Made by a program: the position numbers and the translations under genes. From the NCBI GenBank assembly GCA_043228905.1, contig JBHGNT010000014.1:10168001-10232000 (forward strand): 64,000 nucleotides of DNA, given 5' to 3'. Source of the DNA: Azolla caroliniana. Its lineage: Eukaryota; Plantae; Polypodiophyta. The notes under the pieces were generated by a model. It worked only from the letters and a program-made list of their open reading frames with translations, did not search any database and was not told where the DNA came from. Shown here piece after piece: positions 1 through 64,000 of this stretch. Within the stretch, counting starts at the first letter, position 1. Every line of letters starts with the position of its first letter.

Positions 1-169
1 AGCAGAGTCAACCAACAAAACGCTCCAGAACATTCTCCGCAAAATCGTCAATGAAAACCGGACGGACTAGGATACAAAGCTCCATAGCGCGCTATGGGCG
101 TACCGAACGGCATACAAAACAAGTATCCGGACAACGCCGTTCCGGTTAGCGTTCGGCTTAGAGGCGGTC

Positions 170-727
170 ATGCCGGTGGAATTTCAGGTACCAAGCTTAC
201 GGATCCAACTACGGGAACGGCTGAATGAAAAGGAGTCGGAGGAAATGCGGCTAGCAGCACTATGCGAACTGGAGGAGCAACGGCTGGCCAGCATCCTACA
301 CATGGAACTGGAGCAACGACGACGGAAAGCGTTCGTTGACCGTCACCGGAAAGGTAATGAGAAGATGTTCGAAATCGGAAAGCCGGTGCTAGTATTCCAA
401 ACGAGGATGGGCAAGATGCCGGGTAAACTCCGGTTTAGATGGACAGGCCCGTATTGGCTGACACGGGAATACAACGGGTCCTATCAGTTAGGGACACTTG
501 CCGGTGAAGTGCTAGGCAAGTGGGTCAACGGATTTAGACTAAAGCCCTATAAAGGACCGATGCCAAGTAACCCGTTTATGCAGCCCACCGGCACTATACC
601 GGGAACCTGTCCGGGAACGGTACGGATGGAAGAAAAAGACGACGGGGAACCCGTAGCAGAGGCGAAGGAAGACACGGCAACCCATAAGGAAAACGGTAAG
701 GGTCCGAAGGGACTTACGGATGTGTAA
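170..727 (+). CDS. C-terminal part of pol integrase (GPY/F-type module), family A copy 1
   Basis: KLRFRWTGPY...VNGFRLKPY; upstream frame has LHSALWAYRTAYKT with a TAG at 68-70. Confidence 0.85.
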   Translation: MPVEFQVPSLRIQLRERLNEKESEEMRLAALCELEEQRLASILHMELEQRRRKAFVDRHRKGNEKMFEIGKPVLVFQTRMGKMPGKLRFRWTGPYWLTREYNGSYQLGTLAGEVLGKWVNGFRLKPYKGPMPSNPFMQPTGTIPGTCPGTVRMEEKDDGEPVAEAKEDTATHKENGKGPKGLTDV

Positions 728-1117
728 GATCACATACCGTCATTAAAAGAAAAAAAAATAAAAATAAAAAAAAAAATAAAAAAAAAAAAATCATTAAAAA
801 TCGAGGTATGAACGGACGTGAAAGCAAGGAGCGAAAAGGTACGTAGTGGGCATTTAAGAGCCGCCACGTTACTTAATACTAAATTGGTACACGACGTGCG
901 CATGCTCGGAAAAGGCGCCAAGACGCACAGAGAAAAAACAGAACGCAGGGAGACCTTTTTTTTTCGCGAGCCAAGAAGCACAGAAGCACCAAGGCGGTGG
1001 AAGCTTAGCAAACGCGAACTTGCACTCAGAGAACCCCCACGTTCGGAACTCTCTCTCTCTCGCTCTCACTCTCATCACCACTCTACCTCGCCATCTTTCC
1101 TCGACCTCAAAGCAGAC

Positions 1118-3786
1118 ATGGACCCACAAACGTTGTCGGAAGCGGCCAAGAAATGGCTCAGGCAACACGGACTGGAGGGGTTCTTGACCATCATGGAGGC
1201 ACCACCGCACAAAGAAGCCGACCGGGTCATCAAGGAGCTCGACACAGAAGTCATCACCGAGGAAGCAATCCGTGCGCTAACAGGCCTTCCGGAGGGAGGT
1301 ATTTTTCAGATCGATAACCGAACCTCGGAGCAACTCATCCGATATTTCGGTGAGTACTCTCTAGCCGGCAAAGGCTATCGAACGCAGGGCGGCGAAGATC
1401 CGCTATTCAGTGAGATAGCTCGAGTGCTCCATGAGTACGGCCACGTGTACCCCCGACCCCCTGTCATGCCAAAAAATCGGGCAAGGATGATCATAGCCAC
1501 CTATGAAGGGATCAAGGTGGACTGGCCGGTGTTGATTGCAGACGGTTTGTGCGCGGCAATCGACATGGTACGAGGAAAGGACGCAAGGAGGGCCGGAAGC
1601 TGTGGCATGCCATAGCTCAGTGGATAACATTGCTCGTGCCGCCGGTCGAGACCGTTCAGCGAAAGAAGCGGCCAAGATTATCGGAAGGAAGCACCTCGAA
1701 GCCCGCGTCCAAACGACAGCAGCTGCTGGCGTCGAAGGCGACGAAAGGGAAGAAACGGCTCCCAGAACCGGAGGAGGTGTCACCGGTCCTACCCGTTAAG
1801 ATAACCATACGGCGACCGGGACAGAAGGAACCGGAACCCTTGACGGCACAGAAACATGCCGTTACCCAGGAAGAGGAAACGGAGGAGCCAGAAGAGCACC
1901 TCCAACGACGGTCAAGAAGTAGGACCGCCAGGACAGCGGGGGAGCGTTCGGACCCGCAAAAGGAAGAAACGCCCCCAACTCAACCTGAGCAAACCGCAAG
2001 GGAGGAACCGGAACCGGTGCGTATAGAACCGGACTTGTCGACTTCTATTCAAGAAGTCATTCCAACGGCTCCGGACACGGCGAGAACCGGAACTCAACAG
2101 CCGGCGAGCCCAGCCAGCACACACAGCGGCCAAGGAGTAGAACCAGAACGGCAGATACAGGCACTCAGGCCAGACAATTCCACAGTGAACGAGCCGACCC
2201 GACCAGTACAGCAGCAAGGCACCAGTAGCATGTGGCTACGGTGGGTAGGCGAGCAGATCGCCGGAGCGGTCGAGTACATAGAGGCGGAGGAGAGAGCGCA
2301 CCACGAACGGTTGCTCGTCACAACCGTAGATCTAGAGACGGCCCGGTCCAGAATCCGGAGCCTTGAACAAGACTTGGACAGGGTCACAAGGGAAATGGCT
2401 CAATTGGCTTTGACAACACAAGTCCAAGCACCGGTGACTCCGGGCAATGTACAGAATAAAGCGTCAGATCAACCTGTACATAGCAATCAGACCCCGGCAA
2501 CGGAAACCGTTCCGGAGAGAAATGCGGCACAAGCCCAAGAGCTTGCGGACTTAAAGGATGAGCTAGCTGCCCAAGAAGCGTTGAGGAGCCGCGAAAGAGA
2601 GTTGAAGACGGCAGCGGAGGCAGAACTTAAAAAGACTGCTGAGAATCTACGCCGGGCCGAGGAGAGCTTACGAAAAGGCCAGCAAGCGTACGACCGGCTC
2701 AAGGAGGAGAAGGAGAAAATGCTACAAGAGAAGGAGAGGCTCCAGAGAAACGCCGAAACAGAAGTAGAGCGCCTGAAAGAGGAACTCCGGCAGCTAAAGG
2801 ACCGGGAGGACCGGAACCATCGCCAGATCAACGGCAAGCTCAAACAAAAAACGGAGGAATTTGAGCACTTGCACCGGGAGTATAAACGGTTGCAAACGGA
2901 GCACAAGGAACGGACGGATGAGCTCCGGCAAGCAGTTGATCGGACCGCAACGGCATACGCTAATGAACAAGCGGAAACCAGAAGACGGTTGGAAGAGGCG
3001 GAGAAGGTTCGGACAGAGCTCCTCAGGCAACAGCAGGCGGAAAAAGAAAGAGCGGCGGAGGTACTGCAGAGGCTGCAAACAACATATCAAGGGCAGCTGA
3101 CGCGCTACAGAGAGCAGGCGGAGGATACGGCTAATCTCATCAAGCAGTTGAAGGAGGAACGACAAGTTGTGGAAAGTAGAGCGCAAATGGGAGCAAGTCG
3201 CATCCAGGATATCATGCGGGCCTGGTTGAACCAGACCAAGAGCTTGATTGACAACGGTTCCGTCAAATGGTGGACCAAGTGGGCCACGAACGCGGCGGAA
3301 CTCCAATTGCTCCGGGCCGACGTAGAGAACCGGCGGAAGGAGGGAGATGATTGCTATATGCTGACTTCCGAAGACTTCACCGGCATAAGAGATGAGCTGG
3401 CCGAAGACTTTCAAGCCTTGGCAGAGGACCAACTAGGGCAAGTCCGGCAACTTGTAGCTCAGCTGGACGACGACAGGCTGGAGGCGCAGATCCAGTTTGA
3501 AAGCAACGAGAGGTCCCGGATCCGGGAAGAGAAAGCACGAGAACCGGTTACGGTCAACCTCAGTGATGAGGAACCGTTACTGGAAGGAGACCGGACCGGA
3601 AGCAGTCAAACGGAGATGCCGGAGTCAGAGAAACAAACGGAGCAGCCGCCTATAGAGCAACCGGAGCAGTCTCAGTCCCAACCGCAACCACAGCAGCAGC
3701 AGCAAGCACAGCCGCAACAACCACAACCGGAAGAACAATTGAAAACTCTGGAACAAAGTATTTTGGACAATTTGGGTGAACAATGA
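1118..3786 (+). pseudogene. Extra ORF3 of family A (about 890 aa): N-terminal globular domain, long coiled coil, Q/P-rich tail; 1-nt frameshift near 1583
   Basis: ORFs 818..1615 and 1549..3786 join into the single frame seen in copy 2; shared start MDPQTLSEAAK. Confidence 0.8.
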
Positions 3787-3838
3787 AGGGGCCGAGAAGG
3801 GTTCGACGTACAAGGTACTGTCCCACGGGCGTGCCATG

Positions 3839-4257
3839 TGTTACCGGCCGGCAAGGAGTCCAAAATACGGAGTGAAGGAATTAATTAAGTATGGTTGTAA
3901 ATAAGCATAGTGTGGACGGACGGACTGGAAACGGTATGCCGTTCCAGATCCGGACGGATCCCGAATAGGTGCAATAGGCACCGTTTTGTACTACGGGCCG
4001 GAAACCTATTTAAAGGCCCGGACCCCATTGTAATCGCAGCGGATAATTAATAGAGCGTATGGTGTTTATACTTCTGTGTTGATTTCCGTTCTGTAATTAC
4101 TGTTATATCTTACGCGTGTAATTAACAAAAGCGCTCTAATCGTGTAACCTACTTAAGTCGGTGTAATCGTTGAGTCATAATCCTATGCCGTAATCACCCT
4201 TTGGTGAAGTGTCTCCGTGACACCTTGTGTTAGGCCTTGTCTGGTCAGAGAATAACA
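3839..4257 (+). repeat. 3' LTR of family A copy 1 (419 bp)
   Basis: TGTTA...TAACA termini; similar along its length to 30604-31037. Confidence 0.88.
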
Positions 4258-4604
4258 CAACATATAAGGGAGACGGCTACAACCGAGCTCCTTAGACAGT
4301 GGGCTAGCACACACTGTTACTCACGCCTACACTCTTACGACTATGCTACGCCACCAAGGATTACAGACACACAGTAGATTAACCACAAATATGCACAGAT
4401 ATCAGAGAAGATAGAACTCTATTAAGATACACCTTTTACATTCTTAATTACACGCTACCTCCATCAGAGGTTTTCTGCCCTTTATATACGCAGGGTCTTT
4501 TAGCCGTTCACGCTTCCCGCATGAACTGTTTACATGCGTTACAATATTACTCTATTCCATATTACTGCGCTCTTGTCCATTTGTTACTATTCCGGCGGAC
4601 AACA
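4258..4604. repeat. Probable terminal fragment of an unrelated LTR, inserted in the Copia LTR
   Basis: Ends ...GGACAACA exactly where Copia LTR homology resumes; no ORF. Confidence 0.4.
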
Positions 4605-5088
4605 CTTTGTATACAACAATACTACAACAACTCACAATAATCACATCACGATGTATGTGGTTGCCCTAAGTCATATTTATACTCATGTGACTTTAGGGCT
4701 ATTTACAAATATAGCCTCAATGGGCTTCCTCTAACATATTTACAAATATGTCCTTGGATCCGGTTTGCACCAGATCCATCCGGATTCACTCGATCCGGTT
4801 TCGGGGTCTCATCCTTAACCCTTCTGGATCCGATTCTTTCATTCGGCTCATCCAATCCGGATCCTCCGGTTCTCATTCGGATCTGATCCAGAGGGACCGA
4901 ATTCCCAACAAACTCCCCCTTCACTCTAGCATGGGATTTCTCGTTAATCTGATATGTCTTCTACACGCTTCCAGCTTGTCGGTTGAAAGCACCTTGGTTA
5001 GCATATCTGATCTGTTCTCCTTCATGTGGATCTTCGTCAACACGAAGTCTTGATCTTCTACCTTCTCCCGGAGCCAGTGATATCTCCT

Positions 5089-8000
5089 CTAGATGTGCTT
5101 CGTTCGGGAATGGTAGGCCACATTTTTCGCAAGGTGGATGGCACTTTGAATGTCACAGTAGAGCCAGTATTCCTCCTGTCGGACCCCTAGCTCTCCGCTA
5201 AAGTCCTTCATCCAGATTACTTCCTTGTCGGCTTCCACAACTACCATATACTCCGCTTCTGTTGTTGACAACGCAACGGACTTTTGCAGCCTCGACTGCC
5301 ACGATACGGCTCCCCCTAGATAAGTCATCACATATCCGGCTGTAGACCGGCTAGTATCCGCATCAACCGACATATCCGAATCCGTGAATCCGTCAAGTTG
5401 GGGTTTACCGGAGCCAAACCGGAGGCACATACTCGAGGTGCCTTTCAGATACCAGAGTATCCACTTGACCGCGTTCCGGTGCTCTCTTCCCAGATTGCTC
5501 ATGAACCGGCTGACTACTCCGACAACGTATGCAATATCTGTCCGGGTGCACACCATTGGATAAATTACGCATTCGACGGTAGAGGCATATGGCATCTTCG
5601 TCATATCCGACTTCTCTGCCTTCTTCTTCGGGCTTTGTTTTCTGGATAGCTTCCAATTTGCTGAGAGTGTCGATCCGACTGGTTTTGCATCCAACATGTT
5701 GAACCGCTGAAGCACCTTTGTCACGTACTTCTCCTGTGACAACCACAATAGCTTCTCCGACCGGTCCCAGATGATGTGCATCCCCAAAATCTGTTTTGCC
5801 GAACCCAAGTCTTTCATTGAGAAAGTCCAATTTAGGGCCTTCTTCAGCATTCGTATCTTGACTTGGTCTCGTCTGATGATCAACATGTCATCCACGTACA
5901 AGAGAAATATCAGGAAATCTCCTTCGTCAAATTTCTTCACAAACACACAGTGATCGGCTTGCGTCTTGTGGTACCCTTGATCCGTCATGAAGGAGTCGAA
6001 CTTCTGGTACCATTGCGGGGGGGCTTGCTTCAATCCGTATGAGCACTTCTTCAGCTGACACACCAGGTGCTCCTTCCCTTTCTTCTCAAATCCTTTCAAT
6101 TAACACATGTAGATCTCTTCTTCGAGGTCGCCATGTACGAATGCCGTCTTGACATCCAGTTGCTCTACCTCGAGGTCCATGCTTGCCTCTATGCTCAATA
6201 CCGTCTGGATGGATGTCATCTTTACTACCGGGGCAAAGATCTCATCGAAATCCAAACCTTTCTTCTGTTGCAAACCCTTCACCACGATTCGGGCCTTGTA
6301 CCTCGGTGGATTTCCGACGTCTCCCGGTTTCATCTTGTACACCCACTTGTTCTGGAGTGCCCTGTTTCCTATCGGCAGCTCCGTCAATTCATATGTGTGG
6401 TTCTCATGCAGGGAATCCATCTCATCCTGCATGGCACTCAACCACTTGTTGTTGTGGGTGTCTCTCTTTTCTTCTTCAAAGCTTTCCGACTCCCCCTCAT
6501 CTGTCAGCAATACGTGCTCCGCATCCGGAAATCTCCGGGGGGCTTTTCTCTCCCTTAGCGAATACCTCCGTCCTTGGCTTTCAACAACCGGTTCTTCCAT
6601 CTTTTCCTCATCTGAATCTATTTTGGGGTCTTGTCCGGTTCCGGTTTGAGCTTCCTCTTCTTCTTCTTTGGTCAGTTCGGTTTCTGCTCCGAATCCGGCC
6701 GGTTCTTCGAGTGTCATCCGGCTTCCGGCCGGATGAGTCCTCAAGTCCTTCAACTAATCTTTGCCTCAAGTCCTCCATACTCTCTGTCGTGTATCTCCGT
6801 CCAAGGGTGTTGAGGGTGATTTGTTTATCACATACGTCGTCGTCATTAATGCATCTGCCCAAAACGTCTTAGGTAACTTTGCATGTGCTAGCATGCTTCC
6901 GACTCTCTCCATTATGGTCTGGATCATCCGTTCGGCCAACCATTCAATTCCGGCATCCTCTCGCGTGGAGTTGCTTGAAGACAAACACCACCTGATCCTT
7001 TGTCTTCAACGGTGAGACCCACAACTTCCGGTTGTGTTCATCTATGAACGTCACGAGGTACTACGATCCGGCATGTGACTTTGTGTCCACTTGACACACA
7101 CTGGTATGCACCAGCTCCAATGGTGCATTTCGTCTCATCAGTGTTCTTGACCGAAAGAAGGTTCGGTTTTGCTTGCCAGCCAGGTAATCGATGCAGTTAT
7201 CAAGATGCACGTCTTTCACCTCCAAAATGAGGTTATCTTCGACAAGTCTTCTCATGCCCTTCTGGCTCATGTGACACAACCTCTTGTGCCTCAACTCACA
7301 GGCAGTGTCGGATGCTACGTTCACTTCTTGCCGGTATATCCGGGCATGCATTAGATGTAGCGTGTTGATCTTCCGGGCTCGAGCCACAATCAAGCTTCCT
7401 TTGTTGTATTTCATGACTCCGTTCCAGATGCTACCTATGTAGCCTTCATCATCTAGCCGACCGGCTGATATCAAGTTCAAACGAACCTCCGGAACGTGTC
7501 AGACATCTTTCAGTAGCAATTTGCATCCGGTTGATGTCGTCAACAATACATCTCTTATGCTGAAAATTCGACATGTACCTTCATTCCCCATCCGGACACA
7601 ACCGTGATCTTCGGCTATGTAGGATGAGAAAATATTTCCGGTCTGGTGTCAGATGGAACGATGCTCCAGAATCGACAACCCACGTTGTCTCGTCGCTGAC
7701 AAGGTTTAACTCATTCTCCTCGGTAATGAGCATCAGTTTTTCTTCACTTGTCACGATCGCCGATGTTCCCTTCCAATCCGAACCTCTCCGGTCCGAACTC
7801 TTCTTCGGATCTGTGGTGTCAGCCCCTTTCTCTTTTCGGAAATGCCGACAATTCTTCTAGAAGTGCCTCGGCTTCCCATAGTAGAAGCAAGTAGGCTTCA
7901 CCCTTGACTTTGACCTCGTCCCTAATTGGTCCCGGTTTTGGGGAGTCCAATACCGGCCTCTTCCCTGGTTATGGTCATCTTCCGTGACCAAGGCCTTCGG

Positions 8001-8588
8001 ATTAATTCCGAACTCCAGGTCCTTCCGGCGAGCTTCTTCATCTAGCAAGCTTGATTTTACCCTTGCTAGGGACAACTGCTTTCCTTCTGGCCCGGCGTTG
8101 CCCAAAGTGACAACTAGTGTGTCCCAACTATCCGGGAGGGAACCGAGCAGGAGCAATGCAAGTACCTTGTCGGCTAGAATTACTTCAAGCGAAGTTGTTT
8201 GGTTTATGAGCCCCTGAAATGTGTGCATGTGCTCCGCCATGCTAGATCCATCCTAGTACCGAAGTCTCACTAACTTCCGGAATACCGAAACCCGATTTAC
8301 GACGATTTTACTCTCCAGCATGGTGCCAATTTTCTCCCAGAGCACATGAGCTTTGCTTTCTTCATTGAAGTTGTTATATAGGCTCATGTCAATGAAGCAC
8401 CGGATGTACTCCGTTGTCTTCATGTGCATCACCTCCCATGTCATGGCATCAATCTTGTCTGGTTTCTTGTCCCAGAACTGTACCGACAACCAAAGATCTT
8501 TAACTAAGAGCATGTCCCTCATCTTGGACTTCCACACTTGGTAGTTGGAGACGGTGAGCTTGAACATGCCGGGGAATGATTCTTCCAT
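5089..8588 (-). pseudogene. Copia gag-pol (Gag, zinc knuckle, protease, GAG-pre-integrase, partly deleted integrase, RT, RNase H), many stops
   Basis: WVVDSGASFH, QLDVKTAF, YGLKQAP, LLYVDDMLI, ALSTTEAEY, HSRTKHI motifs in Copia order. Confidence 0.92.
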
Positions 8589-11365
8589 TTCCTTTGTTCG
8601 CTTTGATAGCAGTTTGTGTGGAAATAATGTTCGGCTAAAACCGAGTCTTCAACAAGGAATAAAACAGAACAAATTAAAAAACCGAGATGACACAGGATGT
8701 TTAGGTGGAAAACCCTAAATGGGAAAAACCACGGGAGCCCACAGACTCCAACTATAAGTATGAGGGGAGGAATACAATGTGAGACTCAAAGGCAACGACC
8801 TCGAGCTCTATGTCTTCGCCAGCCAGCGGTTGCAACAGAAACTAGTTCTATCTCTCCCTCTCTCTCGGTCTCTGTATACAACAACTCTACAACACCTCAC
8901 AATAATCACATCACGATCTATGTGGTTGCCCTAAGTCATATTTATACTCATATGACTTTAGGTCTATTTACAAATATAGCCTCAATGGGCTTACTCTAAC
9001 ATATTTACAAATATGTCCTTGGATCCGTTGTCGCGTTATTACGCGCGTGCGTGTAGAAGGGCAGGACCACGGGGTTCTCAGACGAGGGAAGAAGGGAAGC
9101 CGAGAAGAAGATTACAAACGCGTTCAAGAAGCAACCGAACGGGAGAGAGAAAGAGAGAGTGTGTGTGCTTGACACCGACTCACACCCACACACACACACC
9201 ACGCCGACCCAACTCACGCCCTTATGTACAGAAACGGAGGTAAGGGAACACCAAAACACCCACACAAACACCGATACGCAGAACCCTCCATGCATATATT
9301 ACAAGACTAAGATCCAATACTCGTATCGAGCCCGACCTAAGTAGCTTACGTTACAACCGTCGTCTACTCCCAAGCCGCCGTTCGGGGAGCTCTTGGGCTT
9401 GTCATGCCGAGCGGGGCCTTGCACAGAGAACGGGCAGAAAACAAGAACGCGAGATGCCAAGGCTCGATACTCAGAACGACAAAGAGGAAGAAGCAGAGGC
9501 AAGAAGAAGAAAAACGAAACCCTAAACAAGAGGAAGGGAAAGAGAAAGAGAGGACGTCTCTTAATCTAACGGTATACCCTACTAATACAAAATGGGCAAC
9601 CCCTTCACCAAGGGCACTCCCTTCCTTTTATAGAATAAGGAGAGGGATCCGTAGCATCGTGGGATAAATTCCTTATTACATGGGATTCTTGTCCCGACTT
9701 GATTACTCTTCGGCGCCATAAAGGCTCCCTCGTTATTCACACTAAATGTACAAGGGTGAGCGCACATGTTGCACCCCGCCGATGTAGCCAATATTTCCCG
9801 GTTTCTGCCTCTGGCCGAAATTCTTCAAGACATCTGCCCCCACCAAACCGCACGTCCACCAGTACGTGCCAAATCCGGTGAAGGGTGAGAGATTTCGGCC
9901 GGTGAGAAACCGGTCTTCCGTAATCCGCATCCCAGCTCGTTGCCGGTTTGAATCATCGGCTTCAGTTCTTCCCTCGCGCTTACCTCCCCGTAGGCTCCTT
10001 CGACACGTCGATGGGTCCTTCGCCGTGATCTCCATAGTACGCGTACTTCCGCTGGCCCTTGTTCGACCGTATGCACATTTTGTTCTCCACCGCATGCCGT
10101 CATCCCCTCGCCCCCACCAGCTTGTCATTCTGGGCTTGCCGTGTCAGTCTTCGCTACTCTGACTGAGCTGCCGAGATCTACAAAGCGAGTGTGGAGGATC
10201 CTTCTTCGAACTCCCTTGTCATCCCTTGTCTCCGACCCTGGGCAGTCCACTATGCACCCGTCACCTCGTTCCCGGCACCTCCCTTGTGTCGTCTTCCGCT
10301 TCCTTTGTTCGGCACCGCCCGTGCCGAACACCGTCCCGTAGTCACGCTTCGATCCGGCCCACGATGGCCACTTGCGAGACTCTTGTTCCGTCCCAGGTGT
10401 GCCTTTCCAGCCCGACACACCTCCCCGTGTTTGCCCCTACCAGCTCCTTCCGAAAACATAACCGGTCGGTAAGGGTTTCGCACTTCGTCCGCCCCCGTCT
10501 TACCGACTCCCGATCTGCTATCTTGTGTCTCCGGGTCCCGTTTCCCGCCGCCACCAACCTTCTCTCTCGGTCTCATGTTGCCACGTTGGCCGAACAGCCG
10601 GAGTCTTCGGACCGGACTCCGTTTCTCTACTTGCCGAAATTCGGGTGTCTTTTGTTTGAGTCTCTCCCGGACTCTCCTCGTGTCTTCCGCGTAGTCTGGT
10701 CCCGTTTCCTGCCGCCACCAGTCTTCTCTTGAGGTCTCACGTTGCCACGCTGGCCGAACTGCCGGAGTCTCCGATCTGGTGTGGGGATCCCGTAGGACCA
10801 GACTTCCTTATGCCCGTTGTCGTGAAGAATTTCGGCCAGAGGTGGAAACCGGGAAACATTGGCTACATCGGCGGGGTGCAGCGTGTGTACGCACCCGTGT
10901 ACATTTGGTGTGAATATCGAGGGCGCCTTTATGGCGCCGAAGAGTAGTCAATTTGGGACAGACGATCCCATGGAAGTCGGGATTAGTCCCACATTGTAAC
11001 GCATCCCTCTCCTTGTTCTATAAAAGGGAGGGAACGCCCTTTGTGAAAGGGTTGCCCATTTTGGATTAGAGGGTATACCGATAGGTTTAGGGTTAGGGTT
11101 CTTCTGCTTCTTCTTCTTCCCCTTCGTGTTCGTTTAGGGTTGGTTGTAGCTTATCTCTTGTGCAAGACCCCACTCGGCGCGACGAGCCCGAGAGCTCCCC
11201 GACGACGGCTTGACAGCAGACGACTGTTGTAAACTATCTTGGTCCGGATCGAAGCCGGGAGTGTATTCTTCTTATATATATATATACATATGCGTTTGCG
11301 TCTGTCTGTGTATATCGGCGTCTTGTTGGTGTTGGGTGCTCCCCTTTTTCCCTGCGTTTCCTGTA

Positions 11366-11368
<3 letters not shown>

Positions 11369-11409
<41 letters not shown>

Positions 11410-11426
11410 CATGAGTCGGTGTTAAG

Positions 11427-11469
<43 letters not shown>
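11369..11469. repeat. (TG)n(CG)n and (CT)n microsatellites inside the W2 LTR; second copy about 15690-15782
   Basis: Directly visible; tract lengths differ between the two LTRs. Confidence 0.95.
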
Positions 11470-11472
<3 letters not shown>

Positions 11473-11606
11473 TCGGTTGCTTCCGGTGTGTTTCTGAGAT
11501 GCCCCAGAAGCAGTGAAGCACGACGTCTTACGCTCCATCCCTCTCTAGTCCAAGACCCCTGTGGTCCCGCCTTTCTCCACGCACGCACGTAATAACGCGA
11601 CATCTT

Positions 11607-11623
11607 TGGTGAACCCGACGTGA
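11607..11623 (+). promoter_or_regulatory. Primer binding site complementary to tRNA-Trp 3' end
   Basis: TGGTGAACCCGACGTGA 4 nt after the LTR; one base different from the avian leukosis virus Trp PBS TGGTGACCCCGACGTGA. Confidence 0.8.
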
Positions 11624-11639
11624 AAGGAGGCAAGGGAGG

Positions 11640-13094
11640 ATGGAGTCGGAAGACGATGACCTTGCGGAGATGGTGGCCGAAGTGGTGTTGGAGTTGGCAC
11701 GAGTGGTGATGAGGCGAGAAGCAACGCAACAAGCGGTTGGGCGAGTGGTCGAAAGAGTCGGCCGTTTCAACGGGGACAAAGTCCCATCTTACTTGGAAGC
11801 CTACAACGCGGAAATGGAAGAGCGTGGCGTAGACGAGGTGTTGAGTCTAGAGTTCTTCTGCCGGGTCGTAGCTGTCCGGATGCATGCGGAAGTAATGGAG
11901 CTTCGTGAGGCTCGTGGTTCATGGGAGGCCTTCGAAGAGGCGCTCCTGAAGGCATACGGAGGACGGCGGAAGAGACGGGGACGGCACCACTTCGACCAGT
12001 GGGTAGCATCATCAAAGACCCACCGGGGTGCGACGAAGGCGTTCCGGGAGTTCAAGCGACGACTTGCTGGGCTCCCAGAGCGGGAACAAGGTTTGGCGGG
12101 GGCGGACAAAGTCCTTTTGTTCGTCAGGTCGATCGACCAGGCGGAACGGGAAGCCATCGGGATTGAGCTCGAAGACGATGATGGAGCGAATGGGCTTATG
12201 GAGGACTGGTCGAAGGTCGGAAGGGTGTGCCAAAGGCTAGATAACGAGCGAGCCGAGAAGGCTAAGAGGAAGGTACGCGACGGCGTGCCATTACAGCGGG
12301 AAGAGGCCGAACGGCAGGGAGAGTCGGCAAGGGTCGGCGTTGGGGCCAGGATTGCGGAGGCGTACGCAGCGCTCAAAGCGATGCTCGAGGAAGAGGGGAA
12401 AACCGAAGCCAAAGAAGGGCTTATTATGGAGTCGGGCCGGAGGCGAACGGAGGATGAGGAGGCCGAAAGAGAAGGGTACGACGGTACCATGGGAGAGGGT
12501 GCGGGACAAGCCACCCTCTCGACTTGCGGAAATAGAACGGCCAAGGATCAGGCCGAGATACAGATCGCGGAACCGGAACGTTGGGACCAACGGTTTCGGG
12601 CGTGTCAGCCCGAGATCCCGGTCATTGGAGAAGCAAGCCCAGACGGGGCATGCGCGATCGGTAAGAAGACGACCGCCGACCACGAAGAGTCGGTGGCTAC
12701 AGACAAGGGCGTAAAACGAACGGGTGATTCTTTGTGTCTTCCCACACTTGCTCCCGAGACGATGGCAGTCGGGCCCGAGTACCCACGTGAGTCCCAAGCG
12801 GAGGAAGGCGGCGGCGGAGGGCCAAGAATCACCGACGAGACGATACGGGGAAGGAGCGGACGAAAGCCCACGGACCCGATTCCGGAGAACTCGGCAATTC
12901 GGCCCGTATGCCCCTGTAAGACTGAGGAGATGGATGGCGGTACCGAGGAGTCTTGGCACGATGCCTGCGAAGACGGATGGGAAACGGCCTACGAGGAGGC
13001 CGAGGACGGACACGACATGAGGAGATCAACGTTCCGATACGGGTGGAACGTGATCCGGTCGTGGATCGTTCGATCGAGGCCGGACTTGGCATAA
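11640..13094 (+). CDS. Gag-like protein of W2 (484 aa; Gag-like N-terminal half, acidic low-complexity C-terminal half)
   Basis: Open frame right after the PBS; VGRFNG...YNAEM...WEAFEEALL...VLLFVRSID matches Gag of W4 (IGRFSR...WEEFEGRLL...VLLFVKSVD). Confidence 0.8.
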   Translation: MESEDDDLAEMVAEVVLELARVVMRREATQQAVGRVVERVGRFNGDKVPSYLEAYNAEMEERGVDEVLSLEFFCRVVAVRMHAEVMELREARGSWEAFEEALLKAYGGRRKRRGRHHFDQWVASSKTHRGATKAFREFKRRLAGLPEREQGLAGADKVLLFVRSIDQAEREAIGIELEDDDGANGLMEDWSKVGRVCQRLDNERAEKAKRKVRDGVPLQREEAERQGESARVGVGARIAEAYAALKAMLEEEGKTEAKEGLIMESGRRRTEDEEAEREGYDGTMGEGAGQATLSTCGNRTAKDQAEIQIAEPERWDQRFRACQPEIPVIGEASPDGACAIGKKTTADHEESVATDKGVKRTGDSLCLPTLAPETMAVGPEYPRESQAEEGGGGGPRITDETIRGRSGRKPTDPIPENSAIRPVCPCKTEEMDGGTEESWHDACEDGWETAYEEAEDGHDMRRSTFRYGWNVIRSWIVRSRPDLA

Positions 13095-14225
13095 AGGTGC
13101 CGATACGGGAGAGGGTGCTGGACGAGCCGCCCTCTTCTACATGGGGAGAAAGACCGATCGAGCGAAGGTCGAGATTAGGAAAGAGAATGAAAGCCGGTCC
13201 TAAGGGATTCCTTACACTGGTCAGGCTGTAGGCCCGAGTGCCGACGCAAGTCCTGTACGAGAGACGGTGGAGACAGGAGAACGGGACTCGGCAATCCGGA
13301 GAAAGACGAACGGACCCGGACGAGAACCGGGCGGAGTGGACTCCCGGATGACCATTCCAGGAGGGAGGAAGAGAGCTGGCCTATGAAGAGGCCGAGGACA
13401 CGGTACGTCCGTACCACAGGAGGGGGTGCGGAACAAAACGCCCTCTCGGCATGCGGAAAAGGATGACCCGGGACAGGGTCGGCAAGGGCTACGGAAGGGC
13501 GCCTACGGAGGATCCTTCACACCGGTTCTAGAGACTTCGGCAGTCGGCAATGCGGTCGACGTAAGACCAAGATACTGACGGTGGCGGCGAGGTGACGAAG
13601 GCATGGGTGTAAGGAAGTCCTGTCCTACGGGATCCCCACACTTAACCAGAGACTCCGGCAGTTCGGCCAACGTGGCAACATGAGACCGAGAAAGAATGTT
13701 GGTGGCGGCGGGAAACGGGACCCGACTACGTGGAAGACACGAGGAGAATCCGGGAGGGACTCAAACAAAAGGCACCCGGGTTACAGCCAGCATAGACGCG
13801 GAGTCCGGTCCTATGGGACCCTCACACTGATCCGGAGGCCCCGGTAGTTCGGCCAACGTGGCGACGTGAGACCGAGGGAGAAGGACGGTGGCGGCAGGGA
13901 ACGGGACCCGACGACACGAGGTATCGGAAGGAGCCGATAGGGGTGAACATGGGGAGGTGTGTTAGGCCGGAAAGGCACACCTTGGACAGAACAAGAGTCT
14001 CGCATGTGGCCATCACGGGCCGGATCGAAGCGTGACTATGGGACGGTGTTCGGCGCGGGCGGGGGCCGAACGAAGGGGAAAGCGAAAAACGCGTGATGGG
14101 GTCATCGAAGGACCGAAGCACGAGCACGCATTCGGAGGGCAACATCGACATACGGGGAAAGCCTACGGAAGGCAAGCGCGGAGCGGAGAGAGTCGGCAAC
14201 GGACGAGGGTATGTGGCACACTGAG

Positions 14226-14669
14226 TGTCAGGAATAGTACTAAAACAGAGATGGAATTAGTACTAAAGAACAGCAGTACTATTAGTACTAAGAGGACGGG
14301 ACTGCGTAAGATTCCCGAGAGAGGAAGTGAGAAGAGGAGAGAGAGAGATAGCGAGAATGAGAGAGAGAGAGAGATGATGACAACAGCTAATATATTATGT
14401 GAAAAGATAAGTACAAGCGGCTAAGAGGCTTAAGACTGGCGTTGAACCAATTTGGTTCAAAACAATGCCTTGTGCCTCCTTTTATAGTGTTTTAAGGAAT
14501 AATCCTGAAGCTTCTAGAATGTTCCAGAGAGATCTGGAATATACATCAATTTTCTATGATAAAGTATAAATGAAAATAATATCCTACAAAATACAATTCA
14601 TAATCTAATGGTAAGAGCTCGACCCATGTAGCATAAAGTCATGGGTTCGAGTCTTGCCATATCATGACA
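14226..14669 (-). mobile_element. Solo LTR of chromovirus family T1 (444 bp)
   Basis: TGTCA...TGACA, homologous to 33965-34398; TSD CTGAG/TTGAG. Confidence 0.92.
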
Positions 14670-15686
14670 TTGAGGTGCCGGAGCGCGGAAAAGGCCGGAA
14701 AAGGGATCCTCCACACCATTCCAGAGACCATGGCGGTCCGAGCCGACGCGGCGATGTAAGACCATGGAGAAGGAAGGTGGCAGTGGAAGGACGAAGGCGA
14801 CGCGAAACACCATCGGGACATCTCGATTCGCCAACGGAGGCCAAGCGGGCTGCCACGGGCATTCCTCTAGCGGAGGACATCGGGCATACGGCGGGAAGCG
14901 GGGCATTCATACGGCCGAACAAGGGCCAATGGAAGAACGCGTGCTACGGAGGTCGCGGCAGAGGACCCATCGACGGGTCGAACGAGCCTACAAGGAGGCG
15001 AGCGCGAAGGAAGACTCGAAGCCGACGGATCAAACCGGCAGCGAGCCGGGATGCGGATCACGGAAGACCGGTTTCTCACCGCCCGAAATCTCTCACCCTT
15101 CAACGAGATTTGGCACGTACCGGTGGACGTGCAGTTAGGTGGGGGTGGATGTCGTGAAGAATTTCGGCCAGAGGTGGAAACCGGGAAACATTGGGTGCAG
15201 CGTGTGTACGCACCCGTGTACATTTGGTGTGAATATCGAGGGCGCCTTTATGGCGCCGAAGAGTAGTCAAGTCGGGACAGATGATCCCATGGAAGTCGGG
15301 ATTAGTCCCACATTGTAACGCATCCCTCTCCTTGTTCTATAAAAGGGAGGGAACGCCCTTTGTGAAAGGGTTGCCTATTTTGGATTAGAGGGTATACCGA
15401 TAGGTTTAGGGTTAGGGTTCTTCTGCTTCTTCTTCTTCCCCTTCGTGTTCGTTTAAGGTTCGTTGTAGCTTATCTCCTGTGCAAGACCCCGCTCGACGCG
15501 ACGAGCCCGAGAGCTCCTCGACGGCGGCTTGACAGCAGACGACTGTTGTAAACTATCTTGGTCCGGATCGAAGCCAGGAGTGTATTCTTCTTATATATAT
15601 ATATATACATATACGTTTGCGTCTGTCTGTGTATATCGACGTCTTGTTGGTGTCGGGTGCTCCCCTTTTTCCCTGCGTTTCCTGTA

Positions 15687-15724
<38 letters not shown>

Positions 15725-15743
15725 CATGAGTCGGTGTTAAGCA

Positions 15744-15785
<42 letters not shown>

Positions 15786-17187
15786 TCAGTTGCTTCCGGT
15801 GTGTTTCTGAGATGCCCCAGAAGCAGTGAAGCACGACGTCTTACGCTCCATCCCTCTCTAGTCCAAGACCCTTGTGGTCCCGTCTTTCTCCACGCACGCG
15901 CATAATAACGCGACACCATGACCTTGCCTGTAGGTCTGATTCGATTAGTAGTCGCTTCGCCGGCCTAATACATTCCTTCTCTGCTTTTCGTCATCCGATC
16001 ACGTTCACCTGCCGCCACCGATCTCTCCTATAGGACTCACGCCGACACTCGGGCCGACAGCCGGATCGGTGTGAGGATCTTCATGGGACCTCGGTTTCCG
16101 GCCTTGCCGCCGCCACCGCCCGTCGCTCTAGGTCTCACACCGGCACTCGGGCCGACCGCCGGAGCCTCTAGGGCCAGTGTGTGTAAGGTCGCGGCACCAC
16201 CGCTTGTCTCCTCCGTCCTCCGCATCAGCCTCTTCGGCTGGTCGCATTCATCTGCCGCCACCGTTCTCTCCTGCAGGACTCATGCCAGCACTCGGGCCGT
16301 CAACCGAATCGGTGTGAGGATCTTCGCAAACCGCCCATCCGCAGTCCTTTGCCTTCGTCCCCTTGCTGCCACCGATCGCCACTCTAGGTCTCACGCCGAC
16401 TCTCGGGCCGACCGCCGGAGTCTCTGGAACCGGTGTGAAGGATCCTCCTTGGGCTCGTCATATCCTTGACCCTTATCCCGGGTCTTCCTTCTTCCGCAAG
16501 CCGAGAGGGTGGCTCGCTCCACACCCTCTCCCGTGGTACCGACGTACCGTGTTCTCGGCCTCTCGTAGGCCTGCTCTCTTCCTCCCTCCCGGAATGGTTA
16601 TCCGGGAGTCCGCTCCACCCGGTTCTCATCCGGGTCCGTTCGTCATTCTCTGGATTGTCGGGTCCCGTTCTCCTATTGCCACCGACCTCTCCTATAGGAC
16701 TGACGCCGGCACTCGGGCCGACAGCCGGATCGGTGTGAAGATCTCCGTAGGACCGGTCTTCGTTCTCCTCTTCATCCCCTGTACTTCTCCCGAACTCGTC
16801 ATCGCTCTCCTTGCTGTGTTCCCGCCTTCATCTCCCATCTCTCCAGGTCTCACGCCGGTGCTCGTTGTCGGCTGCCTGAGTCTCCGGATAAGACGTGGTG
16901 TTTCCGTCCCGTAATGATTTTGCGGACGCTCGTTCGGGGTATCGCTCCCCAAGCACATTCGGTGAGAAGCATCTGGACTTTGATTGATCAAGTGCCGCCT
17001 GCACTTGATTCTCCAATGTTCGGAGTTTCGGGCAGTGGTGTCCGAAACCTGCCGGTCTCTCTCCGCAACCTCGATCGCTAGCTTCCCGATTTGCAGCCTT
17101 CGCCTAGCCAGCTTGTGTCCTCATGTAAAAGAGGGCGATTTGTTTCGCACCCTCTTCCGCGCCGGCACTATTGTACCGAACCGAGCC

Positions 17188-18365
17188 CTACCGATCGAGC
17201 TCTATAGCCCGTCCCTGGTCTTTTGCACCTTGGGCCGGTTTTGGTTGAGTCATCCACATCCGGATCACGCTCCATCCGAATCGGAATGCCGATCTTCCCG
17301 TGCCGCCTCCATCCTTGGCCTCCTCGCAGGCCGTTTCCCATCCCTCTTCACTGGCATCATGCCAGGATTCCTCGTCGGCGCCTTCCTTCTCTTCGGTCTC
17401 ATGTCGGCACACGGGCCTGACCACCGGAGTCTCCGGAATCTGCGTGGAGGGCTTTTCTCCACTCTCGACCTTGTCCTCGGTCGGCAATTCTCCACAAGTC
17501 GAGAGGGCGTTTTGTTCCACACCCTCTCCCGTGGTACCGTGGTACCGATCTCCTTCCATCACGTGGGGCAAGTCCGTCCCCTCGGTCTCGGCTTGCGGCC
17601 TCGATCTTTCCTCTTCCTCGAGCATTGCCTCGAGAGTTGCGTACGCCACCACAATCCTGGCCCCAACTCCGACCCTTGCCGACTCTCTTTACCGTTCGGC
17701 CTCTTCCTGCTGTGATGGCATGCCGTCGCGTGCCTTCTTCTTAGCCTTCTCGCCTCGCTCAAATGTCTAGCCATTGGCACACCCTTCCGACCTTCGACCA
17801 GTCCTGTAAGCCCATTCACTCCATCTTCGTCTTCGAGCTCAATCCCGATGGCCTCCCGTTCTGCTCGGTCGATCGACCTGACGAACAATAGGACTTTGTC
17901 CGCCCCCACCAAACCTTGTTCCCGCTCCGGGAGCTGAGCAAGTTGTCGCTCGAAATCTCGGAACGCCTTCGTTGCGCCCTGGTGGGTCTTTGCCAATGCT
18001 ACCCACTGGTCGAAGTCGTGTCGTCCCCGGCTCTTCCGTCGTCCTCCATATGCCTGCAGGAGCGCCTCTTCAAAGGCCTCCCACGAACTATGAGCTTCTC
18101 GGAGCTCCTTCACTTCCGCGTGCAAACGGACGGCGACAGCCCAACAGAAGAACTCCAGCCTCAACGCTTCGTCCACGTCTTGCTCCTCCATTTCCGCATT
18201 GTAGGCTTCCAAGTAAGATGGGACTTTGTCCCCGTTGAAACGGCCCACTCCTTCGACCACTCGCTCGACCGCTTGCTGCGCGGACTCTCGTCTTGTTGTC
18301 GCTCGTCCAAACTCCCTCACCGCTTCGACGAAAAGTTGCGCGAAGTCGTCTTCTTCCAACTCCAT
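17188..18365 (-). pseudogene. Gag-like ORF of W1, frameshifted
   Basis: ORFs 17559..18365 and 17188..17652 match the W2 484-aa protein. Confidence 0.85.
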
Positions 18366-19346
18366 TCTCCCTTGCCGCTCTTCACATCAGGTTCACCAAA
18401 TATGTCGCGGTATTATGCGCATGCGTGTAGAAGGGCGGGACCACGGGGGTCTCGGACGAGGGAAGAAGGGAAGCCGAGAAGATGATTCCGGACACATTCT
18501 GGAAGCAACCGAACGGGAGAGAGAAAGAGAGAGAGAGAGTGCTTGACACCGACTCACACCCACACACACACACCACGCCGACCCAACTTACGCCCTTATG
18601 TACAGAAACAGAGGTAAGAGAACACCAAAATACCCACACAAACACCGATATGCAGAACCCTCCATGCATATATTACAAGACTAAGATACAATACTCGTAT
18701 CGAGCCCGACCTAAGTAGCTCAGGTTACAACCGTCATCTACTGCCAAGCCGCCGGTCGAGGAGCTCTGGGGCTTGTCGTGCCGAGCGGGGTCTTGCACAG
18801 AGAACGGGCAGAAAACAGGAACACGAGATGCCAAGGCTCGATACTCAGAACGACGAAGAGGAAGAAGCAGAGGCAAGAAGAAGAAAAACGAAACCCTAAA
18901 CAAGAGGAAGGGAAAGAGAAAGAGAGGATGTCTCTTAATCTAACAGTATACCCTACTAATACAAAATGGGCAACCCCTTCACCAAGGGCGATCCCTTCCT
19001 TTTATAGAACAAAGAGAGGGATCCGTAGCATTGTGGGATAAATCCCTTATTACATGGGATTCTTGTCCCGACTTGATTACTTTTCGGCACCATAAAGGCG
19101 CCCTCGTTATTCACACTAAATGTACAAGGGTGAGCGCACATGCTGCACCCCGCCGATGTAGCCAATATTTCCCGGTTTCCGCCTCTGGCTGAAATTCTTC
19201 ACGACACCGCTTTGCACCAGATCCATCCGGATTCACTCGATCCAGTTTCCGGGTCTCATCCGGAACCTTTCCGGATCCGGTTCCTTCATCCGACTTGTCC
19301 GATCCGGCTCCTCTGGATCCCATCCGGAGGGACCGAATTCCCAACA

Positions 19347-20616
19347 CGTGTCTTATATGTTATTGTCATTTGTGCTTTTTTGTTTGTGTGTCTTATGACA
19401 AGGGAGCATTTCGGGCTTGCCCATGCACCTCTCCTTTCACAAAGGCATTCAAACTTGCGTGTCTTATATGTTCTTTTCATTTGTGCTTATCTGTTTGTGT
19501 GTCTTGTGACAAGGGTGCGTTCGGGCTTGCCCATGCACCTCTCTTTTCACAAAGGCATTCGAAACTTTGTCTCTTGTGTGTGTAATCCTTCCACACGTGC
19601 ATTCGTTCGCCTTGTGACTAGGGGTTGATTCGGGCTTGCCCATGCACCTCTCCTTTTCACAAACACGTTTGAATACTCGTGCCTTGTTTGTGTAAGCCTT
19701 CCTTGTGTTGTGCATGTAATCCCTATTTCCTTCCCGTCCATAACCCCGGTGGTTCCGCCACACGATCCGCACATAGTGACGGATTTTCATGACATAATAA
19801 AGTGGTGAACCCGACATGAAGAGGTTGTAGGAAGGATCAAGTGCTTGAAATAGAAGGTTAGAAGATGGCTTCTTCGATAAACACCCAAGCTGATGAAGTG
19901 GCAAAGTTGGTGGCTATTGTCGAGCATATAATGAGAGCTCGAGATAATGATGCAAGCTTAGACAAGGCCACCGACCGAACCATTGAGATAGTGGGCCAAT
20001 TTGGTGGAAGAAACATTACGGATTTTCTCGTTACATACCAGACGGAGATGCAACAACGTGATGTCATTGAAGAGAAGCAAATATCAAGCTTCAAGAGTGT
20101 CGTGGCAATTGGGTTACAAGGCCGTATAAGGGAGATTTAAGCCGCCCAAACAACATGGGTGGGATTTGAAAGAGCACTTTTGGCTGAATATATGCTTGAA
20201 GATGACTTGTCATAATTTGATGAAGTGGATCGAGAAGAAGGGGAAGAACATGAACACATTGGGAGTGTACACCGAATTTGACCAAATGTACAACTGTCTC
20301 CCGAGAACCGACCAAACACTTCTCAAAGGAGATAAAGTTTTGTACTTCTTGGATGCAAAAGATAGATGAGAACTAGGTAGTCTATTAGAGGACGCAGCAC
20401 AACCCAATGGTCTCATAACTGATTGGGTTGCGGTAAGAAGAGCATATGATCGATTTGACAAGCGTCGTCGATGGCTAGATGATTCCGACATGGCAGGCCC
20501 GGTAGTCCAAAGAAGGAAGACTCCAATAGCAACTAAGATGAGAAAGCAAAGTGAGCTGACCAAAAGAGAAATGGAGAACTCTGTCATTGAAGAGTTGACA
20601 CGAAAATTCGAAGCGT
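19347..20616 (+). mobile_element. Family W-related element W3, 5' part: LTR remnant to 19794, Trp PBS 19803-19819, degenerate gag 19865-20616
   Basis: ...ATGACA then TGGTGAACCCGACATGA; Gag LDKATDRTIEIVGQFGG resembles W4 Gag. Confidence 0.8.
19348..19690. repeat. About three tandem units of about 110 bp in the W3 LTR
   Basis: TTCGGGCTTGCCCATGCACCTCTC recurs near 19410, 19520 and 19629. Confidence 0.85.
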
Positions 20617-20730
20617 TGTTGTGAGAATCCGTCACTATGTGCGGATCGTGAGACGGAACCGCCTTATGGACGGGAAGGAATTATTACACACATGCACAAC
20701 ACAAGAAAGATTCACATATAAGACAAGTAG
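20617..20730 (-). repeat. Inverted fragment of a W3-type LTR end inserted in W3 gag
   Basis: Reverse complement of about 19680-19794 (AATCCGTCACTATGTGCGGATCGTG); right boundary uncertain. Confidence 0.75.
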
Positions 20731-21599
20731 GTGAGAGGAAACATTCGTTTATTGCAAAAGAAATCGATTCTTTATAAACTTAATCATGTTACAATGGATT
20801 GGATATGAAAATGAGAGATAAATCTTTTAAAGAAAGGAGCCAACAACCATATAAGGAGTGGTCCAATATGAATATGAGAGATAAATTTTATTTTGACAAG
20901 AAAGATTGAGCCCCACCAAGCCAAACCCCGAAGTTTGATATCAATATGAGAGATAATTTGTTTTTAGAATCAGAGAGAGAAGAAGGAAAAAAAATAGCGG
21001 GAAAAAATGGGACATATATTCAGCTCTTTGTTGATCCCCCTTCCTAATGTTACTTTGCATGTCCACTTTTAGTTGCATGACCTCTACTTTTAGTTGCATG
21101 CTTCCATATTTAGTGTTACCAACCGGCAAAGGAGTCCAGAGTGGGAAACAGAGAGCTAACTAAGTAGTAGGAATGTGGTTGTAATTAAGCTATGAGTGTG
21201 GACGGACGGACCGGAAACGGTATGCCGTTCCGGATCCGGACCGATCCCGAACAGGTGCGGATGGCACCGTTTTGTAATACAGACCGGAAACCTATTTAAA
21301 GGCCCGGATACAATGTAATAGTTAGCGGTTAATTAATGAAAGCTTAAGCGTCGTTATCTCTCGGTGTTGATTACCGTTTTGTCTTAATTGTTATATCTTA
21401 CGCGTGTTATGAAAGACGATCCTAATAAGTAACTTAATTAAGTCGGATTAAGCGTTGAAGTCTAATTCGGTTGCCGTAACACCCTTTGGTGAAGTGTCTC
21501 CCGTAGACACCCTGTGTTAGGACATTGTCCGGCCCGAAGAGTTAACACAGTTTTTGGCGACCACGATTCCTGTTTTGCAGCGAACGACGGCACGGATGG

Positions 21600-24500
21600 A
21601 TGTCTAGATCAATGCACGACCTGGTTACAGATCGAACTCGACGCCTTGCCGAAAGGCAAAGGAGACGCGAGGCTTTCCAGCAAGCGGCGCAGGAAATTAG
21701 AGCAGATCGCTCGTTTTCCAACGTAATCCGGAGAGTAGCGGAGGACTCCCTCTGGTTACAGCAAACATCGCACTCGGACGACGGCAACAGCCTAAGCAGC
21801 CTCCGGGAAACCGAATCCCTTCTCCACGCGTTGGCAAACGGAGAAGGCGAAGCAGAGGCCTTTTCAGCATATGAATCGGACTCCGAATGGGAATACAGCA
21901 TGCACACAAACTACCGTAGCAACAACGAAACCTCGGGCGGACCGGAGGACGAAGGATCGGATACCTTACCGACACTGGAACCGGAACCGGAAGTGCTAAC
22001 GCTGGAACCCCCGGAACCAGCAGAGGAAGAACGACCTCCGACACCGGAAGTCGAAGAGGAGAGGCCTCCGTCACCAAAGGAAGAGAAACAACCGACACCG
22101 GAATCAAATCGGGAAAGACCACCGACACTGGAGAAAATTCCGGAACGAGCACCAACACTACCGGCCCGAGCACCGCTACCGGACAAAGACATGTCGTTCC
22201 AGTACTCCAAGTATAGAGATGATCCGGACGCGGAAGCTCATGTGCACGCCTTTGAACAGACATGGGAAGCCAACCATGTGTCCCAGTGATTGACACAGGA
22301 GGAAGAAGAACGCTCTAAGATAGCGGAGTTTGGCGTCACATTGGAGGGACCGGCAGCAAGATGGCGCCGGACGCAGGACCCGTCTACCATCAACACCTTT
22401 GCAGATTTAAAAGCTAAATTCTTGCATTTTTTTCAAAAGGAGGTGGACCAGACCGTAATGGTAGGCTTATTTTATACCATCCGGCAAGAGGCAGGGGAGA
22501 GCATTCCCCAATTTGTCATCCGGTTTCAACGGATGCATAGTCAGCTTGCCCGCGCACCCCCGGAGGAGGAATTACGGACGATATTCCTAAACGTGCTCCA
22601 GGAACCCCTACGCACGGTTTGCACGGTAATCGACTTCCGCACAAGTACCATCGACCAGGTCATTGACCGGGTGAGAGAGATGGAAAAGACAAGCTCCTGG
22701 CTCACACTGGGAGCACTTCAACGGGCGTTACCGTTCAATGAAGACCTCCGGTTTCGGCAAGCAATACAGTGCACAACCTGCTTGAATTCCGGACACTCAG
22801 CTCTAGAATGCACTATGAGGACGCAATGTGTAATCTGTCAATCCAAGAGCCATACAACGGATAGGTGCGAGTATAATCTGTTGAATCGGCAAGCACCGCC
22901 CGTCCGACAAATTGAGCCACGCAGCAGCCGGGATGAAGAAGACGAACGCTGGCGGCGAATGGACCGTGACCGACTGGCATAGGATGTCCGGTATGGCGAG
23001 CGAAAGGAAAATGATGTCCGGTATGGCGATCGACGGGAAAATGATGTCCGGTATGGCAATCGACGAGAAAATGATGTCTGATACGGTGATCGGCGGGATA
23101 ACTATGACCGGCATGATCGGTACCAGGATTACAATCGACGATACGAACATTACGACCGGGAGCACTCCCCCGGGTATCATCAGCAACGGGAGGAATACGG
23201 CAGATATAACGGGGAACCCCGTCAAGAGTACCGTAATAAGAAGAGCTATAACAAAAAACGGCATTTTAAAAAAGGTGGCTACCCCCGGGATCCGGAACAA
23301 GTAGCTCCAAGTAGCCAACCGGTACAAAACCCCGCGCGTATCGTAGGACCTGCCCCGGGTACAACAGACAATGCCGAATCGAGCAATACCCGGAAGGCCT
23401 ACTGCTACTACTGCCGACAGGAAGGCCATTATAGTAACCAATGCCCGGTGAAGAGCTATGAAAAACGACCGGCAGTAAATATGGTAGTCCCTGAGGTGGC
23501 AGACCTGCAGCAGGTGACCACAAGATCGAAGGGCATGGCCAAAGAATGGGAGACACAAGAGACCATACGGAAGCAAGCAACGGAATGGGTAAAGAAAGCA
23601 AACGAGCAGAATGTCACAGACTTACAACAGCAAAAGGAGAACACCGCAGGGCTTGCCGGCGGCAGTCACTCCGAGAACGAGACATGGCAGGCGTTGCAAG
23701 AATGTCAGATTACGTTACCACTAGGAAGAGTCCTACAACTCGTGCCAAGATTCACGGAAGGACTGAAGACGGCCATGACGGCAGGAGAACCATCACCGGC
23801 ACCGGTACTCTTCTCGAATCCGGAGGAGGGACCAACCGTGGTAGACACCAGCAGTCCGGTAATCACTGCCATTGTAAAAGGGAAAGAACTCCCCAGCACA
23901 AAGAACTCCCCGGCACAGTTATAGACGGAGGCTCTGGGGTAAATGTAATAAGCCTCCGAACGTGTGATGACCTAGGAATCCACGAGTGGGAGCATTGTCC
24001 GTTCTGGTTGCGGATGGCCGATACAAGCTCAGTGCGGCCGACAGGATTAATACGGAAATTAGAAGTCATCGTCGGCGGTCATACATTTCACATCTCGGCC
24101 GTAGTGCTACAATTACAGGCACAAGGCGCATACCCGCTATTGCTGGGGCGGCCATGGTTGAAAACGGCACATATCAAACAGAATTGGCGAAAAAATATAA
24201 TTACCTTCCGGCGAGGAAAAGCCAAGGTACGGGTACCAACACAGCCAACGACGAGCACTGGCAAGGAATGTACACCGTTGTATGCGGAATGCGTCAACAT
24301 GCTAGAAGGGTTAGCGGACGAAGAAGAAGCTCAATACCTGCAGGAAAACCCGAAGATCATACCCCTCTTCGAAATTAACATTGCCGAAGCAGTAGCACCA
24401 TACTTACCGCAACCGGAAGAGGCGAAAGCAGAACCGGATAAAGACGCAATCCGGGAGTTACGGCAAGCGCAGGAAGCATTGGAACGAGAAATGGCCGTTT

Positions 24501-27442
24501 CACAGCGTGTAAAAACATCGCAACTGGAAGAGGTGAATTTAGGCACAACGGACGAAGCAAAACCGGTGCACATCGCCAAGGAGATGAAGTCCGGAGACAA
24601 AACGGCGATGATAATACTTCTCACGGAATTTTGCGACGTATTCGCCTGGTCATACGAAGACATGCGAGGACTCGACCCTCAGTTATACTAGCATCAAGTG
24701 CACTTGAGCAAGGATGCAAAACCAGTGGCACAAAGACGGTACCGGATGAATCCCAATTATGCCGCCAAGGTCAAGAAAGAAATCGACAAACTGCTAAGAG
24801 TTGGCTTTATCCGTCCGGTAAAGAAAGCGACATGGCTGAGCCCAATCGTAGTCGTACCGAAGAAGAATGGGAAAATTCGAGTTTGCGTGGACTACCGGAA
24901 ACTCAATGCGGCTACGGTAACGGATGCGTTTCCACTTCCGTTCACAGATGGAGTGTTGGATGCCGTCGCCGGCCATGAGGTCTATAGCTTCCTAGACGGA
25001 TTCAGCGGGTATAATCAGATCCGGATGCACCCCGACGACCAAGAGAAAACGACATTCGTCACCGAATGGGGGGTGTTTGTGGCCGTGGTAAGGATGTTCG
25101 GTCTCAAAACGGCACCGGCAACATTTCAACGAATCATCATGGAAATCTTTGAGGAATATATACCGGCTTTTATGCAGGTTTTCCTGGACGATTTCGCCGT
25201 CTATAGCCAGGAGGAGGACCATTTTCAGCACCTCCGTCTTTGTCTAGAAAAGTGTAGAGCGTACCGGCTAAGCTTGAATCCGGCAAAGTGTGTATTTGGC
25301 GTGTCCAGTGGAACTTTATTAGGACATATTGTGAGCCAGGAAGGTATCACAGTCGACCCGGACAAAGTGAAAGCCATATTAGAAGCACCGGCGCCGGCAA
25401 CGGCAAAGACATTAAGCCGGTTCTTAGGCCAGATCCGGTGGCACAACCGGATGCTCCGATACTTGGCCGACCTAGCTACACCATTGCATGCCGCCGTACA
25501 TCGGACACCATTCCAATGGACTGACACTGAGGATAGGGCTTATAAGGCCCTCAAGGTACTATTGTCGCAGGCACCGGTAGTACAACCTCCAGATTGGAGT
25601 AAAGAATTTCACGTGTTCGTGGACGCCTCCGACATCGCAATCGGAAGCGTACTGATGCAGCTTACGGAACCAAAGTGGTACCGGCCAGTGTACTATGCCA
25701 GCCGGAAGCTATCCCAAGCAGAACGGAACTACTCTACTACGGAACGGGAAGCTCTAGGAATGATCTACAGTGTGACAAAGTTTCGACACTATTTATTGGG
25801 AAGAAAGTTTTCCTTCCATGTAGATCATTTGGCACTCCTTTACCTGGTGTCCAAGGCGTCACTCACCGGCAAATTGGCCCGGTGGACCTTATTGTTACAG
25901 GAGTTCGAGTTTGAAATATTCCACCGACCCGGTGTACAGCATGCCGTTGCGGATTACTTAAGCCGATTGGAGTCCGGAGAGACGGGTGACGGAGTACCGG
26001 ATGAGTTTCCGGATGCAGAGCTGTTTCGAGTCACTACGGAGACGGCAGCAGATGAGACAATGGCCCAGGAAGACAAATGGCTCACAAATATGCACCAGTT
26101 TCTGAGCACAGGACTGCCTCCGGAAGAGTTGAACCGGGACGAACGGAAACGCCTGGCGGTGCAAAGCCGACATTTCTGCTTACTGCAAGACACACTGTAC
26201 CACAAGGGCGCGGACGGCATATGGAGACGGGCGGTGCGCAACGATGAAAAGGAACTGATATTGAGGGAAGCCCACTGCGGATTTGCCGGAGGTCACTATG
26301 CCGGAGATGCGACAGCCAGAAAAATATGGCAAAGTGGCCTATGGTGGCCAACGACATTAAGAGATGCGGTACGGTACGCAAAAGAATGTGACCTATGCCA
26401 GAGAATGGGTCAACCAACGGAGCAGGCTCATATGCCACACCAGCCGGTACTACCCCTGGAGCCATTCCAAAAGTGGGGGTTGGACTTTGTAGGACCATTC
26501 AAACCACCGGCAATGAGAACGGGTAATCGGTACGTTATCGTTGCTATGGATTACTGCACGAAATGGGTGGAGGCCAAAGCTTTACGGGATAACACCGCTG
26601 CGTCAACGGCAAAGTTTCTATATGAGTACATCTGGTGCCATTACGGATGCCCCATTGAATTGATAAGTGACCAAGGGGGGCACTTTCTCGGCCAAGTTGT
26701 GGAAAGCCTGATGACATTCTATGCCGTGGTCCACAAACGAAGCACGTCTTACTATCCACAGGCGAACGGATTAGCGGAATCAACAAACAAGACGCTTCAG
26801 AATATCCTTCGGAAGATCGTCAACGAGAACCGGACGGATTGGGACACAAAGCTACATAGCGCGCTTTGGGCATACCGGACGGCATACAAAACGAGCATCC
26901 GAACAACACCGTTCCGGTTGGCGTTCGGACTCGAGGCGGTCATGCCGGTAGAATTCCAAGTACCGAGCTTACGGATCCAGCTCCGGGAACGGCTGAACGA
27001 GAAAGAGTCGGAGGCAATACGGTTGACACCGTTGTGTGAGCTCAAGGAACATCGACTGGCCAGCATCCTACATTTAGAATTGGAGCAACGGCGACGGAAA
27101 GCATTTGTCGACCGGCATAGGAAAGGTAACGAAAAAATGTTCGAAATCGGCAAACCGGTGTTAGTATTCCAAACCCGGATGGGCAAGATGCCAGGTAAAC
27201 TACGGTTTAGATGGACCGGACCATATTGGCTAACACGGGAATATAATGGGTCCTACCAGTTAGGGACACTGGCCGGTGAAGTACTAGGCAAATGGGTCAA
27301 CGGATTCCGATTGAAGCCATATAGAGGACCAATGCCTAAGAACCCGTTCGAGGAAAGGACTGACGGCAACCACCAAGACGGCAAGCCGGGAACCGAAGTG
27401 AATGAGGCCGGTAAGGGTCCGAGAGGACCAACGGACAAGTGA
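21600..27442 (+). pseudogene. Single gag-pol frame (Gag, 3 CCHC knuckles, protease, RT, RNase H, integrase), broken by 4 stops and a 17-bp duplication near 23885-23918
   Basis: VIDGGSGVN, YSFLDGFSGYNQI, VFLDDF, FVDASD, H...H...C..C, WGLDFVGP, ISDQGGHF, QANGLAE; Athila/Tat-like RT; no chromodomain. Confidence 0.95.
22983..23100 (+). repeat. 30-bp coding tandem repeat, about 4 units (DVRYGDRREN) in Gag
   Basis: GATGTCCGGTATGGCGATCGACGGGAAAAT units. Confidence 0.9.
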
Positions 27443-27825
27443 CGTCACACTAATAATAATAATAACAAAAAAAATATTAAAAAAAAAAAAAAACAATCAT
27501 GCAAAAGCGAGGAATGAATGGATGAAAGAGCGAGGAGCGAAAAGGTACGTAGTGGGCATTTAAAGTGCCACCATAGGACATAATGCTATTTTAAGTACGC
27601 GACATGCACACACTCGAAAAAGGCGCCAGAATGCACAGACAAAAACCACTGCGCATAGAGACCCTCTACTTTCACGAACCCAGGAGCACAGAAGCACCAA
27701 GACGCTGCAAGATCATCAGACGAGAACCTGCGCACAGAGAACCCCCGCCTTCTGAACTCTCTCTGTCTCAACCTCACTCTCATCACCATCCAACCTCGCC
27801 ACCGCCATCCGACCTCGACACAAAC

Positions 27826-30549
27826 ATGGACCCGCAGACGCTGTCGGAAGCCGCTAAGACATGGCTGAAGCAACACGGGCTCGAGGGCTTCTTGATGATG
27901 ATGGAAGTACCGCCACACAAAGAAGCCGACAAAGTGATCAAGGAAATCGATACAGAGTTCATAACGGCAGAGGTGATTCAAGCGTTAACAGGTCTTCCGG
28001 AGCAACTCATCAGGTATTTTGGTGAGTACTCTCTAGCCAGCAAGGGCTACCGGACACAGGGCGGCGGAGATATGTTGTTCCGCGAAATTGCTCGTGTGCT
28101 CCATGAATTCGGCCACGTGCACCCTAGACCCCCTGTCATGCCGCAGAACCGGGCAGGGATGATCATTGCCACCTATGAAGGGATCAAGGTGGATTGGCCG
28201 GTATTGATCGCAGACGGGTTGTGTGCGGCGATCGAGTTCGTCAGAGGCAAAGACGGCAAAGAAGGCCGAGACGGACGAAGGATATAGCACGCCGTAACGC
28301 AGTGGCTCACCTTGCTGGTGCCACCCGTTCAGACCGGCCAGCCCAAGAAGCGAGGAAGAGTGCCGGACGGCACCCCAAGGACGGCTTCCAAACGGCAACA
28401 GCTATTGGCCTCTAAGGCCACTAAGGGAAAGGCGGCGGATGCAGAACAGGCGGCAGCAGGAAGCGGCAGCCGGAAGCACCAAACGGAGGCGCAGGAGAAA
28501 CCACTGGCACGGCCCGTAAAGGTCACACTCCGCCGACTGGTGAATAGAGAAGCGGACCCCTTGGCGGCAAAACTCAATGCCGGAGCTCAGGAGGAGGAAA
28601 TAGAGGAGGAGCCCACGGAGCACCTCCAGCGACAGTCAAGGACCATTGAGACAGCCGGGAAACGTTCGGACCCTCAGACGGAGGGAACACCGGCTCCCCA
28701 TACTGAGACTCCCATGCCAAGGAAGGAACCGGAACCGGTGCATATGGCACCGGAAACAGAAGCCCCGGCACCATCGGCAAGTCCCACCCCGCCAGAGCCG
28801 GAAAGATCACTGTAGCCTCCCTCGGTCAGCCAAGAAGAAGCGCAAGGGGAACCAGGACAACAGGGTGGTCCACGGGCAGAAACGGAACTGCAACTCAGCG
28901 CAACCAGGCAGGACCACCCCTCTTCAAGTGAGCCCATCTGTCAAACCTCCGTGCAAGCACAACAAGGCACCGGTAGCCTATGGCTCCGGTGGATAGGCGA
29001 ACAGATAGCCGGAGCAGTGGGGTATATAGAGGCGGAAGAAAGAGCGCAAAGCGAACGGTTGCTCGTCACAACCGAACAACTAGAGACGGCCCGGTCCAGA
29101 ATACGGTGCCTTGAAAAAGACTTGGATCAGGTCACGACAGAGATGGCCAAAATACGGATCCAATCACCGGTGACTCCGGTAAGTGTACAGAATAAAGAAA
29201 CGGAACGACCTGTACATAGCAATAAGACCCCGGCAACGGAAACCGTTCCGGCGAGAGATGCGGCGCAAGCTCAGGAGCTTGCGGAATTGAGAGAGGAACT
29301 TGCCGCACAAGAAGCGCTAAGGAGCCGTGAACGAGAATTGAAGACGGCAGCCGAAGCCGAATTAAAGAAGACTGCTGAGAACCTCCGCCGGGCAGAGGAG
29401 AGCCTCCGGAAAGGCCATCAAGCGTATGACCGGCTAAAGGAGGAGAAAGACAAAGTGCTGCAGGAAAAGGACAAGTTGTGGAAAACGGCGGAAACAGAGA
29501 TTGAACGGCTAAAGGAAGAGCTCCGCCAGCAGAAGGACCGCGAGGACCGGGCCCGTCGTCAGATCAACGCACGGCTCAAGCAAAAGACGGATGATTTTGA
29601 GCACCTGCACCGGGACTACAAACGGCTGGAAACGGAGCATAAAGAACGGATGGCCGAGCTCCAGCAGGCAGTTGATCGGGCTGCGACGGCGATCGCCGAC
29701 GAACAGGCGGAAAATACAAGACGCTTGGACGAGGTGGAGAAGGTCCGGATGGAACTCTAGAGGCAGCAGCAGGAAGACAAAGAGAGAGCGTCAACAGTAC
29801 TGCAGAAATTACAAAGCACATATCAAAGGCAATTGACGCATTACAAGGCGCAGGCGGAGGACAATGTCAAAATCATCAAACAACTGAAGGAGGAACGGCA
29901 AGCGGCGAAAACGAAATCGCAATTGGGAACGAGCTGGATTCAGTTCATCCTTCGGGCATGGCTGAATCAGACAAAACATTTGATTGATGAAAGCTCCGTA
30001 AAATGGTGGACAAAGTGGGCACAAAACGCGGCGGAACTCCAGTTGCTACGGGCGGATGTGGCAAACCGACGGAAGGAAGGAGATGACTGTTATACGTTGA
30101 CTTCCGAGGACTTCACCGCCATACGGGACGAGCTGGCCGACGACTTCCAAGTCCTGGCAGATGAGCAGCTGGCGCAGGTCAGGCAGCTCGTAGCCCAGCT
30201 GGACGATGATAGGTTGGACGCTCAAATCCAGTTTGAAAGCTACGAGCGGTCCCGGGTGCGGGAAGAAAAAGCACGGGAAGCGGCAACGGTTAACCTTAGT
30301 GATGAGGAATCGTCGCCAGCTGACGGCCAGCCGGGAACCAGTCAACCGGAGACCACTACGACGCAGGGAGCAACAACAGAGACGCCGGTGTCAAAGCCAC
30401 AAACGGAGGAGCAGCCGCAGCAACCACCAACGGACCCGCCGCAGCAGACAGCAACAGAGCAGCAACAGCAACAACAACAACAACCACTTCCAGATGAACC
30501 ATTGGAGCCTCTCGAACAAAGCATTCAGGACATTTTGGACGAAGAATAG
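27826..30549 (+). pseudogene. Extra ORF3 of family A copy 2 (907 codons, three in-frame TAG stops)
   Basis: ORFs 27604, 28312, 28951 and 29833 share one frame and are colinear with 1118-3786. Confidence 0.85.
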
Positions 30550-31375
30550 CAAGGGTCGGTTGTGGATTCGACGTACAAGGTACTATCCCACGGGCATGCC
30601 ATGTGTTACCGACCGGCAAAGGAGTCCAGAGTGGGAAGCAGAGAGCTAATTAAGTAGTAGGAATGTGGTTGTAATTAAGCTATGAGTGAGGACGGACGGA
30701 CCGGAAACGGTATGCCGTTCCGGATCCGGACCGATCCCGAACAGGTGCGGATGGCACCGTTTTGTAATACAGACCGGAAACCTATTTAAAGGCCCGGATA
30801 CAATGTAATAGTTAGCGGTTAATTAATGAAAGCTTAAGCGTCGTTATCTCTCGGTGTTGATTACCGTTCTGTCTTAATTGTTATATCTTACGCGTGTTAT
30901 GAAAGACGATCCTAATAAGTAACTTAATTAAGTCGGATTAAGCGTTGAAGTCTAATCCGGTTGCCGTAACACCCTTTGGTGAAGTGTCTCCCGTAGACAC
31001 CCTGTGTTAGGCCATTGTCCGGCCCGAAGAGTTAACATTTAGTTGCATTCCTTTTACTTTTAGTTGCATGGCCTTGGCTTTTAGTTGCAAGCGACCATCC
31101 GTTCATCCATAAAGTTTAGCCCATGCGCAATTCGTACGTGCGTCGCAACCAAACCGTAGACACGTCCGCGCGCGCAAGTCCCAACCGCACAGTGTACGCC
31201 TCCGCGAACGCGCGCCTCCCAACCATGCCATGTACACATCCACGTAGTCGTCCGCACACACGCGCGCCCGCAGACACGAGTGTCCCGACCAAGTCGCCTT
31301 GAACATTCTGTGCTTCACACATAAACTTAAAGTAATAGGTTCTGGCTCTCCGTATATAATATGGGATCCAATGTT

Positions 31376-32980
31376 GTCGAGAGACATGGGAAAGCCGTTG
31401 CCTTCTCCCCACAAGAAATCGGATGTGCTGACCTGAAGATGATAGAGTTAATGGTGATATTTACGGTGCCGCATGTACCTTGGAACCTCAAGCCAATACC
31501 GGTTCCAAGAGCTCACATTCTGAAGTTGATTGAGCTTCTAAAGGAAAAGGTTAGGATGGAAATTCTTGAGCCATCCAATGCTCCCTACTCTAATAGATGG
31601 TTTACAGTGCCGAAGCAAAACGGGTCCTTACGTTGTCGTAGTGTATTTCGTACACTACATGAAAAACTTATAAAGTAACGTTTTAGTAAATACGAAGAAA
31701 TAGAAGAAAATGTCAAAACGACTCACGTAACGATCCGGAGCCGAAAGGCACGACAACGTTTTATTCAAGATCTCCAACCCGTCAAAAAGGTGACAATCCA
31801 AAATGCTGGAATTGGTCCAAGCGTGGATGAATTTGCCGAAGCCTTCGTGGGAAGATCGATCTATTCCATTGGTGATCTCTACTCGGGCTATGATCAATTT
31901 CAATTGGAAGTCGATAGTAGAGACATTACAACAATGAGGACACCGATCGGGTTGGTAAGGATGTGCACCTTACCCCAAGGTGCAACAAACTCCATAGCCC
32001 ACATGGTGAATGTCGTGAACAAAGTGTTAAAGGATTGTACCACATATGGATTCCACACTATGCCCTTGTCGTTGAACCATTGTATGGACTACTAAAGAAA
32101 AGGAAGAAGGTTGAATGGGAAGATGAGCATACCTACGCGGTTCGAAAGTTGAAGAAACTATTATTGGAAGCTCCAACATTGCGCAAAGCTGACTACACCA
32201 AAGGTACCCCAATATATGTGACAGTGGATATGAGCCCAACTGGAATTGGATGGGTGATTAACCAAGAAGACAAAGACAAACATTGGTATGCAATATGATT
32301 CGGTGCAAAGGTGTTGACAGAAAGACAAAGAAAATACCCCCAAGTAAAGAGAGAGCTATGGGGGATAGTATCCGCAGTTAAAACCGATCGCGACTACCTT
32401 ATCGAAACGAAAGTCATAATCGAAACGGATTGCCTACCTATTCTCGGGATGATATCTAGTTGTGCTACACCAGATATTGCTATGCTACGATGGATTGCCT
32501 ATATCAAGTCACTCAACCCCGAGATTCGACATATAATTGGGAAGCATAATGTGGTGGCCGATATGTTGTCAAGGGCAAGGTACGAGGGTGAAGAAGATCA
32601 GCACTCCGATGAAGAGGATGTTGGCCTAAACTTCTTTACAGTTTCTTGTGCTCAGGTGCTAGCGGTGTTTAAAGTAGAAGATTATGAGGGTGAATTCATC
32701 GAAATTCGCAAGTACTTATGCTCTCTTACAAAGGATGAATTGTGGTCAAAGGAAAACTTCTACCGAATTAGGAAGAAGGCCTAGGAGTTCTTCCTCAAAG
32801 AAGGACATTTATGGAAGTTTCCAAAGAGGAAGAATGGATGTGTCAGCAAAATAGTAGCTGATAGAGGAGAATTAGATGCAAATGAAGCTAAAGAGTTTTT
32901 CTCAAGGATAGGCGTCAAATTATCACTTACCATGGCATACAACCCGAATGCAAATGGAAAGGTGGAGCGGGGACATAGCC
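31376..32980 (+). pseudogene. Degenerate family W-type pol (RT, RNase H, partial integrase), probably the continuation of W3
   Basis: RHGKAVAFSPQEIG, DLYSGYDQF, TLPQGATNS, IIETDCLPILG match W4 pol; internal deletions. Confidence 0.85.
31634..31755. mobile_element. 122-bp insertion with TGTCGT...ACGACA ends and 4-bp TSD ACGT
   Basis: Removing it restores NGSLRFIQDLQP in RT. Confidence 0.9.
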
Positions 32981-33139
32981 TGCCTGGGGGCTCCACTATA
33001 TATAAAGAGGTTGTATCACGTGCGTTCATGACATCTTTTATAAACCCCTTATACGTTAATAAAAATGGTTAATAAAAATACCGCTTAGTGCCAATATATA
33101 TTTTGACAACAACTCATTTAAAATGCCCTTACATAGAAA

Positions 33140-33430
33140 ACACATGTATGTTCATTATGTGTATTAATGTATTGTATTGTATTCAATGTGTTGCATATAT
33201 TTTATGTATAGTTTTGTGTATGTATGTTCGCATGCATGTATTGTATTTCATGTGAATGTACATATGTATTGTATTATATTCCATGTTTATTGTATATATG
33301 TATTGTATCGCATTTGTCATATGTATGGCATGTGTATGTATCTATGTGTTATAGGTGCGTGTGAGTTAGTGTAACGTTATATGTGTGTGCATGTCTTCTA
33401 TATATGTGTATGCATAATCATGTTCTATAC
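33140..33430. repeat. AT-rich low-complexity (TATG/TGTA) tract
   Basis: Directly visible. Confidence 0.7.
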
Positions 33431-34324
33431 ATGTCATTACAACAATTAGGCTATTAAAGATGCCAAAACACATCGCTATATGGCATTGCTTTGTGCAACA
33501 CCTTTTTTACAGATTAAATTTTGCTTTTACTTTTTATATTTATTTTTTCATTTTACTTCTATTTATTTCTTTTTAAAGGAATGTATTTGTATGTACATTT
33601 GTTTGCATGTTTGTTGGTGTGGAGCATATGTGTCTTCAAACCATCTTCATTTCAAAGAAGGGTCACCATCTAAGCACTAAGCATGAAAGGTTGTATTCAT
33701 TGCATGCCATCTTCTCTAACATGCCTATGTAACAATGCATATATTGTGGCTCATGGAAGCGAAAAACAATATCTAAAAGACCATATATCATAACAAGAAT
33801 AATATAATATGAGATTTCCAAGAATAATTCACAACATTCAACTCGGGAAGTACCGCATAAAGTTTCTGCAATGCCAGAACAAACACACACATAGTTTTTC
33901 TCTAACAAAAATTGAGCATTTGAGTCCCTAAGTTGTTACAATGGAATCACTCACATATAATACTTGTCAGGAATAGTACTAAAGCATAGAGAGAATTATT
34001 ACTAAAGAAGAGAAGTAATATTAGTACTGAGAGGACGGGACTGCGTAAGATTCCCGAGAGAGAAAGAGAGAAGAGGAGAGAGAGATAGCGAGGATGAGAG
34101 AGAGAGATGATGATAACAGCTAATATATTATGTGAAGGATAAGTACAAAGTAGCTAAGAGGCTTAAGACTGGCGTTGAACCAATTTGGTTCAAAACAATG
34201 CCTTGTGCCTCCTTTTATAGTGCTCTCAGGAGTAGTCCTGAAGCTTCTAGAATGTTTCAAAGAAATTTGGAATATACATTAATTTCTTAAAGCATAAATG
34301 AAAATAATATCTTACAAATTACAA

Positions 34325-34388
34325 TAGATGGTGTGATGGTTAAGAGTTCAACCCATATACCATAAGGTCATGGGTTCGAGTCTTGCCA
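34325..34388 (+). ncRNA. tRNA-like A-box/B-box module in the T1 LTR (also 39241-39300 and 14601-14659)
   Basis: TGGTGTGATGG ... 33 nt ... GGTTCGAGTCT then GCCA; cloverleaf pairing is poor. Confidence 0.5.
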
Positions 34389-34439
34389 TATCATGACACT
34401 ATCCCCCCTTTAAGACGACAAGTGGAACGAGTCGACGCT

Positions 34440-37264
34440 GATTGAGGACCGGGTTTGTCGGGATACTGTCGGTGAAAATCAGCAAGAAGATCGTGAACAT
34501 TGGCGACATGCTCGACGGGCTCCCAAGTACGTTCGCTCGGACTATAGCCGAGCCAATCGACTAAATAATAAAGTTTGTTACGAACAAATTTGGAGTCGAG
34601 GATGGTAGCAATTTCATACTCCGGGCCGACGTCTAACTCAAGCAGGGGCGGCAGTGGTGTAACACGATCGGGAATAGTGTTTGCTTTATAAGGTTAAAGA
34701 AGAGAACTATGGAAGACTGGATGTATCTGAAGATGCGGAGGAAGATCAAGGCAGAACGTGACATCATTAACCTTACCGGTAATACGGAAAGGACCGAGTC
34801 GTCGATAATCCAACTTGTCACACGGTCGAGTAGTCTTGATGTGACAACGTAAAAGCCATACTCAATCTCCGATGGCAGAAGAGGAGGGAAGCCGATGACG
34901 ATCCGCGTAAGTCTTCTGTGTCTGTTGAGCATGATGAAGATGAGTAGAGAGATCCATCTGGATCTTGCATAGTCTCTCCAAATGATCCTAGGCACGAGGA
35001 TTGGTAGGTAGCTCCGGGGTGTTGATCACCGACCAGCGAGGATGAGAACCGGTATAAGCGTAGAATGGGGAGACTCAAGTCGAGGAGTGAACAACATTAT
35101 TATACGCAAACTCCGCAAAGTGGAGAATCTTTGGCCAAATTGTCCTGTTGATAACTCAGGAAACACTGGAGATATTGCTCCAGCGTTTGGTTGTTCGTTC
35201 CACATGCCCATCGGTCTGAGGATGGTAGCTAGAGGAGAGGTTGCAAGAGACCTTGAGCATCTTGAAGAGATGCTGCCAAAATTTGGAGACGAATTGTGGT
35301 CCTCGGTCACTGATGATACTATCTGGGAGGCCATAACAAACCATCATGATATTCGAATTGTCGGTAGTCCATACCTGGTTGTTGAGACTGGGAATAGGAT
35401 GCCCGAGAGGTATCAATGTGTGCCAGGATGTCTTGAGCAAAATTGTCCGTCTTCAATTCGCACATATGGTGTCGGTAATCTGGGAATCCATTGGGGTGTG
35501 AAAAATCCACAATGTGTGCAATCGTGTTGGTCCCAAGATTACTTGCTTTTGATTATCAAACGTTGGATCACCAAGACGAGGTGCAAGATATGAACGTCGT
35601 GATAGTGCATCTGCCTTTCCTTGCTGCTTCCCCGGTGGATATGCGATTTTGAAATCAAAACATGTGAGGAATTGAGCCCACCTAGCTTGTCGTCGATTTA
35701 GCACACGAGCGTTCTGGAAATAAGAAAGATTCTTGTGATCACTAAAGACGATGACCTGATGTGGAGAGCCCTCCAAAAAATCCCGCCATTGCACAAATGA
35801 ATCCACGATGGCTAATAACTCCTTGTCATGTATTTCGAAGTTGATTTCCGCAGCATCGAATTTGTGCGAATGGAAAGCCACAGGATGTAACTCTTCTTTA
35901 TCTCCTTGTTGAGAAAGGATGCTAACGAGGGCAAAATCTAATGCGTCGGCCTCCATGATGAATGGTTTGCTTGTATCCACATGAGCTAGAATAGGTGTTG
36001 ATGTAAATGCTTTCTTAAGATGCCGAAAAGCCATGTCCGCTTCATTGGACCAAAGAAATGCTTGTCCCTTCTTCGTAAGTTGTGTGAGAGGTAAAATAAT
36101 CTTCGAGTAGTCCTGTATAAACTTGCAGTAGAAGTTAGCAAAACCTAGAAAACATTGTACATCTCGTACTGACCGTGGAATTTGCCACTCTAGCACAGTT
36201 TGGACTTTAGCTGGATCCATGGAGATGCCCTTTGAGGAGATAACGTAGCCTAGAAATTCCACTTGCTTGCAGTCAAAGCTACATTTTTCTAGCTTGGCAT
36301 AAAGACCATTCTCGCGGAGTCGGTTTAGTACTAATAGTACATGAGAATCGTGCTCTTCTTGGGTCTTCGAATTAATCAATAGATCATCCAGATAGATGAT
36401 CAAACAGATATCCAAGAGGTCTCTGAATATATCATTTGCCATGTGTTGGAAGACTGTAGATGCATTGGTTAGACCGAACGGCATAACATTATATTCGAAA
36501 TGCCCATACCGCGTGCGAAAGGCGGTCTTCCATTCATCTCTTGGTCGGATCCACACGAGGTTATACGCTCCTCGTAGATCGATTTTTGTAAAAAACTTGG
36601 CACCATTAACTCGCTCTAAAAGACTTGATATAAGAGGAAGTGCATACCTATTCCGGATATATTTCGCCAGAAGTTGCACTAAGGATTCCTCCTTAATATT
36701 GCTGGAAGGATGTACATTGATATGGCAAATAGGAACATTGCCTCCTTGTGTCCTTCTTCGTGTAGTTGACGTAGTGAAATGGTCAAAAACTCGATGAGTA
36801 GATTCTTGGGGTTGTCGATATCGGACTTCTCTTGTTCTCCAATCTATGTCTGGATTATGTAGTTCAAACCAAGGTAATCCCAGGACAATGGGATGCTTTG
36901 GACTACTAATTATATTAAATGATACTACACACACAAAACTACCTAGGACAACCTAAATGGGTTCTGACTCTTCTACAATATTCCCGGAAGCAATAGGACG
37001 ACCATCAATGACTACTACAGATGCGGGGCAAGGAAATTTTCTTAAGGATATCTGAGAAGCTTGGGCAAAATTTCGATCCATGAAACAAGAATTGGCTCCA
37101 GAATCTAAATATGTTAGGTCTTGTACTAGGGGAGTACTTTTAGTACTAACCATGACTTGGGCTAGGAACACATTGCTAACTTGCTTGGAGGGAATGGAAC
37201 CACTAATGGGTTGTACAGATCTAGGGTTGTCCAACCAAACGGCTCCTATTTTGGCTGGACTCAA
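34440..37264 (-). pseudogene. T1 pol: protease, RT, RNase H, integrase remnant, C-terminal chromodomain
   Basis: [34 protein letters not shown]; EYEIATILDS...YLVDWLGY...RTWEP at about 34520-34620. Confidence 0.92.
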
Positions 37265-38816
37265 TCGTTTAACTCTTCATCTAATTGACTAAGTGTTGAG
37301 AGACAAACTCAACATCGGCCGGATCGGCTGAAGAAGCCGAGGACCGGATCGGTTAGGCCGAGTACATAAACCGGGAGGTCGTTAGGAAAGATATTCCGTG
37401 AGGAATATATTTGGGAGTTAGTGTAGGAGCTCTTGATGAGCATTGAAGTACTGTCAGTACTTTGGTCATTTGATGAGCATTGAAGTACAGTCAGTACTTC
37501 GGTCAGTCCTTCTAGGACTTGTATAAAAGTGTTCACTGAGCACATCTTATGTACAGACTGAGTATTATTGTTGAATATAGTTTTTTGTGTCTTCTCTCTC
37601 ACTCTCTCTGTCTCTCCCGCGTATACCGTTTAAGCTCTCCATTGAACCTGAGTTTCCTTCCTTCTGTTCGGTCTTCATACCTACTTCCGCATGTTACTTT
37701 TTACACTAAGGATTTCAAATTTGTTTGAGATACTTGGGCTATTAGTACTATTAATACTATCAGACACTCTATTAGTACTATTAATACTATCAGACACTCC
37801 AAAGGGAAGAATTGACTTGGGTTTAGTACAGGCTACGATTTGATTTACCTGTCTTCTTGGCCTATGGGGACAATTGATTGTGATATGTCCTGGTTCACCG
37901 CAATAAAGACATAATCGATTTGCACGGCGTCGTTGCTTTTCTTCTTCTGATAACGGGCCACGTCGACGCATGGTGTCAATCTCCATCAGTGTCGACGCAT
38001 GCGAACACTTTAGTCATGACTGAGGCGTATGTGGGCTCCGGCTTGGAGCATGGTATTTGTAATTGACGTTCGGAACGCCGTTCGAAAAGGCAGTTGTCAC
38101 ATCGAACCGCTCGACTGATTGCCTCCGTAAGAGATTTTGGTTCTTCGGGGAAGGTTAAAAATAAATCTTTTACATATCGTTTCGCAAGCCGTAGCGAAAC
38201 TACTCCATTAGTGCCTGATCATCCCAGGGGATATTTGAGGCGAGTAGACGGAAATCCGCCGCGTAGGCAGAGGTTGGACGATCACCTTGACGTAATCGTC
38301 GGATCTTGTTGATCGTTGTCCTGATGTTGTCGGTGTCTCCAAAGCAGGCTTTAAATTCACTAATAAAATCTTCAAAGTTATTAAGCAAGGGCGATTGTTT
38401 TTCTAGAAGCGGAGCGAACCATGCTAAGGCTGAGCCGCTAAGCAACGTGCCTATTAGGCCGAATCGGGATGCATCAGTGGGTATCGGGAAGGATGCATTT
38501 GGATGACTAATCGTACCTGATTAAGGAATCCCTGGAATTGTGATCGCATTCCATCAAATTTCACAGGAAGTTCAATCTTCGGCTCTTTATGAAATCCTTG
38601 GGGACTTGATCCTTGTTGTTGCAATGCTGCTTCAAGTTGTTGTACCCGTAACGCTAACTCCCCATGTTGTTGCTGCGTTTGTTGTTTTTCTAGAGCGATT
38701 TGTTGCAGATCCCCTATCAGCCGTTGGTTTTCTTGTTCCAAGGCAACAAATTTTTCTTTTAGGCACTGTAGCTCGGAGAAAACGGATTGATATTCTTGGG
38801 CGCTAACAGTAGCCAT
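37261..38816 (-). pseudogene. T1 gag with CCHC knuckle, interrupted by a solo LTR
   Basis: [41 protein letters not shown]. Confidence 0.88.
37294..37705. mobile_element. Solo LTR (412 bp), TSD CTAAG
   Basis: TG...CA ends, perfect 5-bp TSD, homologous to 61518-61948. Confidence 0.92.
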
Positions 38817-39799
38817 AGTATAGGAAAAAGGGTAGGAGGATGAGGGAGAACGACAAGTAGGCTTGAGGAGAAATTGTCAGGAATAGTACTAAAGCAGAGA
38901 GAGAATTAATACTAAAGAAGAGAAGTACTATTAGTACTAAGAGGATGGGATTGCGTAAGATTCCCGAGAGAGAAAGAGAGAAGAGGAGAGAGAGATAGCG
39001 AGGATGAGAGAGAGAGAGATGATGATAACAACTAATATATTATGTGAAGGATAAGTACAAAGTGGCTAAGAGGCTTAAGACTGGCGTTGAACCAATTTGG
39101 TTCAAAACAATGCCTTGTGCCTCCTTTTATAGTGCTCTCAGGAGTAGTCCTAAAGCTTCTAGAATGTTCTAGAGAAATCTGGAATATATATTAATTTCTT
39201 AAAGCATAAATGAAAATAATATCCTACAAATTACAATAGATGGTGTGATGGTTAAGAGCTCGACCCATATACCATAAGGTCATGGGTTTGAGTCTTGCCA
39301 TATCATGACAATACTTTTAACCTATAAAACATATTGTCTTCCATAGCCATATCCATTAATCTCTTTGCAGCAGAAATGGGGTATGTAAGCTTTGGAACCT
39401 ACAAAGCTTTAGATTCAAGAATGTCAAATCTTAAATTTGCAAGAAAAGTAGTGTTGGGTTTATCATCAATGTAAATTTGAACAAGCTTCATGTACATGCC
39501 CTTTATCATAGTCCTTATCAAATTTGACATTTGCAAACCTACACTCACAAAAACACAATTTTTTTTACATGTTCTTTGTCAAACACCCTCCTTCAGTAAG
39601 TTGAAAACCTATACAATAACAATATGAAACCAAAGGTTAATATGTTGTGGGAATGAAATAACAAGATCAAAATGATAGCTGTAAACAAAAGATGTAGTGT
39701 AATAATCAAGAAGCATTAATCATTATACTTTCACCTCCTAAGTAATGCTAGAACCTTGATCCCATGCACAATAAAATCAACTTTACTCTGTGTCTTTCG

Positions 39800-40470
39800 C
39801 ATACGCTTCCGCACACGTATTCTTTCACAATTCTTCTAGAAGTGTCGCAATGGGCCTCCCCCTTGACTTCAACCTCGTCCCCGATTTGTCCCAGTTCTAG
39901 GGACTCCGATTCCAGCCTCTTCCCCGGTTATGGTCGTCTTCCGTAACCAAGGCGTTCTTATCGCTTCCGGACTCCCAATCCTTCCTGTGAGCTTCTTCAT
40001 CCAGCAAGCTTGATTTTACCCTTGCTAGGGACAATTGTTTTCCTTCCAGCACAATGTTGCCCAAAGTGACAACTAGCGTCTCCCAACTATCCGGGAGCGA
40101 ACCAAGCAACAACGCAAGTACGTCATTCGCTAGAGGTACTTCTAATGAGGTTGTTTGGTTTATCAGCCCCTGGAATGCATTCATGTACTCTGCCATGCTG
40201 GATCCTTCTTGGTACAGGAGTCTCACCAACTTCTAGAATATTGAAACCCGATTTATGGCGTTCTTGCTCTCTAGCATGGTAACGATTTTCTTCATGAGCC
40301 TTGCTTTCTTCATTGACGTTTTTGTACAGGCTCATGTCGATGAAGCACCAAATGTATGCCGTCATCTTCATATGCATCACCTCCCAAGTCGCGGCATTGA
40401 TCTTGTCTGGCTTCTTGTCTCCAAACTGTACCGGCAACCAAAGATCTTTAACCACTAGCATGTCCCTCAT
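39800..40470 (-). pseudogene. Copia gag fragment of the C1 family
   Basis: MRDMLVVKDLWLPVQF, LLLGSLPDSWETLVVTL as in 7857-8588. Confidence 0.85.
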
Positions 40471-41020
40471 CCTCCTCAACGGTCACATTGATGGAGGCAG
40501 GGAGTCACAGATCTCTTTAATCTGGGTCGTGTAATCGGGCATCGACATGTCATTCTGTCGAACGTTACTCAACTCCTATCGGAGTTACAAATTCTAGGTG
40601 GTGGTGCTTGCAGGGAAGACCTTCAGGTTTTCCCAAGCTTCCTTTGGCGTTTTGGCGTCCCGGATATGGCTCAGCAGCTGATCGCCGACATTGGATGCAA
40701 AATAGTACATCACCCTGCTTGCCACTTGTTCCCAAGCCGCATCAGGTATTGTATCGTTAGCTTCGTCGATATAACTCTAGTAGCCATGCCCGAGCAGGTC
40801 CTACTGCATCTTGTATGAACAAGATGTGGTGTTGGATATGGCAAGCTTCTCCATCGGAAGTGAGCTAGTCATTCCTCTGTCGATTCTTCCCTTCCTATTC
40901 TTTACCAAATCTCTTGTCAGCACCAGAGGTTCTCAACTCTCACGATTTGATACCATGTAAAAGTGAAAGTGTGGAAGCATAGACAAAACCGGCTGAACCG
41001 GATAACAACAGAACACAGAG
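40471..41020 (-). mobile_element. 5' fragment of another Copia (LTR stub, Met-type PBS about 40944-40955, gag start)
   Basis: rc TGGTATCAAATC next to TGTAAAAG; degenerate gag. Confidence 0.6.
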
Positions 41021-41343
41021 ATCAAGGCTTCTCTGTCCAATAGTCGGATCGACATCGGAAGTGGTGTTGGTGTTGGCTTCACATTCTCCATATTGAAGCG
41101 CCTCAGCACCTTTTGGATGTAGGCGGATTGGGGGAGTCGAAGAGTTCTCGTCGTCCGATTTCGATCGATCCTCATGCCGAGTATGTATCAGGTTTGTCCG
41201 AGTTCCTTCATCACGAACTTTTCGTGAAGGCTCCACTTTAGCTTTCCGATTTCGGTTTCATTGCTCCCTAAAATCAACATGTTGGTGACGTATAGGACTA
41301 GTTAGATCCTGGTCTCGTCGGCTAGTTGCGGAGTATAGACACA

Positions 41344-41951
41344 TGTTAGGAAACAGGTCCCTCCGGATGGGAAGTGAGAAGAACAGTGTTGATGAGCAAC
41401 TCGGCCTCGGCTGAATCCGGATGTGGAGTACCCGGCAACAGAAGACCCTGTGAGAACCGGATGATGCAGGCCCGGTGAGAACCTCTCACCAGATGAAGGG
41501 ACATATATGTAAATATGTTCCAGAGAGCCCACTGGGGCTATATTTTGTAAATAGCCGAAAGTCATATTAGGATAAATATGACCTAGGGCAAACTCTATAG
41601 TGATGGTGTGGGTGTAATTTTGGTGTAACGATTGTATAGAGAGAGAGATAGAGAGAGAGAGACAGAGAGAGCGATACAGAGCACGGCTCTGTTGTAACCG
41701 CCGCCAGGCGAAGATCGTGAGCCGGAGGTCGTTGCCTCTGTGCTCCCTATTGTAATTGTTGGCATAGTGATAGTTTGGAGTCTGTGGACTCTCGTGGTTT
41801 TTCCCTCTCAAGGCTTTTCCACGTTAACATCCTGTGTATTCTCATTTCTGTTCAGGTACTTACCTCCATTCCCATTTCTTCTGTGTTTGATTGTTATCAA
41901 GTGATCTACGCTTCGGTTGTGACCGGAGATTATTCCGCGTATTTCCCGACA
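41344..41951 (+). mobile_element. Solo LTR related to the C1 LTR, inserted in C2 RT
   Basis: TG...CA; flanks ACACA/AAACA; reverse-complement similarity to about 8700-9010. Confidence 0.8.
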
Positions 41952-43711
41952 AAACATGGCAGAGTCGGACCGGTTGTAGCCGAGTTGTCGGATGTAGGAG
42001 TCGAACTTTTGGTACCACATCCTCGGCCCTTGTTTTAAGCCATAGAGTCTTTTCTTTAGTCAACATACGAGGTGACTTCCCTCCCCCACCATCGAGAATC
42101 CAGCTGGTTGAGATATGTAGATGTCTTCCTCTAGATCTTTGTGTAGGAAAGTCGTCTTTACGTCCAATTGCTCAAGCTCTAGATCCTCTGTCGCCACGAC
42201 CCCGAGTAGGAGCCGAAGGGTGGTCATCTTGACTACTGGAGAGAAGATCTCATCATAGTCAACTCCGTGTTCTTTCTTCAAGGGCTTTATATTTGGGCTT
42301 TTCTAAATCAGATATATATTTGTACCTGAAGACTCATTTGCAGGGTAGCGGCTTCCTTCCAATTGGTAGTTCGACCAACTCTCATGTATTGTTTTGATGA
42401 ATCAAGTTCATCTCGGATTGCATGGCTTGTAGCAATGTGTCGGCATGTGACGCGGCAATGGCTTCTTCGTAGGAGCTTGGTTCGCCAACGTCCATGTAGT
42501 TTATGTAGTCGAGGCCCGGTGAATAGAATTCTATCGGCCTTCTGACTCATGCGGATCTCCTGGGTAATGATTTTGTCACTTCAATTGCTTCAGTCGGCTC
42601 AGTTGGTCGATCTATATTTCTTGAAGCACTTCAGGAATCCTTCGGGATGACTCGCCCTTGTAATGGGATTTTGGCGATGTCGAATCATCCTCCCCTGTTT
42701 TGGGATTGATTGACAGGGTAGCCTTTCCCTTGGTCATTTTGACTTTGGCATTGTTGGCTCCTATCAATCTCGTAGTCGAATCAATTTTGATTAGTGGACC
42801 ACTTGTCGATACGGAGTTGACAGGTGTGTTGTCGGCTCAATCAATTTCGACTGTTTGTCGAATCTCTGATTCGGTCCTGTGGGTCGGTCTTTCTATGATG
42901 TCTCTATCGACTTTGAAGGATACCTTTTTACCAACTATTTTCTACTGGTTCCTCTCAGAGAGCATAGAGTGTTCATTGAAGACTACGTTACTACTCCGGA
43001 TCAATTTCCGATTCTCTGGGTCCCGTAGTCGGTAGCCAAAGTCCCCATCGGTTCCATAAGCGAGAAATATGCATTTAGTTGCATGGGGCACCAACTCGAT
43101 CCTTTTTTCCCTAGGGACCAAAGCATAGACATCACATCCGAATATACAAACCCTATCATAGGCTAGTTGTTTGCCTGACCATAGTGCTTGTGGCACTTCG
43201 AGTCTGATTGCTTTCGACGGTGATAGATTTATTAAATAAACTGATGTCTACAATGCCTCGGCCCAAAACTCCAGCTTCAGTCCGGCTTGTTGGAGCATTG
43301 TCGTCACCCCATTCTACATGGGTTTGTATGGAACGGTCTTTTGATGCCTGATCCATGTGTCGGACAAGTACTGTTTGAAGGCTCGTGAGGTGTATTCACC
43401 TCTATTGTCGCATTGGAGTGTCTTTACTTTGTATCCTGATCGTTTCTCCAATTCAGTTGTCCACCGAGTGAAGACCTCGAGCACTTCGTCTTTTGACCTA
43501 ATAGGAAAGGCCCAGACCTTCCGTGCATAATCATCTACAAATGTGATGCAGTACCGGGAGTCACCTAGTGATCGCTCAAGCATAGGCCCACATATATATG
43601 TGTGAAGAGCTCTAGGGGTTGTCATACCGTCTCATAGTGGAGAGAGTGCAAACTACAGGTCTGTTTCCCGTATTGACAATGCTCGCAATTTTGGAATGTA
43701 GCCAACCTCCA

Positions 43712-44099
43712 TCAATTGATCGAGTCTGTCTTGAGACATATGGCCGAGTCGGCCATGCCATAGGTTTGGGTTGGTCTTTTTGGCTACGTTCATGGCCCCT
43801 TCTATATTAATCACCATTATTGGATACAAGTTATTGTACTTGTGTCCGTTTCCGGTCTTTAGATTTCCTCGGCTGATCATCCATGTCGACTCACTCAGAG
43901 TCGTTCAATTGATCAAGTCTGTCTTGAGACATATGGCCGAGTCGGCCATGCCATAGGTTTGGGTTGGTCTTTTTGGCTACGTTCATGGCCCCTTCTATAT
44001 TAATCACCATTATTGGATACAGGTTATTGTACTTGTGTCCGTTTCCGGTCTTTAGATTTCCTTGGCTGATCATCCATGTCGACTCACTTAGAGTCGTTC
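43712..44099. repeat. 193-bp tandem duplication in the C2 GAG-pre-integrase region
   Basis: Two near-identical units starting 43712 and 43905. Confidence 0.93.
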
Positions 44100-45666
44100 T
44101 TTACCCATCTTCGGCTAGCATGCCGATGGCGACCAGACCCATTTTTAGTGCGGGTACATGCCGAACTTGGTGCAGGGTTATCATATTGCCATTTGACAAT
44201 TAGATTAGTACTTCGCCAATTCCTACAATTCTGCACTCCTGCCCATTTCCTAGTAGTACTGTGCCACTGACTTCGGCCGAATAGTTCGAAAACCATTCGA
44301 TGTTCGGGGTCACGTGGAATTTGGCACCGGAATACAACAACCATGTATGTGCATCTTGCGCACTATAGAGGATTTCTCCGATCATCGAGTCTACTAAAGA
44401 AAGGATTTCTCCCAATCGGGTGTCGACAACATTGATTTGGTTGTCGACTGGAGAGTGGTTTGAGTTGGATCATCCTCGATTCCGCTTGCATCGCAGAACA
44501 CTCTCTTTCCTCTTGATCGACCAGTATTCGGAAATGTTGTGACCGGCTTTTTTGCAATGAGTGTAAAATTTTCCTGATAACCTCGTTCTCGACTTCGACC
44601 ACTGTTAGTCTCCCCTCGTTCTCGATCGACTATGATTTTGACCGGTTCTATCAAATTATTCTCTCGATTGACTATGTCTATCGGTCGACTCGGTCGAGTG
44701 ATGGGCGATGGTAATTCCCATCAATGTTTGCCAAATGTCCTCTGTGAGGACTTGGCCGACTATTTCCTCTAGATTCAAATTTGGTCGGCTATTGGCAAAT
44801 GTCGTGCAGAATACCACCCAACTCGCCGACAAGCTCGATAGGTGGGCCAGGGCTTTTACTTCTTCTTCGAAGTTAATCCCTTGGGAGGATAGTTCAGACA
44901 ACACTCGACTGAAGGTGTTGATGTGGGAGGTGGTTGGCTCGGTTTCTCTCATCTTCATGTTGTACAATTGTTTGATCAATATCAATTTTGAAGATGAGTA
45001 CTTCATTTCGTACACAACTTGAAGCTTCTCCCATAATGAGAATGTTGTCGTCTCCTTGGCCATTCTGAAGTAGACGTTTTTGGCTAGATGCATTCGGATG
45101 GTGGAGCACGTGATTTCGTCTATGGATCTCCACTCTACTGCTATCATAGAAGCAGGTTTTTCACTATGTTGAATGGCTTCGACCTATCTTCTTATGGTCA
45201 ACACATCCTACATCATCTCCTTCCACAGGGCAACGGTTTTTCCATAGAACTTTCGGATTTCAACTCCTATACCGAATTTGAAGCCATGTTCTTTTTCAAA
45301 GTGAGATTTTTATTGACCTTGTCTTTTCTTTCAACTTGCTCTGTTGTTTTGTTCCCGTTGAACAAGTCACTCTGATACCAGTTTTATGGCGTCCAATATG
45401 TATGCGGAAGTATGTGAGGACCTGTCGATTATGTATACAACAAACAACACAGAGAGTATGACAGAAGAAAGAATGGAAAGGTAGACACACTTCAAGCTCT
45501 AATGGAGGCTCTCGTTATTCTGTAACTCTTACACTCTCAGAAACTCAAGATACAAGAAAGGATTAACGTTACAGTGTTAGGATAGAGCTTATATACTAAG
45601 CCCTAACTATTTGGGTGTGTTCACACTAAGATACAAGGTGGAAGGAGTCGGCCTTTTATGCCAATA

Positions 45667-46102
45667 AGCAACATGCCGATCAGTCGGAAAACAAACAAGT
45701 TCAATTTCACTGGAATGGACTTGGTTGCAGACAAAATGATAGTGCATCTTAATATGCTTGGTCCAGGCGTGGAAGATGGGGTTCTTCGCAAGTTCGATGT
45801 TGCAGATCCTTCAATAGTTTTTTCAGCCATACAGCTTCGCACGTCACAATAGCTGCTCCTCGATGCTCAACCTTTGTGCTCGACTGTCGGTTGTTTCTTG
45901 CTGCTCCAAGCGATTGCGGCACTTCCAAGTGAAAATGCGAAGCCTGATGTAGACCTGCGATTGCTGGCATTTCTGGGCCAATCGGCATTCGTGTAGTCGA
46001 CCAACTGTTCGGCAATACTGGTCCGATATAGCAAACCCTTGTCCTTAGTCCCGCTAACATACCTAAGTATTCGTTGCACACATTGAAGTATTCATAGACA
46101 TA
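45667..46102 (-). pseudogene. Copia RT/RNase H fragment
   Basis: QRILRYVSGT, NRRSTSG, AWSSKKQPTV, HARTKHI-like. Confidence 0.85.
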
Positions 46103-48062
46103 TGCCACACCATGGTGGAATGTAGGGATTGAACCCAAGACCTCCTGGTCTCCATTGGGCAACCCTACCAATTAAGCTACATCAATCTATGCATCCTTGC
46201 ATTAAAATCCAACTTCAATGGTAAATTGAACATTTGAAGTTCCTAGCTTTCTTACATGCATTCTCTTTTCCTAGCTTGGATACATGCATTCTCTATTCCT
46301 AGCTTGCATACATGCATTCTCTATTCCTAGCTAGCATACATACCTCTACCTTCTTGTATAAATACTCAAGTGCACCTTGATTCTAATCAAGGTGAACAAC
46401 ATAGTGTGGTCGATTCTGGAGAAGATACGCCCGGTTCGGAGTTGATCGAGGAGCGCTGGAATTAAGGGCAAGGGATAACAATTACGCACCATAAACAAAA
46501 TCCACACATAGGCGTATTGAGCCATCCTTGTTCTTGACAAATAAAATTGGGGCCCTGGCCAGTGCTTTGGAGGGTTGAATGAAGCCCTTCGCGAGGTTGT
46601 CAGCCAGATATGTGCGGAGAGCCTCAAGTTTGGGTTCCGATAGCCCAAAGATCGGGCCAAATGGTGGATGCTCGTCAAATCGGACTTCAATTGGGCAATC
46701 ATAGAGGCGATGTGTCGGTAACCGATCTGCATTTCGCTTCTCGAATATATCCAAAAAGTTGCTATATCGTGCAGTCAAACTGTTCACAGGAATGGAGATG
46801 TCCCACGACAAAATGGCTAGTGTTGCGACCAAGCCAAAATTGGCTGCAATGGAATCAAGAGAATTTAGTGACCCAGCCGGAATCGGCCGCACCAGAAAAG
46901 TGATGGAGTGATTGCACCAATCCACTATCGGATTGTGGGTCTCCAACCAAGATAGCCCCAAAACAATCGAATGTCCGGGGGGTTGCAATGAGGTAGAAGG
47001 TTAGTACCTCATGGTGGGGCCCGACTTGAAGTACCAACGATGGGGGTTCCGAAAGGTTCAAGAGAGGAGTCTTGACATCGTTTCGGAGACCGCCATGAAA
47101 ATGGTCACATAAGTCTTGGTCATCCCAACTAACATTGCAGGCAATCTGGTGGAACTCTAAAGCGTAGACAAAGGCTGGACGTGAGCCTTGTTTGAAGGAA
47201 TAGAGCTTCGTGAGTATTGTTCGTCATCGGTATGTCTCGCTGAACGTAGCTTCAAGCTCAGCAAGGAAAATGGTGAAGTTTTCTAAGAGAGGGGATGAGG
47301 TCTCGACCAAGGGTGCAAACCACGTTTGCGCCGGCCCGAAGAAAAGGGTGCCGACGAGGCCGACCCAACAAAAGTCATTAGCATACCGTTGGGGCTGTAA
47401 ACAGTAGATAAGCCGAATTTGATTGATGAAGCTATGAAGATACGCCCTCGTGTCGTTGAATTTGTCGAGTAGGCTAATGGTTGGTTCAAGTACATATGGA
47501 TGGGAAGAGGAAGTGGTTTGGGCTAGGTGCCGACGGCGGTTGTGGCTCGGAGGGTGGTGGGTTTCTTAATGTGACAGACCCGTAATGATTACCGAAGGAT
47601 TTCATTTTCGAGTTGAAGTTGTTGCAAAGCTGCCATTACTTGGTTTAGGTTGTCGACGGAGTCGCACATGGTAGTAAGAAGAGAAAGGTGAACAAATTGT
47701 CACAGACGAGTATAATAGAGTAGAACCAAGATGAAACTAAGAACTAGGAGAGAGGAAAAGAACAAGAACTTGACTTATGATTCCATAACTGATGTTGTTC
47801 ACCTTTATTAGAATCAAGGTGCACCTCAGTATTTATACAAGAAGGTAGAGGTATGTATGCAAGCTAGGAATAGAGAATGCATGTAAGCAAGATAGGAATA
47901 GAAAATGCATGCAAGCTAGGAACTTCCAATGTTCAATCTACCATACATGAAGTTGTATTTTAATGCATGGATGCATAGATGGATGTAGCTTAGTTGGTAG
48001 GGTTGCCCAATGGAGACTACGAGGTCTTGGGTTAAATCCCTACCTTCCACCATGGTGTGGCA
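46103..48062 (-). mobile_element. Chromovirus-like element T2: 5' LTR 47698-48062, gag/protease/RT start, fused at about 46403 to an inverted partial LTR (46103-46402)
   Basis: TGCCA...TGACA LTR; IVLGLSWLETHNP, PILFVKNKDGSIRLCVDF, YPLPLI; left LTR is the reverse complement of 47792-48062. Confidence 0.88.
47980..48052 (+). ncRNA. tRNA-like 73-nt module ending in CCA within the T2 LTR (second copy 46113-46185, minus)
   Basis: TAGCTTAGTTGGTAG (A box/D arm), GAGGTC.TGGGTTCAATCCC (variable loop/T arm in the left copy), acceptor-like TGGATG/CATTCCA plus CCA; anticodon arm not recognisable. Confidence 0.7.
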
Positions 48063-49970
48063 TCTATGATAAGTAAAGTACTCTCAAGTCACAAGCTAAA
48101 TCTTGACTGAAGCATCTTGGAGGAAATCGTTTGCAAACGATTCGGTCAGTGACGCCTACATAGTACAAAGTTTGACCGACTGATCTAACAGCCGAGGGAG
48201 AAGTTCTTCGCGACCGCCGACAAATCAGTGAAGCCGGAGCAAGTCCCTGGATAATCGAACCGGCAACTATTGCAAGAAACCCGGACATATCAAGACCGAT
48301 TGTTGCACCCCCTCAAAGACAAAAAAAATGACAAGGCTCAGAGAGCTTATCACAAGGGCAACTGACAAGAGGAGGTTAACTATGTTGGCTCATCAGTCGA
48401 CGGACGACCTAAACATTTTGTTCATAGAACACTCAGTCGAATCAGAAGTTCTCCTTACAACTGAAGAATCAAGCACATGGCTCCTAGATTTGGGTGCGTC
48501 CTACCATGTGACCTTACACAAATCCCATTTCGGCAATATTCGGCCTAACATTCCGACTCAATCCAAGTCGGAAACTCACAACACTACGCCATAATTGGAA
48601 TCAGCACTACATAGCTCAACCTTCTAGGTGGTTCTACATTAGTACTACACAATGTCTGACATGTACCTGAGCTCTCAAGACCATTGATTTCAGTCGGAAA
48701 ACTTGACGAAGATAGCATCTGTGCCAGCTTCTCATCAAGAGGGTGGACACTGCATAGGGGGAACCTCCTACTTGCTCGAGGTCCAAAAGTACACCTTGTA
48801 CCTACTATATGTCAAACTCAAAGAAGGTGAATTGTTTCTGGTCAATATTTCCGGATCATCCCTATGGCACGGCCGACTTGGACATCTCAGCAAGGCTGGC
48901 ATCACGCATTTTTCCAAAGCCGGATACATCCCCAAACTCTCCTTCTCGAATCACCAATTTTGTGAGCATTGCCAGTAAGGCAAACAAGTCATTGCCTTAC
49001 AGTCAACTAGAGGGCCGAGAGAGACAAGTTTTCTTGAGTTGGTTCATTCAGGCATCTGGGGCTCAATTCCACCTTAGTCTCTCGGGGGCACCTCCTACTT
49101 CATCACATTTATTGACTATTTGACTCGGAAGGTGTGGGCCTATTTGGCCATAACCAAAGATCGAGCATGGTCGAAAATCAAACAGGTCCAAACCTGAAAT
49201 GTCTTCGAACTGATAACGGGGGAGAATTCACCAAATTTTTCTGATAGTGCGGTGTCGAGGTTTTCCTCGCGGATGCGCGGAATGAGGCGGGGCCTCGGGG
49301 GTCTTGTACCGAAGAGCAGGAGAGAAAAGAGAAGGGAGGGGACCCACTACGTGCAAGCGTAGATTCACAGGGACACGGCCCTTCGACACAAAGACGCGAG
49401 TGGGACACCGACGCAGAGAGACACGAATGTACGTATATATATATTAACAAAGACAAACAACAAGAAACACGAGTTCGGTTACAATCGAACAGGCCGGCGA
49501 ACAGATGCCGATGCCTGTTCGTAAACGCTCAGAAAGAAAGGAGCAAGTTGGAGGTGCTGCCGGAAGCACTCGGGCATTCCTCAGAGCAGCGCGAGCCTCC
49601 CGAAACCTACATAGAAAGAAGCTACGGAGCTTTGGAAGAGAGAGAAGTCTTCGGCCGACAATCCGACAGCAGTTCGTCCTCTCTATCCGCGATCCGCTCT
49701 CTCCTCCTCGTCTACCTCCTTTTATAGGCAAGAAAGGAGCCGTTTCCCATTAACTTCCTACCTACCGAATCTACCTACCTAGGATCTTCTATGTACCTAA
49801 ACCTCTCTTATGTACAACATAAGGCGTATGTGCATGAAGAGCCGGTTCCTACGCTCCAGTGCACCGATTCTGCTCGTGGACGGTTTTCTCCACGACATCC
49901 GCCCCCACCTAACCACGCATCCACCGGCATGCGCCAAATTAAGTTGGGACGGAGAAAACCGATCCAGTCT

Positions 49971-52900
49971 TCATTCCCCGCCCGTCAGTTCTTCCTCGGT
50001 TTCGGATCGTTCGTTGTCGCGGTCCAGGTTAACCGGATCCGGCTCGTCGTCGTGACGCTTTTTGAACGATTTGATCCGCTTCCCAGCTACCGGTATCGCC
50101 ATTCTCGTGCCGTCGAGTTCCGCCAGATGGTACGTCCCGTTGTCGTTGGCGCTTTGTACCACGTAAGGCCCGAACCACCTTCTTGCGAACTTCCGTGTTG
50201 CTCGGTGATGGTTGTCGAGGTTGCTGTCATAGACTAGCACCCAGTCGCCTTCCTCGATCTTCTTTGGTCGTAGCCAGTGCGTTCGGTCGAACTGGGCTTT
50301 GTTCCTCGTCCTTGCCACCCGAAGCTTTTCCGTAGCCTGCTCTACGTCCTCTGGTCTTCGCTCGAGCTGCCGTATGCGCGCCGCCAACAGTTCCTCCCAA
50401 CTCATCTCGTCTCTCCAGTCCACGGTTGCCCATGAGGAGATCATACGTTCCATCGGCATGATCGGCTTCTGCCCAAACATGAGCTCTGCCAGCATGAATC
50501 CGATTACCGAACTGTGCGTAGTTCGGTCTGCCCACAACGCGTAAGGCAGCAGTCGCGGCCAGTTCCCGACCTGACCTCCGCATGCCCGAACTAACGCCTT
50601 GATGATCGGTCCGTGTCCGCGTTCCACCTTCCCATTCACCTCCGGATTGTACACAGTGGTAAGCGAGATCTTGACTCCTAGCCGGTTGAACAGCTCCTCG
50701 GCCTCTTCGGCGTCCAACTCCCCGCGATCAGCCACGATCTTCCCGACGCACCCGTACCGGCATATCACGTCCTCGATCAGGAACCGAAATACGGCCGCGG
50801 TCGTTTTGTTCTGAAGGGCTCGGTCTTCCACCTGGTTCGTCAGATCTTCCCGAGCCAGGACCAGATACCGCATCTGTCCTATTCCCATCGGCATCGTCAC
50901 CAGATCTACCATCCATTTGAAGTGGATGGTCGAAGGGTACGTAGGGTGAAGCTCGTCCCGATGTCGGACTATGGAGTGCATCTGACAGCTCTCGCAAGTT
51001 GTCACGAACCGATGCACGTCCCGGTACAGTCCCGGCCACCAGTACTTCCCCTTTATCTTCTCGAACGTGGCCCACGTTCCACGGTGTCCAGCCCAAGGGT
51101 TGTCGTGGTAGGCCGTCAGCAGCTCCTCCTGTTCTTCCTTCATCGCCACCACCCGGAGCGGGACGCCGTTCCTCTTCTTCGGGTGCTTCCATAAGTATCC
51201 GTCCCGGAGAAAGAATCGGTATGCTTTCTTCCGGATCCGGTTGGTCTCATCCCTCGTCCATGACGCATCTGGTGTCATTGTCCTCAAGAAACCACCGATC
51301 TGTAGCCACTCGCCGTCGTACTTGCTCTCGTCGAAGCCGTTAAGTGCCAGAGGGCTCGTCCCATCGGTCGTTACATACGATGCCTCGAAGAAGTCCACGC
51401 CGACTTCTTCGTCCTCCGAAACCATGCCGCCCTCGTCATCAAACCTTGCCCTCGAAAGCATGTCGGCCATGGCGTTGTCCTTTCCGGAAATGTGTCGTAT
51501 TTCCGGGTCCAGGGACTTGATGTACGCTATCCACCTGAGCATCGCCAGGTCCGGTGTCGCGCATCCGGAAACCATGCCAAGAATTGGCAGGCAATCCGTC
51601 TCGATAATCACTTCTGTCCCGATCAGGTAGTCTTTGTCGGCCTTTACTGCCGAAACGATACCCCAGAGTTCGCGTTTAACCTGGGCGTACCCTCATTGTC
51701 GCTCACTGAGGACCTTCGCGCCGAATTGGATCGGGAACCGGGAGCCGTCCTCGTCTTCTTGGTTGACGACCCATCCGATCCCGGTCTGGCTCGTATCCAC
51801 CGTTATGTATACCGGGGTACCCTTCTCGTAGACAGCCTTCCGGAGCGCCGGTGCTGCCGCAAGAGCTTCCTTCAGCTTCCGGACCGACTCTGTGTGCTCG
51901 TCTCGCCACTCGAATTTTCGCCCCTTTTTCAGCAACCCGTATAGCGGCTCCGCAACGTGGGCGTAATGCGGAATCCATATGTGGTAGAATGCGCATGCCC
52001 CCAAGAACCTCCGAACTTCTGTAACCGAGCTACAGTCGGTCTTCATCGCGGAGATGGCTTCTACTTTTGCCGGAGACGGCTTCCGGCCATATGGTCCACA
52101 TAGGTGTCCGACCACCAAGATTTCTGATTGCCCGAAGGCCGATTTCTCCCCGGAGAAGGTGAGCCTCACATCCTCTAGTCTTTGTAGCACCTTCTCGCAG
52201 TCGTCGATGTGTGTTGCCACGAATCGCCGGCATCCGTCCGGCCCGAGTGTCTCGTCCTTCTCTTCCACCGGGCACCCCTTGATCGGGATGTCGTCCAGAA
52301 ATGGCATGGTGATGTCCGGGATGCAATCCCTCAGTACCTTGTTCATTGCATTCACCATGTGGGCCACCGAGTTGGTCCCTCCTTGTGGCAGGGTACACAT
52401 TCGCACTAGGCCGAGGGGAGTTCGCATCGTCGTAATGTCTCTGCTCTCCACGGCTAGCTGGAACTGGTCGTACCCCGAGTACAAATCACCGACCGAGTAA
52501 ATCGACCTTCCGGCGAAGGCCTCCGCGAACTCGTCTATGGTCGGTCCGATTCCTGCGTTCCGAATGGTCACTCTGTTGACCGGCTGCAGGTCTTGAATGA
52601 AGCGTAATGTTCCGTTTTTCTTTGGTACGGTAAACCATCGGTTCGAGTATGGGGCACTCGACGGTTCGAGAATGCCCATATCGACTTTCTGCCTCAATAG
52701 CTCCATCAACTTCGGGATGTGAGCTCTCGGTACTGGAATCGGCTTGAGATTCCACGGCACATGCGGTACCGTGAATATCACCATCGGCTCCACGATTGTC
52801 GGGTCTACGCACCCAATCTCTTCCGGTGAGAATGCGAAGGCTTTCCCGTGCCTTCCGAGCATTCTCCGAAACCAGTCTTCCTCCGTCGGCAGTAGGAACC

Positions 52901-53468
52901 CGCCCCCACCGATTTTGAGCTCCCGGAGCGTCCCGTCAGTGAAGGTGTGTCCTATGCAGACCGGATCTCGTAAACTGGGGTTCGACGCAACCCCTCTGAT
53001 TCGGGACTCGCTGCCCTCCGGTAAGGGTGCCGCGACTGGCCTTACCTTCCGGTCCACAGTCTTGTACTTCGTGCTAACTCGGGCCGTCCGATCCGACCCG
53101 AACCCCTGACTGAAGTTCGCAATGACTTCGTACATTTCTTCGGAACATACCGGTATCGTCCGGTCTTCGTTAAGGTCTTCTCCGGCTAACTTCCTCAGCA
53201 TCCCCAAGGTGTCGTCGAAGGAGACCGCCTCCACGGCTCTGCTGATTTCCTCGTCCGGGCCGAGAACTCCACACACTCGAAGTCGCTCTTCCGCCCTTGC
53301 CTTCTCTCGGCCAACGATGCCGACTATCATACACCCTCCGTCGTTGGAGAAGCAAAATTTTCTACCTATCGTACAAGGTTTCTTCGGTTTCGGTTCTATC
53401 GTACAGCTGTGGGGTCTTTCCTGAGTGTCCGGACTGTCTCGACCCCACGCCTTGGCAGCCCTCTCTAA
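49971..53468 (-). pseudogene. W4 pol (RT, RNase H, integrase) in the -1 frame; one premature TGA at 51693
   Basis: DLYSGYDQF, LPQGGTNSV, PFLDDIPIKG, TVDTS, H...GHRG...CESC, WMVDLV, VADRGE, NGKVERGH, WFGPY. Confidence 0.95.
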
Positions 53469-55590
53469 AAATCCTCCCGGTTCTCGCCACCGAGGGATTC
53501 GCGGTTTCGCTCGTGGTTCGGCCGCACCGTCAGAAATTGGACCGAATGGTGACCGTCCTGGCTTTTGACCCTCGCGTAGGCCGAACCGTTGTCCAACACC
53601 TTGGTCTCCATTCGCGCCGCTATGATGTATGGTTCCCCTAATATGACCAGGTGCGAGGACGTCTCCTGCACGAAGAAGTGCTGGTCAATCTCGACGTCGC
53701 CGATCTTGACTCGCACATTCAGGCAGGCCCCGTGCAGTTCCTCGGTGGCGCGCGTCGCCGCCCGTATCTTCCACCCGTGCTTGGTGTTGATCGGCCATTT
53801 TCCCTTCTTATAGAAGTCCATGGACATCAGGTTTATTTCCGAACCGTGGTCCACCAGTGCCACCACCGGTTCCTGAACATCTCCGATCTTTACCGGGGTC
53901 TCCGTGGTCGCTCGGGCCCAGTGTGGCCTCGAATAGTGGCTCTCCGCCCACTCATCTTCCAGTGCCAAGTCGTCGATGTGCGTCGTCCGCACCTCCACCG
54001 GTCTTTCCGGTTCCGTCTCCGTCGACAGCCTCTTCCGTTTCACCAAGTCCACAATGGAGTCGTGGAACTCCTTCTTGGCGATCCCTAGCACCTCCCGTAA
54101 TGACAACTCCACTTTGCTGTCGAGGATCCGTTCTTCTAGGACCTTTCGTAGGTCCGTGGTCCTTTCTATTTCCGTCCCCAGTCGGTATCCGCCCTTCCTG
54201 GGGTTATGTTGCGCGCTGGACACACCGGCTTCATTCCGTCGTTGCCCGAATCGGGTCTCGTATCGTTGTGAGGGCCCGGCCGCTCCGGCTTTCCCCACTC
54301 GTTTGTCTCCTACCAGAGCCTCGTAGTTCCGACAGGCGACTTCTACGAAGCCCATCTTCTCCTCGACCGGATCGCTCCACCCGGTTATTTCCCAGACCCG
54401 TCTCTCAGCGCGGTCAGTTTCATCTTTCCTTAGCCGTGCGCCGGCGAGGCCTTCCAGCATTGCCGACCAGAATCTGTCTTTGCTCTCCTTTCGGGCCTCG
54501 CTGCCCCCGACCCGAATGCCAGCCGACGCCGAGTAGTGGATGGCCTCCACGTATCGGGCCGCCGCCTCTTCCATCAGTCTCTTCATACCTCCTCGCCCGT
54601 CGTTTCGGTTTAGGGCCCTTCTGGTGTCACCGGCGTGCACCCGGCCTTCCCACAGGTACACCAACCGGTTCCTCAACGCTTCTACGAAATCGCCGCAGTC
54701 CTTCCGAATGTGGCCGACCTCGTCGCACCACATGCACCTGTTCCCTGCTGCCGGCCATCGGTCACGAGCCGGTTCGCCGCCTTCCCTTTGAGTCTGGGCG
54801 ATCTGGAGATCCTTTATCGCCTGCGTCAACTCCTCCAGCGTTGCTCCTCCGGACGAGCTGTTGACCATGCCGGTCGAAGCCAAACCGGTTTCGAGCCACT
54901 CCCGGGTCTCTTCCCTTCGCCCTTGCGGTGCCGGTTCAAGCCTCCTTGCTGTGACAGAGCCCGCACCGGCCGCCCCGTTGTCAGCCTATTCTTGCCGTTT
55001 GTCGAAACGGCCACAGACTCTCTTAACCGCAGCCCAGTTGGTCGTCAGCCCGTCTTCGGTTTCCAGCAAGGAGCCGACTTGATCCCGGTCCCGCTCGTCC
55101 ACCGACTTGACGAACAGTAGGACCCGGCTCGTATCCAGAATGGTTCGGTCAAGCGCCGAGAGGCGCGCAAAGCGTTCTTCAAACTCCCGGAGGAGTGCCG
55201 ACACGTTTCTTCCCTTGCCGGGGGACTCCACCCATTCCATGAAGTCCCGTTTCGAAAGCCGGAGCACGTCGTCCAGCCCGTATTTTTCTAGGAGTCGGCC
55301 TTCGAACTCCTCCCAGGTACGGCTCTCCGCCCGCACCTCGAGCACCTCCGCATGGATGCTCGGCATCGCCACTCGAGGAAACCCGGCAAGACGCCTCTCT
55401 TCCGGAATGTCCCGCATCAGCATTTCTGCCCCGTAGGACGCCAAATACTTCGTGGCATCCTTTCTGCTGAACCGGCCAATCATACCGACGACCACCTCAA
55501 TGGCTCTGTCGAGGGCGCCGGTGCCCTCGCGTGTGCTCAATATCCGATCCACGGCCGAAGCCATGGCCTCCGCAAGATCCGACCCCTTCA
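53465..55590 (-). pseudogene. W4 gag-protease frame (one premature TAG at 54986)
   Basis: CMWCDEVGHIRKDC knuckle; ALVDHGSEINLM and VILGEPY protease motifs; start approximate. Confidence 0.85.
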
Positions 55591-57279
55591 TCTTCTGCTC
55601 TTCTGCCACCTCCTTCACGTCGGGTTCACCAAGATGTCGAGGTTTTCCTCGCGGATGTGCGGAATGAGGCGGGGCCTCGGGGGTCTTGTACCGAAGAGCA
55701 GGAGAGAAAAGAGAAGGGAGGGGACCCACTACGTGCGAGCGTAGATTCACAGGGACACGGCCCTTCGACACAAAGACGCGAGTGGGACACCGACGCAGAG
55801 AGACACGAATGTACGTATATATATATTAACAAAGACAAACAACAAGAAACACGAGTTCGGTTACAATCGAACAGGCCGGCGAACAGATGCCGATGCCTGT
55901 TCGTAAACGCTCAGAAAGAAAGGAGCAAGTTGGAGGTGCTGCCGGAAGCACTCGGGCATTCCTCAGAGCAGCGCGAGCCTCCCGAAACCTGCACAGAAAG
56001 AAGCTACGGAGCTTTGGAAGAGAGAGAAGCCTTCGGTCGACAATCCGACAACACTTCGTCCTCTCTATCCGTGATCCGCTCTCTCCTCCTCGTCTCCCTC
56101 CTTTTATAGGCAAGAAAGGAGCCGTTGCCCATTAACTTCCTACCTACCGAATCTACCTACCTAGGATCTTCTATGTACCTAATCCTCTCTTATGTACAAC
56201 ATAAGGCGTACGTGCATGAAGAGCCGATTCCTACGCTCCGGTGCACCGATTCCGCTCATGGACGGTTTTCTCCACGACAGCGGGATCAGGTGTGAATATA
56301 TGGCACCTCATAGTCTGTAGCAAAATGGATTTGCCTAACAGAACAATCAGACAATTCAGAACCAAATAGTGTTTATGTTCCAACACTCTGGACTAGCGGA
56401 TGGCTTCTACGCAGAGGCCCTACTTATGACAGTACACATAATCAATATGTCTCTAAGTCAACCTCTAGGACTTCGAATACCTTAGGAATTATGGATTGGC
56501 AATAAGCCGAATCACAACAAGCTGAGGATTTTTGGATGTGAGGTAGACGCCCTCATATCGAAAGACAATTGTCAGAACCTCGAATCGAGGTCTAAGAAAT
56601 GCATTGTTCTTAGCTATGGACTACACAGCGAAATCCAATACCGACTCTGAGGCCCCAAGCACAGACAAATCATCCAAAGTTCGGACGTAATGTTGAATGA
56701 GTCAGCCATGCATAAGATGGCCAAAAGGCCTATTAAATTTTGAAGGGTAACTTTCTCAGAAGTGTCATTCCTTCATGACGGCCCAGCCCATAACATGAGT
56801 TTGGTTTCACGGGTAGTTGAATCCTCTAGTACCGAATGGGCTCTAGCCGATTTGACATAGCTGAACGTTTCGGCTCCGGACTATCTGACCCAGACGCCCA
56901 ATTAGGCTAGCCTAGTCATACCAAAGACTATCATAGAGACTGTTGTAACCTCCGCAACGGTACTCTCCTGGAATCTTCTTCACAGACGCAGGCAAGCCAA
57001 CATCATACAAAGAACCACCGGCATCAGCTAATTCGACCACATGGCATCTGGCGATGGAGTCAGAAATGAACTCCATTCGGCAAAACAAGGCTTGGGACCT
57101 AGTCGAATTGCCGAAAACTCGATGTGCTCTTCCGTGCAAGTGGGTCTACAAATTAAAAGAGACGTATGATTCAACCAACCCAAAATGCAAGTCCAGATTA
57201 GTAGCGAAAGGGTTTTGACAAGAATATGGCATTGACTTCGACGAAATGTTTTCATATAAAAAACAACCCTACGCTCTAT

Positions 57280-57880
57280 GTGGTGGGAATTTGGTCCCTC
57301 TGGATGGGATCCGGATGAGAACCGAATGAGCCAGGTCAGACGAGCCGAAGGAAGGAACCGGACTAGGGATGTTCATGGCACCCCAGACGTCGGATGATCA
57401 ATACATCCTGCATCATCTCCTTCCATGGAGCAATGTTCTTGCCATAGAACTTTTGAATTTCCACTCCCATGCCGAATGTTGAAGCCATGTTCTATAGGAA
57501 GTGAGATTTGCTAACCTAGTCCTTTCCTTCAGTCAGTTTTTCTCTTCTCATATTGATGTTGTTGTTATTGCCAGATTGCATGTCGCCCTGATACCAAATG
57601 TTGAATATAGAAGTTGATGTTGTGGAAAGTTGAAGACATGTCAATGAGTCTAGCAAACAACATAGATAGCAAGCAAGATAGAGTTATGCACTATGACAAG
57701 ATTCACAAAGATGAAAACAAACTATTGCACAGAGGAAGAGAAATGTTTAAGCTGAGAAAGATTGTGTTACATTAGCCATCGATTTATCTTTACAAGGTCA
57801 GTTACCCACTTATATAGTTAGGTTAACTGTGTGTTCACACTAGAGATACAAGGTAAGCGAAGTGGGACTTTTATCCCAAG
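57280..57880 (-). mobile_element. Copia remnants: C1-type LTR stub, gag start, Met PBS, LTR about 57599-57880
   Basis: CTGATACCA near 57589; LTR end similar to 45600-45666. Confidence 0.65.
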
Positions 57881-57899
57881 AAGTTCTAGGGGTTGTCGT

Positions 57900-59744
57900 A
57901 CCATCTCATAATGAAGAGAGTGCAAACTTCAGTTTTGTTTCTCGTAATGACAATGCTCGTAGAAGTCCGTCTTCGACTGGAATTTCAAGATATAGCCAAT
58001 CGTCATTAGCCTGCAAAGTCCGTCTTGGGACATATGGCTGAGTCTGCCATGCCATAAGTTCAATTCTGACGAATTGGCTACACTCACGGCCCCTTCCAGA
58101 TTGATCTCCATCAACAAGTACAAGTTGTTGTACTTGTATCCGCAACCTATTTTCATATTCCCTCGTGTAATTGTCCATGACGACTCGCTTAGAGTCGTCT
58201 TATACTCAACTTCCGCTAGCATGCGATGGAGACCATACCCCTCTTGAGCTCGGGTATGTGTCAGACTCGATGCAAGGTGATCGAATTGTCATTCGGCAAT
58301 TGAATGGGAACCTCTCCGATCCCTGCAGTTACACACTCCTACCCATTGTCCAATCGGACTGTGTCGTTGGCTCCCTCTAAATTGTTCGAAAACCATTCGA
58401 TATTGGGGGTTACATGAAAGGTGTCGCCGGAGTCCAACAACCACGTTCATTTATCATGCACACTATATAGGACTTCTCCGATCGTAGAGTCCTCCAGAGA
58501 GAGGATTTCTCCCGATCAGGACTCAGTTTCTAGAGGTAGAACGGTTCGAATCGAAGTGTATTGTGTTTGATTGAATCGCCGACCATTCTCCTTTCTTTTT
58601 ATTGACCAGCTATCGGAAACATTGTAATCAGTTTTTCTGTGATGGGTGCACAAAACAGTTGATAAACTATTCCTTGACTTCGACCGTTGTCAATTTTCCC
58701 TCCGTCTTGGCCGGTTAGGACTTCAGCCAGCTCTCGCAGTTGACTCGGTCGAGTGATGGGCTTTTGCCAAATCGTCAATAGTGAGACCCATTGATTTCGC
58801 CAAATATCCTCAATGAGAACTTGTCTGATCGTTGCTTCCAGATTCGATTTTGGACAACTATTGGCGAATGTCATGCATAATACCTCCCAACTCGTCGATA
58901 GGCTCAAAATAAGGGCAAGGAATTTAAATTCTTCTTCAAACTTAATCCCTTGGGAAGAGAGCTCAAACAACACCCAACTGAAGGTGTTGATGTGGGAGGT
59001 CGCCCAATCTGTCTCTCTCATCTTCATATTGAACAACTTTCGAATCAATATGAGCTTCAAAAAGGACTTCTTCTCATAAACGGCCTAAAGTTTCTCCTAC
59101 AAAGAGAATGTTGTTGTCTCCTTTGCCATGTTGAAATAGACATTTTCGTCCAGATGCATTCGAATGGTTGACCTAGTTATCTCGTCCAGGGAGTGTCATT
59201 CGTCTGTTGTCATCGAAGCCAACTTGTTGTTGTGTCGTTTCGCATCGATTTGATGCCGGATGATTAGTACATCTTCCATCATCTCCTTCCATAGTGCAAA
59301 GTTCTTTCCATCAAACTTCTGGATTTCCACGTTTCTGTTGGATGTAGAAGCCATCTTCTAGAAGTGAGGTTTTGCTAACCTGGTCTTTCCTTTCACTCGG
59401 TTCTTACTTCTTTTTCAATTTTCTGCAGTTCATTGCCACCAGACAGCAAGGTCACTCTGATACCAAATGTAGACTATATACGCGGAAGAAAATATGAGGA
59501 CCTGCAAGGTGATGTCAAGCAAACAACATGTACTAGACAGAGAAGTAGAATAACCACAATGTGAAGGGAAGTAAGAAGCAAGAGAACTCAGATGACACTC
59601 TAATGGAAACTTGTTATTCTCTTATATAACTCTTTCTCACTCTTTACAATGTTACGTTTAGGCTTATATATGTAGAAGCCCTAACTTGAGAACGTGTCCA
59701 CACTTAAGGATACAATTTGGAAGGAGTCGGCCTTTTATGCCAAC
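57900..59744 (-). mobile_element. 5' half of a C2-related Copia (LTR 59468-59744, Met PBS, gag, protease, GAG-pre-integrase)
   Basis: CTCTGATACCA at 59456-59466; WLLDSGDTFH; LWHGRLSHMS. Confidence 0.82.
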
Positions 59745-61496
59745 ATAGATTTGCCTAAGGTAAAAAAGAGAATTGTTTTTGGATACCACGATGCACCATT
59801 AGTAGGGCATCCTAGAATACATTGCACAATTGTTCTCATCTCAATTCAATTCTATTGGCCTAAGATGTGTCTTGACATACCTAACTATGTGACCAAATAT
59901 CATCAATGTCAGGATAACAAAGTCGCGCGATTTAAAGCCGCTGGACTTTTACATCCTTTGGACATTCCCAACAATAAATGGGAAACTATATCCATGGATT
60001 TTATTGTTAGCCTTCCTCGCATCCAAAAAGGTCATGATGCCATTAGGGTTGTAGTTGATAAACTAACTAAAATGGTTAGATTTATTGCTATTACAACCAT
60101 GGTAATAGCTCCTGAATTGGCTTACCGATTCGTTGATGAGTTATTATGTTTTTATGGGTTACTCGATGGATATTGTGCATGATTGAGATCCAAAGTTTAC
60201 TTGCTTTGGACGCAAGTATTTAAGAAGTTAGAAACTACATTGAGCATGAGCTCCACAGATCATCCTTAATCCGATGGAAAAGAAAAACAAGTAAAGCAAA
60301 TCGTTGAGGACATGCTCTGAGCATACGTTCTTGCAAAGTGAACAAAATGGGAACATTATCTCTCAAATTTGGAGTTTTCTTATAACAGCTCCAAAAGCAT
60401 ACATCAGCGGGATACAGTCCTTTTGTGTTTATGTATGGCATTTAGCCATGTGTCATGATTGATGTTAATATACATCATGATGAGTTGCAAAGTACACCAA
60501 ATTTTCTAAGGGATATGCAAGATATGTTGCATATTGCATGCGATAATGTAAAAACGGCTCAAGATAGAGTGTGTTTTTATGCTAACCATAATAGGCAACC
60601 TCATGTATTCCACCCTGAATAGAAGGTATTCCTGCGTGTACCTCACAATTCTAAGACATTGTGTACGGGTAAGTGTGCTAAGTCAACCCCATGGTTTTGT
60701 GGACCTTTCTCAATCCTCAAACGCATTGGTTCAACAACATATGGTCTTGCTCTTCCCGATGGTGTCGAAATCCATCCAGTTTTTCATGTAAGTCTTCTAA
60801 AAGAACTTCTTGGTTCTAGCGATAATATAGTTACAACTAAAACTTTGGTTACTTCTAAATCACATGTACTAGAGAAAATTCTCAATGTTAAAACAAAACA
60901 TTTGCGTTCTAAAACAATTCGAAAATTTAAAATTGAATGGATTGATAAGTCTATAAAAGATACTGAAAACAAGAAAACACCCTTAAAACTAGCTTCCCTA
61001 ACTTTTCATTGCAAGAGTGCAATGTTTTAAAGAAGGGGGAGTATGTTACGAGTGTAACCATAATTTATCTTGTGGTAGTTTGTATCGTAGTATTCTACAC
61101 ACGAGCATAAAAGTGTAACGGTTAACCAAGAGTGTAAAGGGAGGATTACTTTTAATCCTAGGAATTGAGATGACCCATAAGGGTCAAGTATGAACTTGCT
61201 TGGGGGCCTTAGGTCTAGCTATAAATATGAGGCCTAGCTACCCTCATTAGACACATCATTTGACTACATCGCGACTATGATCTTGTAGTGAACATACTCT
61301 CATAGTGAGCGTGCCAATACCAGGTACCACTCGATCAATAGAAGTGGTATGGGATGCAGATCAAGGCTAGAGATGATCTCAATCCCTTCGCTCGGGGGGT
61401 GGTTAGGTGGATCAACACCCTTCCTTCTCTCTGTTTTTCTTTATTATCTATCATTTATTTCCTTAATTTCATGCTTACATTAGACATAATCTAACA
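59745..61496 (+). mobile_element. 3' fragment of a chromoviral Gypsy: degenerate integrase/chromodomain, PPT, 3' LTR 61044-61496
   Basis: WETISMDFIVSLP, FCGPF, IHPVFHVSLLK; AAGAAGGGGGAG then TGTTA...TAACA. Confidence 0.85.
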
Positions 61497-61517
61497 TATA
61501 AGGTAATTCACGAAGTA

Positions 61518-61948
61518 TGTTGACTTGTTAAACAAGCATTGAGAAGCAAGCTCAACATGGGCCAGATCGGCTGAACAAGCCGAGAGCCAGATCCACGAAC
61601 CAAATCTGAGAACCGGATCCACAAGAGCCGGTAGGCTGTTAGAGGCCTACGATCCTAGCCTAGTAGATAGAAATATTTTTAGGAGTTAGTGTTAATCACT
61701 CGATTATGAGCATTGAAGTACTTGTCAGTACTTCCGACCGTCCTTTATGGACTTGTATAAAAGTGCTCACTAAGCACATTTGTATGGACAGAGTATTATT
61801 TTGAAATTGAGTTTTTTGTGTTTTGCTCTCCTTATCTCTCCCACGTGCTCTCTCTCTCTCACACCATTGTTCTCTGTGTTTATCATTCTCTGTTTCTATC
61901 CGGCTAAGCCGGTAGTGTCTGTGTAGCTTCCGCATGCTATTCTTTTCA
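61518..61948. mobile_element. LTR related to 37294-37705 (probably solo; TSD not found)
   Basis: Shared CTCAACAT.GGCC.GATCGGCTGAA, GAGCATTGAAGTAC, CTTCCGCATG. Confidence 0.75.
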
Positions 61949-62199
61949 AAAAAAAAGAAAAAAGAAATGTAAACATTTCTTCAATAGTATTAAGAACAAA
62001 GCGCCCAAAGGCTACTTGAACCTAGCTACCAAGGAGGTTACAACTTTTCCTATACAATGTTGTAAAATACAAGGATGTTTACATTTGTTGATATTCAAGA
62101 AAGAGTCCATGGAAGTCGATATTGCCATTGAGGCTCTTGAGTTGACATTGTAAACAGGGGCACCTTTTCCATAAGTGAAGAAGCTTTTTCCTTTTCTTG

Positions 62200-64000
62200 T
62201 TCACAGTATCTAAGGAACCCTGCATATTGTCATACTGGCCACGGACTACTGCCAACAAGTTCTCTCATATCTCAAACATCACATTTGAGAGATGAACATC
62301 TACCCCATCATAAAGTCGGTTACATCGATATTTCCATAATGCTCATAATGTTATTGTGGTCATAGTTTTCCAAATTTGGACAGATCGCACCTACTTGCGA
62401 GGTTGTTGGAAGGGACTAACTAATATCAATCTTCTATTATGTATTGTCATTGCCTCATGAACATCGTTTGCCTCATACAACATCAAGCCAGAATGTAATA
62501 CTCCCCACATCGTTGATCCCCATGAGAATAGGCAACCTACATTGATTGTTAGGAATAAAGACATGACTTTCTTCCATACTTGTTGAGCAAAAGAACAAGA
62601 CCATAGGACATGCTTGGTAGTCTCCTGAGGTTCATGGCAAAAGCCACATTGCCGCAAATTGGGTGCTACATTCCCTTTCAATGAATGACCAACGAGTAGT
62701 GCCATATGCACTAATAACCATCGAAAGAGAATAAATTTAGTTGGCCCCTTGAATGACCATATCCATTTCCAATAGGTTCTCAAATGCAAAGTGGAAACAC
62801 CCCAATTGGTCCAATGTTTCTGAGCTGCCGATATCATTACATTCTGAGAGAGCAGTAATGATCTTCCAAGTTTTACTAAGTACTGAAAGAAGGGGACCTT
62901 TACGATCTTTTCCCCCAAGGAGTATGACCAAAACCAACCCCCCAGATCCCATGTCAGGATCTTTTGTGTATAGCCACAGGATATCACACATATAAGCAAC
63001 TGATGGATAAGGATCAAGGATCCATTTCTTTCCAGTTTTAGCAACCACTCTAACTGGTGCACTTCGCAAGTCCTGTAAATAACTGCAATCAAAGGTATAA
63101 GATTGCAATCTATTGTTGTCTAGGACCTCAAAATAAGAAATGCACCGATTAGGTGAAACGTCTTTAACAGCCATCAATGTATCATTTGTGAAGCATCCAA
63201 ACCATAGATGTTCCTGGCTAGGTTGGAAGGTTGTAAAAAATGAAGAATATGTTATTGATAAGGTGGTTGTCATTATCTTGGCACCATGAACTAATTGTAG
63301 ATGTGCAAGTCAATCTTCTTGCGGCATTTGTTGAAAATGAGTCCAAGTTCTTACAGATGCAACTGGCCCATTATCCAATTTGCCCCAAGCAAGGTGAGTA
63401 CGCAGGCCCAATACTTTTCCTGCATTATCCCGAAATAGAGAATTGGCAAGCGTAGGCTGATTAAGTAATGCATCCCAAGTAGAAGGTTTGTCCTATAGCA
63501 AAAATGATTTAATCGCATCCCACGCTCTTATGATTCCTAGCAAAAATCTATTGGATGCAAGATTCCTCCTTGGCGTTTTCATGTCATTCAAGAACAACCA
63601 CTTTAGAGAGGGTGACCATGCTCCTCCTGTCTTAGGAGTTAACTGCATTAACTGATTTAAAAACATTCCTTTCCAAGCTTCTAATCCTGGCAACAAACCT
63701 CTGATAACAAACTTCATCAAGAGCGCTCTTGATTGCATCAAAGGATCTATCAAACCCAACCCTCCATTGATTTTAGGTTGAATCAACACATTCCAAGCAA
63801 CTTTGGCTACTATAGGAGAGCCATGTTTTCCCCCCCAAAGGAAATTCCAGATCAAGCTTTGCACTTTTGCTATTGCTGATCTAGAAAATAGCCACATAGA
63901 TGCTATAACCCACATTGATGCCACTAGTATTGTGTTTGCTACTACAACCCGACCCGCAAAAGACAATTGTTGGGCATCCCAATACAGTCATTTACATTTT
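62200..64000 (-). mobile_element. L1/Tx1-like LINE ORF2 C-terminal part (post-RT region and zf-RVT), degenerate
   Basis: SFAGRVVVAN, NFLWGG, KVAW...PK..GGLGL, CGFC...ETTKHVLWSC...QVW. Confidence 0.88.

What the first reader, a model, noticed from the sequence alone, without database searches (positions are those of the whole stretch)
46103..48062. A tRNA-like, CCA-ending module built into the outer end of a chromovirus LTR
Seen: both T2 LTR copies carry a 73-nt sequence (47980-48052; 46113-46185 rc) with a tRNA A box/D arm (TAGCTTAGTTGGTAG), GAGGTC variable loop, B box/T arm (GGGTTCAATCCC), acceptor-like pairing and an encoded CCA. It ends 10 nt from the LTR terminus and is antisense to the element. 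Known: A/B boxes recruit TFIIIC/Pol III; tRNA genes can act as chromatin barriers; Cassandra TRIMs carry 5S-derived Pol III promoters in their LTRs. Inference: a captured tRNA or SINE head kept as a fixed U3 component, acting as an insulator, an outward/antisense Pol III promoter or a tRNA mimic. I do not know of a description of this in chromoviruses.
Basis: partly seen in the sequence, partly recalled or inferred. Interest (0 to 1): 0.82.

Follow-up and report, generated by a model that had tools for sequence, protein, structure and literature searches.

The report
Backward tRNA promoter boxes in LTRs
The end repeats of a group of jumping genes, probably from mosses, carry a backward-facing relic of a tRNA gene that has lost its RNA shape but kept its promoter boxes, so it likely works as a protein docking site that shields the element's own promoter from silencing.

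Summary
The module is real: its two copies are the two best hits in the window for a model built from unrelated tRNAs (21.3 and 20.0 bits, next 10.9). It is a fixed U3 part of a self-priming Tcn1-type chromovirus group. Among loci fetched by chromodomain alone, an antisense B-box motif lies near the LTR start in 20 of 28 close relatives, 0 of 28 on the sense strand and 0 of 45 distant ones. The boxes are more conserved than inner U3 (0.81 vs 0.58), while the rest of the tRNA is not (0.56). The cloverleaf is not kept, so it is not a tRNA mimic. The CCA is out of register and in 3 of 13 copies. The true LTR end is 9-13 nt further out, and the two window copies are inverted LTRs, probably of two elements. 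Best reading (inferred): a TFIIIC docking site acting as a chromatin boundary. Some high-copy families lack it, U3 swaps between lineages, and a free-standing SINE-like relative exists in the host. The closest published case is Helenus (non-autonomous; the plant family is sense). This scan noted similar modules before in fungal-like genomes (unchecked).

The parts
47698..48071 (-). Complete LTR (about 374 nt) of a Tcn1-type chromovirus copy; outer end reads TA where relatives read TG
   Evidence: about 80% identical to LTRs of L027 and L003
47979..48052 (+). tRNA-derived module, antisense to this LTR (tRNA positions 1-74)
47986..47997 (+). A box
48023..48040 (+). Variable-loop GGTC and B box (48030-48040); this copy has A at 48034 where most copies have C
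48050..48052 (+). CCA at tRNA positions 72-74: out of register, not conserved
47830..47837 (-). TATA box of the LTR's own Pol II promoter, about 150 nt from the A box, pointing the other way
   Evidence: conserved TATA-R block in relatives
47795..47805 (-). Likely start of R: the self-primer
47685..47695 (-). Self-priming site complementary to the start of R (not a tRNA primer site)
   Evidence: the two stretches change together in L005, L009 and L013
46411..47669 (-). Degenerate gag-protease-start of RT, with stops, frameshifts and internal deletions, cut off early in RT
46090..46410 (+). Partial LTR (U3 plus start of R) of a second, oppositely oriented copy, fused to the truncated RT
46113..46186 (-). 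tRNA-derived module of the left LTR; A box 46168-46179, intact B box 46125-46135
45867..46089 (-). Left flank: end of RT / start of RNase H of a copia element (motif recognised from my own knowledge; Pfam gave no hit on this piece)
48232..48975 (+). Right flank: zinc knuckle, protease and GAG-pre-integrase pieces of another copia element

Best explanation
The module is a tRNA-derived A/B-box element fixed backwards at the outer end of U3 in a group of autonomous Tcn1-type chromoviruses, and it likely acts as DNA, docking the Pol III factor TFIIIC as a chromatin boundary that would keep flanking heterochromatin off the LTR's own Pol II promoter. SHOWN: tRNA ancestry; fixed place and orientation; retention of the boxes and loss of the cloverleaf; B box kept where the A box decays; self-priming, so no tRNA primer is needed; whole-U3 exchange between pol lineages; absence from some high-copy families. 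INFERRED: TFIIIC binding, any boundary effect, and the benefit to an element whose chromodomain likely steers it into heterochromatin.
For: Loci were fetched by chromodomain, not by the module. The antisense variable-loop + B-box motif scores 8 bits or more within the first 110 nt of the LTR in 20 of 28 close loci, 0 of 28 on the sense strand and 0 of 45 distant loci; the background rate is 121 of 8162 windows. With the independent tRNA model, 15 of 25 hits in 27 loci (94 kb) lie antisense at LTR outer ends. Between two subgroups of the window's LTR type (5 and 8 rows), box columns are 0.81 identical, inner U3 0.58 (p=0.0015) and non-box tRNA columns 0.56 (p=0.0002; non-box versus U3 p=0.49). 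Sliding identity peaks over the module and over TATA-R, with a trough between, in L001/L027, L018/L027 and L017/L033. The motif is kept in intact families whose pol proteins are only 64-75% identical. In divergent families the B box scores 12-23 bits while the A box falls to p=0.03-0.66, and the first T4 lies 10 to more than 400 nt beyond the LTR end. B boxes contribute to boundary activity in S. pombe (PMC4502379, passages), and tRNA-derived B2 SINEs form boundaries in mouse (PMC8136502, passages). Group I chromodomains bind H3K9me (PMC5006619, passages).
Against: There are no binding, chromatin or expression data. I found no plant example of a TFIIIC boundary in the searches. The module is dispensable: of 11 high-coverage contigs with long pol frames, 7 carry a strong motif, L009 a weak one, and L007 (only 55 nt of LTR held), L008 and L015 none. 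Boxes conserved over the anticodon arm is also what SINE families show, and a free-standing family with the same head exists in the host, so part of the signal could be inherited or refreshed from it. Alignment columns and copies are not independent, so the p-values overstate certainty. The 32 close loci come from assemblies with neighbouring accession numbers, possibly one campaign, so host breadth is unknown. In S. pombe, deleting the B boxes alone had only a mild effect at the native boundary. The distance between A box and B box is tRNA-like in several families, which also fits a working promoter.
Confidence: 0.45

Rival explanations
1. The module is a working Pol III promoter that fires outwards. 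It makes antisense RNA over the PPT and pol end from the 3' LTR, and over flanking DNA from the 5' LTR. This RNA would tune the element's own activity and may have seeded the free-standing SINE-like family.
For: In the window's LTR type both boxes are good and 22-25 nt apart, as in tRNA (A box p=0.003-0.033 in 10 of 10 loci). Free-standing copies begin within a few nt of tRNA position 1: 30 and 25 contigs in run X1, 34 in X4. Their tail shares the letters of window 48057-48066, next to the LTR end. Foamy viruses carry Pol III cassettes with A and B boxes in U3 (PMC3993851, passages).
Against: There is no conserved terminator. The A box is lost in most divergent families, and no RNA fold is conserved. 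The direction of descent between LTR and free-standing copies is not resolved.
Confidence: 0.2
2. The module is a passenger: a SINE inserted backwards into tolerant U3 sequence and hitchhiked. The apparent conservation of the boxes is inherited from, or refreshed by, SINE families under their own selection.
For: An abundant free-standing family with the same head exists in the host. High-copy families lack the module. U3 is swapped freely, for example L001/L018 with LTR bins 77-100% identical but 3' coding only 67%. An earlier unchecked note (e1-9852194) called a similar fungal relic a passenger.
Against: In one homologous U3 type the boxes outlast both flanking U3 and the rest of the tRNA. 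Several U3 types with little other similarity all keep the B box on the same strand, mostly 5-37 nt from the terminus. No poly(A) tail is seen inside the LTR.
Confidence: 0.17
3. The B box serves integration or nuclear positioning: TFIIIC bound to the cDNA end or to resident copies guides integration, or turns LTRs into landing pads for elements that target Pol III genes.
For: The B box lies close to the integrase attachment end. Retrotransposons have repeatedly evolved to target B-box-bearing tRNA genes (PMC5006619, passages). Unchecked notes e1-10420520 and e1-10420559 report insertions upstream of LTR-borne boxes in fungal-like genomes.
Against: None of the 12 aligned U3s that reach about 70 nt upstream of the module has an insertion there; this is a small sample. 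Foreign sequence in L004, L014, L026 and L035 lies at the PPT or LTR start, on the wrong side.
Confidence: 0.08
4. The sense strand matters: the 3' end of the genomic RNA is complementary to tRNA D and T arms and pairs with a host tRNA or tRNA fragment, as recalled for the bipartite primer site in the U3 of yeast Ty3 (no call).
For: The antisense orientation makes the genomic RNA complementary to universal tRNA positions. The variable-loop GGTC, which is outside the B box proper, is also kept (0.86).
Against: The elements self-prime, with compensatory changes. The stem positions that would specify one tRNA vary (T-stem 5' 0.71, acceptor 0.55-0.59). Host tRNAs were not available for a direct test.
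Confidence: 0.07
5. The module is a folded tRNA mimic with an encoded CCA end.
For: The D stem is 90% paired, and the whole structure exceeds the slid controls (61% vs 35-54%).
Against: There is no covariation (score 0.076 vs 0.073 shuffled; real tRNAs 0.953). The anticodon stem is 25% paired and the acceptor 63%. The CCA is out of register and in 3 of 13 rows. Fold z-scores are about -1.
Confidence: 0.03

Closest known systems
Helenus / TRIMp3 (Kojima 2024, PMC10886601; parts 1-4 of 6 of the text, searched passages and supplement passages read)
   Same: A tRNA-derived sequence in both LTRs, conserved at boxes A and B, not a functional tRNA. One plant family (Selaginella). The paper also notes that 'not a few LTRs' in Repbase contain part of a tRNA, without describing them.
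   Different: Helenus families are short non-coding TRIMs with tRNA primer sites, and the module is proposed to transcribe the element. It is in sense orientation in the two LTRs I saw in the supplement. Here the carriers are autonomous and self-priming, keep a TATA box, and carry the module backwards at the outer end, where it cannot make the genomic RNA.
Tcn1 clade of plant chromoviruses (Neumann 2019, PMC6317226, passages and one supplement row; Novikova 2010, PMC2864245, passages)
   Same: Chromodomain, PROT-RT-RH-INT order, self-priming, TG...CA LTRs, PPT; in plants reported only from mosses and club mosses.
   Different: The passages read mention no tRNA-derived or Pol III element in the LTR. 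The module marks only a subgroup: 0 of 45 distant loci carry it.
Pol III miRNA cassettes in the U3 of foamy viruses (PMC3993851, passages)
   Same: A and B boxes inside the U3 of an autonomous retroelement that has its own Pol II promoter.
   Different: Those cassettes have terminators and hairpins and make defined miRNAs. This module has tRNA ancestry but no conserved terminator or fold.
TFIIIC B-box boundaries: S. pombe IR elements and tRNA genes (PMC4502379, passages); mouse B2 SINE boundaries (PMC8136502, passages)
   Same: B-box DNA next to heterochromatin; the proposed mode of action.
   Different: Those are host loci or SINEs with tested function. Here the box is built into a mobile LTR, and binding is untested.
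Cassandra TRIM (as summarised in PMC10886601)
   Same: A Pol III gene-derived segment in the LTRs of a land-plant element.
   Different: 5S-derived, non-autonomous, and it drives the element's own transcript.

Membership tests
Tcn1-type chromovirus | PROT-RT-RH-INT polyprotein with C-terminal chromodomain | tested here: met
   Met in relatives: P0002 (73% identical to the window's protease piece) and L001. The window copy itself is cut off early in RT.
Tcn1-type chromovirus | Self-priming site instead of a tRNA primer site | tested here: met
   Window 47685-47695 pairs with 47795-47805; the two change together in L005, L009 and L013.
Tcn1-type chromovirus | TG...CA LTRs preceded by a PPT | tested here: met
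   Relatives; the outer ends of the window copies are mutated.
Tcn1-type chromovirus | 5-bp target-site duplication | tested here: inconclusive
   None at the inferred ends; a 5-nt repeat exists one register inside both ends, but the flanks are discontinuous.
Tcn1-type chromovirus | Placement with named Tcn1 references in an RT-RH-INT tree | not tested
Helenus / TRIMp3 | tRNA-derived segment in the LTR, conserved at boxes A and B | tested here: met
Helenus / TRIMp3 | Short, non-coding TRIM | tested here: not met
   L001 has intact gag (382 aa frame) and pol (1243 aa frame) with the module in both LTRs.
Helenus / TRIMp3 | tRNA primer-binding site | tested here: not met
   Self-priming.
Helenus / TRIMp3 | Pol III unit oriented so that it can transcribe the element | tested here: not met
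   Antisense in 20 of 20 positive loci; sense in Helenus-1_SMo.
tRNA gene or tRNA mimic | Cloverleaf with covarying stems | tested here: not met
   61% paired, no covariation, versus 94% for real tRNAs.
tRNA gene or tRNA mimic | Rfam gathering score or ARAGORN call | tested here: not met
   14-18 bits against 29; no hit for L019; ARAGORN 0 in the window and in 60 of 60 loci.
tRNA gene or tRNA mimic | CCA at positions 74-76 | tested here: not met
   At 72-74, in 3 of 13 rows.
Type 2 Pol III promoter | A box and B box at tRNA-like spacing | tested here: met
   Met for the window's LTR type (10 of 10 loci); the A box is weak or lost in most of 12 divergent loci.
Type 2 Pol III promoter | Conserved oligo(T) terminator | tested here: not met
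   First T4 lies 10 to more than 400 nt beyond the LTR end on the 3' LTR side.
Type 2 Pol III promoter | Pol III transcription | not testable with these tools
   Only contigs were served, no raw RNA reads.
TFIIIC boundary element | TFIIIC binding and barrier activity | not testable with these tools
   Needs ChIP and reporter assays.
Ordinary SINE insertion into one LTR copy | Present in few copies | tested here: not met
   20 of 28 close loci. Only 2 listed joints skip part of it, each one low-depth contig of run X4.
Ordinary SINE insertion into one LTR copy | Own tail and target-site duplication inside the LTR | tested here: inconclusive
   No poly(A) in the alignment; a 4-5 nt word on both sides is too short to call.

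The most novel reading that the evidence does not exclude
Autonomous chromoviruses carry a swappable Pol III cassette at the LTR end that both insulates their promoter in heterochromatin and fires outwards. One such LTR end gave birth to a free-standing SINE-like family, reversing the usual SINE-into-LTR direction.
Probability: 0.15. Interest if true: 0.85.

Novelty: new variant of a known kind. Interest (0 to 1): 0.6.

Why it matters
How heterochromatin-seeking retrotransposons keep their promoter usable is an open question. A B box built into the LTR edge would be a self-carried boundary, and because sister families occur with and without it (L019 versus L008), the idea is directly testable in a moss. 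It extends Pol III-derived LTR parts from short TRIMs to autonomous elements in the opposite orientation, would scatter many TFIIIC sites through the host genome, and links LTR ends to a SINE-like family. It also warns that loose tRNA-like hits in such genomes can be LTR ends.

Tried and rejected
No whole genome is held for this window, so copy numbers and insertion surveys could not be done. No RNA holder was listed; run X12 is RNA only by guess and all runs were contigs, so nothing is concluded on expression. Scans of viral contigs and prokaryote genomes gave no loci. Rfam on 20 loci in bulk gave no tRNA hit among 24 matches, and none for the divergent module of L019 alone. BLAST of the module against phages gave only weak hits (E 0.06-8), some on tRNA T arms; these were used only to obtain tRNAs for the model. 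The tail motif of the free-standing family was not found in any of 87 loci, so no complete copy could be studied. A Helitron or CACTA end was considered for that tail and not supported, because similar A-rich letters continue past the candidate end. A 5-nt repeat on both sides of the window structure was considered as a target-site duplication and rejected because the flanks are discontinuous. In the tree (36 of 80 loci) L079 and L035 have long branches and were not interpreted. Four close loci (L004, L014, L025, L026) and three distant ones (L052, L058, L064) were left out of the count for lack of a recognisable LTR start or enough sequence; L026 does carry the module. The score cut-off of 8 bits was chosen. 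Two distant loci come close to it (L054, L055: 7.6).

Full report
1. The observation. Both stretches are there and are tRNA-like beyond chance. A covariance model built from 30 phage and E. coli tRNAs ranks them first and second of 17 hits in the window plus four loci (21.3 and 20.0 bits; next 10.9). Rfam gives 17.9 and 14.2 bits, under the gathering score of 29, and ARAGORN finds nothing. Several details need correcting. In the Rfam register the CCA is at tRNA positions 72-74. The LTR begins with TGTCATAGA right after the PPT in relatives, so the ends are 48071 and about 46090. The right copy's B box carries a change at 48034 that most laid copies lack.

2. The window structure. The two LTR copies are inverted. 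On the minus strand, a complete LTR (48071-47698) is followed by a self-priming site and a degenerate gag-protease-RT piece that ends early in RT. This is fused at about 46410 to the R region of a partial plus-strand LTR. The flanks are different parts of copia elements on opposite strands (the left label is from my own knowledge of the motif). The simplest reading, inferred, is a deletion between two converging copies. The element is Tcn1-like: its relatives have a chromodomain, and the primer site is complementary to the start of R, with the two changing together in three families. Plant Tcn1 elements are reported from mosses and club mosses and are mostly self-priming (PMC6317226, passages and a supplement row), so the host is probably a moss. 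This is inferred.

3. How widespread the module is. A weight matrix for the variable loop plus B box scores 8 bits or more in the antisense first 110 nt of the LTR in 20 of 28 close loci. It does so in 0 of 28 on the sense strand and in 0 of 45 distant loci; the background is 121 of 8162 windows (seven loci left out, see Tried and rejected). The tRNA model places 15 of 25 hits in 27 loci at these ends. L001 has intact gag and pol frames and the module in both LTRs. At family level, 7 of 11 high-coverage contigs with long pol frames have a strong motif, L009 a weak one, and L007 (55 nt held), L008 and L015 none. The nine pol proteins compared are 64-79% identical. The close loci may all come from one sampling campaign.

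4. What is conserved. Between two subgroups of the window's LTR type, box columns are 0.81 identical, inner U3 0.58 and the remaining tRNA columns 0.56 (p=0.0015 and 0.0002; columns are not independent). The cloverleaf is 61% paired with no covariation and a 25% anticodon stem, against 94% and strong covariation in real tRNAs. The terminal ACCA is in 3 of 13 rows. In 12 divergent loci the A box is significant at 0.05 in only one; five keep a GG at the tRNA distance of 25-26 nt from the variable loop. The B box stays strong in most. No terminator is conserved. What is kept is therefore the DNA signal, above all the B box, mostly 5-37 nt from the terminus.

5. Movement. LTR type does not follow the tree of the 3' coding region. 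L001 and L018 share U3 with 67% coding identity; L019 and L005 share U3 with 64%; L019 and L008 are 83% identical in coding, but L008 has a short U3 without the module. Metagenome contigs of repeats can be chimeric, but L018 and L022 from two assemblies agree. Laying public runs on the module shows many contigs that leave the LTR at tRNA position 1 (30 and 25 in X1, 34 in X4) and after 48050 (16 in X1). Single contigs are foreign on both sides (X12 record 9, X13 record 18). This points to a short, free-standing, SINE-like family with the same head, often behind simple repeats. Its tail shares the letters of window 48057-48066 beside the LTR end. Because the terminal TGTCA is common to families with and without the module, descent from the LTR end is possible; recapture from the SINE is not excluded. 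No full copy was obtained.

6. Mechanism. I favour a TFIIIC docking site acting as a boundary for the Pol II promoter about 150-200 nt inside (0.45). B boxes contribute to boundary activity in S. pombe (PMC4502379, passages), B2 SINEs form boundaries in mouse (PMC8136502, passages), and group I chromodomains bind H3K9me (PMC5006619, passages). Binding and barrier activity are untested here. Rivals: an outward Pol III promoter (0.2; analogue in foamy virus U3, PMC3993851, passages), a passenger (0.17), a role in integration or as a landing pad (0.08), pairing of the genomic RNA with a host tRNA (0.07; Ty3 analogy recalled), and a tRNA mimic (0.03).

7. Known and new. tRNA-derived LTR parts are known from Helenus TRIMs, and that paper says that not a few Repbase LTRs contain part of a tRNA (PMC10886601, parts 1-4 of 6, passages, supplement passages). 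This case fails Helenus membership on autonomy, priming and orientation. Ten searches (listings only, except for the papers named) showed no description of an antisense A/B-box module in autonomous chromovirus LTRs. Subscription journals, Repbase entries and unread supplements may hold one. Unchecked notes of this scan report similar modules in fungal-like genomes, one read as a landing pad and one as a passenger; I used them as leads only.

8. Verdict. A real, group-wide feature under box-specific constraint; a new variant of a known kind; function inferred. Interest 0.6.

Noticed in passing
window 47977-48050, runs X1, X4, X12, X13: A free-standing, roughly 100-nt SINE-like repeat with the same tRNA-like head, often directly behind (GA)n or (GT)n tracts; its family, tail and partner LINE are undescribed here.
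   Followed up: partly
L001/L018, L019/L005, L019/L008, L018/L028: Whole U3 regions appear to be exchanged between distant pol lineages of this group.
   Followed up: partly
window 47685-47695 and 47795-47805; L005, L009, L013: Self-priming sites with compensatory changes between the start of R and the primer site: direct comparative support for self-priming in plant Tcn1-type elements.
   Followed up: yes
window 46090-48071: Two converging copies are fused between early RT and early R, leaving an inverted-repeat structure with U3 ends on both outsides.
   Followed up: partly
L030-L078: A related group has U3 built from short tandem repeats instead of the module.
   Followed up: no
L079 3868-3885 and L007 4805-4820: A half B box runs straight into the terminal TGACA, as if the module were cut at the attachment site.
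   Followed up: no
P0024 C-terminus: A distant pol (46% identical to P0002) reads through into a stretch ending in WGSNPG, which could encode a B-box-like word; possibly the same feature in another host group.
   Followed up: no
window 9000-19200: A dense cluster of direct and inverted repeats with (GT)n and (CT)n tracts and 70-100 nt repeated units; not examined.
   Followed up: no
window 49253-56279 and 21113-31037: Two other Ty3/gypsy elements with 97-98% identical LTRs; neither has a tRNA-model hit above background.
   Followed up: partly
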